From Candidatus Undivivens industriae (GTDB taxonomy: Bacteria > Omnitrophota > Gorgyraeia > Gygaellales > Profunditerraquicolaceae), in contig JAAYZR010000020.1 of NCBI GenBank assembly GCA_012514745.1, positions 13,293 through 77,292 of the forward strand: a stretch of 64,000 nucleotides of DNA, written 5' to 3'. A program made the translations under genes and the position numbers. Under the pieces are notes generated by a model that saw nothing but the letters and a program-made list of their open reading frames with translations, did not search any database and had not been told where the DNA came from. Below, one piece after another: positions 1 through 64,000 of this stretch. Within the stretch, counting starts at the first letter, position 1; each line of letters starts with the position of its first letter.

Positions 1-214
1 TCGTCCAGAGGCATACCAAAGGCCTTGACGCTTCCCTGATCAGGAAATATGAGCGCGTCCAGCATGGATAACAACGTGGACTTACCGGTGCCGTTGGCCC
101 CGATCACGGCAGTCTTGGACCCCTGCATTATCGTCAAGTCGACGGAGCAGAGGGCGGGGAACCGTCCGAAGTACGAATAACCGGCCTGTTTCAGCTCGAA
201 CAATATGTTTGCCA
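1..214 (-). CDS. ECF/ABC transporter ATP-binding protein (CbiO/NikO/EcfA-like), N-terminal fragment; continues beyond window start
   Basis: Reverse-strand translation from ATG at 212-214 gives MANILFELKQAGYSYFGRF...GANGTGKSTLL (Walker A). Overlaps the stop of the upstream T-component gene, typical of cbiQO coupling. Confidence 0.7.
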
Positions 215-1030
215 TAGGACAAAAAAGAAGATGACCGCCGCGGCCGCCAGCATAAAAACATCTTTCACCCCGGCGCGGAATCCGCCGTACAAATAGGTCT
301 CCCCGGTGTACCCGCGCGAAAGCATGGCGTCATAAACCCTGTTCTGCATCTGGTATGAACGCTGCCAGAGAGTGGCGATATTCCAGGCCACTATCCTCTG
401 CCCCTTGACCGGAGAGACCGCGTATCCGCAGCGGCTTTTCATCGCCGTGTAGGTATCCTGTATTATGCCGATAAAAAGAAAGATATACCGGTAACACATC
501 CCCAGAGTCATCACGAATATCTGCGGCACCCGGAATACCCTCAATACCTTAAGCAGCGCGAAATGTTTTGTCGTCAGAGATAACAACACGCACAAGGAAA
601 CCGAAACGAGAACCCTGGAAAAGAAAATAAGCGCTCCGGCCGCCCCCTGCCGCGTTATTTGCAGAAGAAACCCGCCTATCCTGAACGATGCCAACGGTTC
701 TCCGGGAGTAAAAACGCTGAAGACAGAGGGGGCCGCGATGAAAAGCGCAAAAAACGGGATAAAAAACCATGTCCTGGAGAGAAAAAACACCGGGTTGATG
801 AAAGAGCAGCCGGCGGACAAGAGCGTTATAAGATAAATGACGGCGATCGCCGGGATGTCCCGCGAGAAAAGCACCGACAGAACTAAAAAAAACACCGCCG
901 CCGTTTTGAAACGCGGATCACGCGCCTGCAGGAAACCCTTCTTCGCGGCGTAATCATCGGCGAAGACCGACTCTCGTAGAAAAGCGACGGTTCCCATCAG
1001 GGATTTTTCTATAAAACGGCTTCTTTTCAT
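191..1030 (-). CDS. cbiQ: Energy-coupling factor transporter transmembrane (T) component, CbiQ/NikQ/EcfT family
   Basis: 279 aa polytopic membrane protein with CbiQ-like features, lying between cbiM/N and the ATPase. Confidence 0.75.
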   Translation of the reverse strand: MKRSRFIEKSLMGTVAFLRESVFADDYAAKKGFLQARDPRFKTAAVFFLVLSVLFSRDIPAIAVIYLITLLSAGCSFINPVFFLSRTWFFIPFFALFIAAPSVFSVFTPGEPLASFRIGGFLLQITRQGAAGALIFFSRVLVSVSLCVLLSLTTKHFALLKVLRVFRVPQIFVMTLGMCYRYIFLFIGIIQDTYTAMKSRCGYAVSPVKGQRIVAWNIATLWQRSYQMQNRVYDAMLSRGYTGETYLYGGFRAGVKDVFMLAAAAVIFFFVLWQTYCSS

Positions 1031-1072
1031 ATGATTGCAAACGCGGACACCGGTCGCAGATGGAATTGATAT

Positions 1073-2047
1073 CTATAGATATTCTCCTTTGCCCAGATAT
1101 GAAGCGTAATCTTTCACGCTCTCCTCGAGGGAAGCAAACTCGTGATCGCAGCCGGCGTTTCTCAATTTTGAGATATCTGCCTGCGTGAAATACTGATATC
1201 CCTGCCTTATATTCTCCGGCATATCTATATACTCGATCTTGGCCGCCTGGCCGGCGGCAGCGAAAACCGCGCGCGCCAGATCGTTCCAGCTCCTTGCCGC
1301 GCCTGTGCCGAGATTGAATATACCGCTCTTCCGCCGTTCCCGGAAGAAATAATACATCACCCCGACGGCGTCCTTGACGTAGACGAAATCCCTCTTTTGC
1401 CCGCCGTCCTGATAGGCGGGATTGTGAGACTTGAACAGCCGTATCGATCTGCCGGCGGCCGCCTCTTTGAAGTTCCGGCAAACCAGGCTCATCATCTCTG
1501 CCTTGTGATATTCATTAGGCCCGAACACGTTGAAAAACTTGAAGCCGGTGGCCTTCCTGAAACAGCCGTTACGCAGCAGCCAGAGATCAAAAAGATGTTT
1601 CGAGTAACCGTAAATATTGAGCGGTTTCAGACAAGGCAGCCTCTCCTCCTCGTCCCCGTAGCCGCTCTCGCCGGCGCCGTAAGTGGCGGCCGAAGAAGCG
1701 TAAATGAATTTCGCCGAATGGGCGAACGCCCACTCGGCGAGGCGCCTGGAATATTCGTAATTATTCTTCAGGTAATACGCGGCGTCGGTAAGAATGGTGG
1801 AACTGCAGGCGCCAAGATGGACTATCGTCCCGATACCGTCCAATTTCCCGGACTCAAGCAGTCCCGGGAGATCGTTTTTATGGACGTAATCCATAAAACG
1901 CTTCCCCCGCAGGTTCACCCATTTGGCGTCGCTGCCCAGATCGTCGACAACGATTATATCATATATACCTTCCCGGTTAAGTTTCCGGAGAAAACAACTG
2001 CCGATAAACCCTGCCCCTCCAGTGAGAATTATCTTTTTTTTAGCCAT
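1073..2047 (-). CDS. hldD: ADP-L-glycero-D-manno-heptose-6-epimerase
   Basis: 324 aa; N-terminal GGAGFIGS Rossmann motif and overall HldD/RfaD-like sequence (YASSAATYG, NVFGPNE). Confidence 0.85.
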   Translation of the reverse strand: MAKKKIILTGGAGFIGSCFLRKLNREGIYDIIVVDDLGSDAKWVNLRGKRFMDYVHKNDLPGLLESGKLDGIGTIVHLGACSSTILTDAAYYLKNNYEYSRRLAEWAFAHSAKFIYASSAATYGAGESGYGDEEERLPCLKPLNIYGYSKHLFDLWLLRNGCFRKATGFKFFNVFGPNEYHKAEMMSLVCRNFKEAAAGRSIRLFKSHNPAYQDGGQKRDFVYVKDAVGVMYYFFRERRKSGIFNLGTGAARSWNDLARAVFAAAGQAAKIEYIDMPENIRQGYQYFTQADISKLRNAGCDHEFASLEESVKDYASYLGKGEYL

Positions 2048-2086
2048 TCGAGGTAAGAAAAAAACGGCCCGCTGAGAAGACGCGCC

Positions 2087-2419
2087 TTAATCCTTCTTGA
2101 TCAGGAATTTTCCCAGCAGTATAACTACCGCCACGGTAATACCGATCCCGATAACCGCCGACGAGATATAGGCGAAGCTCAGATTACCCAACCCTTTCTC
2201 TTCCCATCCCTGGAAGGCGTAATCAGGAACGGGAGCGCTCCAGAGAGCCGAAAGCCTGGTAAATCCCTGCGGGACATATCCCACTAATTCCTGCAGAGTC
2301 TCCGCGCCCCACTCTCCCCAGGCGTCCCCCGCCTTGAAATATTCGGGAAGCAAAAGCCCCAGGGGGGAAAGAAACGCCAATAGAATCAATCCCAGCCAAA
2401 GTTTAGAAGTAGTTCTCAT
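2087..2419 (-). CDS. PDGLE-domain / CbiN-like small membrane component of the Ni/Co ECF transporter
   Basis: 110 aa with N-terminal TM, a PEYFKAGDAWGEWG segment (PDGLE-like) and a C-terminal TM; immediately downstream of cbiM. Confidence 0.55.
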   Translation of the reverse strand: MRTTSKLWLGLILLAFLSPLGLLLPEYFKAGDAWGEWGAETLQELVGYVPQGFTRLSALWSAPVPDYAFQGWEEKGLGNLSFAYISSAVIGIGITVAVVILLGKFLIKKD

Positions 2420-2423
2420 TTCC

Positions 2424-3107
2424 CTACCCCTCCTTTCCCGAAACGATCAATGAAGGATCCTGTTTCTGCAGGTATTTGACAACCAACGCGGTAATAAACG
2501 CCTCGACCCAGCCGAATACCAGCAAATGCTCTCCGAGCATCATCGGAACGGCGACATTAAGGCCGTAAGGACAATACAACGACTGGTCCGTCGGGGTTCT
2601 GTACAATAAAGGCTGTATGCCGAACATCAGCGCCGTAGTCAATGCGGCTATGTTCAACGCCAGGTAGCCGGCCGCGGCGGCGGCAAAAACCCTGCGGCCG
2701 GACGTTGAAGGCGAATTGCCGCTTATGAACTTGTAAATATAATAGCCGGTGAAGACCTCGACAAACGCCATATTGAAACAATTCGCGCCGACGGCGGTTA
2801 TGCCGCCGTCGCCGAAAAGCAGGGCTTGGACCACCAAGGCCACAGTGACCGCTATACAGGCGGCCCAGGGGCCGAGAAGTATAGCCGCCAGCACCGCGCC
2901 CACCGCGTGTCCGGTAGTCCCTCCGGGGATGGGGACGTTGAACATCATTATAACGAAACAGAAAGCGGCGCTGATGGCAAGCAGAGGGATTTGTTTGTTT
3001 TTAAGAGTTTTTTTAACCATCCGCGAAGCCAGCGCCCATACAGGCAACATCACCGCATACATCACTCCGCTCGTGGCGGGCCCCAAGTATCCGTCGGGTA
3101 TATGCAT
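2424..3107 (-). CDS. cbiM: ECF transporter substrate-specific component CbiM/NikM (nickel/cobalt)
   Basis: Starts MHIPDGYL, the hallmark N-terminus of CbiM/NikM; 227 aa polytopic. Confidence 0.9.
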   Translation of the reverse strand: MHIPDGYLGPATSGVMYAVMLPVWALASRMVKKTLKNKQIPLLAISAAFCFVIMMFNVPIPGGTTGHAVGAVLAAILLGPWAACIAVTVALVVQALLFGDGGITAVGANCFNMAFVEVFTGYYIYKFISGNSPSTSGRRVFAAAAAGYLALNIAALTTALMFGIQPLLYRTPTDQSLYCPYGLNVAVPMMLGEHLLVFGWVEAFITALVVKYLQKQDPSLIVSGKEG

Positions 3108-3155
3108 TTTTCTCTCCTGTGTTGATTGTTGTTCCTATCTCCAGGATATGTATGA

Positions 3156-3180
3156 TAGCACAAAAGCGATACTTGTGCTA
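3156..3180. promoter_or_regulatory. Perfect inverted repeat TAGCACAA-N9-TTGTGCTA between nikR and cbiM; candidate NikR operator
   Basis: 8-bp perfect arms separated by 9 bp, sitting in the 90-bp nikR-cbiM intergenic region; preceded by a GTATGA hexamer resembling the E. coli NikR half-site. Confidence 0.4.
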
Positions 3181-3197
3181 CTGAAAAACAAAATTTT

Positions 3198-3611
3198 TTA
3201 CACTCCTCTTCCGGTGGTCGCGGCGTTCAAGGATAAATGTTTCACGCCTTTTGTGGAACGCAGAAGATCGGCCAGCTCCTTAATCTCTGCGGCCTTCCCT
3301 TTTGCGGCGATCATCTCCAGACAATTGGAGTGGTCGAGATGAATATGCTGGGTGGAAATTATCAAATGCTGAAAATTATGCTGCACCGCCGTCAACTTGC
3401 TTAACAGTTCGCGTTTATGATGATCGTAAATAAGCGTGATAGCCCCGGCGACTACATTATCGTCGGCCCACTCTTGTTCCACCAGTTCCCGCCGGATAAG
3501 ATCCCTTATCGCTTCGGAACGGTTGCCGCACTTACGCTTCCGGATCAGGGCGTCGAACCCGGAAACCAGATTCTTTTCTATGGAGACGCCGAATCTTATG
3601 AGATTGCCCAT
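3198..3611 (-). CDS. nikR: Nickel-responsive transcriptional regulator NikR
   Basis: 137 aa; ribbon-helix-helix N-terminus (RSEAIRDLIRREL) and a C-terminal His/Cys metal site (HIHLDHSNC). Confidence 0.85.
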   Translation of the reverse strand: MGNLIRFGVSIEKNLVSGFDALIRKRKCGNRSEAIRDLIRRELVEQEWADDNVVAGAITLIYDHHKRELLSKLTAVQHNFQHLIISTQHIHLDHSNCLEMIAAKGKAAEIKELADLLRSTKGVKHLSLNAATTGRGV

Positions 3612-3767
3612 TTACACTGCCTTTGTCTGTAGTCCGTCTTTCAATAAGATAAACCCGTCCGGACAGTAGTAAATTTATAATAGGACATGGCGGGATATCT
3701 GTCAACTTTTATAAAAACAAGGTGTAACACAGCGATGTATACTTGACCTTCCGATTGACTGGGAACG

Positions 3768-5459
3768 TTAAGAGATTCCATTCCTCTCCGCGACACAATT
3801 TCCCATGACCAGGATATCCATCTCACTGCGCTTGAAGCAGTCTATTGCGTCTTCTGGACGGCAAACGATCGGTTCTCCCCTTAAATTGAACGAAGTATTT
3901 ATCAATAAAGGAATGCCGGTCAGATTTTCGAATTCCTTGAGCAATCCACGCAAGCGGGAATTAGTATCGTTATCAACTATCTGTACCCTCGCGGTATTAT
4001 CAATATGCGTAACCGCGGGGATAACACCCTTTTTCTCTTCCTTTACCCTTCCGGCTATCAGCATAAACGGAGACTGTTGCAGCACATCAAAAAACTCGGC
4101 GCACCGCTCTTCAAGCACCGCTGGAGCATACGGCCGGAAATCCTCTCGGCGTTTCACCTTCAAATTCAGCAAATCTTTCATCCGCGGATTGCAGGGATTC
4201 GCCAATATGGAACGATTCCCCAAGGCCCTGGGGCCGAACTCCATCCTTCCCTGAAACCAACCGACGATTCTATCCTGCGCGATCTGCCCGGCTATATATT
4301 TGAGTAATTCGTCATCGGCATACTCCCGGAAAACGATATCTCCGTTAATAAACGCCCTCTTGATCTCCCTATCGTAAAACTCCGGCCCAAGATATACGTC
4401 TTTCAGCGCCGTGCGGCGGTTATCCCGCGATAAATAGTGATATACATAAACTGCCGCGCCTAACGCCCCTCCGCTGTCTCCGGAGGCGGGCTGAATGAAT
4501 AACTCCTTAACCGGAGTATCTTCTAAGATTCTAGCGTTAGCTACACAATTCATAAATAATCCGCCTGCCAAGCAAAGCCTCTTCATTCCGGTTCCCTTGT
4601 GCACGTTCCGAACTATATTTATCAGAATGTCCTCGGTTATTTTCTGCAAGCTGGCAGCTACATCGCAATGTCTTTGTTCGACCTTGTCCTGCGGGCGGCG
4701 TTCCTTTCCCAGCGTCTGTATCAGTTTTTCGGTATACATTCTCCCGCCTTTATTAAATCCGAAATATCTCTGGTCCAACATAAAACTACCGTCTGGCCTG
4801 ACAATGACCATCTTTTTGAATTTATCTACATATACCGGGGATCCGTAACCTGCCAGTCCCATCACCTTACCTTCGCCGGTCAGAGCCTCGAATCCCAGAT
4901 AAGTGGTGATCGCGCTGTAGAACAGTCCCAGTGAATTCGGGAAATGCAACTCTTTAGCGATGCGAACATCCACGCCACTGCCGACACCGAAGCTAGTGCT
5001 CGCCCATTCCCCCACGCCGTCCGCAATCAATATTGCCGCCTCTTCGAACGGAGAAACGAGGAACGAACTTGCAGCATGAGACAAGTGATGGTTTATGAAT
5101 ACGATCCTCCCCTCGTAACAAAGCTCTTTTCGCAATATCAACGGAAGGAAAAGCCGTTCCTTCAGCCAACCAGGCAATGTCCGGCAGAAACTGCCGAAAG
5201 AGAACGGGTATGCCCTTGCGTGGCTCAATAGGACACGGTAGAACTTGAGAAACGGTTTCTCATAAAAACCCACCGCGTTAATTTCTTTCATCGTTAAGTC
5301 AGCGTGCTGAAGACAATAATTTATCGCGTTTAAGGGGAACGCTGGAGAGCATTTACTGCGGTTGAACCGTTCTTCGGAGGCGGCGGCCGTTATCCTGCCG
5401 TCCTGCACGAGACAGGCAGCGGAATCATGATAAAAACATGATATACCCAATATATTCAT
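3768..5459 (-). CDS. Carbamoyltransferase, NodU/CmcH/TobZ family
   Basis: N-terminus MNILGISCFYHDSAA..., HHLSHAASSF, PASGDSG, GNRSIL motifs typical of O-carbamoyltransferases. The track ORF uses an upstream TTG; the ATG at 5459 is the more likely start. Confidence 0.85.
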   Translation of the reverse strand: MNILGISCFYHDSAACLVQDGRITAAASEERFNRSKCSPAFPLNAINYCLQHADLTMKEINAVGFYEKPFLKFYRVLLSHARAYPFSFGSFCRTLPGWLKERLFLPLILRKELCYEGRIVFINHHLSHAASSFLVSPFEEAAILIADGVGEWASTSFGVGSGVDVRIAKELHFPNSLGLFYSAITTYLGFEALTGEGKVMGLAGYGSPVYVDKFKKMVIVRPDGSFMLDQRYFGFNKGGRMYTEKLIQTLGKERRPQDKVEQRHCDVAASLQKITEDILINIVRNVHKGTGMKRLCLAGGLFMNCVANARILEDTPVKELFIQPASGDSGGALGAAVYVYHYLSRDNRRTALKDVYLGPEFYDREIKRAFINGDIVFREYADDELLKYIAGQIAQDRIVGWFQGRMEFGPRALGNRSILANPCNPRMKDLLNLKVKRREDFRPYAPAVLEERCAEFFDVLQQSPFMLIAGRVKEEKKGVIPAVTHIDNTARVQIVDNDTNSRLRGLLKEFENLTGIPLLINTSFNLRGEPIVCRPEDAIDCFKRSEMDILVMGNCVAERNGIS

Positions 5460-5565
5460 AGTGTAACCCTGCAATAAAATACGAGAATCCTACCTTTTGC
5501 CGGAGGGGTCAAGGTCTTTACCGCAAACACGAGCTGTTATCCAGACCGGTTCTTTCTTTCGCCGG

Positions 5566-5823
5566 TTAAGACTGAAAGCGGCCGTTATCGAAAGTACCGT
5601 CTTGTTCGGCGGAATCGATCCAGAAAGTGCCGTCTGTTTTCGCGCATCCGGCAAGGACCTTTCGCTTGAATACCGCCATGATCAAAACCGTCAATCCCAT
5701 ACCCAGGAAATAAACCACTGGCAGGCATATGCTCAACAACACTTTCTGTATCAAGCTTGTCAGGTTACGTAGAAAGGTCTTCCACATAAAAACTCCGCCC
5801 CTCGCCTTGTCCGTCAAAAACAT
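5566..5823 (-). CDS. Small membrane protein of unknown function wedged between the amidotransferase and carbamoyltransferase (possible SxtJ/SxtK-like accessory protein)
   Basis: 85-aa ORF; the internal start MWKTFLRNLTSLIQKVLL... is followed by one TM helix. Its position inside the operon supports it being real. Confidence 0.35.
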   Translation of the reverse strand: MFLTDKARGGVFMWKTFLRNLTSLIQKVLLSICLPVVYFLGMGLTVLIMAVFKRKVLAGCAKTDGTFWIDSAEQDGTFDNGRFQS

Positions 5824-6830
5824 AAATCATCCGGCCTGCATCCCAGTCTATCCAGTACCGGAAGTATATCTCCTTCTCTGAAATTGATTTCAAGCCGCTT
5901 CAATGCCTCTTCCCTGGTCAAAATACCCCTCCTTATCATCCTGCTCATCTCCGCGTGGTAATGCGAATAACCGTAATGCTTCAGGGACAGGAGCACCGAA
6001 AGAAAGTTCAGCCGGCAGTTTGTCGATCCGGCAGGATAGCTTAACGCCGTTGGTTTCCAACCCAGTTCCCGTTTTATCATCCCGGAATATTCCTCCTGGT
6101 CAAAAGGCAGAAACCAATGGGGTGAGATAACCGTGCATGCCGATTTTTGCCGGCCGGCTCTTTTAATGACTTCCTCAACGCTCGCCGGAAAATCCCTGTA
6201 TTTTGGATTCTGCCTACGGAATCTTTCCAGGAAATCCGCCGTCCCTTTCGCCATGGAAGAAAATTCCGGATGCCTGATCCTGCCGCGGCTGAACTGCCCC
6301 TTCGTCCAGCCGCCGATTATCACAGGGATGGACAATCCCGCAGCTATCCGTAACACGATACCCATATACCAGATAGAACAGACGTGGCAGATGACGGCTT
6401 TTGCTCTCGACTTCACTATCGCAGCGAACATATCCAGCATAAAATCGCTCTTGAACATAAGCGAGTCTACGCCGAGCCGTTCCACCGTGTTCCGAACGTT
6501 CTCCAGGGCATCCGGGAGTTCAAACCCGTTGTCGAAAGTAAACGCAAGAGGTTCCAGTTTATATCGCTTTTTCATGTAGTATAAAGCGGCGGTACTGTCT
6601 TTCCCTCCGCTACACATTACCAGGCAATGATATCTGCCGCGTTTTTTATTGCGTGTCAGCATCTTGATGAGTTCCGTTTCCAGTAAAGGGCTTTCCTGCC
6701 GGCGATAGTTCGCGCCTTTATGTCCGGAGCATAAACTGCATTGCCCAGCGGCGTTAAAAGTGATATCTGATTTATACTCCGGCATCACGCATTTCACGCA
6801 CAATTTGCCGGATTCATTCTTCACTTCCAT
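5814..6830 (-). CDS. PP-loop ATP pyrophosphatase family protein, N-acetyl sugar amidotransferase-like
   Basis: N-terminal Cys4 zinc ribbon (CVKC...CSLC) followed by the SGGKDS PP-loop motif. Confidence 0.7.
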   Translation of the reverse strand: MEVKNESGKLCVKCVMPEYKSDITFNAAGQCSLCSGHKGANYRRQESPLLETELIKMLTRNKKRGRYHCLVMCSGGKDSTAALYYMKKRYKLEPLAFTFDNGFELPDALENVRNTVERLGVDSLMFKSDFMLDMFAAIVKSRAKAVICHVCSIWYMGIVLRIAAGLSIPVIIGGWTKGQFSRGRIRHPEFSSMAKGTADFLERFRRQNPKYRDFPASVEEVIKRAGRQKSACTVISPHWFLPFDQEEYSGMIKRELGWKPTALSYPAGSTNCRLNFLSVLLSLKHYGYSHYHAEMSRMIRRGILTREEALKRLEINFREGDILPVLDRLGCRPDDLCF

Positions 6831-8272
6831 ATCGCCTCTCTTCCTAAGAAATCCATCACATTATTCGCCGCGTTCTCGGCAATAAGCGCGTTTCCTTTTC
6901 GCCGACAGTGTCCGAAGTTGCCTCCAAACATGTCCAGAAAATAATCCCGGTACCTGCCGCGTTTCAAGGCTTTTTTGAAAACATTCTCGTTGTCGATAAT
7001 AAGGACTCCGGGATTGCCGCCGAAAACTGTCTTCAAAGGTTCGACGCTACGCATGGGATACCCCATACACGCAAGTTTGATACCCTTTTTATCCAATATC
7101 TCCTTCATCTTTTTATAATTATATACGGTCAGAGCGCTGTAGGAAGATGCTTGCGCCGTATCCATCTTTCCGGTAAAGACGTCTGCCAAATCCGGCCTGC
7201 CGGTTTCCCGGTAAAGAGTGGATAATGCCGCGTAAACTTTTGCGCTCCCCGGATTAAAAGACACATATTTCTTTAGGACTTCCTCCGAACGGGAATATTT
7301 GCCTGTCCGCATATAAACCCAGGCGAGTTCCACATATCCTTTCTCATCGTAAGGATCAGCTTCTATAAGCCTTTTAAATATCTCCTCTGCGCTGTGATAC
7401 GCGGTCCTTGAAGAACAGAATAGCCCGTACCCCAGCAATGCTCCCTTGTCGGAAGGATCAACGTTCAATGCCGCCACAAAGCTATCTTTCGCTTCCAGAT
7501 ACTTCTTGTTCTGCGTATATGTCCACCCCAGTTCCACGTATGTGGAAGGATTGGTCGGGTTAACCGCCAGGGCTTTTCTAAACGCTTCTTCAGCCTTGAG
7601 ATATTGTCCTTTTTCCCGGTAAAATCTCCCAAGTCGTATATAATCATTCTCTCCGTATTTCCCGGGATCAGCTTCACCGGACTGCTCTTCCGCTGCCGGT
7701 TGTCCACCTATATCCGCGCCGGAGACAGGGGGAACCTTCTTTTTCGACACGGATCGCACCTTAAATTTCCCTCGGATATCCAATGAAAGAAACTTTAAGA
7801 AACGGTACGCGGCGGAATACCTAAACAATATGGATTCAGTATCCTGAATACCCTCGTAATATTTAATGTGCCTGTCGTTTATACCCATCATGGCGATCAC
7901 CATGTCCGGTTTGTATTTTTCCACATTCTCTTCCAAATGCCTGATGATATAGTTACTATCGACTGTAGATACGCCTTTATTGATCACACGAAAACAGAAC
8001 CCGTTCCCCAAGCGGTTCAACATCGTCTCAAGCTGGCTCGGATAAGAATTCTCCCCTCCTATCGCGGTGGAAGATTCACCGACGCACATAATCTTATAAA
8101 CTCCCCTGTGTTCTATACCCTGCCTGTTCCGGCATTCCTGTAGAAAAGATATCATGCAGCAGCCGAGACGGAGAACAATCTCAAGGAATATCAGGGACAT
8201 GAACAGTCCGGATATTACAACTAACGCCCGGGTAATCCCCTCGGTGAACTTTCTTCCCCTCATCGATATCAT
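6821..8272 (-). CDS. Membrane-anchored SGNH/GDSL-like hydrolase with a large TPR-repeat insertion (divergent paralog)
   Basis: N-terminal TM; block I as CVGESST, block III GINDRH; TPR repeats (AEEAFRKALAVNP...); C-terminal FGHC where DGHC is expected. Confidence 0.6.
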   Translation of the reverse strand: MISMRGRKFTEGITRALVVISGLFMSLIFLEIVLRLGCCMISFLQECRNRQGIEHRGVYKIMCVGESSTAIGGENSYPSQLETMLNRLGNGFCFRVINKGVSTVDSNYIIRHLEENVEKYKPDMVIAMMGINDRHIKYYEGIQDTESILFRYSAAYRFLKFLSLDIRGKFKVRSVSKKKVPPVSGADIGGQPAAEEQSGEADPGKYGENDYIRLGRFYREKGQYLKAEEAFRKALAVNPTNPSTYVELGWTYTQNKKYLEAKDSFVAALNVDPSDKGALLGYGLFCSSRTAYHSAEEIFKRLIEADPYDEKGYVELAWVYMRTGKYSRSEEVLKKYVSFNPGSAKVYAALSTLYRETGRPDLADVFTGKMDTAQASSYSALTVYNYKKMKEILDKKGIKLACMGYPMRSVEPLKTVFGGNPGVLIIDNENVFKKALKRGRYRDYFLDMFGGNFGHCRRKGNALIAENAANNVMDFLGREAIWK

Positions 8273-9858
8273 TTCCCTTCCGCCTCCAGGAAATTCAATA
8301 AATTACGCGCTATAACGGCATACCCATCGGCGCTGCAGTGCCCGTCGGAGACAAAACAATTGCGGGAGACCGCCCTGTCCATAACCGAGAAAACACGGTA
8401 ATTGCTCACGAAAGGTATCGAATTATCCCCGGCGATTTTCGACATCAGCTCCGAGAAACTCTCGTCTCCGGGATAATCCATCAAGAGCATCCTGCTCTTA
8501 TGACGACGACAGATATCCGCGATCTCTCGTATATCCGAAATTATCCACTGTTTGACATCGTCGAAATAGGATATCTTTTTAAGTAATGCGGCTATTTTGG
8601 GGGGAAGAACGCTGCTATTCTTAGCGAGCGACTCCGAAATGGCGGAACGATCGCCGCCGAAGATGCGCACAAGGTCGGACCGGGTATCAATATCCTCCGG
8701 ATCAAGGCAGGCGGCCAGCAGTATGCATTCTCTCGACTTCGCGGTCTCGCCTTTATTCGCATACACGCCGGCAAGACATCTATAAAGATCCCCGTTCATC
8801 CGATCGACGGCGATACCCTTTTCCAGCCATGCCACAGCCTCATCATAAAGTGCCTGCCTCGCATAAGCCGTCCCGATGCTCAAATAACATATCCCCGATT
8901 TAGGATCTATCTCAAGCCCTTTCCTGTACCATTCTACCGCCTCATCATAAAAACGCTGCTGTAAATAAAACCATCCGGTTTCCACATAACATTCTATGTC
9001 CCCTGGTCCGGTTTTAAAAGACTGATCCAGCCATTTTTTTGCTTCTTCATAACGTCCCAGAGAAACACATAATCCTCCCATGCGCGCGTAGCCTTCGCTT
9101 GAGGAGGGCTCGATCTCTATCCCTTTCAGAAAACATTTCTCGGCTTCGGGGTATGAACCGCATTCGGCCAAGGCAACGCCGAGTTCGATATAAGCCTTAC
9201 TCCCATGATCTCCGCGGCGGAAGCGCGCTTTCACCTTTTCTAAGAATGTTGTCCGGCCGCCGACAGAGCCGTAATTGTACGTAGCCGGAATGTTGCCGAA
9301 TGTGTCTACAGGAGAACCGCCCCGTTTTCTTATCTTCCAGGAAATCAAAGCGGTAAATTTCCCGACTTTGGTACGAAAAAACCATTTGACCGGCAACGCT
9401 GTCATCCCGGATTGTCTCTCCCGGCCGTAAAAATTCCAGTAATTATTACCACCGCCCAGAAGAATTACCAGGTCCGGAGCTGTGCCTTCTCTCAAAGCCG
9501 CCTGAAAATCAGAAATGATCTGCGTGGTATTATAAGAACATCTCCCGCGGTTCATTACCTGAAATTTACCTTCTGGATACCTGGAACCGAGCATCCTTGC
9601 CAGCTGAGTCGGATAATCAAGATCATGCGCCGCGCCCAGGCCGTAAGTAAACGAATCTCCTATACATAGTATTCTGTAGCCGCTCTGGACCTGTTTGTAT
9701 TTATCAATACCCTGCCGATGGAAGATGAAGAATCCGCCGGCGCGCAGGATAATCTCCAAAACGAAGAAAACTAAAGCCCCGCCGATTAAGAATGCCGCCA
9801 TTTTCCGCATGATTGCTTTTTCGGACATATCATACCGGCCGATGCCGCCTCTGGTCAC
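8269..9858 (-). CDS. Membrane-anchored SGNH/GDSL hydrolase with a ~300 aa TPR-repeat insertion between blocks III and V
   Basis: Block I CIGDSFTYG, block II NRG, block III GGGNNY, then several TPRs, then block V SDGHC. Paralog of 6821..8272. Confidence 0.65.
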   Translation of the reverse strand: MTRGGIGRYDMSEKAIMRKMAAFLIGGALVFFVLEIILRAGGFFIFHRQGIDKYKQVQSGYRILCIGDSFTYGLGAAHDLDYPTQLARMLGSRYPEGKFQVMNRGRCSYNTTQIISDFQAALREGTAPDLVILLGGGNNYWNFYGRERQSGMTALPVKWFFRTKVGKFTALISWKIRKRGGSPVDTFGNIPATYNYGSVGGRTTFLEKVKARFRRGDHGSKAYIELGVALAECGSYPEAEKCFLKGIEIEPSSSEGYARMGGLCVSLGRYEEAKKWLDQSFKTGPGDIECYVETGWFYLQQRFYDEAVEWYRKGLEIDPKSGICYLSIGTAYARQALYDEAVAWLEKGIAVDRMNGDLYRCLAGVYANKGETAKSRECILLAACLDPEDIDTRSDLVRIFGGDRSAISESLAKNSSVLPPKIAALLKKISYFDDVKQWIISDIREIADICRRHKSRMLLMDYPGDESFSELMSKIAGDNSIPFVSNYRVFSVMDRAVSRNCFVSDGHCSADGYAVIARNLLNFLEAEGK

Positions 9859-9918
9859 AGCTAATTTAAGACGATTGCGTTTTATACCGCCGCCGCGGCG
9901 TTAAGAGGGAATTCCACA

Positions 9919-10080
9919 CTATATTCCGGCGTAAATAAAAGAGATTATCACGCTCGGTCCGACATAGAAAACAAGGAGGGCTAAAAGCGCAAATGTTATT
10001 AGGATCGGCGCAAGAAAATAGATCTTATGCGCCTTGATCAAGTGGAAGGTTTCTTTAAAAAGATATACTGCTTTATTCAT
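9919..10080 (-). CDS. Unannotated 53-aa membrane protein, DUF5989 / SxtK-like (family usually found beside carbamoyltransferases)
   Basis: Reverse-strand ORF MNKAVYLFKETFHLIKAHKIYFLAPILITFALLALLVFYVGPSVIISFIYAGI. Pattern F-KE-F-LIK--K-YFL-PI...G-S-I--FIY is as I recall it for SxtK-like proteins. Absent from the ORF track because it is under 60 aa. Confidence 0.5.
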   Translation of the reverse strand: MNKAVYLFKETFHLIKAHKIYFLAPILITFALLALLVFYVGPSVIISFIYAGI

Positions 10081-10304
10081 GCTGCCCACGCTCGTTTTTT
10101 CAGATCATGCGTCCGGTGAGATTTGTTTTTTATTATAATACCTTAGGGAAACACTAACAAGCAATAAAATTCAGATCCAGGAGAAGGATGAAGACGAAAG
10201 GAAGCTGACGGCACCGTCTGCCGCCGCTGTGGCCTATAAGATTGCCCGCTTGTCCCGCAGTCCGGCGAGAAACGCGTGGTCGGTAGCGTCGTTGATAAGC
10301 GGGG

Positions 10305-11015
10305 TCAGGGAGATGTAGCCGCGGCGCACGGTCTCGCTGTCGCTTTCCGCGTCCGGACTTCCGCCAAAAATTCCCCGCTGAGCCAGTAATATTCGCGGTT
10401 GCGCGGGTCGTGCCTTTTTTCGAACCTATCCTTGAAGAAACGCGTGCTCTGCTTTGTGAATTTCACGCCTTTTATCTTGCCTTCCGGGATATTGACGTTC
10501 AACAGACAGCCGGCCGGGATGAACCTGCCGGAGAGTATTCTGCGCGCCAGCCCCGCGGCAAAAAAGGCCGCGAATTCAAAGTCGGCGGAAACGGAACGGG
10601 TCACCAGCGAAACGGCCATAGCCGGTATCCCGCACATCGCTGCCTCCCGGGCCGCGGACACCGTCCCGGAATACAGCACGCTGAATCCTGTATTCGGCCC
10701 GGGATTGATGCCGGAAACCACCATATCCGGGGAATGTTTCAATACCGCGCTCAAACCGAGCTTCACACAATCCGCAGGCGTCCCGCTGGTGCAGAACCAT
10801 TTCTCGCCGTCTCTGAATTTCACTTTCTTCAAACGCAACGGCTGGTGCAGGGTGATGGCGTGGCTCGCCGCGCTGCGTTCGTTGTCCGGAGCAACCACCG
10901 TGACTTTCCCAAGCGGCGATAATGCCCGGTAAAGAGCGGCCAGGCCGGCGGACTGAATGCCGTCGTCATTGGTCAACAATATACGGGCCTTTCTCGCTCT
11001 CTTCTCGGTCATCAT
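10305..11015 (-). CDS. surE: 5'/3'-nucleotidase SurE, with an apparent frameshift near the C-terminus
   Basis: RILLTNDDGI N-terminus. The frame after ...GEFLAE decays into nonsense, while the -1 frame encodes the canonical C-terminus DAESDSETVRRGYISLTPLINDATDHAFL..., ending at 10234. Confidence 0.8.
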   Translation of the reverse strand: MMTEKRARKARILLTNDDGIQSAGLAALYRALSPLGKVTVVAPDNERSAASHAITLHQPLRLKKVKFRDGEKWFCTSGTPADCVKLGLSAVLKHSPDMVVSGINPGPNTGFSVLYSGTVSAAREAAMCGIPAMAVSLVTRSVSADFEFAAFFAAGLARRILSGRFIPAGCLLNVNIPEGKIKGVKFTKQSTRFFKDRFEKRHDPRNREYYWLSGEFLAEVRTRKATARPCAAATSP

Positions 11016-11052
11016 AGAGATACTCTTCCTTCTTCATGGAGGCTCTGAAAAG

Positions 11053-11096
11053 ACCGGCCCGGCCGCGCAGTTTTGAACTGGCGCGGCCGGGCCGGC
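11053..11096 (-). terminator. Rho-independent terminator downstream of groEL
   Basis: 15-bp perfect GC-rich stem (ACCGGCCCGGCCGCGC/GCGCGGCCGGGCCGG) with a 12-nt loop, followed on the minus strand by CTTTTC. Confidence 0.55.
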
Positions 11097-11135
11097 TGCA
11101 TCAACTAACTTTTTTACTACCGATTGCCCCCGGGA

Positions 11136-12764
<1,629 letters not shown>

Positions 12765-12778
12765 TTATATATTAAAAG

Positions 12779-13069
12779 TTAATCCTTCACTATCGCAAGA
12801 ATATCTTCCTCGCGGACGATCAAATGATCTTCTCCGTTGAGTTTGATCTCCGTGCCGGAATATTTGCCGTAAAGCACTTTGTCCCCGGCTTTGACTTCCA
12901 GGGCGACCAGCTTGCCGTCATCGGAAATTTTGCCCTTGCCGACTGAAACCACTTTCCCCTCCTGCGGCTTCTCTTTCGCCGTATCGGGAAGAATGATCCC
13001 CCCTTTGGTTTTTTCCTCGGCGTCCAAGGGTTTCACGAGTACCCTGTCTCCTAAAGGTGTGATCTGCAT
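12779..13069 (-). CDS. groS: Co-chaperonin GroES
   Basis: 96 aa; [29 protein letters not shown]... Confidence 0.95.
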
Positions 13070-13203
13070 ATACTCCCTCCTTCCTGTTTATTGTTAATTT
13101 GTATCTGTTCTTTTCGGCGCTGCAACGCAGCGATTTTTCCGCTGTTCTTTAACCCCCGGATATACCAGGAGTTTTATTCCTTCCGCAAATCCCTGCGCGA
13201 TAG

Positions 13204-13230
13204 CTGGCACTCTTTTATAAAGAGTGCTAA
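13204..13230. promoter_or_regulatory. CIRCE element (HrcA operator) upstream of groES
   Basis: CTGGCACTC-N9-GAGTGCTAA, a near-perfect match to the consensus TTAGCACTC-N9-GAGTGCTAA, about 135 nt upstream of the groES start. Confidence 0.85.
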
Positions 13231-13357
13231 GACAACGCGAAAAAAATGTTTTTTTGCTCCCCTTCCATAAGAAAATCCTGTTTTTATTCTTGAATGGAAT
13301 TGCTGCGGAAAGATATCGCCGGCGCACTGCGGAAAAACCGCTCACTTGCTCCAGGTT

Positions 13358-13942
13358 TCATTTTATAACACAAACTTTTTTTTCTGTCAAGAGGGTATTT
13401 TTTTTACCGGACGCGGAGCTTTTTCGCCTCAACTCTTCTATCTTCTCCTGCACGTACCAGGAAAAATATCCTTTATATTCCCTCTGCAGGGCCGGTTTCA
13501 TCCAGTCTTTGGTGGTGACCAGCCCGCGGCAGCGCGGAGAGCCGCAGCGGCACTTGAAAGAATAATCGAAATCCGCGTCGGTCATGCAGTAATCGTAGGT
13601 CACTTCTTCGCCGGGCGAGATATCGCGCATCGCCGCTATAATCAAATGCCCTTTGATCCCGGCGTTGGGGGAACAACTATGATTGAAAAAATCGTCATCC
13701 TCCAGCCCCCCTTTTTTACAGGAAACCAGGAAGAACCCGTCGGCCACCCGAGTGGCGTAATTTTCTATTTCTTTGAAACAGGTCTTTTCCAGCTTAACGA
13801 ACTCGGATTGCGAAATAATAAACCCTCCCCAGACCGCGATTATTTCGTTTTTCCTGATCGGCTCGACCGCGAAAACTCCGCGGTGATCGATCCCGGAACG
13901 GTTCACCTTGACTTTACCGCTGACGTAGGAATGCTTAAGCAT
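13358..13942 (-). CDS. SET-domain protein-lysine N-methyltransferase-like
   Basis: NHSCSPN motif, the catalytic Tyr region (TYDY) and a Cys-rich post-SET C-R-C-G-S-P-R-C. The start overlaps the upstream saccharopine-dehydrogenase-like gene by 8 nt. Confidence 0.75.
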   Translation of the reverse strand: MLKHSYVSGKVKVNRSGIDHRGVFAVEPIRKNEIIAVWGGFIISQSEFVKLEKTCFKEIENYATRVADGFFLVSCKKGGLEDDDFFNHSCSPNAGIKGHLIIAAMRDISPGEEVTYDYCMTDADFDYSFKCRCGSPRCRGLVTTKDWMKPALQREYKGYFSWYVQEKIEELRRKSSASGKKNTLLTEKKVCVIK

Positions 13943-14945
13943 TTCTTTTTTCCCGCCTGACGATCGTTACGCCTTGTTTTTTGACCCCGTCTATCAACGC
14001 CTGGAAAATCGTCTTGTCGGCGGCAAGGTCTTCCAGGAAAACCAGCCCTTTGCGCTCAATCTTTCCATCCAGCAAAAGCCTGCCGACTGCGGCCGGGACG
14101 CTGGCCGTTATTTTCTGCATCGAGTTCCACTTTTCCCTCGCAGCGGAAAAACTTTTCAAGAACCAGACGATGCGTTTGCCGGGGAAAACGACTTCCACCT
14201 CCCCAAGGGTATAATTTGCCCGCCTGATCCTCTCTAAAAAAGCCTTGCTTTCGGCCATGCGTTCCGGAGAAAACAATCCGTAGCTCTCGGAGAAACGGAA
14301 AAAGGCGGCGAACCCCGAGGGCCTGACCACGCGGCAGGTCAGGCTGCGCGCCCCTGTTTTATCCAGGATATTCTCGAATCCGCTGGCAGAATAATAACTT
14401 TCCGCCTCTATGCCGAAATACTTCTCCCTCCGGTAACCGGCAAATGCCGGGAACCTTTTCTTCCTGCCGGAAATGATCTGGCTGGATACGAGCCGGTGTT
14501 CGAGTATCAAATCCTCGAAACACCATAAAAAAGGGAAATAATCACCCTGCGGGGAGAGAGAGCCGGCCTTCACGTGGATCTCGAGCACTCGGACGGGAGA
14601 ACAGGTTTCCCTGCCGAGGAGAAAATTGACTATTCCGGGGCAGAAACCGCACCCCGGTATCACCGTTATCCCGCTTTTGCCGATCTCTTTTCCCCTGGCC
14701 TGGTATATTTCGGGATCGACATCCGAGACGTCGACGAGATCTTTACGGTATTTCAAAGCCAGGTCCAGACAGCGTTCACCGATCTCCCCGGCCAAAGCGC
14801 CGGTGATCAGATCGGCGTTCCGCAAATCTTTCTCGTTCTCGAGGGAGAAAGCGCGGATATCCCTGTTCTGCCTGTTGAAAAAATGCAGGACCGCGCGGCT
14901 TATACGGCCGTCTCCGGCAACCGCTACTTTGTAACGGAATTTCAT
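13935..14945 (-). CDS. Saccharopine dehydrogenase-family NAD(P)-binding protein (possible polyamine-modifying dehydrogenase)
   Basis: VAVAGDGRISR Rossmann start and ITVIPGCGFCPGIVN, typical of saccharopine / carboxy(nor)spermidine dehydrogenase-like enzymes. Downstream of speE. Confidence 0.65.
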   Translation of the reverse strand: MKFRYKVAVAGDGRISRAVLHFFNRQNRDIRAFSLENEKDLRNADLITGALAGEIGERCLDLALKYRKDLVDVSDVDPEIYQARGKEIGKSGITVIPGCGFCPGIVNFLLGRETCSPVRVLEIHVKAGSLSPQGDYFPFLWCFEDLILEHRLVSSQIISGRKKRFPAFAGYRREKYFGIEAESYYSASGFENILDKTGARSLTCRVVRPSGFAAFFRFSESYGLFSPERMAESKAFLERIRRANYTLGEVEVVFPGKRIVWFLKSFSAAREKWNSMQKITASVPAAVGRLLLDGKIERKGLVFLEDLAADKTIFQALIDGVKKQGVTIVRREKRNA

Positions 14946-15835
14946 CTCTTCTTGAGACGCCAGATCTTAGGCGTGACCAGGCTGGCCAGGTGCATTTCCG
15001 GGGAATAATACTTCAGGTCCGCGGCTTTGGCGCCCAGACGCTGCTGCAGCCTGCGCTTCAACACCGGAAGGGCAAGTTTTGCCGGATCGACCTTCTTGGA
15101 CGCCATCAGGAAGCAGTATTCGCATCCGCAGCTGTAGGAAGGCATCGGCAGCCTGACCGGATTAAGATAAGTGAACAGTTTGGAGAGTTTTTCCACCGTT
15201 CCCCTGATGATGATGTCGAAGTCCAGGAACGGCCCCAACTGGAATATGGCGATGCCGTCTTCCGTGAGAGCCTCGTGCACGCTCTTATAGAAATCCCCCT
15301 GGAACAGGGCTTTTCCCGGCCCCACGGGATCGGTGGAATCAACCACGATGATATCGAAATGATTCTTGTGCGCCTTGATGAATCTTCTGCCGTCCTGGAA
15401 GGCAAGAGTCAGTCTCTTGTCCGTGAAACTCCCCTGCGAGACGAAAGGCAGGTACTTCCTGGCCATCCCGACCACTTCCTCGTCGATATCTACCAAGCTC
15501 ATTTCCTTCAAAGGATGCTTGCGCGCCTCCCGCAGAACGCCGCCGTCCCCGCCCCCCACCACCAGCAGTCTTTTGGGATCCGGGTGCGTCATCAACGGCA
15601 CGTGGGCGATGATCTCGTGGTAAATAAACTCATCGCTCTGGGAAAATTGTATGATCCCGTCCAGGGCGAGCATCTTGCCGAACCCGAGGCTCTCGAATAT
15701 ATATATCTTTTGATATTTGGTCCTGCCGGCAAAGATTTCCTTTTCTACCCGGAAGGTATCTTTTTTGCATCGTCTGATGCCGGGAAAAGCGGCTTCCACA
15801 AACCATTTTTCTTTCTTCGCGGATATGGCTTTCAC
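14942..15835 (-). CDS. speE: Spermidine synthase (aminopropyltransferase)
   Basis: VVGGGDGGVLRE and DSTDPVGP motifs; 297 aa. Confidence 0.9.
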   Translation of the reverse strand: MKAISAKKEKWFVEAAFPGIRRCKKDTFRVEKEIFAGRTKYQKIYIFESLGFGKMLALDGIIQFSQSDEFIYHEIIAHVPLMTHPDPKRLLVVGGGDGGVLREARKHPLKEMSLVDIDEEVVGMARKYLPFVSQGSFTDKRLTLAFQDGRRFIKAHKNHFDIIVVDSTDPVGPGKALFQGDFYKSVHEALTEDGIAIFQLGPFLDFDIIIRGTVEKLSKLFTYLNPVRLPMPSYSCGCEYCFLMASKKVDPAKLALPVLKRRLQQRLGAKAADLKYYSPEMHLASLVTPKIWRLKKR

Positions 15836-15836
15836 T

Positions 15837-16202
15837 TTATAGTCCTCTTTTCAGCAATTTAACTCTTACTTTTGTAGGTTTGATTTTATTTTTAAGGAAT
15901 TCGAGGGCGGCGTAAGGGCGGGTATTTTCGCCGCAGGTAAAAATATCGAGGGCGATATGATTATGCTCGGGCCAGGTGTGAATGGCGATATGCGACTCCG
16001 CCAATATGACCACACCCGTAATCCCCTGCACGGGGAACTTGTACACGGAAGCTTTTAACGGCGTATTGTTGGCCGCTTTAGCCGCCCCCCAAAGCAATTT
16101 CTTCACCGCCGCGGGAGTCTCGTTCATCTTTTTAGGCGCTTCCAGATCGGCAATCAAATGGACAGTTCTAAAAGTCCCTTTTGTCTTAGAACAGCCTGTC
16201 AT
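15837..16202 (-). CDS. speH: S-adenosylmethionine decarboxylase proenzyme (SpeH type, pyruvoyl-dependent)
   Basis: 121 aa with the self-processing site ILAESHIAIHTWPE. Confidence 0.85.
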   Translation of the reverse strand: MTGCSKTKGTFRTVHLIADLEAPKKMNETPAAVKKLLWGAAKAANNTPLKASVYKFPVQGITGVVILAESHIAIHTWPEHNHIALDIFTCGENTRPYAALEFLKNKIKPTKVRVKLLKRGL

Positions 16203-16357
16203 CTCACCCCCCCCTATTTAAAGTTTCTCCGCCTTTTAAGCGGGTTTGTTGTAACGGTTTTAGAAGTAAACAACTCCCCTTATCTATTTAATTATATAAA
16301 TCCTTGGGAAAAAGCAAGTGTTTTTTGAATTTTTTTGGTTATTCCGGAGAATCTTTC

Positions 16358-16906
16358 TTATTTAAGATACGCCTTGCCGATCTTTATTTCCGAAACCGGC
16401 CTGTCCTGGGAGTCGGTGGCGGCACTCTCGATTTTCTGCACCACATCGTAACCGGAAACTACTTTGCCGAATATAGTATGTCGCATATTGAGCCAGGGGG
16501 TCTTGGCCGTGGTTATAAAAAACTGGCTTCCGTTTGTGCCGGGTCCGGCGTTGGCCATGGCCAGGATCCCAGGGGCGTCAAAAGTCGCCGCGGGCGAACA
16601 TTCGTCCTCGAACGGCTTGCCCCATATGGACTCCCCGCCGCGTCCGGTGCCGGTTGGGTCCCCTCCCTGAATCATGAAATTCTTGATCACCCGGTGAAAA
16701 ATCACTCCGTTATAATACCCCTTCTCAACCAACTTGCTGAAATTTTCGCTCGCCTTAGGAGCAACTTCCGGCATCAATTGCAGTTCTATATTCCCAAGAT
16801 TGGTCTCCAGCACTATGGTTTTCGCGTCCATGGCAAAAGCACCTCCGCAGATAATCGCACCGGTTAATAAAAAGACGAACGTTAAGGCCGCCGCAAACTT
16901 CCTCAT
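16358..16906 (-). CDS. Peptidyl-prolyl cis-trans isomerase, cyclophilin type, secreted
   Basis: Signal peptide, then cyclophilin motifs (FHRVIKNFMIQGGD, GSQFFIT). Confidence 0.9.
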   Translation of the reverse strand: MRKFAAALTFVFLLTGAIICGGAFAMDAKTIVLETNLGNIELQLMPEVAPKASENFSKLVEKGYYNGVIFHRVIKNFMIQGGDPTGTGRGGESIWGKPFEDECSPAATFDAPGILAMANAGPGTNGSQFFITTAKTPWLNMRHTIFGKVVSGYDVVQKIESAATDSQDRPVSEIKIGKAYLK

Positions 16907-17256
16907 TTTACGTCACCTCCGTTAGAAAACTTCTTTTTGAACTCCGCGTAAAGATATTTCAGTATACATCATCGCCGTCAAATATCAAGCCGCTGTGCAC
17001 AGTAAATTATTTCCCCCACCGGAAATTGTAGGATCTCTTTTAAAATTCATCCGGTACGAATTACGCCCGCTCTTTGCAAAACTCTTGTTACTCCGGGGGC
17101 ACTTTTCGGTAATTATCCGAAAACCAGAGCTGTTCCATCAGCGGCTTATTTTCAATATCTGTATGAAAGCGCGGTGAAGGCGGGATGGATGAATGCGGTG
17201 CCGGATATTCCTAACCGTCTGCAGGGCTTAGCTTTTTCTCTTTCATATTCTGGGAA

Positions 17257-18102
17257 TTATCTGTTCCTGCCCGCCCCGAACAGCGCCGAGACGGAGTAAC
17301 AGGCCGCGGCGAAAAGCACGATCGTCGCCCCGGACGCCGTTCCCCAATAGAAAGAAACGATCAAGCCGCTGATGCCGGAGAAAAGGCTGATCAACACCGC
17401 CCAGGCCGTGTAAGCGCGCATATTGCGGGAGATATTTCTGGCCGCCGCCGCCGGAAGCACAAGCAAGGAATTTATGATCAATATCCCGGCCAGTCTTATA
17501 GAAAGGATCACCACCAGCGCCAGCAGCAAGGTAAAACTAGTCTCCACCCAGAAAGTATTCACCTTGCGGCTGCGCGCCAGAGAAGAACTGATACTGGTGA
17601 AGATCATGGCATTACCGGCGGCGAGCCAATATACCATAACGGCCGCGGCGATCGCCAGCAGCCATCCTATCTGCGCGGGGGTAACGGTCAGGATATCCCC
17701 GATCAGGTAACCGGTGTATTTCGCGAAACCTCCCCGTCTGCTCAAGATAACTATTCCCAAGGCCACGATAAAAGCGAACAATACGCCCAGGACGGTATCC
17801 ATAGACGCCCGCGTCATGTTTTTCAAAAGGTTGACGCCTACGGAAAGCAGCACCGCCAGCAGAAGCATCGGCAATACCGGGTCCTGAAAGCCGAGCAGAA
17901 CGCCGATGGCGATACCGGTAAGCGCGGAATGCCCCAGGACATCGGTAAAGAAAACCATGCGGTTGCTGACCACCATCGTTCCCATCAAAGCGAACAGCGG
18001 GGTGACCAGCAAAACCGCCAGCAGGGCGTTTTTCATGAAGACATAATGCGCCCATTCAAAAGGCAGGGTGTTTACCAATTTGTACCAGAAGTCAATCAGC
18101 AT
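17257..18102 (-). CDS. znuB: Metal ABC transporter permease (ZnuB/TroCD family)
   Basis: 281 aa ABC-3 family polytopic permease, last gene of the zur-znuA-znuC-znuB block. Confidence 0.8.
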   Translation of the reverse strand: MLIDFWYKLVNTLPFEWAHYVFMKNALLAVLLVTPLFALMGTMVVSNRMVFFTDVLGHSALTGIAIGVLLGFQDPVLPMLLLAVLLSVGVNLLKNMTRASMDTVLGVLFAFIVALGIVILSRRGGFAKYTGYLIGDILTVTPAQIGWLLAIAAAVMVYWLAAGNAMIFTSISSSLARSRKVNTFWVETSFTLLLALVVILSIRLAGILIINSLLVLPAAAARNISRNMRAYTAWAVLISLFSGISGLIVSFYWGTASGATIVLFAAACYSVSALFGAGRNR

Positions 18103-18913
18103 TATCTCCGCCTTTGCCCTTATCCTTTACAATATCGGGCAGACAGGAAATATTCCACAAAGCCGCTCCGAATACCTCCACTAATTTACCGTCTGCCAGC
18201 ACCTCCTGCGGCGCGCCTTCAGCGATTACGCCGCGGTTAAGCAGCACCATCTTGTCCACGTAAGAATAGATCCCCGCAAGATCGTGCGTCACCAGAACGA
18301 CCGAGATATCATGCGTTTGCCGCAGACCGCGCACGATGCGGTAGAAAAGCGCCAATCCTTTCGCGTCCACTCCGCCGGCAGGCTCGTCGAGCAAAAGAAG
18401 ATCCGGGGCGGGCGTCATGGCGATCGCCAGCAGAACGCGCTGCAATTCCCCTCCGGAAAGATCGCCGACCTTTCTTTTGACAAGGTGCTCCGCGGAAAAC
18501 AGCGATAGGACCTCTTTGACCCTGCCGGCAGTGCTGCCGTCTATCCCGGCCCAAACCGGCCTGCGGGTTACCGCCGATGCCACCAAATCCGCGACGCTGA
18601 CGGGCGCCCCCTTTTCCAAATGCAGTTTCTGCGGAACATAACCTATTTGGGGCGTCTGGGAAGGATTACCGCCGACGCGGAAGGATATCCTCCCCTGGTA
18701 AGGCATCTCTCCCATCAAAGTGCGCAACAGAGTGGTCTTGCCCGCCCCGTTGGGCCCGACCACGCCGACGACCTCGCCGCAGTTAACGTGCAGATTGACT
18801 CTAGACAGTATAACGTTGCTGCCCAGTTTTACCGTCAGATCCTCCACCCTCGTGCAGCAATGTTCGCAGGTATTAAGCAATCCGTCTCCTCCGCCTTTAT
18901 TTCCGGAAGGCAT
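18092..18913 (-). CDS. znuC: Metal ABC transporter ATP-binding protein (ZnuC)
   Basis: Walker A GPNGAGKTTLL, signature LSGGELQRV, Walker B LLLDEP. Confidence 0.85.
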   Translation of the reverse strand: MPSGNKGGGDGLLNTCEHCCTRVEDLTVKLGSNVILSRVNLHVNCGEVVGVVGPNGAGKTTLLRTLMGEMPYQGRISFRVGGNPSQTPQIGYVPQKLHLEKGAPVSVADLVASAVTRRPVWAGIDGSTAGRVKEVLSLFSAEHLVKRKVGDLSGGELQRVLLAIAMTPAPDLLLLDEPAGGVDAKGLALFYRIVRGLRQTHDISVVLVTHDLAGIYSYVDKMVLLNRGVIAEGAPQEVLADGKLVEVFGAALWNISCLPDIVKDKGKGGDNAD

Positions 18914-19787
18914 TCTTCAAAACTTCCAGATTCTTTTCCATTATCTTAAAATAGGCGCCGTCTTCGTCCGGTCCGCTCACCGCCGGATCAAGCACATACA
19001 CTTTCAATCCTGTTTCCGCGGCGATGGTTTCGGCGGCTGAAGACGGATACTGGGGTTCGCTGAACAACACGCAGCCGTCTCCGCCCGAATTCTTGATCAG
19101 GTCTATCGTCTCCGCAAGTTCCTTCGCGCTGGGCTCGCTCCCCGGTTCTCGTTCCACCACGGCCGCGATCTCCAGTCCAAATTCCTCGGCGAAATACGGG
19201 AACGCCTCGTGAAAAGTGATAATCTTCCTGCCTTTATAGGACGACAGCTGCGCGTGCATTTGTTTCCGCAGAGAGTCCAGCTTCGCTGCGTAGTCGGCTG
19301 TATTCTGGGCGTAAAACTCTTTGTGCGCCGGATCCAGGCTTTGCATGGCCGCGCCGAGGTTCTTCACCTGTTTGACGGCGCCGGAAATGCCCACCCAGAT
19401 ATGAGGGTTTGCCTCATCACCGCTTTTTATCAAAGAAATCCCTTCCGATACGCCGATAATGCGCAAACCGGGATGCCGGGCCGCCACCTCTTCAAGAAAA
19501 GACTCCATGCCGGCGCCGTTAACGATCAACGCCTGGGCCCCGGCGAGCTTTTTCATGTCCGCGGCAGTAAGCGCGTAATCATGCAGGCACCCGGTGAACG
19601 GTGGAGTAAGATTTTCCAGCGACACTCCCGGCACGTCTTTTATCACGTTCCTGGCCATAATATACACCGGATAAAAAGAAGCGACTACCTTTATTTCCTT
19701 CTGCGCGGCGCACGCGCCGCGCGCGAACACACCGGTAAATACCGACAACAACACAACTCCCGTCACAAACCGTTTATATCCATTCAT
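18897..19787 (-). CDS. znuA: Periplasmic metal-binding lipoprotein/solute-binding protein (ZnuA/TroA family)
   Basis: Signal peptide; TroA-fold residues (HDY, HIW, H-E); 296 aa. Confidence 0.85.
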   Translation of the reverse strand: MNGYKRFVTGVVLLSVFTGVFARGACAAQKEIKVVASFYPVYIMARNVIKDVPGVSLENLTPPFTGCLHDYALTAADMKKLAGAQALIVNGAGMESFLEEVAARHPGLRIIGVSEGISLIKSGDEANPHIWVGISGAVKQVKNLGAAMQSLDPAHKEFYAQNTADYAAKLDSLRKQMHAQLSSYKGRKIITFHEAFPYFAEEFGLEIAAVVEREPGSEPSAKELAETIDLIKNSGGDGCVLFSEPQYPSSAAETIAAETGLKVYVLDPAVSGPDEDGAYFKIMEKNLEVLKNAFRK

Positions 19788-19815
19788 CTCCGCCTCCCTT
19801 AAGAATATTGTCCGG

Positions 19816-20247
19816 TTATGGGCTTTCCTTCCTCCGGCATTCCGAACACAACCCTTCTATACGCAGAAAATGATGCTGAACCTTGGCGTTAAGTTTTTCT
19901 TCTATGAAACTGGATATTTCCGGAAAATTGCAGAATTCCACCTCTTCGACTTTGTTGCACTTGCTGCAGACAAAATGATGGTGATCTATATGCGGCTTGC
20001 GGCAGAGACTGTAATAAAGCCGCCGGCTGCCGTGTTCTATTTTTGCCAGGATACCGGCCCCCTCCAGTTCTTCCAGGATACGGTAGATTGAAGGCAGACC
20101 TACCTCCAGAGACTCCTTCCCCAGCATCTGTTTGATCTCATAAGGGCCGAGATACCGTTTTTGCCGCAAGAACAACTCAAGCACCGCTTTTCTGCGCGGA
20201 GTTATCTTGAAATGATGTTCTTTTAATACCGCCAGATATTTTTCCAT
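19816..20247 (-). CDS. zur: Fur-family transcriptional regulator, likely Zur
   Basis: MEKYLAVLKEHHFKITPRRKAVLELF... wHTH and the C-terminal Cys pairs C-SKC...CSEC. The track ORF begins 13 codons upstream; the ATG at 20247 is the likely start. Confidence 0.8.
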   Translation of the reverse strand: MEKYLAVLKEHHFKITPRRKAVLELFLRQKRYLGPYEIKQMLGKESLEVGLPSIYRILEELEGAGILAKIEHGSRRLYYSLCRKPHIDHHHFVCSKCNKVEEVEFCNFPEISSFIEEKLNAKVQHHFLRIEGLCSECRRKESP

Positions 20248-20286
20248 TATGCTTTGCTCGCGAACCTCCGCAAAAACTCCGGGCAA

Positions 20287-20300
20287 CCGATAATTATCGG
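20287..20300. promoter_or_regulatory. Fur-box-like palindrome CCGATAATTATCGG immediately upstream of zur
   Basis: 14-bp perfect palindrome with a GATAATTATC core, ~40 nt upstream of the zur start. Confidence 0.45.
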
Positions 20301-20328
20301 TAAAAACGAAATTCCTTTCGCATCAACG

Positions 20329-20351
20329 TAAATAGAAATGATTTCTATTTA
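20329..20351. promoter_or_regulatory. Zur-box-like 23-bp perfect palindrome TAAATAGAAAT-G-ATTTCTATTTA
   Basis: 11-1-11 palindrome resembling the Firmicute-type Zur box (AAATCGTAAT-N-ATTACGATTT), upstream of zur-znuACB. Confidence 0.5.
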
Positions 20352-20433
20352 TAGCACAAAATAATACCGGCTGTCAACGGCGTAATGAAATTCAAACGGG
20401 CTAAAACGGAGAGTGTCGTTTAGAACGGAAGGG

Positions 20434-20712
20434 CTATTTCTTCTCTTTGCGCTCCCAGTAGTCGTTTTCCCAGCGTTTTTTCTCTTCTTCGTGAAGCTTA
20501 TTCTCCGGGTTGATTATATTTTTCTCCGCCCGGCGGCGCGAGGATTCCTCTTTATTCTTCTCTTCCGTTTCCTGGTTCTTAGTTTTATGCGACAGCGAAG
20601 AAAAAATGAAGAAAGCGATAATTATCATTACGATCCATAAGAAAATGGTCATATTCCCTCTCTGTCTGTTCTGTTTAAGGAGCCTTCCTGTTTTGGGATC
20701 TCCGCGCCGCAA
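20434..20712 (-). CDS. Hypothetical small membrane protein with a Lys/Glu-rich tail
   Basis: ORF only. The internal start MTIFLWIVMIIIAFFIF... gives one TM plus a low-complexity charged tail. Could be spurious. Confidence 0.25.
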   Translation of the reverse strand: MRRGDPKTGRLLKQNRQRGNMTIFLWIVMIIIAFFIFSSLSHKTKNQETEEKNKEESSRRRAEKNIINPENKLHEEEKKRWENDYWERKEKK

Positions 20713-20823
20713 GAGTAATTATACTCTTTTTTACCGGAAACCCTAATATTATTAGCCCGCCCGCGGTCAAAAATAGCCGTTCCTGCTCTTGAGAGAATCT
20801 AAAACAGGTGGTAAACTATAAAT

Positions 20824-21255
20824 GTGGAGGGGGGAATTCAAACTCACAAACCCGGGACGCGAATGCGGCAAAAAAGGAAAATACTCATAATTGACGACGA
20901 AAGCCATCTCGCCGCGCTGGTCAAGTTCAATCTGGAGCAAACCGGCAAATACGAGGTCTGCGTAGCCAAAGATGGAGAAGAAGGGCTGCAAAAAGCCCTG
21001 AAGGAACCTCCTCACTTGATCATCCTCGACTTGATACTGCCCAAGATCACCGGTGAAGAAGTCTGCAAGAAGATCCGCGGAGAGGAAAAGACGGAGAATA
21101 TCCCCATCATCATGGTCACCGCCAAGGCTTCCACCGTGGACGCTATCATCGGCAAAGTCATCGGCGCCAACCACTATATGACCAAGCCTTTCCAGATGGA
21201 CGAACTGCTGAAAAATATCGAAGAGGTCTTTGGGCGGCAGTGCGAAACTCTCTGA
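20824..21255 (+). CDS. Stand-alone response-regulator receiver (CheY-like) protein
   Basis: KILIIDDE ... phospho-acceptor Asp in ILDLILP ... conserved K in MTKPF. It is the only convincing plus-strand gene in the window. Confidence 0.8.
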   Translation: MEGGIQTHKPGTRMRQKRKILIIDDESHLAALVKFNLEQTGKYEVCVAKDGEEGLQKALKEPPHLIILDLILPKITGEEVCKKIRGEEKTENIPIIMVTAKASTVDAIIGKVIGANHYMTKPFQMDELLKNIEEVFGRQCETL

Positions 21256-21267
21256 AACCGGCCGGTT

Positions 21268-21867
21268 CTATAGCGGGCATTGCTCTACAAGCTCTTTGAT
21301 CCCGGATTCGATCTGTTCCCTGATCTCCAGGCAGGAAGACGGCAGGAATTCCAGCGCCTTTTTCAACGCCGCAAGCGCCTCGTTCTTCAATCCGAGATTA
21401 CGGTAAGCGTCCGCCAGATTCTCGTAAGTCACGGCCCGGCCGGGTTCGATCCCCAGCGCCTTCTCGAAAAGCGCCACCGCCTGCCGATGCTCGCCCATCT
21501 TGTTCAACAACCAGCCCTTATTATGGAAAATGGTGGCGTAGTCCGGCTCGCTCTCTATGCCCTTGTCGAAATACGGCAGGGCGGCGTCAATCATCCCCAA
21601 TTCCACCATACACAAGGCGCGGTCATTGTAAGCCGCCCCGTCCAAGGGATTGAGCTTGATCGCGGAATCCAGATACACGATGGCGTCGCCGAAATTACCT
21701 TCCAGCATTTCCCTCTGCGCCTTGAAATACATCTCTTCGGCCGGCATATTTCTTTCGCGTGAGAGCCGCAATCCCTCCTCCACCAACCTGCCGGCAGGCG
21801 CAGCCCCGGTATAAGTGATGGCATCGTCAAGTTGACGACGCAATCGGTATAGACCTATATCGGCCAT
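21268..21867 (-). CDS. TPR-repeat protein
   Basis: Three to four TPR units (AAYNDRALCMVELG..., ATIFHNKGWLL..., AVTYENLADAYRNLG...). Confidence 0.7.
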   Translation of the reverse strand: MADIGLYRLRRQLDDAITYTGAAPAGRLVEEGLRLSRERNMPAEEMYFKAQREMLEGNFGDAIVYLDSAIKLNPLDGAAYNDRALCMVELGMIDAALPYFDKGIESEPDYATIFHNKGWLLNKMGEHRQAVALFEKALGIEPGRAVTYENLADAYRNLGLKNEALAALKKALEFLPSSCLEIREQIESGIKELVEQCPL

Positions 21868-21980
21868 GATTCAAAGATTTGCCGGTTATTCATTATATAC
21901 CGGGATTTCACTGGATGAAAATTCCCCGGGCAGAAACCCGGGTGCTCCTCGAACATATTATTATACCCCCATCCGGAATT

Positions 21981-22499
21981 CTAAAGATAATATTCCTTGG
22001 CGGCTTCCGGTTGATACAATATTTTTTGAATCTTAAACTTCCTCAGTCCGGCCGGAACCTTCCATTCAATGATATCTCCTACTTTATATCCCAATATCGC
22101 CGTGCCGATAGGAGCGAGAATCGATATCTTATTCTGCTCGATATCAGCGTCCTCCGGATACACCAATTCATAGCTCTCTTCTTTGTTGGTATCGACGTCC
22201 TTAAGGCAGACTTTCGAATTCATGGTGATTATATCCGCCGCTACTTGATCCGGGGCTACGATAACGGCCCTGTTCAACTCGGCTTCGAGTTCTTCTATCC
22301 GCGTCCATTCCGCTTCATGCCCGGGATCATTCCGCCTTCTCGCTTCCTGCAGCCATGACGACACGGCGTCCGAGTCCAATAAACGGTTCATTTCATCCAA
22401 AGCCAATCTATCGGCCTCCCGGCCGAATATTCTTTTCTTTATCATTTCCCTGAGACGATAAAGATCCGATTGCGTGATATATATTTTCTTGTTCTTCAT
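21981..22499 (-). CDS. GreA/GreB-family (Rnk-like) transcription factor
   Basis: C-terminal FKBP-like GreA domain (ISILAPIGTAILGYKVGDIIEWKVPAGLRKFKIQKI) after a 90-aa helical N-terminal region. Confidence 0.55.
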   Translation of the reverse strand: MKNKKIYITQSDLYRLREMIKKRIFGREADRLALDEMNRLLDSDAVSSWLQEARRRNDPGHEAEWTRIEELEAELNRAVIVAPDQVAADIITMNSKVCLKDVDTNKEESYELVYPEDADIEQNKISILAPIGTAILGYKVGDIIEWKVPAGLRKFKIQKILYQPEAAKEYYL

Positions 22500-22566
22500 T
22501 ATACCCCCTTTTCCCGGTCATTGCACCGGTCATGACTGATAAGTAAACCGCTTTCGGCAGAAGAGG

Positions 22567-22615
22567 GCGGCCGGCTTCCCGCAGGTTGAAAGCGGGAAAA
22601 GGGACACCGGCCGCC
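22567..22615 (-). terminator. Strong nested hairpin downstream of the dual-receiver gene (terminator-like)
   Basis: GGCGGCCGG...CCGGCCGCC outer stem with an inner CTTCCCGC/GCGGGAA stem; the T tract is weak. Confidence 0.35.
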
Positions 22616-22621
22616 GTTATC

Positions 22622-23350
22622 CTACGCTCTGCTCTCGGCATACAACAACTTCTCTATCTTTTTTACCAGATCCCCGGCGTCTTCAGATTTGTCGTAATAT
22701 TCATCGGCATCCGGCAGCATGAGCTTCTGATAAGACTGATTGAATACGCTGGCGACCAGCACTTTCACCGACGGAAATTCTTTTTTTATTTTCTTATGGA
22801 TATCGAAACCGCTCTGGTTGGGCATGGCGATATCGAGAATGACCAAGCCGATATCCTTGTTTTTACTCAATACTTCCATACCGGCATAACCATCGTGAGC
22901 TTCTATAATACGATACCCGTGCTCCTGTAAATAGTGCCGGTATATCTTCCTGATACGCGGCTCATCGTCAATAACCAGGATGCTCTTATGCGGGGCGATG
23001 CTCCGTTCTATCACTTTTATCTTTTCCAGCAGCAAATCCAGCCCTTGAGATTTGTCATAATAATCGGCGGCGCCTTTCACCATCTCTTTTTGTTCTTCTA
23101 CCGGATAAACGCTTGCTACTATCACTTTCACTCCTTTATGAAACACCTTCATAATGTCGTAAAAGACACTGCCGTAGACCCGCGGCATTTTTATATCAAG
23201 AAGCATTATATCAACCGTTTCTTTATTCAAAATACACGAAGCCTGCATGGCATCGGAGGCATTGAGCACTTCAAAACCTTCGTTTACAAGCATGGCGTTA
23301 TACATATTTCTGACTTTTTCCTCATCGTCAACTATCAATATCCTGGTCAT
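22622..23350 (-). CDS. Response regulator with two tandem receiver (REC) domains and no output domain
   Basis: REC1 ILIVDDE...LLDIKMP; REC2 ILVIDDE...ILDIAMP; 242 aa. Confidence 0.8.
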   Translation of the reverse strand: MTRILIVDDEEKVRNMYNAMLVNEGFEVLNASDAMQASCILNKETVDIMLLDIKMPRVYGSVFYDIMKVFHKGVKVIVASVYPVEEQKEMVKGAADYYDKSQGLDLLLEKIKVIERSIAPHKSILVIDDEPRIRKIYRHYLQEHGYRIIEAHDGYAGMEVLSKNKDIGLVILDIAMPNQSGFDIHKKIKKEFPSVKVLVASVFNQSYQKLMLPDADEYYDKSEDAGDLVKKIEKLLYAESRA

Positions 23351-23547
23351 TTCTTCTCCTCCAATTAACCGGCCTGGACTTCTCTAAAAAGTATAACCCG
23401 GACCGGATTAAACGAGGATTAAAAAAATGTTAAATTTTTTAACATCCCCCCGCCCTAACGGGATTGGGCGAACGGAGAGCGGTAAAAGGATTCGAAGGGC
23501 TGTTATGCCCTAAGCTGCCGGAAGCAAGCAACCGTGGATGTGCGCGG

Positions 23548-24600
23548 TCAATCCGCGGCGAGGGGGAGGGCGACGGTAAACACGGAACCTTGCCCGGCGC
23601 GGCTGACCACGGAAATATCTCCCTGGTGCAATTGGGCTATCGACTGCGCGATGCTCAACCCCAGGCCGCTGCTGGGAGAACTATCTTTAATCTTTCCTTC
23701 AATGCGAAAAAACTTGTCGAAAAGCTTCGGGACATCGGATTCATCTATACCTATCCCGCTATCCATAATGGAAATCTCCGCTTTCCGTTCTCCGTATTTC
23801 AGGCATATCTTTATCGTGCCCCCGGGGGGAGTGAATTTTATCGCGTTGTCTATCAAATTGAAAAACAATCTTCGCAGATGCAGTTCGTCGCCATCGACGA
23901 ACCCGGTCTTTTCCGGTATTTCAGTATCAACTTTTATATTCTTCTTGGAGGCCAGCACCTTAGCCTGTTCATAGATTATACCTATGAACTGCGTCAGATC
24001 GGTCCGTTCGAATTTGAGGACTTCCGGCTGATAATTCATCCTGGTCAGCAAAAGCAGGTCTTCTATGATCTTAAGCATTCTTTTCGTTTCTTCCAGGCTG
24101 ACGCTGATGACCCTTTTGTATTCTTCCTTGTCCCGGTCTTTCTTCAAGGCGAACTCGGACTCCCCTCTGATAATGGCGATGGGGGTTTTTAATTCGTGGG
24201 CTATATAAGAGCTGGAATCGGTTATATATTCGAACGATTCCCCCAGTCTCGAAATCATGCCGTTAAAAGCCTCTATCAGGCTCCGCAGTTCTTCATCGGC
24301 ATTCTCCATCTTCACTCTAAAATTCAGGTCTTCGTGCGTAATATGATTGGCCGTGTCCGTGATCTCTTTTATCGGGAACAATATCCTCTTTTCGATCATG
24401 CGCCCCGCGTAATACCCCGCCAACGAAACCGGCAGAAACGGCGCCAGTATAAACAACAGCTTGTAATTATGTAAAATCCCGGGAGGCAGGCACAGCAGGA
24501 ATAATACATATAATGATAAGGATACCCCCAACAGAATAACGGATAATACGGTTATCTTCATACTGCCGGTTTCGAGACGCATCTTACCCCCGTAAAACAT
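23548..24600 (-). CDS. Sensor histidine kinase (TM-HAMP-HisKA-HATPase)
   Basis: Two N-terminal TMs, H-box AHELKTP, N/G boxes (LIDNAIKFT, GLGLSIA). Confidence 0.85.
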   Translation of the reverse strand: MFYGGKMRLETGSMKITVLSVILLGVSLSLYVLFLLCLPPGILHNYKLLFILAPFLPVSLAGYYAGRMIEKRILFPIKEITDTANHITHEDLNFRVKMENADEELRSLIEAFNGMISRLGESFEYITDSSSYIAHELKTPIAIIRGESEFALKKDRDKEEYKRVISVSLEETKRMLKIIEDLLLLTRMNYQPEVLKFERTDLTQFIGIIYEQAKVLASKKNIKVDTEIPEKTGFVDGDELHLRRLFFNLIDNAIKFTPPGGTIKICLKYGERKAEISIMDSGIGIDESDVPKLFDKFFRIEGKIKDSSPSSGLGLSIAQSIAQLHQGDISVVSRAGQGSVFTVALPLAAD

Positions 24601-25252
24601 ATCCTTTACCTTGAACGGTATGGATAAGCTGTTTACCCTTCCCTTTATCTATCTTATTGCGCAAAAAACTCACGTAAACATCGATAACGTTAGTGAAGCT
24701 GTCGAAATTCTCATGCCAAACGTGTTCCGAAATCATCGTCCTGCTGACCACGCAATCGGCGTTAAGCATCAAATACTCCAGCAGCGCGAACTCTTTGGCC
24801 GTCAACACAATCTCTTTACCGGCTCGCGTAACTTTATGCCGCGACGGATCCACCTCCAGGTCCGCGACCTTGAGAATGCCGGTTTTATCGGCTCTGCCTC
24901 TCCTTAATAAGGCGCCGACTCTGGCCAATAATTCCTCGAAAGCGAACGGCTTGGTTAAGTAATCGTCGGCTCCGGCGTTCAACCCCATCACCTTATCGCT
25001 TACCAGGTCTTTGGAAGTCAGCATCAGGACCGGCACGTTGATTTTTTTACGCCTAAGCTCTTTGCAGACGCTGATACCGTCTTTATGCGGCAGTATAATA
25101 TCGAGGATTATGAGGTCGTACGGATTTACTTCGGCCAGAAACAGCGCTTTTTCTCCGTCATCAGCGACATCGACCACGTAATTCTCTTCCTTCAGCCCCC
25201 GCGCGATAAAACCGGCTACTTTTATCTCGTCTTCTACCAATAGTACCCGCAA
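24584..25252 (-). CDS. OmpR-family DNA-binding response regulator (CusR/CopR-like)
   Basis: VLLVEDE...ILDIILP receiver plus a winged-helix C-terminus (GKGYVLRG). Confidence 0.9.
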   Translation of the reverse strand: MRVLLVEDEIKVAGFIARGLKEENYVVDVADDGEKALFLAEVNPYDLIILDIILPHKDGISVCKELRRKKINVPVLMLTSKDLVSDKVMGLNAGADDYLTKPFAFEELLARVGALLRRGRADKTGILKVADLEVDPSRHKVTRAGKEIVLTAKEFALLEYLMLNADCVVSRTMISEHVWHENFDSFTNVIDVYVSFLRNKIDKGKGKQLIHTVQGKGYVLRG

Positions 25253-25401
25253 CTCTCTCTCCTCTTCCGGAACGCCGGATGATACCTCCGGATAAAATAA
25301 ATTCCCCCGTTCATCTCGGATTATACGACACTTTGAGCGGTTCCGGAAATAATATATGAATGCGCCGATAGAATTATAACATAGCCCCGCAAGAACCGGT
25401 T

Positions 25402-26274
25402 TTATCTCCAGAGCGCCTTGACCGGCTTCCTGGAAGGAATGCGGCTGTAGCGGTATTTAGGGTAACCGAGCATCATAACCGCGCCGGCTGCGGCGCGGGG
25501 AGACAAGCCGGCGAATTTCTTTGCCGCCGGGGACTCATTGATCGCCATATTCACATATCCCGCCCAGCAGGCGCCGAGCCCCATCCCGAAAGCGGCAAGT
25601 TCAAGATAAGTTCCGGCGAGCAGACACGATTGAGCGGCCAGAAAGTCGTCTTTCAAACCGTAAGCTATGGCCAGACAGGGCGCGCCGCGGCAGATGCGGT
25701 CTTCGTTATTCTTCCACGCCTCCACCAGACGGTCAAAACGCAGCGACACGGCCATCGGAGACGCGGAATTCAACAAACCTTCCATCCAGGCCACAACCAG
25801 ACCGCCTATCTCCCGCACTTTCTCTTTACCTGAAAGCACCGCCCAGTTCACCGGCTGGCGGTTGGTCCCGGACGGCGCGTAACGAGCCATATCCAGAAGC
25901 TTCTCTATCGTCTCACGGGAAACCGGATCGTCTTTATAAGTCCGGATAGAACGTCTGCCTTTCAAAAGCAACTCCAGTTGAACAGCCCCGGGCAGTTGAG
26001 AATGATCCAGTCGCAAGGCGTCCGCGGCGCCCATTCCGGCGAGCCTGATGGAACCCGGCGGGCAGAAAGCGAAACAATGCCCGCAGTTTATGCACAGCTC
26101 CTCTCCCCCGGGAATGAACTCCGGCACGCGTTCCTTCTCATTCATTCTCAATATTCCCACCGGACAGATCTCCACGCACTTTCCGTCGCCCCTGCAGGTC
26201 TTTTTATCGACCTCGAAAATACTCATCCCCGCTCCTTCTGTCGCGCCCGGCTTATCCTGAAGCCAAGAGCCCAC
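25402..26274 (-). CDS. Ferredoxin-nitroreductase fusion protein (2x[4Fe-4S] + nitroreductase domain)
   Basis: CxxCxxCxxxCP motifs (CRGDGKCVEICP, CINCGHCFAFCP) followed by a nitroreductase-like domain (RRSIRTY). Confidence 0.7.
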   Translation of the reverse strand: MGSWLQDKPGATEGAGMSIFEVDKKTCRGDGKCVEICPVGILRMNEKERVPEFIPGGEELCINCGHCFAFCPPGSIRLAGMGAADALRLDHSQLPGAVQLELLLKGRRSIRTYKDDPVSRETIEKLLDMARYAPSGTNRQPVNWAVLSGKEKVREIGGLVVAWMEGLLNSASPMAVSLRFDRLVEAWKNNEDRICRGAPCLAIAYGLKDDFLAAQSCLLAGTYLELAAFGMGLGACWAGYVNMAINESPAAKKFAGLSPRAAAGAVMMLGYPKYRYSRIPSRKPVKALWR

Positions 26275-26291
26275 AACTCATGACCTGTTAT

Positions 26292-26759
26292 TTAATACAA
26301 CCTTTTATTCTCCCTTGCCGCCCAGTCGTTGAACAACTGCCGGCACTCATCCAACAGCACACCGCCGGTGATCTTGAGCTTTAATTTCCCCATAGACGCG
26401 AGTTCCGCGGCAGGGATATTCAATTCATTAAAACCGATCTTCCTGGCGTCGCTGGTTCTGGTTCCGAAAATGATCGTTTTTATCCTCGCCCAGTGTATCG
26501 CCGAGAAACACATTGGGCACGGCTCGGTGGTAGAATAGATCTGACAGCCAGAAAGATCATATCCCCCCAGTTTCCTGGAGGCCGCCCTTATGGCGTTCAC
26601 CTCGGCGTGGCATGTGGCGTCATTCTGCAATACGGTATTCCTGGCAACCGCGATCACCTTACCGTTCCTGACGATACAGGCGCCGAACGGGCCGCCGGTC
26701 ATAAACCGGATATTCTTCCTGGCCTCTGCCACAGCGAGTTTCATGAATTTATTATGCAT
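26292..26759 (-). CDS. guaD: Guanine deaminase (CDA-fold, GuaD-like)
   Basis: GGPFGA, HAEVNAIR, EPCPMC...AIHWAR and the C-terminal F-DW...K-Y resemble B. subtilis GuaD more than TadA. Confidence 0.7.
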   Translation of the reverse strand: MHNKFMKLAVAEARKNIRFMTGGPFGACIVRNGKVIAVARNTVLQNDATCHAEVNAIRAASRKLGGYDLSGCQIYSTTEPCPMCFSAIHWARIKTIIFGTRTSDARKIGFNELNIPAAELASMGKLKLKITGGVLLDECRQLFNDWAARENKRLY

Positions 26760-26826
26760 AGTGAAACCCTCGTCTTACCCGCCTTTTTCCCGGGACCTGT
26801 AACCCGGCTCCCGGGATCCGTCTTCA

Positions 26827-27327
26827 TTATTCAATCAAAACTATCCCGTAATAATTCCCCTTACACCCGGCAGAAGAAATCACCTTTATCGGATAACCAT
26901 TGGCGCGTACAGTAGAGTAGACGTCTATGCCGCAGGCTTCCATTGACGGACGGGTTTTGGCCGGATTACGACAGAACTTCCCGCATTTGCTGCATAACTG
27001 ACACGGCCCGGCCCCCATCCCGAACGCTTTATAATAACCGTCCAGGAATATCTCCCGCTCCAAAGCCGGGATCAAGGCGTGGATATCCGTGTATTCGTCG
27101 CCGTGCACCAGCAGGGCTTTCCTATAGAAACTTATAACCCGCCGCGTCACCTCCGGCGCCGGCGAATATGGAGGACAGGTCAGACTCTGTCCATAGCCGT
27201 CGCAGCCGAACTGGCACTTCATCCTCACCCAATCGGCAACCACGATGCTCCTCGCGGAGATCGTCTTTGCGTCTCTTGCCCCCATCTCCTTCGCGCGTTT
27301 TATGTATTTAGTGTATTTCCGCATCAT
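26827..27327 (-). CDS. DUF2284-like predicted metal-binding protein (Cys-rich)
   Basis: CQFGCDGYGQSLTCPP and CQLCSKCGKFC motifs; 166 aa. Confidence 0.5.
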   Translation of the reverse strand: MMRKYTKYIKRAKEMGARDAKTISARSIVVADWVRMKCQFGCDGYGQSLTCPPYSPAPEVTRRVISFYRKALLVHGDEYTDIHALIPALEREIFLDGYYKAFGMGAGPCQLCSKCGKFCRNPAKTRPSMEACGIDVYSTVRANGYPIKVISSAGCKGNYYGIVLIE

Positions 27328-27829
27328 GTATTATGTCACCCGGGTTACGTTCTGTATCCGTATCCCATTGTTCGTGATTATTCACAATATATTCGCGTAT
27401 ACGGCTCAATGAAGATTCATCCCGGATGATGTGATCATAAAACGATTTTTGCCAATGGAATTTGTCCCCGGATTTAATCATTTCATTTATGCGCCGTGAC
27501 GAAAATGTCTTTAACGCGCGGATGATTTCCGGCAATCCATGATTTTTTGTAGGGAACGGTTTCAAACCGTTCCCTGTGTTGTCAATTACAACGATCCCAT
27601 GCACGTGATTCGGCATTACGATAAATTCATCCAATTCGATATTCCGATAATGATTGGACAAATCAACCCAGCACGTCGATACAAAACGGCCGTTTTCATT
27701 TAATTCCATGACGCCGTTTTCTATGCTGCCAAACCATTCCCGCCTGCCCTGCGTGCAAATGGTAACGAAATAACACCCGTTCTGCGAATAATCGTAATTC
27801 TTTAAACGATTCGCTTTGCGCTGATCCAT
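27308..27829 (-). mobile_element. REP-associated tyrosine transposase (RAYT / TnpA-REP, IS200-like Y1 HUH)
   Basis: HUH motif NHVHGIVV and the catalytic Tyr motif WQKSFYDHIIRDE; 173 aa. REP-like hairpins lie inside and just upstream. Confidence 0.8.
27552..27574. repeat. REP-like perfect hairpin GGGAACGGTTT-C-AAACCGTTCCC embedded in the RAYT coding sequence
   Basis: 11-bp perfect inverted repeat; it encodes residues NGLKPFP in frame. Confidence 0.7.
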
Positions 27830-27836
27830 AATTACC

Positions 27837-27857
27837 GGAACGGTTATAAACCGTTCC
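27837..27857. repeat. REP-like hairpin GGAACGGTT-ATA-AACCGTTCC 8 nt upstream of the RAYT start codon
   Basis: 9-bp perfect arms with the same core as the intragenic copy. Confidence 0.7.
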
Positions 27858-27865
27858 CTACTGGT

Positions 27866-28129
27866 TCATTTCTTCTGAAATTTATATTTAATGAACAAAA
27901 CTAACCCGGCGACGAGGATCAGAAGCGTAACGCTGTTGGCCAGGATAATGGCAAAGTTTCTCAAATGTATCCCATACACCAGCCAGAGAAAGATCCCGGC
28001 CATGAACTGCACGATGGTCACAATACTTATATCGTTCACCGACTTGGTGCGGTATATCTTGATCACCTGCGGTAAGAAACCAAACATAGTCAGGAACGCC
28101 GCCGATAATCCTATAATATTCCAGAACAT
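27866..28129 (-). CDS. SemiSWEET / PQ-loop sugar transporter (3-TM)
   Basis: 87 aa, three TMs, PQ motif in TM1 (FLPQVIKIYRTKS). Confidence 0.7.
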   Translation of the reverse strand: MFWNIIGLSAAFLTMFGFLPQVIKIYRTKSVNDISIVTIVQFMAGIFLWLVYGIHLRNFAIILANSVTLLILVAGLVLFIKYKFQKK

Positions 28130-28188
28130 AGCTATTTTGCCTCCTTAATAAAGATGTGCGGTAAAGAAATAAAGCTCCCGACAAATGA

Positions 28189-28216
28189 AACTCCCCGGCT
28201 TTCAAGCCGGGGAGTT
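28189..28216 (-). terminator. Hairpin terminator downstream of the lipoprotein gene
   Basis: AACTCCCCGGC-TTTCAA-GCCGGGGAGTT, an 11-bp stem, followed on the minus strand by TTCATTTGTC. Confidence 0.45.
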
Positions 28217-28227
28217 CTGCGGTTTGA

Positions 28228-29013
28228 TTAATTGTTGGAGCGCATAAGCTTACGTAATTCCTGGGCCGGTATTGACTGGACTTTCAGCTTCCCGTTGCCG
28301 CCCTGAAGCGGAAAATCTATGTTTTTGACGGTGTATGCTCCGCCTTTTTCAATAATCCTGCCGACCTTGTAACCCAGAAAACAAGGGCGGCCGATAACAA
28401 GACTGCTTTGCTCGTTGGCCTTCCATTCGATGCTCAAGCTGCTTTTTACGATCTTTTCTATCTCGCTTCCCGGAGCGATCTCAATCTTTTTATCGTTCTC
28501 ATCGATCAGCTCATATTCCAGGCTCGAGACCTGAAGCAGGGCCAATACGATATATCTGTCTTTGAGGTTCAAATGGGGTTTCCGGCTTCTTATTGCCGGT
28601 AATATCACGTTTTCAAGCCGGTCCTCGGTAAGATCATATTGATAAACATCTCCCAGTTTGAGCTTGAACTTTTTCACGCGTAAAGCTTTGAGCGTCCCTT
28701 CAACTTTACCTATAACATCCGCTTTCGCCGACAGTGAAAATGTCTTCTCGCCTGAAGACGCGGGCAGATAGACCTTCCGTTTCAAATCCGCCATCGTTTT
28801 CTCGTTCTCTTCTTTGGTAAAAATATCATCTATGAAAACTACCGGGAGAGAATTCAAAGAATAGGTGCGGTAAATATTCCCCAGTTCCTGTTTTTCGGGA
28901 ATCGGAAGAATAGGGCAAAAGCCGTTTGTCTTCAATGCCCTCGTAAGCGGATCGGTCGCGCACCCGGCAAGGAAAACGAATCCCAAAATGAAAATGCATT
29001 TGATTTTCTTCAT
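28228..29013 (-). CDS. Lipoprotein of unknown function
   Basis: Signal peptide with the lipobox FLAGC; 261 aa; no recognisable domain. Confidence 0.6.
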   Translation of the reverse strand: MKKIKCIFILGFVFLAGCATDPLTRALKTNGFCPILPIPEKQELGNIYRTYSLNSLPVVFIDDIFTKEENEKTMADLKRKVYLPASSGEKTFSLSAKADVIGKVEGTLKALRVKKFKLKLGDVYQYDLTEDRLENVILPAIRSRKPHLNLKDRYIVLALLQVSSLEYELIDENDKKIEIAPGSEIEKIVKSSLSIEWKANEQSSLVIGRPCFLGYKVGRIIEKGGAYTVKNIDFPLQGGNGKLKVQSIPAQELRKLMRSNN

Positions 29014-29034
29014 CCCGCCCCCTTTAATAATTTG

Positions 29035-29559
29035 TTAGGCTTCCACCAGAGAGACCAGGAAAATATAAACCGGCAGCCCTAACACCCCGTAAATCGCGTT
29101 ATACCAGGTTAAAGACGCGAAAGGCCCGCCGACGGCGAAGACCCATACGAAAAAGGAGATCGTCGAGATCAATAACTGTAATTTCTTGCTCACCTTCTCC
29201 TTGCGCCATAAATACAGCGGCGTGGCCAGGAAACAAAAGGTAAAAACAGACCAATACAGCGTCTCGTTCTGGGGCAGGGAGCGGACGACCGTTTCCAGAT
29301 AGATGTACAGGGCTATTATCTCCCCTGGGATGTATTTGATGAGACGGGACATGTATTTGTCCGGTTCCTTCGCGGCGTCCGCCTCTATACCGGCCGCTAA
29401 CACCCCCGCTTTGCCCCCTGCTCCGAGAACCTGACAACTGCTTTTCTTCTGCACATCCCTTCTGCTTATTACCGTTCTTCCCATACAATCCTCCTCGCTT
29501 TGAGTGTATCCTGTTTCGATAAAAGAACGTTGTTCACCGAGATGCTCCCGGCCCGGCAA
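29035..29559 (-). CDS. Small polytopic membrane protein of unknown function (likely starts at the internal MSRLIKYIPGE...)
   Basis: The C-terminal ~105 aa contain three hydrophobic helices; the N-terminal extension of the track ORF is probably untranslated. Confidence 0.4.
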   Translation of the reverse strand: MPGREHLGEQRSFIETGYTQSEEDCMGRTVISRRDVQKKSSCQVLGAGGKAGVLAAGIEADAAKEPDKYMSRLIKYIPGEIIALYIYLETVVRSLPQNETLYWSVFTFCFLATPLYLWRKEKVSKKLQLLISTISFFVWVFAVGGPFASLTWYNAIYGVLGLPVYIFLVSLVEA

Positions 29560-29979
29560 TCACTCCCCGATCATCTGCAGCACGACCTGGCGGTCGCGGG
29601 GGCGGTTATCGAACTCCGCCAGCACTATCTGCTGCCAGGTACCGAGGATCAGCTTTCCGTTCTCGAAAGGCACGGTCAGCGACGGACCCTGCAGGGCGGC
29701 GCGAAGATGGCTGAATCCGTTGGCATCTCCCCAGGTCTCATCATGGGCATAATGCCTGCCCTGCGGGGCGATACTATTATACAGCTCCTGCATATCGGTG
29801 ATCAATCCCGATTCGTACTCAAAGGTGGTGATCCCGGCTGTCGAGCCTACCACGAACACCGTGACATTCCCTCTCTGCAATCCGGCGCTCTCCAGGCTCT
29901 TCTGCGCCTTGACGGTAATATCTATCAAATCCCCTGCTCCCCGGGTCTCCAGTTCGATACGCTTGGTGACGATCTTCAT
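29560..29979 (-). CDS. yjbQ: YjbQ/UPF0047 family protein (secondary thiamine-phosphate synthase-like)
   Basis: 139 aa; GLITDMQELYNSIAPQG...HDETWGDANG pattern characteristic of YjbQ. Confidence 0.75.
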   Translation of the reverse strand: MKIVTKRIELETRGAGDLIDITVKAQKSLESAGLQRGNVTVFVVGSTAGITTFEYESGLITDMQELYNSIAPQGRHYAHDETWGDANGFSHLRAALQGPSLTVPFENGKLILGTWQQIVLAEFDNRPRDRQVVLQMIGE

Positions 29980-30000
29980 TTTAATCCCCTCCGCTGCCCC

Positions 30001-30270
30001 TTAACGGAAATTATAATGCTTGCGCACCGGCTTCTTGATCTCCCAGACGCAAGAGAGCCCCTCGGGAAAAATGACAAAATCCCCCTTCCCGAAACTCACC
30101 TTTTCCCCGTCTTGAGTAGTAACCTCCACATCACCTTCCAGAAAATAGCATTCCTCCACCGACTCATACTGCCAGTCAAAACGCGAGATCTCTTTGGTCC
30201 ATATCGGCCAGCAGAAGACTCCCTTCTTCTTCAACTCCTCCTGCGTCAATTTGCGCACCATGATCTCCAT
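30001..30270 (-). CDS. Small cupin-domain protein (DUF861/cupin_3-like)
   Basis: 89 aa; cupin core ECYFLEGDVEVTTQDGEKVSFGKGDFVIFPEG. Confidence 0.55.
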   Translation of the reverse strand: MEIMVRKLTQEELKKKGVFCWPIWTKEISRFDWQYESVEECYFLEGDVEVTTQDGEKVSFGKGDFVIFPEGLSCVWEIKKPVRKHYNFR

Positions 30271-30450
30271 GCCAACGCCTCCTCAAAATCCTGAAAAAGC
30301 AATAATGAATCTCCGGAATTAAGTATCGTGTCCCCGGAACACAAGGCAACAATTTAGGTTATTGTAGCACCGAAACGGAGGTTTTGGAATCAAAATGCAA
30401 GGGAAGGATTGTTGCGTAGTTAGATATATCCAACATTCACTCAAAAAATT

Positions 30451-31356
30451 TTACATCAGGCTAAAAACGTATCCGGCCAGCAGGGATGCCGCGCATATAA
30501 ACGCCAGATATATCACCAGGATTTTTGTGCCGAATTCCTTTCTTAAAACAAGGATTGTCCCATAACTGGTGATCGGCCCGGCCAGAAGCAGGGTAAACCC
30601 GGCCCCTTTGCTCAACCCCTGCCTAATCAAGGCATCCACCACCGGAACGCCCATGGTGGCGCAGAAATATACCGACAGCCCGAACACAAGCGCAAAGACA
30701 TACCCGGCCGCGCCTTTAAGGTAATTCTTAACAAGATACCCCACCGGCATCAACGACTCTATTATTGCCGCCAGGCATATACCGAAGAGGAGCTCTTTCC
30801 CGATGTCCCTCGGCATATCGATGAAGGCGTATTTGAGGATAGACTTGAACCTGGAACCCAGATGTTTCCCGGCCGCGCCCCCGCAATTACGGCATTTTCT
30901 GTCTCCACAGCTGCATTCTTCAGCCGCCGGGATCTTCCCTCTACCCACCGCCCCGATCCTGTTCCCGATAAATCCGGCGGTTATGCCCATCAAGAGCACG
31001 GTGCAGAAAAGGAAAACCGCAAATTTAATCCCAAGCAGCCCCGCGGTAACGATCAGGGCGTTAATGGAAGTGGCGGGGGTGACGATCAGGACGGCAAGGA
31101 TCGGCCCCAGAGACGCGCCTTTCCTGCGAAAGCTCACCGCTATGGGAAGAGCTCCCCAGCAGCATACGGGTGCGAGCGTCCCGGCCAGGGTAGACCAAAA
31201 TACGCCCTTCATACCTCTTCCTCCCAGGTGCTTCTCTATCCACTCGTCGGGGACAAACTCATGGATGATCCCGCTTAGGATGAAGCCGACGAACAAAGCC
31301 GGGACTATTTCTACGAGATAGCGCAGGAAAGAAGCGCTTAAGCCTTCCAATATCAT
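30451..31356 (-). CDS. Permease, DUF318/ArsP-like family with a Cys-rich cytoplasmic loop
   Basis: 301 aa polytopic; CSCGDRKCRNCGG loop; resembles the predicted-permease PF03773 family. Confidence 0.65.
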   Translation of the reverse strand: MILEGLSASFLRYLVEIVPALFVGFILSGIIHEFVPDEWIEKHLGGRGMKGVFWSTLAGTLAPVCCWGALPIAVSFRRKGASLGPILAVLIVTPATSINALIVTAGLLGIKFAVFLFCTVLLMGITAGFIGNRIGAVGRGKIPAAEECSCGDRKCRNCGGAAGKHLGSRFKSILKYAFIDMPRDIGKELLFGICLAAIIESLMPVGYLVKNYLKGAAGYVFALVFGLSVYFCATMGVPVVDALIRQGLSKGAGFTLLLAGPITSYGTILVLRKEFGTKILVIYLAFICAASLLAGYVFSLM

Positions 31357-31511
31357 AAACGCCTTCCCTTATCTTCTCTCGAGATGTTATTGAGAGCCAA
31401 CGCCCACATGAAGAAATTTTCCATAATATCACCTTTCCCTATGCCCGACCCCTTTGCTTCTTTTCACGTGAGAGAGGAGGGGCAAAAAGGATTAAAGGAA
31501 AAAACCGCGGT

Positions 31512-32630
31512 TCAGAAAGAATCCAGGAAGCCGGACAGGTCTGCTTTCAGCCTTTTACCCGCCAGGAAACTGCGCGCGATCCTGAAAGATTTTATGGCGA
31601 GTTTGCGGCGCCTGTTCTTGTGGGTGATCAGATATTCCAGCCGGGAAGAGAATTCTCCGCCGCCCGCCTCCTGGCTTGAGAAAAACAGGGCCGCTTCTTT
31701 AAATTTCTCGAAAACAGGCAGTCTATTGAGTAAAAGGGCGTTCTTGCACAAAGCCCCTTCGTGGGTGGAAAGAGAGAACGACTCACTTAAAGAAGGGTTG
31801 ATATAAATGTCGCTCAGGTAATACAACTGAAACAGCCTTTCTTTTTCCAGGTATCTTATGTAAAAAAGCTGGCCGGGGAATTTACGCAATACCCGAAGAA
31901 GCTTTTTGTGAAGGTCTTTTTCCAGGGATTTACCGATTATAAAGAATTTGAAGTTCTTATGCCTCCCCAGAAGTTTAGGAAGATGACGGATGATCATCTC
32001 TATCCCTTTTATCTGCTCGAGCCGCCCGACGTATAGGCCGGTAACATCGCCTTCTCTTATGCCGTATTTCTGCCTGATGCCGGACATTATTTCCTTCGAA
32101 GCGGGAAAGGTTTCTATTGTGTTCTCTATCATTGTCAGTTTCCCGGCGAACTTGGGGAAATACCTGCAGAAATTGTCGTATTCGTAATTGGAAGGGCAGA
32201 TAATCTTGTCCGCGAGCTCTATCATTTTCTCCTGATTCCGCAGGAAATAATTAAGCGTTCTGAACCCCGATTCCCTCTCCCGCCGCAGGATACTGTGGAA
32301 ATGATAAATTATCTTCGGGCGGGGATGAGCGCCGTTCTTGACCCCGCGCAATTCACCAGTCCAGTTCACGAAATGCTGAATTATGTAGTCGAACCCGTTC
32401 CAGCCGTGCTCTCTTTCGAAACCGGAAAGATTATTGTATTGCGTAATGGTTCCGTCGGGATTGAACAACTTTGCCGGGTATTTCTTGCGAAACTCTGCGC
32501 TTATCAGGACATGGACCCTGTGCCCCAGGTCAATCAAGGCGTCCCTGCACTGTTTGACGACCTGACCTACCCCGCCGCAATACCCTTTGCCTATGGGGAA
32601 TTCAAAAGTGAGCAGCAGTATTTTTTTCAT
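31512..32630 (-). CDS. Glycosyltransferase family 4 (GT-B)
   Basis: N-terminus MKKILLLTFEFPIGKGYCGGVGQVV and a C-terminal EGF/EAA-type motif region (SESFSLSTHEGALCKNALL). The likely ATG at 32630 is preceded by GAGGAA. Confidence 0.8.
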   Translation of the reverse strand: MKKILLLTFEFPIGKGYCGGVGQVVKQCRDALIDLGHRVHVLISAEFRKKYPAKLFNPDGTITQYNNLSGFEREHGWNGFDYIIQHFVNWTGELRGVKNGAHPRPKIIYHFHSILRRERESGFRTLNYFLRNQEKMIELADKIICPSNYEYDNFCRYFPKFAGKLTMIENTIETFPASKEIMSGIRQKYGIREGDVTGLYVGRLEQIKGIEMIIRHLPKLLGRHKNFKFFIIGKSLEKDLHKKLLRVLRKFPGQLFYIRYLEKERLFQLYYLSDIYINPSLSESFSLSTHEGALCKNALLLNRLPVFEKFKEAALFFSSQEAGGGEFSSRLEYLITHKNRRRKLAIKSFRIARSFLAGKRLKADLSGFLDSF

Positions 32631-32980
32631 TACGATTCCTCGCTCTCCGGCCGTTGGCTTAAAAGGAAAAAACGTCTCGTCCGGCGTCAATCGACAGACC
32701 GATACCTTGGTCGGAGCAATACGATTATAAGTGATATAAGTCCGGGTCTATACCTGTGGATAAGACGCAGAAGAATAAAAGCGGCTGTGCTTACTTTGAC
32801 ATCATCAAAACTGTTCCGCTCCGGGATACACTCCGTCGCTATCGCCGTTAGAGTATTTTTATTATACACTCTAACGGTCGCATACGCAACGGGTAATTTT
32901 GCAAGGTATGCAAGGTAAAAGGGCACGCCGGAGATTATTACTTCGTTGTCTAAATAAGGCTCGCGCTAAGAATCTTAGCA

Positions 32981-33919
32981 TCAGAACGAATATCTCAATG
33001 TGGAGATAAAACGGGAATCGTTCTTCTTGGCCGGCTCTGCGGGATCGGAATAATAGTCGTCAATGAAGCTAAAACATAAGGATAACTTTTCATTGAGCGG
33101 ATTCACCAGGGAGGTTTCGGAATGCAACCTGTATTCTCCGGACTCGGTCAAAGAGGGATAAACCGATATGTCCTGCGTGACCTTGGACCTGCTGAAAACT
33201 TTCTTTTCTAGGAACGCCCTGGGGATCAGTACCGTTTCATTCTGATCCGGCTCTTCCTTCCTGAATTTCGTGTGCTCAAAACCCACGCCGAATTCCGCCA
33301 GCGCCTTGAAACCCGGGGTATCGAAAAACCAGTATCCTAAGCCCGTCGAAGGAATAATCCTGTATTCAATATTGGCGAACCTGTCATGATCGTTCTCTAT
33401 TTTATAAAAGTTATACCAGGCTTTTTCCCGGAAACGGTAAGCGTAACGCAGCATCCCCGACCATTTCTGCGCGTCCATTTTGTTGTTTGCAGAAGAATAA
33501 TAGACGTCGCTTTTCATGGAAAAATCATCGGCATCGGTCTTTCTGTTCACCAGCAGGCGAACGGAGAAATTGGAACTCTTGGTGTTGCCGTTGGACTTAT
33601 TGTATCCGGCGGATATGCTTCTCGTCCATTTTGCCGGCTTTTCCTTTTCTTTGACTGCCGACGCTGTAACGGGCTTCGCGTAAAGTATCTCCTTAATCTC
33701 TCCCCTGGGAACCTCGACGCTCCCGATCACCGGGCTTTCCAGTTTCAACCGTTCCCCTTTATCGGAGAAGATCCTGCCGCTGATCCTGTCGCCGTTGTTC
33801 AGATATACTTCCACTTGCCCGTCCGCCGGGGCGGCGTGAAGCGGGACTACGCAAGACAATATCGACAGAACGGTAATCCAAAATGATATAAAAAGATGTG
33901 GATACATACGAATTATCAT
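32981..33919 (-). CDS. DUF481/YdiY-like outer-membrane beta-barrel protein
   Basis: Signal peptide, alternating beta-strand pattern, C-terminal ...TLRYSF aromatic terminus. Confidence 0.6.
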   Translation of the reverse strand: MIIRMYPHLFISFWITVLSILSCVVPLHAAPADGQVEVYLNNGDRISGRIFSDKGERLKLESPVIGSVEVPRGEIKEILYAKPVTASAVKEKEKPAKWTRSISAGYNKSNGNTKSSNFSVRLLVNRKTDADDFSMKSDVYYSSANNKMDAQKWSGMLRYAYRFREKAWYNFYKIENDHDRFANIEYRIIPSTGLGYWFFDTPGFKALAEFGVGFEHTKFRKEEPDQNETVLIPRAFLEKKVFSRSKVTQDISVYPSLTESGEYRLHSETSLVNPLNEKLSLCFSFIDDYYSDPAEPAKKNDSRFISTLRYSF

Positions 33920-34313
33920 CTTTTGCGGGTATTTCGCCGAAACAGTTATTCTGCCTTATTATACGGGTTTTGCGGAGGAGAGACAAGGGGGAGAAGGAAG
34001 AAAATGGAACTACGCGAGTGGATCCTTCGGTCATTCGCGAGAGGAGCGGCGCCTAAGCGGTTCCGACACTAACGAAATATAAAAAGCGCAAGGATGACCT
34101 CTTGCGCGAGAAATGTTGCAGACAATAGAACGCAAGTTCTCAAGCTAAGCTTTATATCAAGAACGGCTTTTGAAATTTCCTTGTATGCAACAAGCTGTTC
34201 CTCCAAAATCCGGCATCTCGTTTCATGCTTGTTGTTGAATATATTGACTGCGATCGTTATTGCCCCACCAACAACTGCTCCGCAAAGCCAGTTATTGCAT
34301 TAAAATTCATTAT

Positions 34314-34724
34314 TCATATCTCCTCGATTGTTTCCCTTGCCCATTGATAAACTCTCGCAGTTACTTTAACCATCTCATCCGCAAAGGATTTGTTGATGCT
34401 GCGGCATTCGTATTGGACAAGGTTTTTGCGGGCGATGATTTTACGTAACTGCTTTGATTTCTCCTCAGTGCTTTCAAGCGTCAATCCAGCTACTAAGTCG
34501 CAAACATCAAAGTGGTCTTGCGAAATCGAACGCACGCCCTTTCCATAGACGCAAACCGCATCTGCGGATGAAATCGCACATTGAACAGCCAAGGTTGCTG
34601 CCGCATTCCAGTTTGAAGCATTAAATGCGGCTAACATCTGCTCATAATTATCGGCGGCCTTCTTTAAATATTCTGAAGCTGCCGACCTATCCTCTTGCCT
34701 TATTTTTATCTCGCGAGCAGTCAT
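34314..34724 (-). CDS. HEPN-domain protein (putative toxin of a HEPN/MNT pair)
   Basis: 136 aa alpha-helical; R-x5-H motif (RSISQDH). It lies 2 nt downstream of the nucleotidyltransferase gene. Confidence 0.55.
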   Translation of the reverse strand: MTAREIKIRQEDRSAASEYLKKAADNYEQMLAAFNASNWNAAATLAVQCAISSADAVCVYGKGVRSISQDHFDVCDLVAGLTLESTEEKSKQLRKIIARKNLVQYECRSINKSFADEMVKVTARVYQWARETIEEI

Positions 34725-34726
34725 AT

Positions 34727-35356
34727 CTAAATCTCCAATGGTTCTTTCCCATATAAAACGGAATAAGATTTCATTAAGGTTGAAACCGGAGGCTGATTCT
34801 TTTTAAGTCGCTGCCTAAAGTCGGCGGATGACTTTATATATGAATCTAGCTGAACGCCGAAATAGGCCTTAAATCTGGGGGCAATTTCAGAAAGGAAGAC
34901 ATTTTCAACTGAATTAAGATCCACGGCCCTAGAGACTACCACCGCAACGTCAATATCGCTTCCCTTTTTAGCTGTTTCTGTCTGCATGCTTCCATAAAGG
35001 ATTAAAGATGCAATTTTGGCTTTAATCTTAATTCGTTTGAATTCTTTCAAAAGAAAGTTACGGATTTCGCTTTTAATATTACTTTCAGCGGCAAACATCG
35101 GATGAATAATTTTTTTAACAATCCGATCTTCCTCATTTAAAGTATAAATATGTTGCTTGCCAATAATATCTAATTTTAAGATGTTACGGCTATGCAGATC
35201 TTTTAATGAGTCATGTGTTGAGGGAGCTGAATAACCAATGAGCTTAGCAATTTGGCGGCCTGTAGTTTTGAAGTTCTTTCGGGCAGTTAAAAGCCGCAAA
35301 ATAGCTACTTTGGAAGGAGAATCAACGATTTCTTCAATTTGGAATGCTTTAATCAT
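34727..35356 (-). CDS. Nucleotidyltransferase (MNT, GS-x-DxD) with N-terminal winged-HTH; putative antitoxin
   Basis: LILYGSMQTETAKKGSDIDVAVVV pol-beta-type NTase motif; N-terminal HTH (VAILRLL...GRQIAKLIGYS). Confidence 0.65.
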   Translation of the reverse strand: MIKAFQIEEIVDSPSKVAILRLLTARKNFKTTGRQIAKLIGYSAPSTHDSLKDLHSRNILKLDIIGKQHIYTLNEEDRIVKKIIHPMFAAESNIKSEIRNFLLKEFKRIKIKAKIASLILYGSMQTETAKKGSDIDVAVVVSRAVDLNSVENVFLSEIAPRFKAYFGVQLDSYIKSSADFRQRLKKNQPPVSTLMKSYSVLYGKEPLEI

Positions 35357-35896
35357 AATACAAACCTAACATATGTAAGGTTAACCTTACATTAATATAA
35401 CATCTCAAAAGAAATTGTCAACTGAAAAATGAGCTTCATATTACTACGGAATGCAAGGCGTGATCCGTCTACTCAAATAACTATTTTCGCCACATACACA
35501 AGAGATAACGATTGCAAAGAATCGTTTTGAATCGGTTCGAGAAGGGCTAACTAAAACTCATTTACTAAATTGCGATTCAGAAAGAGATAGCTAAGCTATA
35601 TTTATTGGGCTTTTTTAGCGAACCCGGGACGGGATTATAATTTGAAAAGTGGGGGTTAATAACAGCTGAAAAACAAAATAAATAATGCCCTGGCCAATGC
35701 CGCTAATCAGGGCGGTCTTTATCTCTTCATTTGGAATTTGAGAGGTTTAACTGGTTGCCCGAACTGGACGCCAGACGAACTTCAAGACTCCAGGAAATTC
35801 CGTTACTTGTAAAAATTTATGTCCGTAAGGACAAAAGCGGATTTATTATTTTTTACTAGCCGACATTTCATTGGGCTAATTCAATTTTGTTCTTAG

Positions 35897-36460
35897 TTAT
35901 ATATATTTCACCTCTGCTGCTTTTTTCTCTGGCGCATTAGGAAAACCGTCTTTGGGGTAGCCGAGTAAAATAGGTCCGTACACCTTTTCGCCTTCTTTCA
36001 GGGCAAGCGCTTCTCTAACCTTAGCATCGTCCAACACCAGCTGGCCAAAATAAACCCAACAGCTGCCTATCCCCAAAGAACGGGCTGCCAGCATTATATT
36101 TTGACAGACCATAGGGCAATCTAAATCTGCGGTCATTCCCGAGCCAATAATAAAAAGCACAACCGGAGCACCGTAATAAACCGGGTCGCTGACCTTACTA
36201 TCTATATCTTTTCGCATTTCTCTTAATGTTTCATTGGATTTTTCCATCCATTTTTTATAACGCGGTAGGGCAATCTCTGAAAGTCTCTTCCTGAATGCTT
36301 TATCCGTAACAACAGCGAACCTCCACCCTTGCGCATTGCATCCGCTCGGAGCCATGTTACCGGCGTCGATTATCGTCTGAAGCGCATCCTTCGCGATCTC
36401 TATTGAATCGTAGCTTCTAACCGATCTTCTTGTCATGATATTTTCGATAACCGGGTTCAT
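35897..36460 (-). CDS. Nitroreductase family protein
   Basis: RRSVRSY, APSGCNAQGWRF; 187 aa. Confidence 0.8.
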   Translation of the reverse strand: MNPVIENIMTRRSVRSYDSIEIAKDALQTIIDAGNMAPSGCNAQGWRFAVVTDKAFRKRLSEIALPRYKKWMEKSNETLREMRKDIDSKVSDPVYYGAPVVLFIIGSGMTADLDCPMVCQNIMLAARSLGIGSCWVYFGQLVLDDAKVREALALKEGEKVYGPILLGYPKDGFPNAPEKKAAEVKYI

Positions 36461-36507
36461 TGTTTTACAATCTCCTGATTTATGGCTGCCGATTATGGCT
36501 TAGGGAT

Positions 36508-36993
36508 TCATTCCCTATATCTAAATCTCGGGAAAAATCTTCCCGTTTTTCTCTGATATTCAATATATGCCTCTCCAAACCTGTTGACCATCATTCTTTC
36601 TTCGTATCTTACGATGTAATGAGATACCGGATGCAAAAGCACTGCCCACAAAACAAAAATGCAGCTATTGAGATAAACAGCCAATCCAAAGTTAAATATC
36701 GATAAAAATGCGGCGTAGAGCGGATGACGGACATATTTAAACGCACCGCTGGTGCATAGCTTATCACCTCTATCAGAGGCGGGTAATGATTTAACGCTCC
36801 AAACGATTACCGCCAGCGTCATCAGGATCGAAATGATAAATATTGAATTAAGAAGGGGCCGACTATTTGATAAGAGCGGAAGATATATTCTTTTGCTAAA
36901 CCAGTTCGCAACGAAAAAAAACACAAGGCTGATCGATAGTCCGGCAGGACCGCTGCCAAAAATTTTACCAAACCTCGTAGATTGCTTGTTCAT
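36508..36993 (-). CDS. Isoprenylcysteine carboxyl methyltransferase (ICMT)/phospholipid methyltransferase family membrane protein
   Basis: Polytopic; RHPLY motif and C-terminal ...EERMMVNRFGEAYIEYQRKTGRF. Confidence 0.65.
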   Translation of the reverse strand: MNKQSTRFGKIFGSGPAGLSISLVFFFVANWFSKRIYLPLLSNSRPLLNSIFIISILMTLAVIVWSVKSLPASDRGDKLCTSGAFKYVRHPLYAAFLSIFNFGLAVYLNSCIFVLWAVLLHPVSHYIVRYEERMMVNRFGEAYIEYQRKTGRFFPRFRYRE

Positions 36994-37088
36994 CGAGGGT
37001 TTCCGGAGAATATAATTTACGGTTTAATATTCCTACCTTTCCATCTTGTTGTATTTTATCACCCAGTTTCGAATAGTTGTCAATATAG

Positions 37089-37160
37089 CTGCCCCGCATG
37101 GACTCGAACCATGATAGTCAGATCCAGAATCTGAAGTCCTACCGATTAGACGACAGGGCA
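37089..37160 (-). tRNA. tRNA-Gln (anticodon CUG)
   Basis: Hand-folded cloverleaf: acceptor UGCCCUG/CGGGGCA (U1:A72, as in bacterial tRNA-Gln), D-stem GUCU/GGAC, anticodon loop UUCUGGA, T-arm CAUGG-UUCGAGU-CCAUG. CCA is not encoded. Confidence 0.85.
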
Positions 37161-37298
37161 ATAATCATATAAATCTTTTAGTAGAAAATGCCGCGCGCGC
37201 CGAAGCATAGCCGCGACAATTCACGGCTTTTTATTTTATTACAGGGCCCCGGTCGTGACAAGTGTAATTTTTCCGCCCGCGCCTCCGGAGAATACCTT

Positions 37299-38636
37299 TT
37301 ATAACTGCTTCACCCAGGCCATCAATCTACGGCTTACGCGTTCTTTGCCAAGATAGTAGATGACCTCGAACAGACCGGGGCCGATGGTCTTACCGGTGAG
37401 CGCCACCCTGACCGGGTGTATCAGCTCTCTCGACTGCAAGCCCAGTTCCACGAGCAGGCCGCGAAAGCATTCTTCGATGGTAACGATGTCAAACGGTTCA
37501 AGCACTTGCAGGCGGTCAGCGAACAATTTGAACTCGCGGGAGAAGTCTCTGGTTAAATGTTTCTCCTTCGCCTGGGGATCAATGGCGAAGTCATCCTTGA
37601 AGAGAAAATCCGCCCAAGCGGGAAAATCCTGAAGCGTGCCCAGCCTGCCCTGAAAGAGTTTGACCACGGAAAGCAGGTAATCTTTGCTGAATTCCGAAAC
37701 ATCGAGCCCTTGTTCTTTAAGGAACGGTTCCAGCGCCGCTGACAGGTCCAGCGTATCGGCGGTCTTGATATACTGGTTATTGATCCAGTTGAGTTTACCC
37801 ATATCGAAAGTGGCCGCGGTCTTGTTGGCGTTCTTGATGTCAAACTTCTTGATCGCGTCCCTTATGCCGATTATCTCCTGGTTCCCTCCGGGCGACCAGC
37901 CCAGCAGAAGCAGGTAGTTCACCAGCGCCTCCGGCAGGTATCCCATGCGGCGATAATCGCTGATGGCGGTAGCGCCGGTACGTTTGGAGAGGCGTCCGCC
38001 GTCGGATCCGAGAATCAACGGCAGGTGTGCGTATTCCGGTACCGAGAAATTCAACGCCTGGTAGAGCAATATCTGTTTCGGCGTGTTCGAAATGTGATCA
38101 TCCCCCCGGATGACGTGGTTGATGTTCATCGCCGCGTCATCCACCACGCAGGCAAAGTTGTAAGTCGGGGTACCGTCGGACTTGATGAGCACCTGGTCCT
38201 TGATCACTCCGGTGTCGAAGGAAATCTCTCCGTGGATCAGATCATTGAAGACGACCTTCTGCTGCGCGACCTTGAATATTATGGCGTCCTGTTTTTTCTC
38301 TATCTCCGTTCCGTCCTCCTCTCCCTCGGCGTTCGTCCCGGACGGGGAAGCCCGGTAAGCTTTGCCTTCCTGAAGGAGCCGTTCGGCGATCTCACGGTAT
38401 ATGTCAAATCGTTTACTCTGATAGTATATTTCATCCCAGTTGAAGCCCATCCAGGAAAGGCTGTCAAGTATCTCTTCGAGATACTCCGGTCTGGAGCGCT
38501 TAACGTCGGTATCCTCTATGCGCAGGATGAACTTCCCTCCCTTGGCGCGCGCGTAAAGCCAGTTGAACAACGCCGTGCGCGAACCTCCAATATGCAAAAA
38601 CCCGGTGGGACTGGGCGCGAACCTTACTCTGACCAT
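37299..38636 (-). CDS. gltX: Glutamyl-tRNA synthetase
   Basis: MVRVRFAPSPTGFLHIGG (HIGH) ... KLSKR; the ATG at 38636 is preceded by AAAGGAAAA. Confidence 0.95.
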   Translation of the reverse strand: MVRVRFAPSPTGFLHIGGSRTALFNWLYARAKGGKFILRIEDTDVKRSRPEYLEEILDSLSWMGFNWDEIYYQSKRFDIYREIAERLLQEGKAYRASPSGTNAEGEEDGTEIEKKQDAIIFKVAQQKVVFNDLIHGEISFDTGVIKDQVLIKSDGTPTYNFACVVDDAAMNINHVIRGDDHISNTPKQILLYQALNFSVPEYAHLPLILGSDGGRLSKRTGATAISDYRRMGYLPEALVNYLLLLGWSPGGNQEIIGIRDAIKKFDIKNANKTAATFDMGKLNWINNQYIKTADTLDLSAALEPFLKEQGLDVSEFSKDYLLSVVKLFQGRLGTLQDFPAWADFLFKDDFAIDPQAKEKHLTRDFSREFKLFADRLQVLEPFDIVTIEECFRGLLVELGLQSRELIHPVRVALTGKTIGPGLFEVIYYLGKERVSRRLMAWVKQL

Positions 38637-38758
38637 CTTCTTTTTCCTTTCTTGACTTAAATCAATTAGACGCACAACGGCTTAAAGGCCGTGGTTTGCT
38701 CATGATTTTAATACTGAGCGGCGCCTGTTTAGCGCCGTCGATAAACCGGGCGTTCCGG

Positions 38759-39310
38759 CTATCTTGCCAAAGCTATGCCTGCAAGCAGCGCTTTCCTGTT
38801 CATCTCCAGCAAGTCACGTTTCTGCTCTTTGATTATCTCAAGTATCTCTTCCACGGAGAACATCTTTTTGACCGCGATATAGGCGCCGAGCGCCACCATA
38901 TTGGCGGCCTTCAGAGAACCGGCGGCCGCGGCCGCGGTCTCTGTGAAAGGATACCCGCGGACATCGATAGCGGTTTGAACCGGAGCCTTTGCCAGCGAGG
39001 AATTATATAACAACAACCCTCCCTGTCTGAGCCGCGGGAGAAATCTTCCGAGAGAAGGCTGGTTCATCACGATCAAGGTATCGGCTTTTTCCACGTAAGG
39101 AGATCCCTGTTCCGACTTGGAGATCACCACCATGCAATTGGCGGTGCCGCCGCGGACTTCGGCTCCGTAAGAAGGCAGCCACGTAACCCGGAGGCCGGCG
39201 CGCATGCCGGCCTCGGCCAACAGTTTCCCCAGAAGCATTATCCCCTGCCCCCCGGAACCGGCGGCGATTATTTTCTCGTCCTGCCCCAATATTTTGGCTG
39301 ATTTAACCAT
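38759..39310 (-). CDS. 2-oxoacid:ferredoxin oxidoreductase, gamma subunit
   Basis: IIAAGSGGQG motif. The start overlaps the beta-subunit stop by 1 nt. Confidence 0.8.
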   Translation of the reverse strand: MVKSAKILGQDEKIIAAGSGGQGIMLLGKLLAEAGMRAGLRVTWLPSYGAEVRGGTANCMVVISKSEQGSPYVEKADTLIVMNQPSLGRFLPRLRQGGLLLYNSSLAKAPVQTAIDVRGYPFTETAAAAAGSLKAANMVALGAYIAVKKMFSVEEILEIIKEQKRDLLEMNRKALLAGIALAR

Positions 39311-40038
39311 TACTTTATCCTGCCTAACGGGAATTCTTTCACCATTGTATCCCTTATCCAGTCCATCGCCGACGCCGGGGACATTCCCCAGTAAGTCGGA
39401 CACGGAGAAAGCAGCTCCACCAGCGAAAAGCCTCCGCCTCTAAGCTGATTGTCGAACGCCAAATGCAGGGCCGCCTTGGCCTTGATTATCTCCTGGGGAC
39501 AGAATAGCCCGCGGCGCTCGACGTATTTCACGCCGGGAAGCATTGCCAGCATTTCGGATATTTTGAGCGGGTAGCCCTGGACTTCCGCTCGTCTGCCGCC
39601 GGGAGTGGTGCTGGTTACCTGGCCCAGCAGAGTGGTCGGAGCCATCTGTCCTCCGGTCATCCCATAGATGGCGTTGTTCACGAATACGACCGTCAGATTC
39701 TCCCCGCGGTTGGCGGCGTGTATAGTCTCGTTGGTCCCGATAGCGGCAAGATCTCCGTCTCCCTGATAAGTGAATACGACCCTGTCCGGGCGGCAGCGTT
39801 TAATCCCGGTGGCGACCGCCAGCGCCCTGCCGTGCGCCGCCTCGCAACAGTCGAAATTCCAGTAATCGTAGGCCACCACAGCGCACCCTACCGGCGCCAC
39901 GGCGATCACCTTTCCCCTCACTCCCAGAAGATCTATCACTTCCGTCACCAGGCGGTGCGCTATGCCGTGCCCGCAGCCCGGGCAGTAGTGGGTCGTGATG
40001 TCGCGTAAAGATTCCGGGCGAGAGAATATCTTTTTCAT
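39310..40038 (-). CDS. 2-oxoacid:ferredoxin oxidoreductase, beta (TPP-binding) subunit
   Basis: CPGCGHG, GDGD...NN TPP-binding motifs; true start MKKIFSRPE. Confidence 0.85.
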   Translation of the reverse strand: MKKIFSRPESLRDITTHYCPGCGHGIAHRLVTEVIDLLGVRGKVIAVAPVGCAVVAYDYWNFDCCEAAHGRALAVATGIKRCRPDRVVFTYQGDGDLAAIGTNETIHAANRGENLTVVFVNNAIYGMTGGQMAPTTLLGQVTSTTPGGRRAEVQGYPLKISEMLAMLPGVKYVERRGLFCPQEIIKAKAALHLAFDNQLRGGGFSLVELLSPCPTYWGMSPASAMDWIRDTMVKEFPLGRIK

Positions 40039-41100
40039 AGTTTGCGCGCCTCCGCGGCTATCACTTCTTCCAGCGGAAAGCCTCCGCCCGCTCTGCCGAT
40101 AAAATTTACTTGGGCCCTTCCGTCGAGCGCCAGCTTCACGTCCTCCAGCATCTGCCCGTAAGACATCTCCGCCACCAGGAAATTGCGCGCCGGAGACGTT
40201 TTCGGCAAAAAGGCCTGTACCGGAAAAGGCCAGAGCGTCACCGGCCTGATCAATCCGACTTTCTTCCCTTCTTTGCGCAGGCGGCGCACCACCGCCGAAC
40301 ATATTCTGGCCATAGTCCCGTAAGCGACCAGCACCAGGTCGGCGTCTTTAAGCATTGTGCCTTCGTAACGAGCCTCTTTTTTCAGCATCACGGCATATTT
40401 CTTCTGCAGGCGCAGATTAAAATCCTCGAGGTCTCCGTCCCTTAGATAAAAAGATTTGACCACATTCGGTTCCCTGCCGGCGCATCCGGTCAACGCCCAC
40501 GGTTTAGAGATGTTCACCGCCTTTTTTGCGGTGAAGGCGGCGGGGACGCGCACGCTGAAAGGTTCCATAACCTGGCCAAGCATCCCGTCTCCCAGAATAA
40601 TGGCCGGAACACGGTATTTGTCGGCCAAAGAAAAGGCGGAGAACATGGTATCGAAGGACTCCTGCACGCGGGAAGGCGCCAGCACCAGACAATGATAATC
40701 GCCGTGGCCTCCGCCTTTGGTCGCCTGGAAATAATCCGATTGCGAAGGCAGGATATTACCCAGCCCGGGCCCGCCTCGCATCATGTTCACGATCACCGCC
40801 GGGAGTTCCGCGCCGGCCAGATAAGATATCCCCTCCTGCTTCAGACTTATTCCCGGGCTGGAAGAGGAAGTCATCGCCCTGATCCCGCTTGCGGCCGCGC
40901 CCATGACCATGTTGATCGCCGCGATCTCCGATTCCGCCTGGATGAAGACGCCTCCGGCCTCCGGCATGCGCCTGGCCATGTAAGCGGTCAGTTCGTTCTG
41001 CGGGGTGATCGGGTATCCGGCGTAGAAACGGCAGCCTGCCTGTATGGCTCCCTCAGCGATCGCTTCATTTCCGCTCAGCAGAATTTTCTTTTCCTTGTTC
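40035..41100 (-). CDS. 2-oxoacid:ferredoxin oxidoreductase, alpha subunit
   Basis: LSGNEAIAEGAIQAGCRFYAGYPITP; likely GTG start at 41100 preceded by GAGGTG. Confidence 0.85.
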
Positions 41101-41305
41101 ACTTTTGCACCTCTATACAGCATTCCGGACAGACCAGGGCGCAGAAACAGCACCCTCCGCAGATATTCGTATCTTCGTCAAACTCCACATACACGGCGCC
41201 CAGCGCGTTCAGCTTTCCGGATTTCTTCAGCAGCCCCTTATGGCAAAATTTAATGCACAACCCGCAGCCTTTGCACTTCTCCGCGTCTATGACCGGTTTA
41301 GCCAT
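41099..41305 (-). CDS. 2-oxoacid:ferredoxin oxidoreductase, delta subunit (2x[4Fe-4S] ferredoxin)
   Basis: 68 aa with CKGCGLCIKFC and CGGCCFCALVCP. Confidence 0.8.
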   Translation of the reverse strand: MAKPVIDAEKCKGCGLCIKFCHKGLLKKSGKLNALGAVYVEFDEDTNICGGCCFCALVCPECCIEVQK

Positions 41306-41307
41306 CC

Positions 41308-43179
41308 CTATCTCCTCACTTCCACGGCTATCCTGCCGGCGATTCCAGCGGCATCCAGACCGTACCGTTCCAATAATTCCCGCCTCTTGGCGCAGGGAGG
41401 AAATTCCTCCGGCACTCCGAGTTTGATCACCGGCACTCCCAGGATTTCTTCCACCGCCGAGCCGAATCCGCCCTCGACGATACCTTCTTCCACCGTAAAG
41501 ACCGTTTTTCCCCGCGCCGCGATTTCTTTTATCAAGCCGTTGTCCAGCGGCTTGACGAACCTGGCGTTGACCACGTTTCCGGATAAACCTTTTTCTTCCA
41601 GCATGGCCGCGGCTTCCTCAGCGGCCGACACGGCGCCGCCCAGGGCAAATATCGTGAAATCATTTCCTTCTTTCAAAACTTCCGCCCCGGAGAGCTTCAC
41701 CGGAACGGCCATCCCGCCCGTCAGCCTGCGGCGCAGTAAACAAGAAGCCGTCTTGGGATACCTCAGCGAAACCGGCCCTTTCAACGACAACGAAAACTCC
41801 AACATCATCTCCAGGTCGTGCGCGTCCGCAGGGGCCATTATCGTCATATTAGGGATGTGGCGAAGAAAACTTATGTCGAAAATCCCCTGGTGCGTAGGCC
41901 CGTCGTCGCCGACGAGCCCCGCCCGGTCGAGAGCGAAGATTACGTGCAGTCCCTGTAAAGCCACACACTCTATTATCTGATCATACGCCCTCTGTAAAAA
42001 AGTGGAGTATATCGCCGCCACCGGGATCAACCCTTGCCTGGCCAGGCCGGCGGCGAAGCAAACAGCGTGTTCCTCCGCTATTCCGACATCGAAGAACCTT
42101 TGCGGATACTTATCCCGGAAGGCGCCCAAACCGGTGCCCTCGGCCATAGCCGCGGTTATCGCCGTCAGCCTTTTCTCCCGAGCGGCGAGATCGACTATTT
42201 TCCGCCCGAAAACCGAAGTGTAGGTAGCTGCCGAGAGCGGCGCCGGCTCCTGTTTTTTGCCGGCGGACAGATCGAACGGCCCCGTGCTGTGAAAACGCAC
42301 AGGGTCTTTCTCCGCGGGGACAAACCCCTTCCCTTTCTTAGTAATCACGTGCATGAACAAAGGGCCCTTGACCGCGAGTATCTTCTTCATCGCCGGGATC
42401 AGCTGGGCGAGATTGTTGCCGTCGAAAGGGCCGAAATACCGAAAACCCAGTTCCTCGAAAAAAACACCGGGGATAAAAAGGCCTTTTAACCCTTCCTCGA
42501 ATTTGTTGGCCAGCTTGAGAAGTCTTTTGCCTCGCGGCACACGGGAATTAAGAAAAGACTCCAGCGAGCTGCGAAAACGGTTGTAAACCGGCAGAGAGAT
42601 TATCTTGTTGATATAAGTGCTCACCGACCCCACGTTGGGAGCTATGCTCATTTCATTGGTATTCAACACCACCAGCAGGTCTTTTTTCAGGTGACCGGCG
42701 TTATTTAACCCCTCGAAACAGAGTCCGCCGCTCAAAGAGCCGTCGCCGATCACCGCGGCGGCCTTGAATTTCTTTTCCCCTGCTTCGAGATCCCCGGCGC
42801 AGGCGAGGCCGAGGGCCAGGGATACCGCGGTCGAGCTGTGCCCGGTGGTAAAAAGATCGTATTCCGATTCCTCTTTGCAGGGGAAGCCGCTCAGGCCGCC
42901 GTATTTACGCAGCCCGGCGAATCCGGCATTCCTGCCGGTTATGATTTTATGGGCGTAGGTCTGGTGGCCGACATCCCAGACGATCTTGTCCCGCGGGGTG
43001 TCGAGGCAGTAGTGTAGGGCGATCGCGAGTTCCACGGCCCCGAGGCTGGAAGCCAAATGTCCGCCGTTTACGGAGACTACCTCCAGTATACGGCGGCGTA
43101 TTTCACCGGCGAGTTCCGGCAACTTGTCCATGGGCAGCCCGCGCAGGTCGGCGGGAGAATTAACACGTTCCAGCAGCAT
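41308..43179 (-). CDS. dxs: 1-deoxy-D-xylulose-5-phosphate synthase
   Basis: 623 aa; GGHLASSLG, DVGHQTYAHKI, GDG motifs. Confidence 0.95.
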   Translation of the reverse strand: MLLERVNSPADLRGLPMDKLPELAGEIRRRILEVVSVNGGHLASSLGAVELAIALHYCLDTPRDKIVWDVGHQTYAHKIITGRNAGFAGLRKYGGLSGFPCKEESEYDLFTTGHSSTAVSLALGLACAGDLEAGEKKFKAAAVIGDGSLSGGLCFEGLNNAGHLKKDLLVVLNTNEMSIAPNVGSVSTYINKIISLPVYNRFRSSLESFLNSRVPRGKRLLKLANKFEEGLKGLFIPGVFFEELGFRYFGPFDGNNLAQLIPAMKKILAVKGPLFMHVITKKGKGFVPAEKDPVRFHSTGPFDLSAGKKQEPAPLSAATYTSVFGRKIVDLAAREKRLTAITAAMAEGTGLGAFRDKYPQRFFDVGIAEEHAVCFAAGLARQGLIPVAAIYSTFLQRAYDQIIECVALQGLHVIFALDRAGLVGDDGPTHQGIFDISFLRHIPNMTIMAPADAHDLEMMLEFSLSLKGPVSLRYPKTASCLLRRRLTGGMAVPVKLSGAEVLKEGNDFTIFALGGAVSAAEEAAAMLEEKGLSGNVVNARFVKPLDNGLIKEIAARGKTVFTVEEGIVEGGFGSAVEEILGVPVIKLGVPEEFPPCAKRRELLERYGLDAAGIAGRIAVEVRR

Positions 43180-43418
43180 TATTCCTCTTCATCCTTCCCG
43201 TCCTCAAAGGGCTTAAGGTCGAAATCGCCTTTCCTGTTCTTCGAGAGGACTTCTATCTTCTTGCGCGCGCTTTCCAGACGCGAAGAACAGGCGCGCGATA
43301 ATTCTATTCCTTCCTGGTATTTCTTAAGCGCCTCGTCCAAAGTCAATTCGCCCTTTTCCAGGTCTTCGACTATCTTTTCCAGTTTTTTCAACGCCTCTTC
43401 GAATTTAATCTCCGCCAT
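43179..43418 (-). CDS. xseB: Exodeoxyribonuclease VII small subunit
   Basis: 79 aa; FEEALKKLEKIVEDLEKGELTLDEAL. Confidence 0.85.
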   Translation of the reverse strand: MAEIKFEEALKKLEKIVEDLEKGELTLDEALKKYQEGIELSRACSSRLESARKKIEVLSKNRKGDFDLKPFEDGKDEEE

Positions 43419-44751
43419 TTCCGCGCACCTCCGTTACCTGACCGGTTATTTCGCCGTCGTGTAATTTTATCCTTATCTCCTCTCCGGCGGAAACATCCCC
43501 CGCGTTCCTGATCACCCCGCCTGCGGCGGAAAAAGTGATGCTATACCCCCTGGAAAGGACTTTTAAAGGGCTCAATCCGTTAAGATTGGCGGCGGCCGAC
43601 CTCAAAACCGCGGTTTTGATCTGCACTAAATGCGCCCAGGCCGTTGAAGCCCTGCCGGACAGTTCGGAAACTCTCCGGCGGAACTGCTCAAGCATAGCCT
43701 TCGGATTCAACAGCCGCAGTTTCTTGGCGGCGGAGTCCATGCGGCTTGCGCCGATCTCCAGGTAATGCGCCGCGCTCATCTGCATGCGGTGCGCCAGAGC
43801 ATCCAGATCTTCCCTCGATGAACGCGTAAAATCCTGCAATCCCGCCCGCAGAGAAGCTGTAAGCCGGGAAAGTTTCTGTCTCAACTCTTCTTTGTCCGGG
43901 ACTACCAGTTCCGCGGCCGCCGAAGGAGTCGGCGCCCGCAGGTCCGCCGCCAGATCACAGAGGGTCCAGTCTCGCTCGTGCCCCACGGCCGAGATCACCG
44001 GGATCTCCGAATCATAAACCGCCCTCGCCACCGGCTCTTCGTTGAAAGCCCAGAGATCCTCGATACTGCCGCCGCCGCGCCCGACAATTAAAACCTCTAC
44101 GCGCTCATTTTTCCGCGCGCGCGCGTTGTAAACGTTAAACTCCCTGACCGCGGAAGCGATCTCTCCGGCCGCCCCTTCTCCCTGCACCTTGACCGGATAC
44201 AAAATCATATGCATCCCGCTGAAACGCCCGGCCGCCACCTTCAAGATATCTTTAAAGGCGGCGCCGGAGGCGGAAGTGACGACGCCGATGCGAGACGGCA
44301 AATAAGGGATCTTACGCTTATGCTCCGAAGCAAAAAGCCCCTCCTTCTCCAGTCTCTTTTTCAACTGCTCCAGGGCCAGCTGCAGGCTTCCGAGCCCTTT
44401 AGGCTCCAGGCTGCGCACGTAAAGCTGATAGCGGCCGTCCCTCTCATAAACGCTGACGCCTCCGCGGCAAATCAGCTTGTCGCCGTCTTTCAACTCGAAC
44501 TTTATGCCGCGCGCCGTCTGCGGAAAAATGACGCATTTCAACAGGCCGGAGGCGTCCTTCAAATTAAAGAATACGGTGCCTGTGGCTATCCTCGTCGCCC
44601 CGGAAACCTCCCCTTCCACCCACACATCCGGAAACCCCGCCTCCATCAGTTCCTTTATCCGGCGGTTGACCTCCGAGACGGTAAAAATCTTCCGTCCATC
44701 TTCCGGGCGCCCGGTAAAAAAATCGTCTTCATCTTCCGGAAAGTTCTTCAT
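43405..44751 (-). CDS. xseA: Exodeoxyribonuclease VII large subunit
   Basis: OB-fold N-terminus (FTVSEVNRRIKEL...VWVEGEVS) and catalytic core. The track ORF extends to 44802; the ATG at 44751 avoids overlap with the upstream gene. Confidence 0.85.
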   Translation of the reverse strand: MKNFPEDEDDFFTGRPEDGRKIFTVSEVNRRIKELMEAGFPDVWVEGEVSGATRIATGTVFFNLKDASGLLKCVIFPQTARGIKFELKDGDKLICRGGVSVYERDGRYQLYVRSLEPKGLGSLQLALEQLKKRLEKEGLFASEHKRKIPYLPSRIGVVTSASGAAFKDILKVAAGRFSGMHMILYPVKVQGEGAAGEIASAVREFNVYNARARKNERVEVLIVGRGGGSIEDLWAFNEEPVARAVYDSEIPVISAVGHERDWTLCDLAADLRAPTPSAAAELVVPDKEELRQKLSRLTASLRAGLQDFTRSSREDLDALAHRMQMSAAHYLEIGASRMDSAAKKLRLLNPKAMLEQFRRRVSELSGRASTAWAHLVQIKTAVLRSAAANLNGLSPLKVLSRGYSITFSAAGGVIRNAGDVSAGEEIRIKLHDGEITGQVTEVRGNGGD

Positions 44752-44755
44752 CCGT

Positions 44756-46576
44756 CTAAGAAACGTTCTTCTTCTCCTGAACCGGCTGCGTCTCCGGGGC
44801 AACCGGGGACTCCGCCGGCTTGGGCTGTCCGTCCTGCTCAGCCGCGGGAGCAGCGGGCGGTTCCGCGGGTTTCGGCTCGAAGGAGAACAACATCACGGAA
44901 TATGCCGGCAGTTCCGCCGTCTCTTCCAATGTCCCGGAACAGGAAACCGTTCTTTCCTGGGCCGGAGAAAAAACGCAATCTTTAACGCAAGAAAAATCCA
45001 CCACGTATTTACGCGTCAGGTAGTTACCTTTGATGTTCTTCAACGTGATCCTGAGCGGCTGGACGGACGATTTTTTCTTTTCAATCTCATCGTTGCGCGC
45101 AACCGCGTCGGCTAACAGCGAACGCAATCTCTTCGTGACCCCCCAGAGTGACTGCACGTCAGTCTGCCTGGAAAGTAGTCGTCCGTAAGTGCCGTCTTTT
45201 ATCATGCGCAAAAGGATCTTTCTCTCCGCGGCGTTAAGCGATCCCACGCTTCTGGAAAGCATATCCCTGGCTGCTTCGGGATTAACGTAATTATAAACCA
45301 GCACGTTCACCCTCTGGCCGTCCCTGCCGGCCAGCATACCGACATCCCCTTTGCCGGCGGCCGGAGGAGGGAGTTGATAAAAATTGTCCCCGAGTGACTG
45401 GAGCATACGAAAGACACTGTAAGCCGCCTTCGGGCCGCCCTTACCCCGCGAATCGAACCAGAAGGCTCCGATATTGCGGGTGACATGCTTTTTGTTGGAA
45501 TGAAAATCCTCCAAACAGTAATAAATCTGCCCGTCCACCCCGCAGGATTGCATTCCCTTCAGCCGGGCCGGGATGTAACTGGCGGCAATATTGCCTCTTT
45601 CCGAACGCTCCTGCGGCAGGTTCAAACCGTTGTCGTAATTCCACTCGTCTATGATCAACGGCGTGTCCTTGCTGAGGTTGAAATAAGAAAGCCATTCCCG
45701 GATCAGATCCACCGGCAGCTTATTGTAAGCGGTGTTATACTGCTCGGCGAAAGGGTCGGTGGAATAGGCATGCCAGGTGATGAAATCCAGCGGCAGGCCG
45801 TATCGCGAACAATACCGGATCAACTCGTAGATCAAGCTCTTCTCCGGAGCCGCCACGGTGTTGCCCTCTGGATTCTGGTACCACCAACTGGTTCCGGGGC
45901 CGCCGAGATATACCTGCACCTTGTCCTCGTTTTCGACCTCCTTCACCGCCTCGGCCACGCTGCGGTAAAGCAACAGATAATCCTGGGTGCTTCCGAGAAA
46001 AAAATCGTCAAGGTCGGGGGCGCTCCAGACCTCAAACCAGACTTTGTCGTTCCTGAATTCCCTGATGTATTTCTTGACCAGCTTCCTGAATTCCTGCGCA
46101 TCCAACAACTGGCTTCGTTTGTCCAGCACGTTCCCCATTCCGGCGGGGGTGCCGAAAAAAGTCATGATCACCGTTCCGCCGGAAGAGCATATTTTGTCGA
46201 TGATGCCGCGATAATAAGCCGTCTGCTTCTCCCTCTCTTCGCTATTGTCCTTCAACTGGGCAGTCTCCCAGAGGTCGAACTGCAGGCGGTAATAACCGGG
46301 GAATCCGATCTCTTCGCTCCATCTCCTGAACGGCTCGTCCCCGGCTGCCGACTGCGGACGTGAAGGATCAAAATCGCCGCCCCTTCCGCTAAGGTCTATC
46401 GAAGGCGCGAATATTTTCGGACGCGGCAGCGTCTGCCCGGAAATATCAAGAGAGAATTCGATTTGAGCCGGCGTTTCTTTTTTCTCTTCCTGCGCAGAAG
46501 ACGGCCGGCAGAAAAAAGGAGAAGCCGTCAACACGGCCGCCGTCAGCATATATACCGGTAAAAAGGATCTCTTCAT
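44756..46576 (-). CDS. Secreted GH39-like (TIM-barrel glycoside-hydrolase fold) protein with a Pro-rich C-terminal tail; acid/base motif altered
   Basis: Signal peptide; KVWFEVWSAPDL aligns to the GH39/GH5 FEIWNEP acid/base motif with NE replaced by SA; the nucleophile-like IIDEWN is retained; PAEPPAAPAAE... tail. Confidence 0.55.
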   Translation of the reverse strand: MKRSFLPVYMLTAAVLTASPFFCRPSSAQEEKKETPAQIEFSLDISGQTLPRPKIFAPSIDLSGRGGDFDPSRPQSAAGDEPFRRWSEEIGFPGYYRLQFDLWETAQLKDNSEEREKQTAYYRGIIDKICSSGGTVIMTFFGTPAGMGNVLDKRSQLLDAQEFRKLVKKYIREFRNDKVWFEVWSAPDLDDFFLGSTQDYLLLYRSVAEAVKEVENEDKVQVYLGGPGTSWWYQNPEGNTVAAPEKSLIYELIRYCSRYGLPLDFITWHAYSTDPFAEQYNTAYNKLPVDLIREWLSYFNLSKDTPLIIDEWNYDNGLNLPQERSERGNIAASYIPARLKGMQSCGVDGQIYYCLEDFHSNKKHVTRNIGAFWFDSRGKGGPKAAYSVFRMLQSLGDNFYQLPPPAAGKGDVGMLAGRDGQRVNVLVYNYVNPEAARDMLSRSVGSLNAAERKILLRMIKDGTYGRLLSRQTDVQSLWGVTKRLRSLLADAVARNDEIEKKKSSVQPLRITLKNIKGNYLTRKYVVDFSCVKDCVFSPAQERTVSCSGTLEETAELPAYSVMLFSFEPKPAEPPAAPAAEQDGQPKPAESPVAPETQPVQEKKNVS

Positions 46577-46588
46577 TTGTCCCCTTCG

Positions 46589-47368
46589 TCAAGCGGCCGC
46601 GTTGACACGCGTGATCGCCGCGGCCCTGCCGCTTTCCTCATCTATTTCCACCACCACTCCCTGGACCCTGACGTTGTCTTCGGCAACCTCGAAACGCACC
46701 GGCATCCCGGTAACGAACCTGTGCAGGACATGCTCTATCTTTCTGCCGATGACCGAATCATGCGGCCCGCACATCCCTACGTCTGTAATATAAGCCGTGC
46801 CGCGGGGAAGGATACGCTCATCGGCGGTCTGGACGTGCGTATGCGTGCCGAGAACGGCCGAAACCTTGCCGTCCAGGAACCAGCCCATAGCCACTTTTTC
46901 CGAAGTCGCTTCCGCGTGCATATCCACGATTATTATTTTAGCGCGGGAGGAAAGCTCCTGCAGAGCATCCTGCGCGGCCTTGAACGGACATTCTGACGGT
47001 TCCATAAAAACCCTTCCCTGCAGGTTCAACACCCCCACCCGCCTGCCGCCGGGGAGTTCGAAAACCTCTGCGCCGCGGCCCGGGGCCTGGACCGCCGCGT
47101 TCGCCGGCCTCAAAATGCGCCTCTCCTTGTCTATAAGCGGGACTATCTCGCTTTTTTTCCAGATGTGATCCCCTGAAGTGAGCGCGTCGGCGCCGGCGGA
47201 AAACAGGTCCTCCGCCGTCTTCTCGGTTATCCCGGAGCCGCCGGCGGAATTCTCGGCGTTGGCGATCACGAAATCGACTCCGAATTCCTGCTTTATCCCC
47301 GGCAGCGCCTTACGGAAACCGTTCCTCCCGGGGCTGCCGACTATGTCTCCTATGAAAAGTATCTTCAT
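46589..47368 (-). CDS. ymdB: YmdB-like metallophosphoesterase (2',3'-cyclic-nucleotide phosphodiesterase)
   Basis: MKILFIGDIVG...GDH...GTHTHV metallophosphatase motifs; classic position after rny. Confidence 0.85.
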   Translation of the reverse strand: MKILFIGDIVGSPGRNGFRKALPGIKQEFGVDFVIANAENSAGGSGITEKTAEDLFSAGADALTSGDHIWKKSEIVPLIDKERRILRPANAAVQAPGRGAEVFELPGGRRVGVLNLQGRVFMEPSECPFKAAQDALQELSSRAKIIIVDMHAEATSEKVAMGWFLDGKVSAVLGTHTHVQTADERILPRGTAYITDVGMCGPHDSVIGRKIEHVLHRFVTGMPVRFEVAEDNVRVQGVVVEIDEESGRAAAITRVNAAA

Positions 47369-47369
47369 C

Positions 47370-48923
47370 TTATTTCGCGTACTCTATGGCCCTGGTCTCG
47401 CGGATCACGGTTACCTTGATCTGACCGGGATATTCCATGCCCTCTTCTATTTTCTTGCGTATCTCGCGCGCCATGTTAACGGCCTCCGCGTCGGATATCT
47501 TCTCCGGCTGGACGACTACCCGGATTTCCCTGCCCGCCTGAATGGCAAAAGATTTCTCCACTCCCTTGAAAAGGTTGGCTATCGATTCCAGTTTATCCAG
47601 GCGCTTGATATACGTCTCGAGCGTTTCCCTGCGCGCACCCGGACGCGCGGCGCTGATGGCGTCCGCGGCCACGGTAAGCACCGCATAAAAACTGCGTTGC
47701 TCCGCCTCCTCGTGATGCGCCTCTATCGCCCCCACCGTCTCCGGCGATTCGCCGTATTTCCTGGCGAGCTCGGCGCCTATCGTGGCGTGGGTACCCTCGA
47801 CCTGATGATCGATGGCCTTGCCGATGTCGTGCAGCAGCCCTATTCTTCTGGCCAATTTAAAATCAAGACCAAGCTCGGAGGCCATAACGCCGAGAAGATA
47901 AGAAACCTCCTTGGAATGCTGGAGCGCGTTTTGTCCGAAGCTGGTGCGGTATTTCAGGCGGCCGAGCAGTTTTATCAATTCCGGGTGGAGATTCTCCACC
48001 CCGGACTCGAAGGATACCTTTTCCCCTTCCTCCTTGATCTTTGCCTCCATCTCCTTCTTGGTCTTCTCCACAATCTCTTCTATCCTGCCGGGATGGATGC
48101 GTCCGTCGCTGATAAGCTTTTCCAGGCTCAGACGAGCTATCTCCCTGCGCACCGTGTCGAAACAAGAGATGGTCACCGCCTCGGGGGTATCGTCTATGAT
48201 CACATCCACGCCCGTAGCCATCTCGAAAGCCCTGATGTTGCGCCCTTCCCTGCCGATGACCCGCCCTTTCATTTCGTCGCTGGGCAAGGTGACCACGCTG
48301 ACCGTGGATTCGACCGTATGCTCCACCGCGCAGCGTTGTATGGAAAGACTCAATATCTCCTGGGCCTTCTTGGCGGAAGCTTCCTTCAACTCCTCTTCCT
48401 GCTTCTTTATCAACTGCGCTTTCTCGGAGCTTAATTCATCGTTGAGCCTGTTCAGGAGTATCTGCTTGGCCTCGTCGGCGGACAGAGAAGCGATCTTCTG
48501 CAGCCTGTCCTTTTCCTCGTTTATCAAAGACACCAGATGGGCGTCCCTGGCTTTCAGAGAATCTTCCTGTTTCCGCACATTTTCATGGCGGGTTTCTATC
48601 TCTTTCTCTTTTTTCTCCAGCAGATCCAGCCGGCGGTCGATATTCTCCTCTTTCTGAGAGAGCCTTTTCTCCAGAGAGATCAATTCCTGCCTGCGCTCCT
48701 GGGTCTGCTTGTCAAAATCCTGGCGCATGCGGTAAAGCAAATCCTTGGATTCCAGCTCTGCTTCCCTGCGCTTGTCCTGTGCCTCTTTCTTAGCATGTTC
48801 TATAATGGCCTTAACCTGGGCCTCGGCGTCTTTTACTTTCCTTTCCGCGATATAACGGCGCAATAAATAGCCGCAAAGCAGCGCTGCCGCTGCAGTGACG
48901 GGCATCAATAATGCTAACAACAT
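47370..48923 (-). CDS. rny: Ribonuclease Y
   Basis: N-terminal TM, coiled-coil, KH domain ([13 protein letters not shown]), HD domain (HSKEV...LLHDIGK). Confidence 0.9.
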
Positions 48924-49005
48924 GGTTTCCCCCTTCCCGAAAAAACGAAGTTATTGTGAAATGTCGGCTGAACACGTCCGCCTATAACTACCCCGGACGC
49001 GGATT

Positions 49006-49575
49006 TCAGGCAAAGATTACTTTTGTCAGAGCGGTATCGTGTTCTGCGGAAGGGATTCTCGGAACGACCTGGAAATCATAGGCCAGGCCCACGGAAGGAA
49101 CCGTTGAAGGAAGTCTTTTCAAGAAGTTATCGTAATACCCTTTGCCTCTGCCGAGGCGGTTTCCGGCCTTGTCAAAAGCCACTCCGGGTACGATTATCAA
49201 GTCTATATCATCACATCCGATAAACTTCCTATTCACGGGCTCGCCGATGCCGTAAAGGCCTTTCTTGAGTTTCCCGTCTTCCGGAAAAACACAAGGTTTC
49301 ATTCTCCTGTTGCAGCCGCAAACCGGTACGGCAACGATTTTCCCGAGTTGTCTTGCTTCCTTTATCAATTCCTGCGTTCTGACTTCCCCGCCAAAAGACA
49401 CATAACACATTACCGTTCTTGCCCTTCTAAACAACAAACTGCGAAAAAGCTCCTCCTTTATTTGTTGGCTTTTCCTGCAACGGATCTCTTCTCTCTGGGC
49501 TTTCAGAAGGGATAAAATCCTTCTGCGAAGCTTGCTTTTTAAAGACTCTATATTATCCTTCCGCGACTCTGTCAT
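49006..49575 (-). CDS. 5-formyltetrahydrofolate cyclo-ligase
   Basis: 189 aa; conserved ...GEPVN..., GRGKGYYD motif. Confidence 0.85.
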   Translation of the reverse strand: MTESRKDNIESLKSKLRRRILSLLKAQREEIRCRKSQQIKEELFRSLLFRRARTVMCYVSFGGEVRTQELIKEARQLGKIVAVPVCGCNRRMKPCVFPEDGKLKKGLYGIGEPVNRKFIGCDDIDLIIVPGVAFDKAGNRLGRGKGYYDNFLKRLPSTVPSVGLAYDFQVVPRIPSAEHDTALTKVIFA

Positions 49576-49587
49576 AATATTATTATT

Positions 49588-50262
49588 TTAATGTAATCCG
49601 GCCGGATGGTCAACACCTTTACCCGCCTTTAAAGAGGCGAAGCCGAGCGAATAGTCGCGCGGCTTGCGTATCTCATTCAGAAATCTAAAGTTACCTCTTT
49701 CCTTTAATTCAGCGTATATCAAACTCCAGACACAATCTTTTTCCGGATCGACCTCGCATTTGCCTCCGGTCATCCCGCCGCATGGTCCGTTCAGCATGCC
49801 CTTGGGACATAGAGAAAGCGGACAGACCGTGCCGCTTGCCTCCAGCAGACAGTCGCCGCACAACACGCAGTTCTGCCTGAAGCCGCCTTTGGCGTCTAGC
49901 GAAGCCGGGAACATACTGTTGCAGCAGGGAACGACCACGGCATTCACGCGAAGGTTCTCCTTGACGGTCTGCGCCCCCATCCCGCAGGCCATTACCAGCA
50001 CCGCGCCGCTGCGCTTCAATTCTTCCGCGAAACCGGCAAGGGCATTTTTGACGTTTACGGCCACACACGGAGATTCCGGAACGCAGTGCCCGCTCACCGG
50101 AATACCCTGCTCCTCAAGTATCCCCTTCATCTGCCGCACCTCTTCTTCTCCTCCGGTATGGCAGGCGGTCGCGCACTCCGAGCATCCCACGATAAAAACC
50201 GGACCGCGCCCTTTTAAAAAGCCGAGAATCTCTTCCCGCGGTTTTTGTTCTGTGAAAATCAT
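49588..50262 (-). CDS. Methylene-THF reductase C-terminal-domain-like Cys-rich protein (MetV-like)
   Basis: Multiple Cys clusters (CSECATAC, CGMG, CVLCGDC, CPKGMLNGPCGG) reminiscent of the acetogen MetV / MTHFR_C family. Confidence 0.55.
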   Translation of the reverse strand: MIFTEQKPREEILGFLKGRGPVFIVGCSECATACHTGGEEEVRQMKGILEEQGIPVSGHCVPESPCVAVNVKNALAGFAEELKRSGAVLVMACGMGAQTVKENLRVNAVVVPCCNSMFPASLDAKGGFRQNCVLCGDCLLEASGTVCPLSLCPKGMLNGPCGGMTGGKCEVDPEKDCVWSLIYAELKERGNFRFLNEIRKPRDYSLGFASLKAGKGVDHPAGLH

Positions 50263-50266
50263 TTCC

Positions 50267-50431
50267 TTACCAAAGCTCCTGCCTCATCTTGGCGTCCAGT
50301 TCTTTGGCGTTATGCCAATCTTTCTTGGCTCCTTCTACGGCCCCGCCGCCCGCCCCTTTTACGGTTTCGCATCCCACGATCGTTGTAAACGCCAGTAAAA
50401 AGACCGCGATGAACATTTTTTTGAAGATCAT
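50267..50431 (-). CDS. Unannotated small lipoprotein, entericidin-like (54 aa)
   Basis: Reverse-strand ORF MIFKKMFIAVFLLAFTTIVGCETVKGAGGGAVEGAKKDWHNAKELDAKMRQELW: signal peptide plus lipobox (IVGC), Gly-rich mature part. Confidence 0.35.
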   Translation of the reverse strand: MIFKKMFIAVFLLAFTTIVGCETVKGAGGGAVEGAKKDWHNAKELDAKMRQELW

Positions 50432-50446
50432 CCTGCCCCTCCCGAA

Positions 50447-50797
50447 TTAATCACAACAGCCGCATTGTTTGTCCTTACCGCCGTTATCCAGATATTTACC
50501 GCTGTTCCTGCCGAATTCTTCTTTACATTCAAGCGAACAGAAGAAAAAAGTCCTGCCGGACATGCTGATTTTCGCCGCCGCTTTATCGGGATCCACCTCT
50601 TTTCCGCAAACAGGATCCTTCTGTTTCCCCCCTGGATTCTTACCGTTGTCCTCCCAACCGCAGCAACAGCCGTTGCTGGCCTTTCTGGCGAACACGAAAA
50701 GAATTAACGCCATCGCGGCTACGGCCAAGATCACCAAAATTCCCATAAGACACCTCCTGTTCCAGGGCTTCTTTCTCGGATAACCCAATACGAACAA
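50447..50797 (-). CDS. YHS-domain (TRASH-like) metal-binding membrane protein
   Basis: N-terminal TM, CCCGW, YHS core DPVCGKEVD...FFFCSLECKEEF, C-terminal CGCCD. Confidence 0.55.
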   Translation of the reverse strand: MFVLGYPRKKPWNRRCLMGILVILAVAAMALILFVFARKASNGCCCGWEDNGKNPGGKQKDPVCGKEVDPDKAAAKISMSGRTFFFCSLECKEEFGRNSGKYLDNGGKDKQCGCCD

Positions 50798-51123
50798 CTA
50801 CCGGGGGGTTTCCGCATCTTGATTAAGCCGCTCTATCTATAGTTACAGACTCCAGTGACACAGGGAAATCCGCTTCAGAAATAATATCGAACGAAAATCA
50901 GCTGTTTCTGCACGCCCGGAGTAGAGCCCCCTCGGGTTAAAGCCCGGGGATGAATGGGCGAGAGGATTTCTGCGGTTTGATTAAACGGCGGACCCCGGCC
51001 GCCAAAAGATAATTTTTTCTTTTACATCTTACCATTGCGGCAGGCGGAAATCAACTATAAAACAAGAAAGCAGAGCGGAGAAAAGGAGGGCTCGAAAAAG
51101 CGTCTTTCGTCCTTCGGCGCGCA

Positions 51124-52476
51124 TCATTTCCCCGAACGAATCTTATCCAGACGCTGTTTTATCCTGGCCTCGTGCCCGATATCGGTGGGTTCGTAAAAAC
51201 GCACTTTGCGGCGGGTATAATCCTGTTGAATGAAATGGCCGGGATAATCGTGGCTGTATTTGTAATCTTTTCCCCTGCCCAGAGAAGCGGCGGCCTTGTA
51301 AGAGGCGTCTTTCAGATGATCGGGGACCTCCTGAACAGTTTCGTTCTCAACTTCGGTATAAGCCTTCTCCAGGGCCAGATAGGCGGCGTTGGACTTCGGC
51401 GCGCAGGCGATATACACCGCGGCCTGTGCCAGAGGGATGCGCGCTTCCGGCATCCCCACGAATTCCGATATCTGCAGGGCGGACGCGGCCAGCACCGACG
51501 CCAGCGGATCGGCGTTGCCGACGTCTTCGGCGGCGCAGATGCAAATTCTGCGCGCTATGAAACGCGGGTCCTCGCCGGCATAAAGCATCTTGGCCATCCA
51601 GTAAAGCGCGGCGTCGGGATCGGAACCGCGCATGGACTTGATAAAAGCCGAAATGGTATCGTAATGCCCGTCTCCGTCCCGATCGTAAAGCACGACCTTT
51701 TTCTGTATTGATTCGGAGGCGGCGGCCAGATCGAACTTTATGCTGCCGTCCGGGGAAGGCGGCGTAGTTAAAACTCCGATCTCCAAAGCGCTGAGGGCGC
51801 GCCTGGCGTCTCCCTCGCAGGAGCGCGCCAGGAATTCCACCGCTTCCGTAGCGGCATGCACATTAAGCGCTCCCAAGCCTCTTTCTTTGTCGGAAATCGC
51901 GCGCCCGATTATACCCTTTATATCCTCTACGCTCAAACTCTTCAACTCGCAGACCAGCGAACGGGAAAGGATCGGGGAGACGAGAGAGAAAAACGGGTTC
52001 TGCACGGTGGCGCCGATCAGCACCACGTTGCGTTCCTCCACGTCCGGCAGAAGCACATCCTGCTGCGCCTTGTTGAAACGGTGTATCTCATCGATGAAAA
52101 GGATGGTCCTTTCCCCGGCCGCCTTTGCCGCTCTTGCCGCCGCGATCTCCTTACGCATCTGCTCGACGTTGGAAGTGGTGGCGTTCAGTGCTACGTAGCG
52201 CGCCTTGGTGATCCTGGAAATGCACCAGGCGAGGGAGGTTTTACCCGTCCCGGGCGGGCCGAAAAGGATCAGGGATGTCAGCCTGTCGGCTTCGATCGCC
52301 CTGCGCAGGAGCTTTCCTTTACCGAGCAGATGCGACTGGCCGGCGTATTCTTCCAGGTCGCGGGGACGCATGCGCACAGCCAGCGGAACGTCCGGATAAC
52401 CGCCCGGGCGGACTTCACCGCCGGTGGCAGAACGTTTTTCATCATCGGGGATTTTCTTTTTATCTTGGGAAGACAT
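51124..52476 (-). CDS. rarA: Replication-associated recombination protein A (AAA+ ATPase RarA/MgsA)
   Basis: GPPGTGKTSLA Walker A, DEIHRFNK Walker B/sensor; the likely start MSSQDKKK is at 52476. Confidence 0.9.
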   Translation of the reverse strand: MSSQDKKKIPDDEKRSATGGEVRPGGYPDVPLAVRMRPRDLEEYAGQSHLLGKGKLLRRAIEADRLTSLILFGPPGTGKTSLAWCISRITKARYVALNATTSNVEQMRKEIAAARAAKAAGERTILFIDEIHRFNKAQQDVLLPDVEERNVVLIGATVQNPFFSLVSPILSRSLVCELKSLSVEDIKGIIGRAISDKERGLGALNVHAATEAVEFLARSCEGDARRALSALEIGVLTTPPSPDGSIKFDLAAASESIQKKVVLYDRDGDGHYDTISAFIKSMRGSDPDAALYWMAKMLYAGEDPRFIARRICICAAEDVGNADPLASVLAASALQISEFVGMPEARIPLAQAAVYIACAPKSNAAYLALEKAYTEVENETVQEVPDHLKDASYKAAASLGRGKDYKYSHDYPGHFIQQDYTRRKVRFYEPTDIGHEARIKQRLDKIRSGK

Positions 52477-52725
52477 GTTTTCGGTCCGAAAAAGGCATAA
52501 AAAAACCCCGCCTTGTGCCGTTGGACAAATGACGGGTTGAACCCATTTTCCAGGTTGGGAGCGATCCTTCCGGCGCCAAGGCGTCGAAAGAGCAAGACTC
52601 CCGTGTTCTTGGTATTGGTTCACCAAACATCATTCATCCTAACGAGCACGGCAGGGAATCTAACGCTGCAAAAGTAAGTATACCACGGCATCCTGCCGTT
52701 GTCAATTCCCGCCGGGGGGACTTCT

Positions 52726-54765
52726 TCAACGCAGAGAAATACCGGGGTGGCCGGAAAGGGCCTGGACGACGGCCGCATGCGCGGGCGCGACCTCCGCTTC
52801 GGTCAACGTTTTCTCTTTCGAGCGGTAAACGCAGGATACCGTCAACCCTTTATAGCCGGCGGATATCTGCTCCCCTTTATAAACATCGGACAACTTCAGT
52901 TCTTTCAATAATCCGCCGCCCGCCCGCCCGGCGAGCTCGAAGACATCCCGCAGTGATATCTCCTCTTTCAACAACAGGCTGATATCGCGGGTCACCGCCG
53001 GATAAAGAGCCATTTTGCGAAAACTCTTGCGCCGAGCCAGGCGCGAACGTACAACCGGTTCCAACCTTATCTCGGCGGCCGCCGCGCTCCGGTTTTTTAT
53101 GTCGAATGCCGCGGACTGCTTCTTGTCCAAAACAATAACTTCTCCCAGCTTTTCGTCTCCCGCGTATACGGAGATATTCCCGCCTACGGAATGCTGCCTG
53201 AAAGAATAATCCTGTACTCCCGCCCAGGAAAAGAGTTCCTCAAGCGCACCCTTTATGTGCAGGGGGCCGAATTCTTCCTCGCAGAACGAACTGCCGTTAA
53301 AATACCTGCGCGTGCCGCAGACCGTCAGAGCCAGTACTTTTTCTTCCCTGTGCCCGGAAGAAGGAGTCATATAATAAATGTCCGCGACCTCGAAAAACCG
53401 CAGGTCTTCCTGTTTTTGATTAATGTTATACGCCAGACAGCGCAGTAGTCCCGGCACGACCGAGGTGCGCAGGACTTCCTGTTCGCGGCTCAAAGGGTTT
53501 AAAACCTCTATCGCCTCGCCCGGTTTCTCCGAAATTACTTCCAGTGAAGTTTTCTCCACAAGACCGTAGGTTACGGTTTCATGGAATCCCTGTCCGGCGA
53601 TAAGTCTTTTAATCCCGGAAACGCACTGCCAGGAGGACAACCCGGACGGATCGGCCGAGACGAAAGGGAGAGTGGGGACTATCCTGTCGTATCCGTATAT
53701 GCGCGCGATCTCCTCCTCCAGGTCGGCCTGCTGTCCGACGTCTTTCCTGAAAAGAGGGACTTCCACTTTGAGCGTGGACGAGGAGACTTTCTTCACTTTA
53801 AATCCCAGGCCGGAGAGAATACGGTAAGCCTTTCCTGTGGCCAGCTTGATATTCAAAAGTTTCTCGGCCCCGGTAACGGAAAATTCGATCTGCTTGCGTC
53901 CGGCGGCCCCGGAGCCCTTGCGGATAAAAGCCTGCGCTTTCCCGCCGCAGAGAGAAACAATAAGCATCACCGCGCGCTCCACCGATAATTTGACCCTTTC
54001 GGCGTCCACCCCTCTTTCGAAACGGTAGGACGCTTCTGTCTGCGCGGCCATCAAACGACAGCCTTTTCTTACCAACACAGGGTCGAAAATCGCGCCTTCC
54101 AGCAGAACGTTGACTGTACCCGAAGAAACCTCGCTCGCTTCCCCGCCCATGATTCCGGCCGCGGCCACCGGCTTACCGCTGTCGGCGATGATCAGTATTT
54201 CGGGCGTCAAAAGATGGGTTTTCCCGTCTATGGTGGTCAGGCTCTCTCCCTGTCCGGCCCGGCGCACGATTATCCGGCCTCCGGATATCTTGTCCAGATC
54301 AAAGGCGTGCAAGGGCGCGCCCCATTCAAAAAGGGCGTAATTGGTTATGTCCACTATGTTATTTACGCTCCTGCAGCCGACACTTTCCAGCCTCCTGCGC
54401 AGCCATTCCGGCGAAGGCCCGACCTTTACGCCTTTTATGACCGTAGCGGTATACAAAGGGCAGTCCCGGACGCTCTCCAGGGAAACGGAAACCCCGGCAA
54501 CCTTGCTCTTACCGGGAACGCTCTTGAAGAATCCGGCGGGAGCCTTGAATTTTTTACCGAGGATCGCGGAAGCCTCTCTTGCCATGCCGGTCATGCAAAA
54601 ACAGTCGGAGCGGTTGGAAGTGATCTCGGCGTCGAATATGAAATCCCCGTCCTGCTGAATAACGGAACCGATCTCGTGCCCGGCCATGGTGAATTTATGC
54701 GCCAGGGTCTCCGCGTCCACTGTTATCTTGACGAAATCTTTCATCCAGTTATAACTGAATTTCAT
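52726..54765 (-). CDS. pheT: Phenylalanyl-tRNA synthetase beta subunit
   Basis: MKFSYNWMKDFVKI N-terminus; 679 aa. Confidence 0.93.
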   Translation of the reverse strand: MKFSYNWMKDFVKITVDAETLAHKFTMAGHEIGSVIQQDGDFIFDAEITSNRSDCFCMTGMAREASAILGKKFKAPAGFFKSVPGKSKVAGVSVSLESVRDCPLYTATVIKGVKVGPSPEWLRRRLESVGCRSVNNIVDITNYALFEWGAPLHAFDLDKISGGRIIVRRAGQGESLTTIDGKTHLLTPEILIIADSGKPVAAAGIMGGEASEVSSGTVNVLLEGAIFDPVLVRKGCRLMAAQTEASYRFERGVDAERVKLSVERAVMLIVSLCGGKAQAFIRKGSGAAGRKQIEFSVTGAEKLLNIKLATGKAYRILSGLGFKVKKVSSSTLKVEVPLFRKDVGQQADLEEEIARIYGYDRIVPTLPFVSADPSGLSSWQCVSGIKRLIAGQGFHETVTYGLVEKTSLEVISEKPGEAIEVLNPLSREQEVLRTSVVPGLLRCLAYNINQKQEDLRFFEVADIYYMTPSSGHREEKVLALTVCGTRRYFNGSSFCEEEFGPLHIKGALEELFSWAGVQDYSFRQHSVGGNISVYAGDEKLGEVIVLDKKQSAAFDIKNRSAAAAEIRLEPVVRSRLARRKSFRKMALYPAVTRDISLLLKEEISLRDVFELAGRAGGGLLKELKLSDVYKGEQISAGYKGLTVSCVYRSKEKTLTEAEVAPAHAAVVQALSGHPGISLR

Positions 54766-54774
54766 ATCTCCCCT

Positions 54775-55827
54775 TTAAAATTGTTTCAGGAACCTGACGT
54801 CATTCTGGAACAACAATCTTATATCGTCTATGCCGTATTTTAGCAGGGCTATCCGGTCCACCCCCATGCCGAAAGCAAACCCGCTGTATTTGGAGGGTTC
54901 GTAGCCTACATTCCTGAAAACGTTGGGATGTATCATCCCCGCCCCGAGGATCTCCAGCCAACCCTTCCTGCCGCAAAGCGGGCATCCTTTGCCCTTGCAT
55001 ATGATGCAGGAAACGTCCAGTTCTACAGACGGCTCCGTGAACGGAAAGAAGTGGGGACGGAAACGCATGCTGATTTCTTCCCCGAATATGCCGCGTGCGA
55101 AAGATTCCAGAACTCCCTTCAGGTGCGAAAAGTTCACGTTCCTGTCCACCAGGAAGCCTTCGATTTGATTGAACATGAAGGAATGGCTGGCGTCCACGGC
55201 GTCCGGACGATAGACCCTGCCTGGCACAACGACCGCCACCGGCGGCCTGCGTGAACGCATTACCCTTATTTGCATCGGAGAGGTATGGCTTCTCAAAAGG
55301 AGCTTGCCGTCTTTCTCTTCCAGGATACCGCCGCCGGGAGCCTTGAGATAGAATGTGTCGAAATTGTCGCGCGAAGGGTGTTCCAGCGGTATATTCAGCC
55401 CGCTGAAATTATTGAATTCGTTTTCTATCTCCGGGCCTTCCTCCACGGAAAACCCCATTCTGGCGAAGAGACCGGTGACCTCCTCCGCCACCTGGGTGAT
55501 CAGATGAATGCTCCCCGCGGGCTGTCCAACGCCGGGCATACTGATGTCAACTCCCGCCGCGGCTCCCCCGGCGGAAGAGGACGCGGTTCCGGAAGCCTGT
55601 TTCCGCTCGAACGCGGCGAGCAGGGCGCCTTTCAGGGCGTTGACCTTTTTACCGAAAGCCGCGCGTTCTTCCGGCGCAAGAGAAGGGATCTCGGAGGTAA
55701 GGCCGGCGAGAACCCCCTTCCTGCCCAGATATTTATTGCGCAGTTCTTCCAACGCCTGTCCGGAAGAAACGACGGTTATCTCTTCTTCCGCAGTCTTCCG
55801 TAAAGCATCGATATCAATAGCAGACAT
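54775..55827 (-). CDS. pheS: Phenylalanyl-tRNA synthetase alpha subunit
   Basis: Class II motifs (HPSRD, FRPHFFPFTEPS, GAGMIHP). Confidence 0.95.
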   Translation of the reverse strand: MSAIDIDALRKTAEEEITVVSSGQALEELRNKYLGRKGVLAGLTSEIPSLAPEERAAFGKKVNALKGALLAAFERKQASGTASSSAGGAAAGVDISMPGVGQPAGSIHLITQVAEEVTGLFARMGFSVEEGPEIENEFNNFSGLNIPLEHPSRDNFDTFYLKAPGGGILEEKDGKLLLRSHTSPMQIRVMRSRRPPVAVVVPGRVYRPDAVDASHSFMFNQIEGFLVDRNVNFSHLKGVLESFARGIFGEEISMRFRPHFFPFTEPSVELDVSCIICKGKGCPLCGRKGWLEILGAGMIHPNVFRNVGYEPSKYSGFAFGMGVDRIALLKYGIDDIRLLFQNDVRFLKQF

Positions 55828-56285
55828 ATTGCCCCCGCTAACAAAACAGCCATTTTCTTCGCGGCAGGGCAGATTGATTCTTCCCTGGCCGCGCTCTTAA
55901 TTATCACGGTCACGCTGCCGGCGTGAATATCCATGTCGCCGCCGTGTCCAGGACAAGCCCGGTGGAATTCTCCGCTGACCCTTATTATATCTCCCTGTCT
56001 TTTATAGCCGCCGGCGGACAGGCCGGCGACATTCTCTGCGGCGGTAAAGACGCCTATGGCGGAGCGGCCGTCATTGACGTTAATCCAGGCGTAACGGCCC
56101 CGTTTCATTATATCACCGATGACCTCCCCTTCAAACGATATTGTGCGCCCGTCATAAAGCCCGGGATCGGAAAACAGGGCGGAAGAAGACACCGCCTCCG
56201 GACCGGCGCAGGCGCCCCGGCAAGGCGCGGCAAGTGCGGCCGAAAGAAAAAACAACACCGTCAGCGTTCTCAACGTAATCCGCAC
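55776..56285 (-). CDS. Secreted OB-fold (BOF/YgiW-like) protein with a C-terminal TM anchor and basic tail
   Basis: Signal peptide; TISFEGEVIGDI...WINVNDGRSAIGVF...GDIIRVSGEF...MDIHAGSVTVI resembles the YgiW OB-fold; it ends in a TM helix plus RLRKKR. Overlaps the pheS start by ~50 nt. Confidence 0.35.
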   Translation of the reverse strand: MRITLRTLTVLFFLSAALAAPCRGACAGPEAVSSSALFSDPGLYDGRTISFEGEVIGDIMKRGRYAWINVNDGRSAIGVFTAAENVAGLSAGGYKRQGDIIRVSGEFHRACPGHGGDMDIHAGSVTVIIKSAAREESICPAAKKMAVLLAGAICLLLISMLYGRLRKKR

Positions 56286-56286
56286 G

Positions 56287-57846
56287 TCATTTCCCCTTTA
56301 TCGCCGCCAGAAGGAAACCGGCCAGGGTAAAAACGGCAATAAACTCCAGCCTCCCGGCCCACATCTGGAAAATATAAACCACCTTGAGCGCCGCCGGCAT
56401 CCCGACGGATGTTATGCCGCAGGAAAGCCCGACGTTCGCCGCCGCCGAGGTCGATTCGAACAGCGACGGGATAAACCCAAATCCGCAAAGCATGCCGGCC
56501 AGCGTCCCGATACCGTAAAGAATAATATATGCCAGGGTGACCATCAGGGCGGCCCGCACGGTCTTGTCTTCCAGAAAAACCTCCTTGATATGATGGAACT
56601 TCTGCTCGACCATCGCCCTGGAAGGAAAGATGACTTTCTTTATGTCCTGAACGAACGCCTCGGCGATTATGCCGATGCGCAGCATCTTGATGCCGCCGGT
56701 GGTGGAAGAAACGGCGCCGCCCAGGGCCATGGCGCAGATCATGCCTACGAGAGCCAGGTCGCTCCATTCCTTGCCGATCTGCTCGGCGCAAACGGTCATG
56801 AACCCGGTGCCTGTATGCCCGGAGAGAAGTTGATAAAATCCTTTTCTTAACAAGAGCGGCGCTCCGGAAGCATAGGACGAACCGCCTACCTTAAGCCCGA
56901 CGGCGGTGACGGCAAAAGTTATCATGACGCTGATGAATAATACCCTCATCTCGATATTGCGCAGCAGTTCGCGGCGGTTCCCGGTCCACAAGTGATAATG
57001 CAGCCTGAAGTTGATCGCGCCCAGAACCATCAAAACCGCGGTGATTATCTCCATGCCGTAATTATGGTAATACAGCATGTTCTGGCTCTGGGGAGCGAAG
57101 CCTCCGGTGTCGAAGGCGGCCATGAAGATGCAGGCCCCGTGAAACAATGCGCGGCCGGGGTCCATGCCGTTTTTCATCCCAACGGCCCAGAGCGCGGCGG
57201 TGCCCAGCGCAAGATAAGTGAAGCTGACTCCCCAGATGAACCGCGCGGTATTGATCACGTTCGGCAGGACCCTTTCGTCGCGCGCCTCCCCGACATACAT
57301 GCGAAAAGCCCCGGAAAACCCTTTCACGAAGAAAGAAAGCGCGACGACCACTATCCCCTGCCCGCCGATGAACATTGTCAAATGCCGCCAGAGATTATGC
57401 GTGAGGGAAAGATGATCCAGGTCCTGCGCCAGAGATAATCCGGTGGTCGCGAAACCGGACATGCTCTCGAAACAGGCGTCGAGAAAAGAAATCCAGTGCC
57501 CGCTCAACCATAAAGGGATCGCGCCCAGGATCATCGCCGCCAGCCAGGACAAAGCCACCATGATCATTCCGTGCATCCAGTTCGGATCCAGGGAATCGAT
57601 GTTTTTTTCGTATGCCGGAGCTTTTTTCTTCCCCGATTCGTAGACGGCGCGGCAGACCTGCATCATAATCAGGCCGGAAACAAAAATTATCTCGATAGTT
57701 ATGAGAAAATCAAAGAAGGGGCCGCGTTCCCCGCAGAGGAACGAATATCCCAGCGGCAGCAGCATGGTCAGGCCGAGACCGAGTATTATCCTGGAGAGAT
57801 GATACCCGATAACCGCAATATCTTCGGCTCGCGGACGCAGTATCAT
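56287..57846 (-). CDS. trkH: Trk/Ktr-type potassium uptake protein, membrane subunit (TrkH)
   Basis: Polytopic with repeated selectivity-filter-like GxG segments; the likely start MILRPRAEDIAVIGY at 57846 is preceded by GGTGAAG. Confidence 0.85.
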   Translation of the reverse strand: MILRPRAEDIAVIGYHLSRIILGLGLTMLLPLGYSFLCGERGPFFDFLITIEIIFVSGLIMMQVCRAVYESGKKKAPAYEKNIDSLDPNWMHGMIMVALSWLAAMILGAIPLWLSGHWISFLDACFESMSGFATTGLSLAQDLDHLSLTHNLWRHLTMFIGGQGIVVVALSFFVKGFSGAFRMYVGEARDERVLPNVINTARFIWGVSFTYLALGTAALWAVGMKNGMDPGRALFHGACIFMAAFDTGGFAPQSQNMLYYHNYGMEIITAVLMVLGAINFRLHYHLWTGNRRELLRNIEMRVLFISVMITFAVTAVGLKVGGSSYASGAPLLLRKGFYQLLSGHTGTGFMTVCAEQIGKEWSDLALVGMICAMALGGAVSSTTGGIKMLRIGIIAEAFVQDIKKVIFPSRAMVEQKFHHIKEVFLEDKTVRAALMVTLAYIILYGIGTLAGMLCGFGFIPSLFESTSAAANVGLSCGITSVGMPAALKVVYIFQMWAGRLEFIAVFTLAGFLLAAIKGK

Positions 57847-57986
57847 ATCTTCACCAGCAGAACGATCACGCAGATAACCGCCGCGGCCAGCATAAGGGCG
57901 AAGGCGTAGGAAACCTCCCAAACGATACCCAGCATACTGTTAAAGATTTTATTCTTACTTTCCATACGAACGAATGCCTCCCGTTC

Positions 57987-58649
57987 TCAGAGCTTACCGG
58001 CAAGGAGCCTCAGCAATTGAGGTTCGTTCCCTATCGCGGTGATAGCGATCACGTCGTCCCCCGGCTGCAGAACGGTGGTCCCTCTGGGAACGATAACTTC
58101 CTCTTTTCTCAATATGGAAACCAGGACGGAATCGGCGGGCAGTTGGAGCTGGCTGACCTGTTTATTGATGACGGGAGAATCGCCCGGCAGGTCGACGCGC
58201 ACAAGAGCGAGCTTGCCGCGTTTGAAGCTCATCAGGTTCACGAAATCGGAAAAGGAGACCTCTTCCTCGATAATCTTGGCTATTATTTTCGTCGCGTCCA
58301 CCGGGACGTCAACGCCCAGCTTGAAAAAAGTGGACTCGTTGTCCGGATCGTTGATCCTGCCGACGGTGCGGTTTACTCCGAAACGTTCTTTGGCCAACTG
58401 GCAAATGACAAGGTTGTCCTCATCGTCGCCGGTGACCGCGGCCACGACGTCGGCGCGGGATATCCCCGCTTCCGACAGTATTTCCTGGTCGCAGCCGTCG
58501 CCGTTGATCGCCAGCACTTCCAGGCTCCGAGCCGTTTCCTCGCAAATATCCCGGTCGCTATCCACGATGGAAACGGTATGTCCGCTTTCGGAAAGCCTCC
58601 TGGCGAGGAAGTATCCTACTTTTCCGGCGCCTACTATAAGGATATACAT
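57987..58649 (-). CDS. trkA: Trk system NAD-binding regulatory subunit TrkA (RCK N+C)
   Basis: MYILIVGAGKVGYFLA Rossmann plus a TrkA-C domain. Confidence 0.85.
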   Translation of the reverse strand: MYILIVGAGKVGYFLARRLSESGHTVSIVDSDRDICEETARSLEVLAINGDGCDQEILSEAGISRADVVAAVTGDDEDNLVICQLAKERFGVNRTVGRINDPDNESTFFKLGVDVPVDATKIIAKIIEEEVSFSDFVNLMSFKRGKLALVRVDLPGDSPVINKQVSQLQLPADSVLVSILRKEEVIVPRGTTVLQPGDDVIAITAIGNEPQLLRLLAGKL

Positions 58650-58670
58650 AACTTTCTCCGGAAGAAAAGA

Positions 58671-59315
58671 CTAAAGCCCGAATTTCTCCTTGATGCTCTT
58701 AAGGCTGGCGACTTTTACCACCCCCGTGAGCGTATCGGTCTCATTCAGCACCAAAGACGGCTCTGGAATAACCACGCCTTCAAGATTGCGCAGAGCCACG
58801 ACCATGAACTCACCGGGGATGTTTATTTCCTTTATCGTCTTTCCGGCAAGGCCGTTCTTGGCCTCCAGTTCAAGCACGCCGAGTTCTTTTGTCTCTATCA
58901 AATAACTGGAGAAGCGGCTTTCTATTATTTTGTCGCGGAGCATCGCCGCAAAAAGCACGGTGCCGCTGATGATGTCCATCCCCAGCGCGGTGTAGATGTG
59001 CGCGCGCTGCGGGTCGTAAATCCTGGCGAGGACCTTCGGAACGTTGAAAATGCGTTTGGCCACCTGCGCGGCGATCAAATTGGTATTATCGCCGTTGGTC
59101 ACGGAACAGAAGGCATCGGCTTTTTCGATCCCGGCCTGCTTAAGCAAAGCCTGGTTGAAGCCGTTTCCGGAAAGTGTAAGGCCGTTGAAGGCGTCTCCCA
59201 GCCGGGAAAAAGCGGACTTGTTCTTGTCGATGATGACGACATTGTGCCCTTCTCCCGAAAGAAGCCTGGCCAACTCCGCGCCTACCCTGCCGCAACCGAC
59301 TATGATCACGTACAT
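58671..59315 (-). CDS. trkA: Trk system NAD-binding regulatory subunit TrkA, second paralog
   Basis: MYVIIVGCGRVGAELA plus a TrkA-C domain. Confidence 0.85.
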   Translation of the reverse strand: MYVIIVGCGRVGAELARLLSGEGHNVVIIDKNKSAFSRLGDAFNGLTLSGNGFNQALLKQAGIEKADAFCSVTNGDNTNLIAAQVAKRIFNVPKVLARIYDPQRAHIYTALGMDIISGTVLFAAMLRDKIIESRFSSYLIETKELGVLELEAKNGLAGKTIKEINIPGEFMVVALRNLEGVVIPEPSLVLNETDTLTGVVKVASLKSIKEKFGL

Positions 59316-59348
59316 TTTCTATCCCGGTAGTGGACTGAAAACGGATAC

Positions 59349-59696
59349 TTATGCTTTGGCGATTTTTATCAGTTCCTCAAAGGCCTTGGGATCGCGTATT
59401 GCCAGGTCTGAAAGGACTTTTCTGTCCAGTCCCACCTGCGCTTTTTTAAGGCCGTTTATGAATTCGTTGTATTTCATGCCGCAGGAACGGCAGGCGGCGT
59501 TAAGCCTGCTGATCCAGAGCCTTCGGAAATCGCGTTTGCGATTCTTCCTGTCGCGGTATTCATAGACCAGCGCGTGCATCACCGCCCGGCGGGCCTGTTG
59601 AAACTGCTTGCTGCGGTCTCCCCAATATCCTTCCGCCTGTTTTAATACTCTCTTTTTTCTTCTTCTTGTAGCAACACTGTGTTTCACTTTTGCCAT
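59349..59696 (-). CDS. rplT: 50S ribosomal protein L20
   Basis: MAKVKHSVATRRRKKRVLKQAEGYWG... Confidence 0.95.
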   Translation of the reverse strand: MAKVKHSVATRRRKKRVLKQAEGYWGDRSKQFQQARRAVMHALVYEYRDRKNRKRDFRRLWISRLNAACRSCGMKYNEFINGLKKAQVGLDRKVLSDLAIRDPKAFEELIKIAKA

Positions 59697-59762
59697 GACT
59701 AACCTCTCTCTTTTTACTGATATCCCGGTGCGACTCGCGGGAAAAACGCGCGCTGCCGGCCT

Positions 59763-59963
59763 CTATGCGTAAGGCAGCAGCCTTTTAAGATACTTCTCGT
59801 GCTTTCCCAGGCTTACGGTGTCCGACTCTCTGAGCTTCCGGACCCTGGACCTTTTCTTGTTTGTCAAAAGATGGCTCTTGTTGCACGGGGCGTATTTGAC
59901 CTTGCCCTTGGCGGTAACCTTGAACCTTTTGGCCACGCCCTTTTTAGTCTTTAATTTTGGCAT
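59763..59963 (-). CDS. rpmI: 50S ribosomal protein L35
   Basis: MPKLKTKKGVAKRFKVTAKGKVKY...; the track ORF carries a spurious N-terminal extension. Confidence 0.9.
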   Translation of the reverse strand: MPKLKTKKGVAKRFKVTAKGKVKYAPCNKSHLLTNKKRSRVRKLRESDTVSLGKHEKYLKRLLPYA

Positions 59964-60055
59964 TTCTCTTTCTCTCCTCATATTTACTTCCCGGACAAAA
60001 GACAAAAAGGCTTCTTGCCGTCCCGTCCTTGCCGGTGCTGCCCGTGTCACGCGGT

Positions 60056-60562
60056 CTATTTCGGGGCGATCACCATAGAAATAATCCTGCCTTCCATGGC
60101 AGCGCCTTTCTCCACTATACCGTCGTTCTGAGTGTCAACTACGAACTTATCGAGCAGTTTCCTGCCGATATCTATGTGTTCCATCTGCCTGCCGCGGAAA
60201 AAAAGATTGATCCTGACTTTGTTCTTGTCTTTCAGGAAATCCACCACTTGCTTCAGCTTGGTCTTGTAATCATGCTGGTCAATGTTCGGCTTAAGGCGGA
60301 TCTCCTTGAGACGGACCATCTTTTGATGTTTTTTCGCTTCCCGTTCTTTCTTCTCCTGGTCATATTTGAATTTGCTGAAATCTAAGATGCGGCAGACCGG
60401 AGGAACGGCGCCTGAAGCGACCTCTACCAGATCCAGCTCGCTTTGAGCGGCCAATTCCAGGGCTTTTTGTATCGAAACTATCCCGAGCTGATTCCCTTCC
60501 GGGCCTATCAGACGAACCTGCGAAGATCTTATTTTCTCGTTGATTCTGATGAACTTTTTTAT
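60056..60562 (-). CDS. infC: Translation initiation factor IF-3 with a probable non-canonical AUA start codon
   Basis: The reading frame continues upstream of the track ORF as (AUA)KKFIRINEKIRSSQVRLIGPEGNQLGIVSIQKALELAAQSELDLVEV...; AGGAGG lies 9 nt before the AUA; there is no in-frame ATG. Confidence 0.8.
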   Translation of the reverse strand: MKKFIRINEKIRSSQVRLIGPEGNQLGIVSIQKALELAAQSELDLVEVASGAVPPVCRILDFSKFKYDQEKKEREAKKHQKMVRLKEIRLKPNIDQHDYKTKLKQVVDFLKDKNKVRINLFFRGRQMEHIDIGRKLLDKFVVDTQNDGIVEKGAAMEGRIISMVIAPK

Positions 60563-60656
60563 TTTACCATCCCTCCTTCCCGCGGCCGTTGCGCGCCGGT
60601 TTCATGCCGCGCCCGACGACCACGCTGAATGTTTGGTTCCGCGCACCCGCGCGGAT

Positions 60657-62384
<1,728 letters not shown>

Positions 62385-62390
62385 AAATGA

Positions 62391-62467
62391 TGGTGGGCCC
62401 AAAGGGACTCGAACCCCTGACCTTCACGATGTCAACGTGACGCTCTAACCAACTGAGCTATGAGCCC
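62391..62467 (-). tRNA. tRNA-Val (anticodon GAC), CCA encoded
   Basis: GGGCUCAUAGCUCAGUUGGUUAGAGCGUCACGUUGACAUCGUGAAGGUCAGGGGUUCGAGUCCCUUUGGGCCCACCA; cloverleaf folded by hand. Confidence 0.9.
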
Positions 62468-62573
62468 GACTAAATTTGTTTCCCGCCGTGGATCTGATAA
62501 TCGAGAACTTCCAGCGAATCAAATCTCGATTGCTCCGTGCGCTGTTTAAAGAACGTATTTAACAGCGCACTAC

Positions 62574-62657
62574 TGCCGAGGAAGGGAGTTGAACCCTTAA
62601 GACCTTGCGGTCGCGGGATTTTAAGTCCCGTGCGTATGCCAATTTCGCCACCCCGGC
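62574..62657 (-). tRNA. tRNA-Leu (anticodon UAA), long variable arm, CCA not encoded
   Basis: GCCGGGGUGGCGAAAUUGGCAUACGCACGGGACUUAAAAUCCCG...GGUUCAACUCCCUUCCUCGGCA. Confidence 0.9.
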
Positions 62658-62676
62658 CCGGTACATTTGTTAAACC

Positions 62677-62751
62677 TGGAGGCGGCAAGCGGATTCGAAC
62701 CGCTGAATAGTGGTTTTGCAGACCACTGCCTTACCACTTGGCTATGCCGCC
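62677..62751 (-). tRNA. tRNA-Cys (anticodon GCA), CCA encoded
   Basis: GGCGGCAUAGCCAAGUGGUAAGGCAGUGGUCUGCAAAACCACUAUUCAGCGGUUCGAAUCCGCUUGCCGCCUCCA. Confidence 0.9.
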
Positions 62752-62771
62752 GCAATCTTCCGGGCGCCGTC

Positions 62772-63323
62772 TTAGCGGCTGGACAACAGACCGGCCTTGA
62801 CCTTCCCGACGATAACATCCACGTCCTCAAGGCAGCCGGTCCCTTTTTTCCCGCAGGCGAGCATGCCTTTTTTGGGCCCGATGAATTTATACCCGCATTC
62901 CTTCAGCCTGGCGATGTTCCCCTGCGTAATCCTATTCAAATACATATTCTCGTTCATCGCCGGGCAGAAAAAAACCGGAGCCCTGCTGGCGGCGATAACG
63001 CAACTTAACAGATCGTCGCAAATCCCGGCGGCTATCTTCCCGAGCAGATTGGCGGTCGCCGGCGCCACGAGTATTATGTCGGCTTTGTCCGCGAGGGAAA
63101 CGTGCTCGATCTCCCAGTCCTCCCCCCCGTCGAAAAGTTTATAATATACCTTATTCCCGCTTAAAGCCCGGAATAACAGCGGATTGATCAATCCGGCTGC
63201 CTCTTCGGTAAGCACCGGGATAACGTTGAAACCGGCTTCTTTCAGCCTGCGCACGATCTCGCATGCCTTATAGATTGCCGCGCCGGCCGTTATACCGAGA
63301 ATGACGTTCTTCCTACCCGCCAT
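62772..63323 (-). CDS. coaC: Phosphopantothenoylcysteine decarboxylase (stand-alone flavoprotein CoaC)
   Basis: ILGITAGAAIYK flavin-binding start, PAMN, conserved Cys (GMLACG); 183 aa with no CoaB domain attached. Confidence 0.8.
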   Translation of the reverse strand: MAGRKNVILGITAGAAIYKACEIVRRLKEAGFNVIPVLTEEAAGLINPLLFRALSGNKVYYKLFDGGEDWEIEHVSLADKADIILVAPATANLLGKIAAGICDDLLSCVIAASRAPVFFCPAMNENMYLNRITQGNIARLKECGYKFIGPKKGMLACGKKGTGCLEDVDVIVGKVKAGLLSSR

Positions 63324-63525
63324 TTTTTTCCGTCGCTACCTGTATTTTGCCGGCGGAGATCTCGGCCAGGGCTATGATGGAAGGCTTCAGATTGGCTGAA
63401 GTGACTTGTACCAGTTTCGGCTGGCCCTCGGAGATCTCAAGGGCCCTTTTGGAAGCCAGCACAACGAGCTTATATATCGAATTGTCTGTTTTCGCAACCA
63501 TACTCTGCACATCAAGATGTTCCAT
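63313..63525 (-). CDS. rpoZ: DNA-directed RNA polymerase subunit omega
   Basis: NSIYKLVVLASKRALEI. Confidence 0.8.
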   Translation of the reverse strand: MEHLDVQSMVAKTDNSIYKLVVLASKRALEISEGQPKLVQVTSANLKPSIIALAEISAGKIQVATEKNGG

Positions 63526-63528
63526 TCG

Positions 63529-64000
63529 TTAAACCTCTCCTTTTGCGCGCGTTACGCTGTTGCCGATGATCTTTTTTAAATCCTTTAACGCGTGTTCTAA
63601 ATCTCCGTTCACCACGCAATGGTCGTACCTGCCGCACAGCCGCATTTCGCGCTTCGCTTTCAGCATCCTCTTTCTTATCTCTTCTTCAGAGGTGCTGCTG
63701 CACCGGCCGCGGATCCTGCGCTCCAGCACCTGCAGGGAAGGCGGCCGGAGGAACACGCTCACGCTGCGGCGCGGATACGCCTTCTTCACCCGCATCGCGC
63801 CTTTGTGATCCAGGCACATCAAAAGATACTTACCCTTGTCTAAACAGCTCTCTACGAACTCTTTAGGCGTGCCGTAATAATACTCCAAATATTTTGTCCA
63901 TTCAAGGACTTTTTTATCCCTGCGCAGCCGCAAAAACTCTTCTCTGCCGACAAAAAAATAGTCTCTGCCGGGTTTTTCCGCCGAACGCGGCCTGCGGGTG
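63529..64000 (-). CDS. gmk: Guanylate kinase (C-terminal ~155 aa; N-terminus beyond window end)
   Basis: YYYGTPKEFVE...LDID-like KGA...PPS...LERR-R-R...E-I-KR; the frame stays open to the window edge (..YFFVGREEF). Confidence 0.85.
   Translation of the reverse strand, partial: TRRPRSAEKPGRDYFFVGREEFLRLRRDKKVLEWTKYLEYYYGTPKEFVESCLDKGKYLLMCLDHKGAMRVKKAYPRRSVSVFLRPPSLQVLERRIRGRCSSTSEEEIRKRMLKAKREMRLCGRYDHCVVNGDLEHALKDLKKIIGNSVTRAKGEV

Follow-up and report, generated by a model that had tools for sequence, protein, structure and literature searches.

The low-GC islet beside a tRNA-Gln(CUG) gene in the 64-kb window (the whole stretch of Candidatus Undivivens industriae DNA that we analyzed) is probably made up of two mobile pieces that are unrelated to each other, a remnant of a serine-integrase element and a HEPN/MNT toxin-antitoxin (TA) cassette. 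The original prediction described a single decayed tRNA-targeting island at 33920-37160; its foreign, variable and integrase-less character and its start at the tRNA 3' end all held, but the part bounded by attachment (att) sites covers only 35756-37088, and the TA pair lies beyond attR. All islet features whose coordinates are given below are on the minus strand, including all four islet genes, and all comparison sequences are metagenome assemblies.

A foreign segment at a variable tRNA-Gln site

Sliding-window analysis placed the lowest GC content of the window in a 3078-bp stretch at 34101-37178 (GC 0.405), compared with a window mean of 0.518 (sd 0.036) and 0.467 for the runner-up non-overlapping stretch, confirming the drop predicted at ~33.9-37.1 kb; for the variable segment 34011-37088 the rounded values are 0.41 against 0.52. 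The 57% baseline that had been assumed is found on the right side at 38-42 kb only, whereas the left flank at 31-34 kb has a GC of 0.44-0.50. The four islet genes have a GC3 of 0.34-0.46 (0.426 for the PEMT/ICMT-like gene and 0.457 for the nitroreductase) vs. 0.639 ± 0.061 for the 50 other ORFs; with z scores of -2.95 to -4.88 they are the bottom four among the 54 ORFs of the window. Islet gene order is identical in at least 10 independent assemblies, and the islet is therefore not a misassembly. The low-GC patch beside tRNA-Gln in this Omnitrophota genome is thus both real and foreign.

On the right, the islet is bounded by the tRNA-Gln(CUG) gene, placed at 37088-37160 by ARAGORN and at 37089-37160 by Rfam (tRNA, 57 bits), in agreement with the earlier call. 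Its 3' end points toward the islet, L014 and L012 share its sequence with 100% identity, and homology with four relatives (L011-L014) breaks at 37089, which is the tRNA-Gln 3' terminus. The left edge of the variable segment lies at 34011-34085, where DUF481 with the region upstream of it marks the return of the conserved backbone, with homology to L060 from 34035 and to L012 from 34010.

Comparison with relatives showed, as predicted, that the site is variable. Relatives with 87-96% identical GltX carry other cargo at this tRNA-Gln slot, namely PAS plus RHH/RelE in L012, GIY-YIG plus a TA system in L011 and L014, and GIY-YIG plus Fic in L013, and the four islet genes were not found in these relatives. 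Three further loci (L031, L041, and L048) have tRNA-Gln directly abutting tRNA-Leu(GAG), which follows 5-25 nt later, an arrangement of the unoccupied attB type. The best explanation is that the region downstream of gltX-tRNA-Gln(CUG) is a phylum-wide insertion hotspot in Candidatus Omnitrophota. We regard it as highly improbable that the genes are instead native, with a low GC due to local constraints (membrane proteins, relaxed selection) in what would be a recombination-prone intergenic region. The lowish GC of the left flank would fit such a reading, as would the presence of a PEMT-like gene after tRNA-Gln in L011 (43% identity) and in L027; however, GC3, which is largely free of protein constraint, is 3-5 sd under the window mean in all four genes, the genes are absent from those relatives with closely similar GltX, and the PEMT/nitroreductase pair is flanked by att scars.

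Attachment sites and the remnant that they bound

Within attL, the tRNA-Gln(CUG) gene supplies the half that derives from attB, and its 3' terminus carries the crossover core GGGCA(G). The attR site, a phage-derived P arm with the core GGGCA at its end, lies at 35756-35846 and was recognized by homology to attP P arms and to a site in L039. Its motif GTTCGTCTGGCGTCCAGTTCGGGCA (35756-35780) has a single occurrence in the window, for a chance expectation of 0 matches. The final 29 nt of attR are identical to the attP P arm beside serine integrase genes of other Omnitrophota (L098, L102, and L107), and the site as a whole is 80% identical over 91 nt to its equivalent in L039, being present also in L017, L021, and L022. 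At the tRNA side, positions 37064-37087 hold a remnant of P', the integrase-proximal arm and the last trace of the integrase end, detected by homology to L018: window positions 37065-37161 match the L018 tRNA and the 3' end of its serine-integrase ORF at 95.9% over 98 nt. The P' remnant of the window is only 24 nt long with ~4 differences from L018, and its assignment is made because the closest relative, L060 (98% identical), retains a longer P' arm of 77 nt that is 96% identical to L018 and identical to the attP P' arm of L098. The att-bounded remnant accordingly spans 35756-37088, ~1.33 kb, and contains only the PEMT/ICMT-like gene and the nitroreductase.

No long direct repeat was found between attL and attR, the sole repeat being the core GGGCA, as expected for a serine integrase. 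A repeat of the tRNA 3' end had been predicted at 33.9-34.3 kb; it is found instead at ~35.76 kb, inside the supposed noncoding DNA, and has in common with the tRNA only the roughly 6-nt core and tRNA-like flanks. The DNA previously described as ~500 bp of AT-rich non-coding sequence is indeed a 540-bp gap (35357-35896) with a GC of 0.367, but it holds attR, a displaced tRNA flank and the TA promoter and operator.

Behind attR, at 35581-35755, lie a displaced tRNA-Gln 3' terminus (ACCA) and its downstream flank with two hairpins, identified by similarity to L043 and L028. In L043, the stretch right after tRNA-Gln resembles this flank at 76% identity over 84 nt (E 1.5e-9) and at 80% over 49 nt, and L028 matches it too; the flank may be a B' flank of the donor type or, alternatively, the P' arm that belonged to a second element. 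It is of a type seen in roughly 40%-GC Omnitrophota (L028 and L043), unlike the closest relatives of the window organism, and in-situ integration is therefore not the simplest history. The type of flank points to a first piece that probably either was imported together with its donor flank or sits on top of the scar left by a second element.

Between the two att sites, the nitroreductase-family flavoenzyme (187 aa; 35897-36460) was assigned as predicted (PF00881, 1.8e-30); the L060 nitroreductase is cut off at window position 36234. The second cargo gene, at 36508-36993, encodes a membrane methyltransferase of 161 aa that had been called ICMT-family. Profile scores place the product in the PEMT/ICMT superfamily through PF04191 (PEMT; 1.3e-8, 35.7 bits, above the cut-off of 25), whereas the scores for PF04140 (ICMT; 9.8e-5, 23.1 bits against 24) and for the NCBIfam isoprenylcysteine methyltransferase (isopcys_mtase; 55 bits against 160) fall below their cut-offs. 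Homologues with 74-79% identity occur in other Omnitrophota in unrelated contexts. PEMT plus nitroreductase was found in none of 80 other att-bounded loci, and the two genes could have entered after the element had decayed.

The cognate integrase and a four-site scheme

No integrase was found in the islet, and a search of the whole 64 kb revealed no serine-recombinase homologue, as the original prediction had stated for the islet. The cognate enzyme, identified by sequence comparison, is a large serine integrase; it belongs to a prophage that occupies this tRNA site in relatives and in contigs of IMG/VR. Near tRNA-Gln and on the opposite strand, L018, L036, and L043 encode Resolvase + Recombinase + Zn_ribbon_recom proteins; the integrase ORFs of L018 and L036 extend antisense into tRNA-Gln, and the L043 gene stops ~330 nt away. 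Further products of the L018 element are a sigma factor, a replication initiator, a ParB-methylase, TerS, and TerL. The integrase of the relatives matches the phrog_95 integrase at 1e-107, and IMG/VR holds seven contigs with 58-93% identical integrases, four of which adjoin tRNA-Gln(CTG). The three domains of a large serine recombinase and the exchange of att arms at a short core are thus seen in relatives and not in the window itself.

Alignment resolved four site types: attB is tRNA-Gln plus tRNA-Leu(GAG) (L031, L041, and L048); attP is P plus P' beside the integrase (L098, L102, and L107); attL is the tRNA plus P' (L018, L060, and the window); and attR is P followed by tRNA-Leu 20-118 nt later (L076, L083, L095, L122, and L125) or, in the window, by the flank. 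In all 19 of the metagenome contigs with both tRNA-Gln and the motif, the tRNA-Gln lies on the same strand 1.2-3.4 kb upstream of the motif. This arrangement suggests that the first piece (35756-37088) is what is left, without the integrase, of an element that a large serine integrase would have inserted at the tRNA-Gln 3' end, its full-length relatives being temperate phages. Recombination of attP, which overlaps the 3' end of the integrase gene, with attB, the acceptor-stem end of the tRNA, would swap the arms at the short core GGGCA(G) and produce attL (tRNA plus P') and attR (P plus the displaced tRNA terminus and flank). Both of these junctions persist in the window, whereas the integrase and all phage genes have been lost, and between the junctions are the PEMT/ICMT-like methyltransferase and the nitroreductase. 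We infer the order of these events, and likewise any present-day activity of the sites.

A possible but unlikely alternative is that the att-bounded piece is a small integrase-less cassette (1.2-3.4 kb) with functional attL and attR, which the phage serine integrase would mobilize in trans as happens with satellites or cis-mobilizable elements. Nineteen metagenome contigs and four genome loci (L017, L021, L022, and L039) do show tRNA-Gln, then 1-3.4 kb of cargo and then a well-conserved P arm, with no recombinase in between, but conserved motifs were what the search pattern picked out. The cargo is varied (Fic, GIY-YIG, RelE, OB-fold, PEMT/nitroreductase), and the tandem double motif of L104 and L123 and the P-O-P' junction of L074 both fit accretion. 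On the other hand, a Fic-like gene stands beside the motif in many loci, which fits one ancient vertically inherited event, and neither an excised circle nor an empty/occupied polymorphism of a mini-cassette was seen. A broader form of this idea, to which we give still somewhat less credence, is that the slot between tRNA-Gln(CUG) and the displaced 3' end serves across Omnitrophota as an integron-like landing pad, where the phage serine integrase would mobilize its own prophage and, in trans, 1-3 kb integrase-less defense/conflict cassettes. The attP of the integrase would there overlap its own stop region and mimic the tRNA end, the cassette genes would be Fic, RelE, GIY-YIG, and methyltransferase/nitroreductase, and the PEMT-nitroreductase unit of the window may be one such cassette.

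A predicted toxin-antitoxin cassette beyond attR

Returning to the two-piece composite that we favor, the second piece would occupy about 34086-35421. Its first gene (34727-35356) encodes a 209-aa minimal nucleotidyltransferase (PF01909, 2.9e-8; PF18765) with the motif G122-S123-x10-D134-I-D136, in which G122, S123, D134, and D136 do not vary among 24 homologues. The N-terminal winged helix-turn-helix (wHTH) that had been proposed is present in the AF2 model as residues 14-73, which match ArsR/MarR-type repressors. After a spacer of 2 nt, again as predicted, the second gene (34314-34724) encodes a 136-aa HEPN-domain protein, recognized by a PF05168 score of 18.6 bits (below the cut-off of 22) and by its AF2 fold. 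That model has a pLDDT of 88.8 and matches 2hsb, 1ufb, 1wol, and 1o3u at TM 0.70-0.75, and PF05168 is precomputed on many homologues of the protein. R65, Y105, E106, and R108 are invariant and H71 is kept in 21 of 22 homologues; R65-x5-H71 fits the Rx4-6H motif, but it sits between helices 2 and 3, maybe not at the canonical catalytic position, whereas a second invariant cluster (R94, R99, K100, N101, Y105, E106, and R108) is closer to the usual position.

Upstream of the pair, the promoter scan identified at 35357-35421 a -35 TTGACA and a -10 TATATT (11/12 matches, extended -10) together with a palindrome and a further half-site. The operator is a 20-nt perfect palindrome (35373-35392) whose core TGTAAGGTTAACCTTACA is kept in seven cassettes of 68-88% identity and differing contexts, exactly in five of the seven and with 1-2 mismatches in L064 and L066. 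The transcription unit is closed, ~210 nt beyond the end of the cassette, by an intrinsic-terminator-like hairpin (34086-34107) with a 7-bp stem, 5 GC pairs and a T run. With a promoter and operator of its own, the TA pair is a 1.09-kb cassette that is complete in itself and lies outside attR. The conserved palindromic operator would overlap the sigma-70-type promoter, the winged-helix nucleotidyltransferase is presumed to act as both autorepressor of the operon and antitoxin, and the HEPN protein encoded 2 nt on is presumed to be an RNase toxin that would cleave RNA once released.

The cassette (35402-34313) shares 88% identity with the copies in L011, L014, and L060; by comparison, the backbone of L060 and that of the window are 97-98% identical. 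The L060 copy lies between the tRNA and the PEMT gene, and at the position that the TA pair occupies in the window L060 has only a 34-nt remnant, 97% identical to the window-type nucleotidyltransferase gene. Other copies are found in unrelated loci (L063, L064, and L066), flanked by T2SS genes, next to pantothenate kinase and within a sugar-biosynthesis cluster, and the cassette has a GC of 0.39-0.40 in hosts of 50-52% GC. The family is mostly restricted to Omnitrophota, a mesophilic environmental phylum.

These data bear on whether a single old island makes up the whole 3.1-kb segment that begins at the tRNA 3' end and reaches the region upstream of DUF481, with the TA pair as its original stabilizing cargo and the internal att-like site incidental, a reading that we consider quite improbable. 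GC is uniformly low over all four genes, the replacement relative to L012 is a single block (34011-37088), and TA modules are typical island cargo. Nevertheless, the nitroreductase is separated from the TA pair by the attR motif, which leaves the pair outside the att-bounded unit; the combination in L060 of the same backbone with an 88% allele elsewhere and a remnant of the window-type allele indicates independent turnover; the cassette recurs with identical boundaries in unrelated loci; and none of 80 other motif-bearing contigs carries the pair. In the favored composite, the cassette would have been inserted in the flank beyond attR.

Relation to known systems

The TA pair had been described as HepT/MntA-like, a comparison that stands only at the level of mechanism class. 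The type VII references are Shewanella SO_3165/3166 and the Aphanizomenon HEPN/MNT system (PMC7641770), with which it shares a minimal GSx(n)DxD nucleotidyltransferase as presumed antitoxin upstream and a HEPN protein as presumed RNase toxin downstream, and by analogy it probably works as they do. Neutralization could possibly occur by AMPylation of a conserved tyrosine, as in HepT/MntA, although simple binding rather than nucleotidylylation may suffice. However, the nucleotidyltransferase scores 28.7 bits against NCBIfam MntA NF047752 (cut-off 60) and, unlike MntA, has a wHTH; the HEPN protein gave no PF01934 (DUF86) match in a Pfam search, and its model reaches only TM 0.47-0.6 with the HepT structures 5yep and 7bxo. 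For the tyrosine that is modified in HepT, which adjoins Rx4-6H, no obvious counterpart exists, F-D following H71. The model thus points to a HEPN protein of the classical PF05168 (HEPN-T) type and not HepT/DUF86.

MNT-HEPN modules of the COG1708/COG2250 (HEPN-T, PF05168) type, including 2hsb (AF_0298) and 1ufb (TT1696), are a closer comparison (Makarova 2009, PMC2701414; Anantharaman 2013, PMC3710099), and 2hsb and 1o3u have been placed under HEPN-T (PF05168; PMC3710099). Like the window pair, these are two-gene operons of small proteins, nucleotidyltransferase first, with the GS...DxD motif, a patchy distribution and evident mobility, and their folds (2hsb/1ufb/1wol/1o3u) are the nearest to that of the window HEPN. 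What sets the window pair apart is the ArsR/MarR-like winged helix at the N terminus of its nucleotidyltransferase, along with its conserved palindromic operator, and whereas those modules belong to thermophiles, the window family is largely from Omnitrophota. Makarova et al. (PMC2701414) suggested that a DNA-binding component is perhaps encoded in trans; the modeled wHTH fusion would supply that component in cis. The nucleotidyltransferase also has a full-length match to the PADLOC PDC-M05A model PDLC04368 (residues 12-198 vs. 11-184 of 201, E 2.3e-14), and the wHTH-nucleotidyltransferase architecture is therefore already catalogued as a defense-island-associated candidate. Unlike in the candidate defense system PDC-M05, the HEPN partner in the window matches no PADLOC model.

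The first piece resembles cryptic or "grounded" prophages and cis-mobilizable elements in its tRNA 3'-end insertion, deviant composition and variable presence among relatives, and in keeping attL, attR and accessory cargo after loss of the integrase and structural genes. It differs from the usual tRNA-site remnants, which are those of tyrosine integrases, in that its cognate enzyme would be a large serine integrase, because of which only the roughly 6-nt core is repeated and no long direct repeat of the tRNA is present; in addition, the integrase ORF of the relatives runs antisense across the tRNA, and the 1.33 kb that remain make a very small remnant. In a mycobacterial survey, tRNA/tmRNA overlap was reported for 16 of 23 tyrosine systems, and the one serine-integrase site with a described position overlaps the start of a protein-coding gene (PMC10654092).

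Meaning for Omnitrophota

The islet does not overturn current understanding. For annotation, an odd low-GC patch with 540 bp of "non-coding" DNA has been resolved into attR, a displaced tRNA flank and a TA promoter and operator, and two mobile units that a composition scan merges have been told apart. A wHTH-fused MNT/HEPN module is now on record, with an obvious predicted operator that is readily testable. Furthermore, Omnitrophota harbor a temperate phage family with a serine integrase aimed at a tRNA gene, for which four att site types could be defined from sequence alone, and the integrase with its sites of about 50 bp would be a usable handle for a phylum without genetic tools.

Gene Order and Composition of the Islet

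All genes surrounding the low-GC islet are carried on the minus strand. In order of transcription, gltX (37299-38675) is followed by tRNA-Gln(CUG) (37088-37160), a PEMT/ICMT-like gene (36508-36993), a nitroreductase gene (35897-36460), a 540-bp gap, the nucleotidyltransferase gene (34727-35356), the HEPN gene (34314-34724), and then, past a 394-bp gap, by genes for a DUF481 protein, a GT4 glycosyltransferase and an ArsP-type permease. The GC content of 0.405 at 34101-37178 (3078 bp) is the minimum of the window (mean 0.518; next lowest stretch 0.467), and the four islet genes have the lowest GC3 among 54 ORFs, 3-5 sd under the mean; the original prediction had described the islet and its drop in GC correctly. 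Because at least 10 independent assemblies (JGI, ENA, Logan) share the gene order with identical proteins, the islet is not a chimera. The source is a Candidatus Omnitrophota genome, and the relatives whose GltX is 87-96% identical are likewise Omnitrophota, represented by metagenome-assembled genomes. An Rfam search of the 540-bp gap returned no match besides the tRNA.

Elsewhere in the window, 25-nt inverted repeats (GTAGGGAACGGTTTCAAACCGTTCC; 27549-27573 and 27837-27861, 92% complementary and 263 nt apart), each arm of which forms a hairpin itself, adjoin a low-GC ORF (27308-27829; GC3 0.477, z -2.7).

The tRNA-Gln Slot Across Omnitrophota

Homology between the window and its nearest relatives (loci L011-L014, gltX-region DNA 81-91% identical) ends at 37089, the last base of the tRNA, beyond which the content differs in each relative, with only L011 and L014 alike in gene types. 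The slot holds a PAS protein and an RHH/ParE-RelE pair followed by DUF481 in L012, where homology to the window returns at 34010; a GIY-YIG gene, a 137-aa ORF and the window's toxin-antitoxin (TA) pair at 88% identity in L011 and L014; and a GIY-YIG gene, a 183-aa ORF and a Fic protein in L013. In more distant Omnitrophota anything between 5 nt and 5.8 kb separates tRNA-Gln from tRNA-Leu(GAG), most genes inside are singletons, and unoccupied sites in three loci (L031, L041, L048) identify tRNA-Leu(GAG) as the native neighbor of tRNA-Gln. As the relatives show, the locus is, by sequence comparison, a hotspot with its breakpoint at the tRNA end. Searches of the window by tblastn for the relatives' GIY-YIG, 137-aa ORF, Fic, PAS, RHH/RelE and DsbA genes found none, and their 54-106-nt repeat (type-A flank) was likewise not in the window. 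PEMT homologs in other Omnitrophota (74-79% identity) showed no linkage to a nitroreductase or to tRNA-Gln, and a donor unit was not found.

The surroundings of the slot are themselves conserved: genes for 2-oxoacid:ferredoxin oxidoreductase, gltX and tRNA-Gln(CUG) are syntenic across Omnitrophota (37299-43179 in the window; loci L011-L058), often followed by tRNA-Leu(GAG) and tRNA-Glu(CUC), and a glutaminyl-tRNA synthetase gene lies directly after tRNA-Gln in L030 and L040.

Attachment Sites of a Serine Integrase

A large serine recombinase (Resolvase, Recombinase and Zn-ribbon domains) adjoins the tRNA-Gln 3' end on the opposite strand in three loci; its ORF runs antisense through the tRNA in L018 and L036 and stops ~330 nt from the tRNA-Gln end in L043. 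The integrase of L018 matches phrog_95 (1e-107), and its element also encodes a sigma factor, a replication initiator, a ParB-methyltransferase and the small and large terminase subunits; by these predicted genes, it is a prophage. Seven viral contigs in IMG/VR carry integrases 58-93% identical, and four of the seven, arranged alike, have tRNA-Gln(CTG) at their end.

Both ends of such an element can be recognized in the window. On the attL side, the 24 nt past the tRNA (37064-37087) extend the match to L018 (95.9% over 98 nt including the tRNA), and in the closest relative, L060, whose gltX matches that of the window at 98%, this arm is still 77 nt long, 96% identical to L018 and identical to the metagenome contig L098. 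This homology assigns 37064-37087 to P', the integrase-proximal arm of attP. The other end lies within what had been described as AT-rich non-coding DNA, where a 91-nt attR segment (35756-35846) terminates in GTTCGTCTGGCGTCCAGTTCGGGCA, a motif unique in the window with 0 chance matches expected.

The attR motif recurs 1.0-2.3 kb downstream of tRNA-Gln in four loci (L017, L021, L022, L039). A metagenome scan with it found 99 stretches, 80 of which were analyzed. Nineteen motif contigs include a tRNA-Gln; every one has it on the strand of the motif, 1.2-3.4 kb upstream, and the intervening DNA encodes no recombinase. A tRNA-Leu(GAG) is found 20-118 nt past the motif in five contigs, and in three others (L098, L102, L107) an attP configuration was seen, with the motif leading directly into the P' arm and the 3' end of the integrase gene. 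Across the window and these loci, each of the four sites expected of a site-specific system can therefore be seen: attB (tRNA and native flank), attP (P and P'), attL (tRNA and P') and attR (P with the displaced tRNA terminus and flank), their arms exchanged at a GGGCA(G) core. No exact match to the motif was found in IMG/VR, although integrase relatives are present there.

Neither a 23-nt pattern allowing as many as 3 mismatches nor a general search for repeats detected a long direct repeat of the tRNA 3' end, a failure explained by the short core that is all a serine integrase requires. The original prediction had proposed looking for such a repeat as a check; the actual site was reached only through homology to relatives. 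A 16-nt match between 34949-34964 and 37079-37094 was deemed chance, since it falls inside the nucleotidyltransferase gene. The att-bounded unit measures ~1.33 kb, and its sole genes are the PEMT-like gene and the nitroreductase gene.

The flank behind attR (35581-35755) has ACCA as its first bases and shares 76-80% identity with the sequence right after tRNA-Gln in L043 and L028, two loci with GC of 0.38 and 0.41. The native flank of L011-L014 is of another type, and it is this L011-L014 type that forms the B' (flank) side of attR in L022, L076 and L092. Two histories are possible: the entire low-GC block may have arrived with a donor flank, the invariant tRNA serving as homology anchor, or a second element, of the L043 type, may have contributed the flank as its P' arm, with the first element stacked on it.

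The serine recombinase of L043 is a different one, with 23% identity to its L018 counterpart; the region that encodes it (12956-20490) also has genes for a DUF2924 protein and a type III restriction-modification pair (methylase 627 aa, helicase/res 935 aa). It is the stretch from this region to tRNA-Gln whose copy forms the flank behind the window's attR.

An Independent Toxin-Antitoxin Cassette

The bounds of homology of the TA cassette are constant, running from 45-70 nt upstream of the nucleotidyltransferase ATG to the HEPN stop (window 35402-34313). The L060 backbone is 97-98% identical to the window, but its cassette is only 88% identical and has the P' arm on one side and the PEMT gene on the other, while the position of the window's cassette holds a 34-nt fragment, 97% identical to the window-type nucleotidyltransferase gene, beside a truncated nitroreductase; one TA allele was therefore deleted and another gained nearby. 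Other copies lie between type II secretion genes (HEPN truncated), beside a pantothenate kinase gene and in a sugar-biosynthesis cluster. Cassette GC is 0.39-0.40 in hosts of 50-52%, and homologs 65-100% identical number in the hundreds, almost all in Omnitrophota. By these comparisons, the TA pair is a cassette separate from the att-bounded unit.

The copy in the sugar-biosynthesis cluster (L066) is bracketed by a 33-nt direct repeat (5880-5912 and 7117-7149, 97% identical), which hints at the mode of cassette insertion; no such repeat flanks the window's copy. A third, membrane-protein gene remnant past HEPN (34069-34311) was ruled out, having no similarity to a 153-aa ORF of L060, to which the 137-aa ORF of L011 is not similar either.

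A putative promoter (35421-35394; -35 TTGACA, 16-nt spacer, -10 TATATT with extended TG) precedes the pair, and an 18-20-nt perfect palindrome, TGTAAGGTTAACCTTACA, overlaps the start site and is followed by an extra GTTAGGTT half-site. These elements are kept in seven cassettes (68-88% identity), the palindrome being exact in five, with 1-2 mismatches in L064 and L066. The nucleotidyltransferase model (pLDDT 73.6) comprises an ArsR/MarR-like winged helix (residues 14-73), a long helix and a nucleotidyltransferase core in which G122, S123, D134 and D136 are invariant among homologs. The HEPN model (pLDDT 88.8) resembles 2hsb, 1ufb, 1wol and 1o3u (TM 0.70-0.75), but HepT structures at only 0.47-0.6; R65 of its R-x5-H motif is invariant, as are Y105, E106 and R108, and H71 is kept in 21 of 22 homologs. 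Sequence searches of the PDB returned no significant match, whether for the two proteins or for a HEPN profile, and the HEPN protein had no match in the PADLOC and NCBIfam libraries.

The original prediction had likened the pair to HepT/MntA. The module instead belongs to the COG1708/COG2250 "HEPN-T" branch (Makarova 2009, Anantharaman 2013) and not to DUF86/MntA; its nucleotidyltransferase scores 28.7 bits against the NCBIfam MntA model, whose cut-off is 60. In contrast to the HEPN-T modules of those studies, whose authors suggested a trans-encoded DNA-binding part, here the wHTH fusion provides it, an architecture for which PADLOC PDC-M05A is an existing model. Architecture and conservation suggest that the winged helix acts on the palindrome to repress the operon. 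By analogy with HepT/MntA, where neutralization through nucleotidylylation has been shown (PMC7641770), the nucleotidyltransferase may neutralize the presumed HEPN RNase by nucleotidylylation or by binding, and antitoxin loss would release the RNase.

Other Elements Near the Slot

In L060 (GCA_002452395.1 DKFL01000013, 5341-5802), an 86-aa GIY-YIG gene lies on a 350-bp insert within the tRNA-Gln region, the break falling directly past the anticodon CTG. A direct repeat of 56 nt without mismatches, made up of tRNA nt 1-36 and 20 nt upstream, bounds the insert and leaves a pseudo 5' half before it and an intact tRNA after it. Such an insert also occurs in L062 and partly in L061, giving three independent assemblies.

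The 2.5-2.9-kb elements of L011, L013 and L014 open with a 112-122-aa GIY-YIG gene, carry a HEPN/MNT pair or a Fic protein, contain no recombinase gene, and are bounded by 54-106-nt direct repeats (L014 11658-11763 and 14153-14258; L011 6001-6054 and 8498-8551; L013 6233-6318 and 9119-9204). The repeats begin at the GGGCAG core of tRNA-Gln and are made of the native hairpin-containing flank, a pattern unlike that of serine-integrase att sites; L012 has one copy, an empty site.

An RHH/ParE-RelE TA pair (69-83% identity) recurs near the slot, before or just after the attR motif (L012 12449-13055, L021 20165-20675, L022 12525-13047, L131 5579-6095, L139 4883-5360), in lineages with no more than ~61-65% GltX identity to the window, as compared for the loci other than L131; it is a second TA cassette favoring the tRNA-Gln site. 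The commonest cargo of the slot is a gene of the Fic family, sharing 26-44% identity with the Fic of L013; many contigs from metagenomes have it end ~150-200 nt upstream of the attR motif (L074, L079, L082, L083, L088, L090, L092, L100, L106, L111, L127, L129, L135, L137, L141, L143, L144, L146).

Significance

The original idea of a single decayed tRNA-targeting island holds in spirit, but the anatomy differs: the att-bounded 1.33 kb is the scar of a serine-integrase, phage-type integration with two metabolic genes, and the TA cassette is independent and lies beyond it. Scar and cassette both belong to known kinds. What is unusual is the tRNA gene as target of a serine integrase, the phylum-wide abundance of small, integrase-less att-bounded units at the tRNA-Gln site, and the fusion of a wHTH to MNT.

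Follow-up and report, generated by a model that had tools for sequence, protein, structure and literature searches.

A gene encoding a GH39-like protein (44756..46576, minus strand) has been identified in a stretch of 64,000 nucleotides of contig JAAYZR010000020.1 from Candidatus Undivivens industriae, referred to here as the window. The protein is a GH39 member by homology and fold, yet it lacks the acid/base Glu of the family, which is replaced by Ala at position 186. The same loss is found throughout a family of homologues confined almost only to Candidatus Omnitrophota, in which the gene lies within a constant block of six genes; these family-level results are the new part of this analysis. 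Acid/base loss common to the whole clade, combined with a constant gene block, suggests that the protein has a conserved, non-standard job. Clan GH-A proteins without an acid/base residue have precedents; a clade-wide conserved pattern in such an unusual context is notable.

To our knowledge, very little is known about the cell-surface biology of Omnitrophota, on which a phylum-wide exported protein, with its highly conserved sugar pocket and its gene in a housekeeping block, would provide a concrete handle. These bacteria are widespread, uncultured and mostly ultra-small, and are considered dependent on, or predators of, other cells (PMC10066038). Knowing the ligand would reveal a glycan that is conserved either in the envelope of Omnitrophota or in their hosts. 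The clade is also a natural experiment, in which a clan GH-A scaffold with its acid/base residue changed to Ala has been held through deep divergence. Should the protein prove active, nature would have produced a rare equivalent of the acid/base mutants made in the laboratory; should it prove inactive, bacteria would offer a clear example of how a glycosidase became a binding protein. No description of the clade was found in the literature on Omnitrophota GH39 enzymes or glycoside hydrolases, on inactive GH39 proteins or on the Velamenicoccus proteome. Members are labelled "beta-xylosidase" or "hypothetical protein" in some sources, and the former name should not be carried by proteins of this clade.

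The encoded protein and its assignment to GH39

The coding sequence is complete and encodes 606 amino acids followed by a TAG stop codon. A Shine-Dalgarno-like GAAGGGG, a putative ribosome-binding site read from the sequence, lies at 46581..46587, 4 nt upstream of the ATG and within the 12-nt gap behind the ymdB stop codon. This element and all parts of the gene given below are on the minus strand. The protein is composed of a signal peptide (aa 1-28, consisting of MKRS, a hydrophobic core and SSA before Q29; 46493..46576), a (beta/alpha)8 catalytic-type barrel (approximately aa 38-395; 45392..46465), a C-terminal beta-sandwich with a helical insert (aa 396-568; 44873..45391) and a disordered Ala/Glu/Pro-rich tail (aa 569-606; 44759..44872), in which aa 580-606 have a pLDDT below 50. 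Fold features were taken from DSSP and the pLDDT of an AF2 model, and the C-terminal domain was recognized by secondary structure and by alignment to GH39 accessory domains. This domain holds a conserved C530-x3-C534 pair, which is compatible with a location outside the cytoplasm.

The signal peptide, called heuristically, is a conserved character of the family. A hydrophobic N-terminal region that closes with a conserved [F/S]-A-Q was found in 113/116 members, with A28 and Q29 each conserved to 90% or more. Since a lipobox-like pattern occurs in only 7 members, the possibility of a lipoprotein signal was dismissed. The C-terminal tails vary from 5 to 134 aa across the family and consist of Ala, Glu and Pro to 45%, versus 17% in the body of the protein. 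No conserved terminal motif was found in these tails; a C-terminal sorting motif, K-K-x-x-P, was suspected and rejected, being present in only 22/121 members. Both the signal peptide and the Pro/Ala/Glu-rich tail had been noticed in an earlier sequence-only reading of this DNA, and both are borne out by the family.

The protein matches the Pfam family PF01229 (GH39) with an E value of 6.4e-18 and 65.3 bits (cutoff 26), and PF01229 is present in all 120 best-listed homologues. An NCBIfam search of the protein gave noise only. A PDB-wide phmmer search returned GH39 beta-xylosidases only, with 6uqj_A as the top match (E 9e-11). The (beta/alpha)8 barrel and the C-terminal beta-sandwich accessory domain expected of GH39 are both present. 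The translation reads KVWFEVWSAPDL at aa 178-189 and IIDEWN at aa 308-313 (45638..45655). In the phmmer alignments, W184-S185-A186-P187 stands opposite W-N-E-P, whereas D310-E311-W312 stands opposite T-E-W. E311 sits at the C-terminal end of beta7 (predicted strand 307-312) and is aligned to Glu279, the nucleophile of 6UQJ. WSAP (aa 184-187; 46016..46027) occupies the C-terminal end of beta4, where GH39 enzymes carry the acid/base Glu in Asn-Glu-Pro; at the level of sequence and topology, both alignments and family conservation place S185 at the canonical Asn and A186 at the acid/base Glu.

The protein therefore combines E311 with a non-ionisable residue at the acid/base position, as do retaining enzymes devoid of an acid/base, and has the glycosidase fold, the conserved pocket and the missing catalytic residue (at least one) of a pseudoenzyme. 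These alignments and fold matches agree with the sequence-only reading, which had recognized a GH39/clan GH-A barrel in which Asn and the acid/base Glu were both replaced (Ser, Ala) and a nucleophile-type IIDEWN was retained. A spurious motif match in a protein outside clan GH-A found no support and is refuted.

Loss of the acid/base residue and conservation of the pocket

A word-indexed search of 5.8 billion proteins gave more than 783 matches, and the best 120 were analysed together with the query (121 sequences). These 120 homologues are full-length, approximately 45% identical and from Candidatus Omnitrophota/Omnitrophica wherever named. In a scan of one genome per GTDB species, 261 GH39-like loci were detected, and the best 80 of them are almost all titled Omnitrophota. 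The acid/base replacement first seen in the single protein proved to be fixed across the clade: among 206 sequences checked, Ala occurs in 201, Ser/Thr in 5 and Glu in none. The 121 sequences contributed 118 Ala and 3 Ser/Thr to this count, and position 186 of 85 loci contributed 83 Ala and 2 Thr. The preceding residue is more variable (Ser 97, Asn 12, Thr 11 and Asp 1; n=121), and E311 is kept in 206/206 (121/121 and 85/85). One divergent representative (P0123) has lost many conserved residues together, the nucleophile included (WDNP, DAWN), and looks like a degenerate offshoot.

The clade is well separated from its relatives. When 1.84 billion cluster representatives were searched exhaustively with phmmer, a sharp break was observed between the family, which scores up to 589 bits with full-length members above 350, and the next full-length relatives outside the clade, which score at most 144 bits. 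Nearly all distant relatives (81+ aligned to the family HMM) carry W-[N/x]-E-P, in most cases WNEP, plus E-W-N. Profile-profile comparison of the family with 49 distant relatives gave a probability of 100 and an E value of 8e-79 over 476 columns, with the consensus YEVWSAPDL in the family against YEVWNEPdl in the relatives. The named nearest canonical relatives belong to other phyla, namely Abyssubacteria, Chloroflexota and Woesearchaeota. Since nearly all distant relatives keep the Glu and the whole clade is without it, the acid/base loss is a derived, clade-defining character. The top PDB match of the family profile is 2bfg_A (WNAP), which scores 45.8 bits versus 42.4 bits for wild-type XynB1.

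The -1/+1 subsites of 6UQJ are formed by His61, Phe118, Asn161, Glu162 (acid/base), Phe168, His228, Tyr230, Glu279 (nucleophile), Tyr284, Trp317, Phe323, Glu325 and Phe337, with Lys166 and Asp167 on the positive side (PMC7242879). Residues were mapped through the phmmer alignment, in which the SEQRES index minus 6 gives the numbering of the 6UQJ paper, as verified on four residues. Phe168, His228, Glu279, Phe323 and Phe337 are kept as F192, H269, E311, F358 and F372, respectively, all of which are invariant in the family, and Tyr230 is kept as Y271 (Tyr in 106 and Phe in 15 of 121 sequences). Asn161 and Glu162 are changed to S185 and A186, and Lys166/Asp167 to D190/D191. Tyr284 of the +1 subsite corresponds to the invariant N319, beside a three-residue insertion bearing the invariant D315. 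Trp317 and Glu325 are replaced by Y353 (Phe/Tyr in the family) and S360 (Asn/Asp/Ser in the family), respectively. From an R-x-H versus R-L-Q pattern in the nearest canonical relative, we infer that His61 may correspond to Q99. The sugar cage and nucleophile are thus preserved but several of the polar -1/+1 residues are changed, so this is not a xylosidase pocket.

Despite an overall identity of approximately 45%, 40 columns are invariant, and conservation reaches 90% or more in many others. These columns cluster in the loops that follow the barrel strands at their C-terminal ends, namely D61-LSGRG, R97-x-Q99...W103-E104, D152, E182-x-W184, D188-x-D190...F192, G225-x-P227...W232...N239, W268-H269, E311-W312-N313-x-D315...N319...R324 and Q350...E356-D357-F358...N368-x-G370-x-F372. 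A core of E182, W184, D188, Y200, Y204, W268, H269, E311, W312, N313, D357 and K383 is common to the clade and 81 canonical relatives. Invariant residues that are specific to the clade in this comparison include E104, D190, D315, N319, R324, R338, E356 and N368. As judged from these alignments, the pocket is under strong purifying selection. The acidic loop PDLDDF (aa 187-192; 46001..46018) is nearly invariant (D188 in 121/121, D190 in 114/121 and F192 in 121/121 sequences) yet is modelled with a pLDDT below 50, which suggests a mobile functional loop.

A conserved block of housekeeping genes

The gene belongs to a block of six genes (rny, ymdB, the GH39-like gene, xseA, xseB and dxs), all on the minus strand. 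The first gene, rny (47370..48923), encodes RNase Y (Pfam RNase_Y_N, KH and HD) and is followed by ymdB (46589..47368; Pfam YmdB, E 3e-111), which is directly upstream of the GH39-like gene and co-oriented with it. Directly downstream, xseA (43405..44751; Pfam Exonuc_VII_L, E 5e-94) and xseB (43179..43418; Pfam Exonuc_VII_S) encode the large and small subunits of exonuclease VII, respectively, and the likely ATG of xseA is at 44751, 4 nt past the TAG of the GH39-like gene. The last gene, dxs (41308..43179; Pfam DXP_synthase_N, E 8e-108), encodes DXP synthase.

Four contigs whose homologues share 44-48% identity have the same gene order, and adjacent genes there are separated or overlap by no more than 17 nt. 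Tblastn searches with the six window proteins found the block complete in 70/85 loci; the other 15/85 loci contain a partial block in the same order, and none is contradictory. The sequence-only reading had described the gene as squeezed between xseA and ymdB. Its near-touching boundaries are real, but the arrangement is part of a strictly conserved six-gene order and not a mere curiosity of this genome. Consensus scans for promoters and terminators inside the block gave nothing above shuffled expectation, and the top promoter-like site lies upstream of rny. Because of the fixed order, the tight spacing and the lack of internal promoter or terminator signals in these scans, the GH39-like gene appears to be transcribed within a conserved housekeeping unit. 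A xylosidase for nutrient scavenging or xylan utilisation was excluded, since the genomic context is not a polysaccharide-utilisation locus.

Possible functions and known systems

The explanation preferred here, tentatively, is a non-hydrolytic sugar-binding pseudo-glycosidase with a housekeeping role in the envelope. The protein is predicted to be exported to the periplasm or the surface and descends from a retaining GH39 glycosidase. The ancestor of the Omnitrophota-wide clade lost the acid/base Glu (to Ala) together with the neighbouring Asn (to Ser/Thr/Asn), which normally binds the sugar 2-OH and stabilises the transition state. The clade has retained the Glu at the nucleophile position and the cage of aromatic and His residues in the -1 sugar pocket; a specific glycan would be held in the preserved pocket, and E311 would serve binding and not turnover. 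The ligand would more likely be a constitutive envelope or surface glycan than a food polysaccharide, because the gene is grouped with housekeeping genes. This explanation is favoured because constraint on the Asn has weakened together with the loss of the Glu, because the pocket has changed at several further polar positions and because clan GH-A contains binding-only derivatives such as Klotho. Against it, E311 is invariant, as are D310, W312 and N313, which is exactly what an enzyme working with the nucleophile alone would show; the clade-specific invariant carboxylates on the pocket loops (E104, D190, D315 and E356) are candidates for a relocated acid/base; and housekeeping synteny is a weak hint of function.

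The invariance of E311 and the conservation of D310, W312, N313, H269 and Y271 around it would also be accounted for by a rather unlikely catalyst that forms a glycosyl-E311 intermediate and needs no acid from the protein. Its substrate may be an activated glycoside, linked to phosphate, pyrophosphate or another good leaving group, or an anionic group of the substrate (uronate, phosphate or pyruvate) may fill the cavity left by the change from Glu to Ala and act as the acid/base in a substrate-assisted reaction, for which R324, R338 and R367 are candidate clade-specific invariant Arg residues that could hold the anion. The outcome could be transfer to an acceptor instead of hydrolysis, which would place the protein beside myrosinase, a structural neighbour (1e4m), and make it nature's version of the engineered thioglycoligases. 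The fixed residue is Ala, the one most used in engineered acid/base mutants, and not a random replacement, and the family profile scores the XynB1 E160A mutant above the wild type, as given above. The entry of this mutant, 2BFG, is described as containing a dinitrophenyl-xyloside and a covalently bound xyloside (entry title; PMC7242879), so an activated donor is able to glycosylate a GH39 enzyme even after its acid/base has been removed. Such catalysis is opposed by the Asn for the 2-OH, which is not conserved (S/T/N/D) whereas myrosinase keeps it, and by the neighbourhoods of the gene and its homologues, in which no gene for the synthesis or use of activated donors was found; deglycosylation would also still need a base or an anionic acceptor. 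A broader version of this idea, in which the protein is an essential, phylum-wide extracytoplasmic enzyme that builds or remodels the envelope or attaches to host cells, by nucleophile-only glycosyl transfer from activated donors (e.g., polyprenyl-pyrophosphate- or phosphate-linked glycans) or by substrate-assisted acid/base catalysis, is quite doubtful.

An ordinary retaining glycosidase, in which proton transfer has been taken over by another conserved carboxylate, is unlikely, less probable than the nucleophile-only catalyst but more so than its broader version. The candidates would be D188/D190/D191 in the beta4 loop, E356 after beta8, E104 after beta3 and D315, whose three-residue insertion after beta7 replaces the +1 Tyr region. 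The clade keeps E104, D190, D315 and E356 without exception or almost so, and the 81 canonical relatives do not conserve them; the pocket is strongly constrained, and the almost invariant loop 187-192 has the low pLDDT expected of a functional mobile loop. However, the acid/base of the N-E-P motif on beta4 is among the most constant features of clan GH-A, nearly all of the 81+ distant relatives keep this Glu, and in the clade its companion Asn is degraded too. The loss of a catalytic residue, taken alone, would also fit a decaying relic or pseudogene of a xylosidase without function, an extremely improbable explanation that is effectively refuted by intact full-length frames in 261 species-level loci, the 40 invariant columns, the conserved pocket, the fixed synteny and the conserved signal peptide.

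The GH39 beta-xylosidases of Xanthomonas citri (XynB, 6UQJ), Geobacillus (XynB1, 2BS9) and Thermoanaerobacterium (XynB, 1PX8) are the top sequence and fold matches. They share with the GH39-like protein the three-part architecture of (beta/alpha)8 barrel, beta-sandwich and helical elements, the nucleophile Glu and the equivalents of His228, Tyr230, Phe168, Phe323 and Phe337. The GH39-like protein differs from them in its low identity (14-23%), its export and its location in a housekeeping block instead of a xylan-utilisation locus. The W-N-A-P of engineered XynB1 E160A (PDB 2BFG) is almost the natural sequence of the clade; however, 2BFG is a laboratory mutant of an otherwise intact xylosidase, whereas the Ala of the clade is natural, fixed and accompanied by other changes in the pocket. 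The closest proteins outside the clade are uncharacterised canonical WNEP relatives (e.g., P0130, Candidatus Abyssubacteria RJP25475.1), which are 30-34% identical, collinear over 476 columns and have the W-rich beta5 loop and the C-terminal domain in common with the clade. These relatives keep the acid/base Glu, and the rny-ymdB/xseA context is not known for them. PslG, the GH39 exopolysaccharide hydrolase of Pseudomonas, is a fold match (5bx9, 4zn2) and likewise a bacterial protein outside the cytoplasm, where it acts on the polysaccharide of its own cell. PslG retains the full catalytic pair of Glu residues and is encoded in the psl biosynthesis operon, whereas in the GH39-like protein the acid/base is missing and no genes for polysaccharide synthesis lie nearby; a PslG-like role was rejected because the genomic context is a housekeeping block and not an exopolysaccharide locus.

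Myrosinase (GH1, clan GH-A) and the engineered thioglycoligases resemble the GH39-like protein in having a retaining GH-A scaffold in which the nucleophile is kept and the acid/base is absent. Myrosinase has Gln at the acid/base position, keeps the Asn and acts on S-glycosides that have a good leaving group, with ascorbate as the base; the neighbourhood of the GH39-like gene gives no hint of a substrate or cofactor of this type. The likeness to a natural glycosynthase proposed in the sequence-only reading was mistaken, as engineered glycosynthases lack the nucleophile, which is kept here, and retaining enzymes without an acid/base are thioglycoligases or myrosinase. The other roles put forward in that reading, a hydrolase repurposed for binding or a transglycosidase-like enzyme, are plausible. 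Klotho (GH1) and the chitinase-like lectins (GH18) are glycosidase-derived pseudoenzymes of eukaryotes and belong to other GH families, and binding by the GH39-like protein would be a function of the same kind. By analogy, its counterparts would be the thioglycoligases and myrosinase if it is catalytic, and Klotho and the chitinase-like lectins if it only binds.

Genes and RNAs around the six-gene block

The conserved neighbourhood of the six-gene block (rny-ymdB-[GH39-like]-xseA-xseB-dxs) extends beyond the block itself in the family loci L001-L005. The genes located 5' of the block in these loci include pheT, (MgsA-type AAA), DUF5981, (NifU) and 5-formyltetrahydrofolate cyclo-ligase, and those located 3' encode ferredoxin, the 2-oxoacid:ferredoxin oxidoreductase subunits and GltX (gltX). 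The block and its conserved flanking genes form one long housekeeping super-operon.

Almost all gene-like long open reading frames of the window (1-64000; GC content approximately 55%) are carried on the minus strand, and the GC skew is negative throughout the 40-50 kb region. Matches to the Rfam tRNA model RF00005, likewise on the minus strand, comprise a cluster of three tRNA genes (62394-62751) and a single isolated gene (37089-37160). An Rfam match to 6S/SsrS RNA (minus strand, 52501-52660; 56.4 bits, gathering cutoff 46.4) is situated directly 3' of the open reading frame 52726-54765 (679 aa). It shares positions with the 5' end of another open reading frame, 51124-52626. The start called for that second frame is an upstream TTG, and its true start is therefore probably located further downstream.

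Taxonomic labels and gene copies

Several records containing the GH39-like gene and the same six-gene synteny have genome titles naming Planctomycetales, Dehalococcoidales, Margulisiibacteriota or Patescibacteria (L008, L014, L015, L017, L024, L026, L029, L053, L054 and others). The genomes behind these titles are probably Omnitrophota metagenome-assembled genomes (MAGs) whose taxonomy was labelled loosely or incorrectly. The GH39-like gene is present in two copies, on separate contigs, in MAG207 (L032/L056) and JPNA_metabat.7 (L061/L072), with an identity of approximately 92% within each pair. Co-binning of two strains is a more likely explanation of these pairs than true paralogy.

The altered active site and its relatives

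The loop PDLDDF (aa 187-192; minus strand, 46001-46018) directly follows the position of the missing acid/base. Its sequence is nearly invariant, yet its pLDDT falls below 50, as it does in just two other segments of the protein, a combination that may indicate a mobile functional loop.

The divergent family member P0123, a protein of 556 aa from a JGI metagenome (36% identical, 361 bits), has also lost the nucleophile (DAWN). Many pocket residues that are invariant in the clade are altered in this protein (D61N, E104Q, D188T, D315G, R324H and E356A). P0123 may represent a second step of degeneration.

The top PDB match of the family profile is 2bfg_A, the engineered acid/base mutant E160A (WNAP) of the GH39 beta-xylosidase XynB1. 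This chain outscores the wild-type chains by 3.4 bits because the natural sequence of the clade resembles the laboratory mutant.
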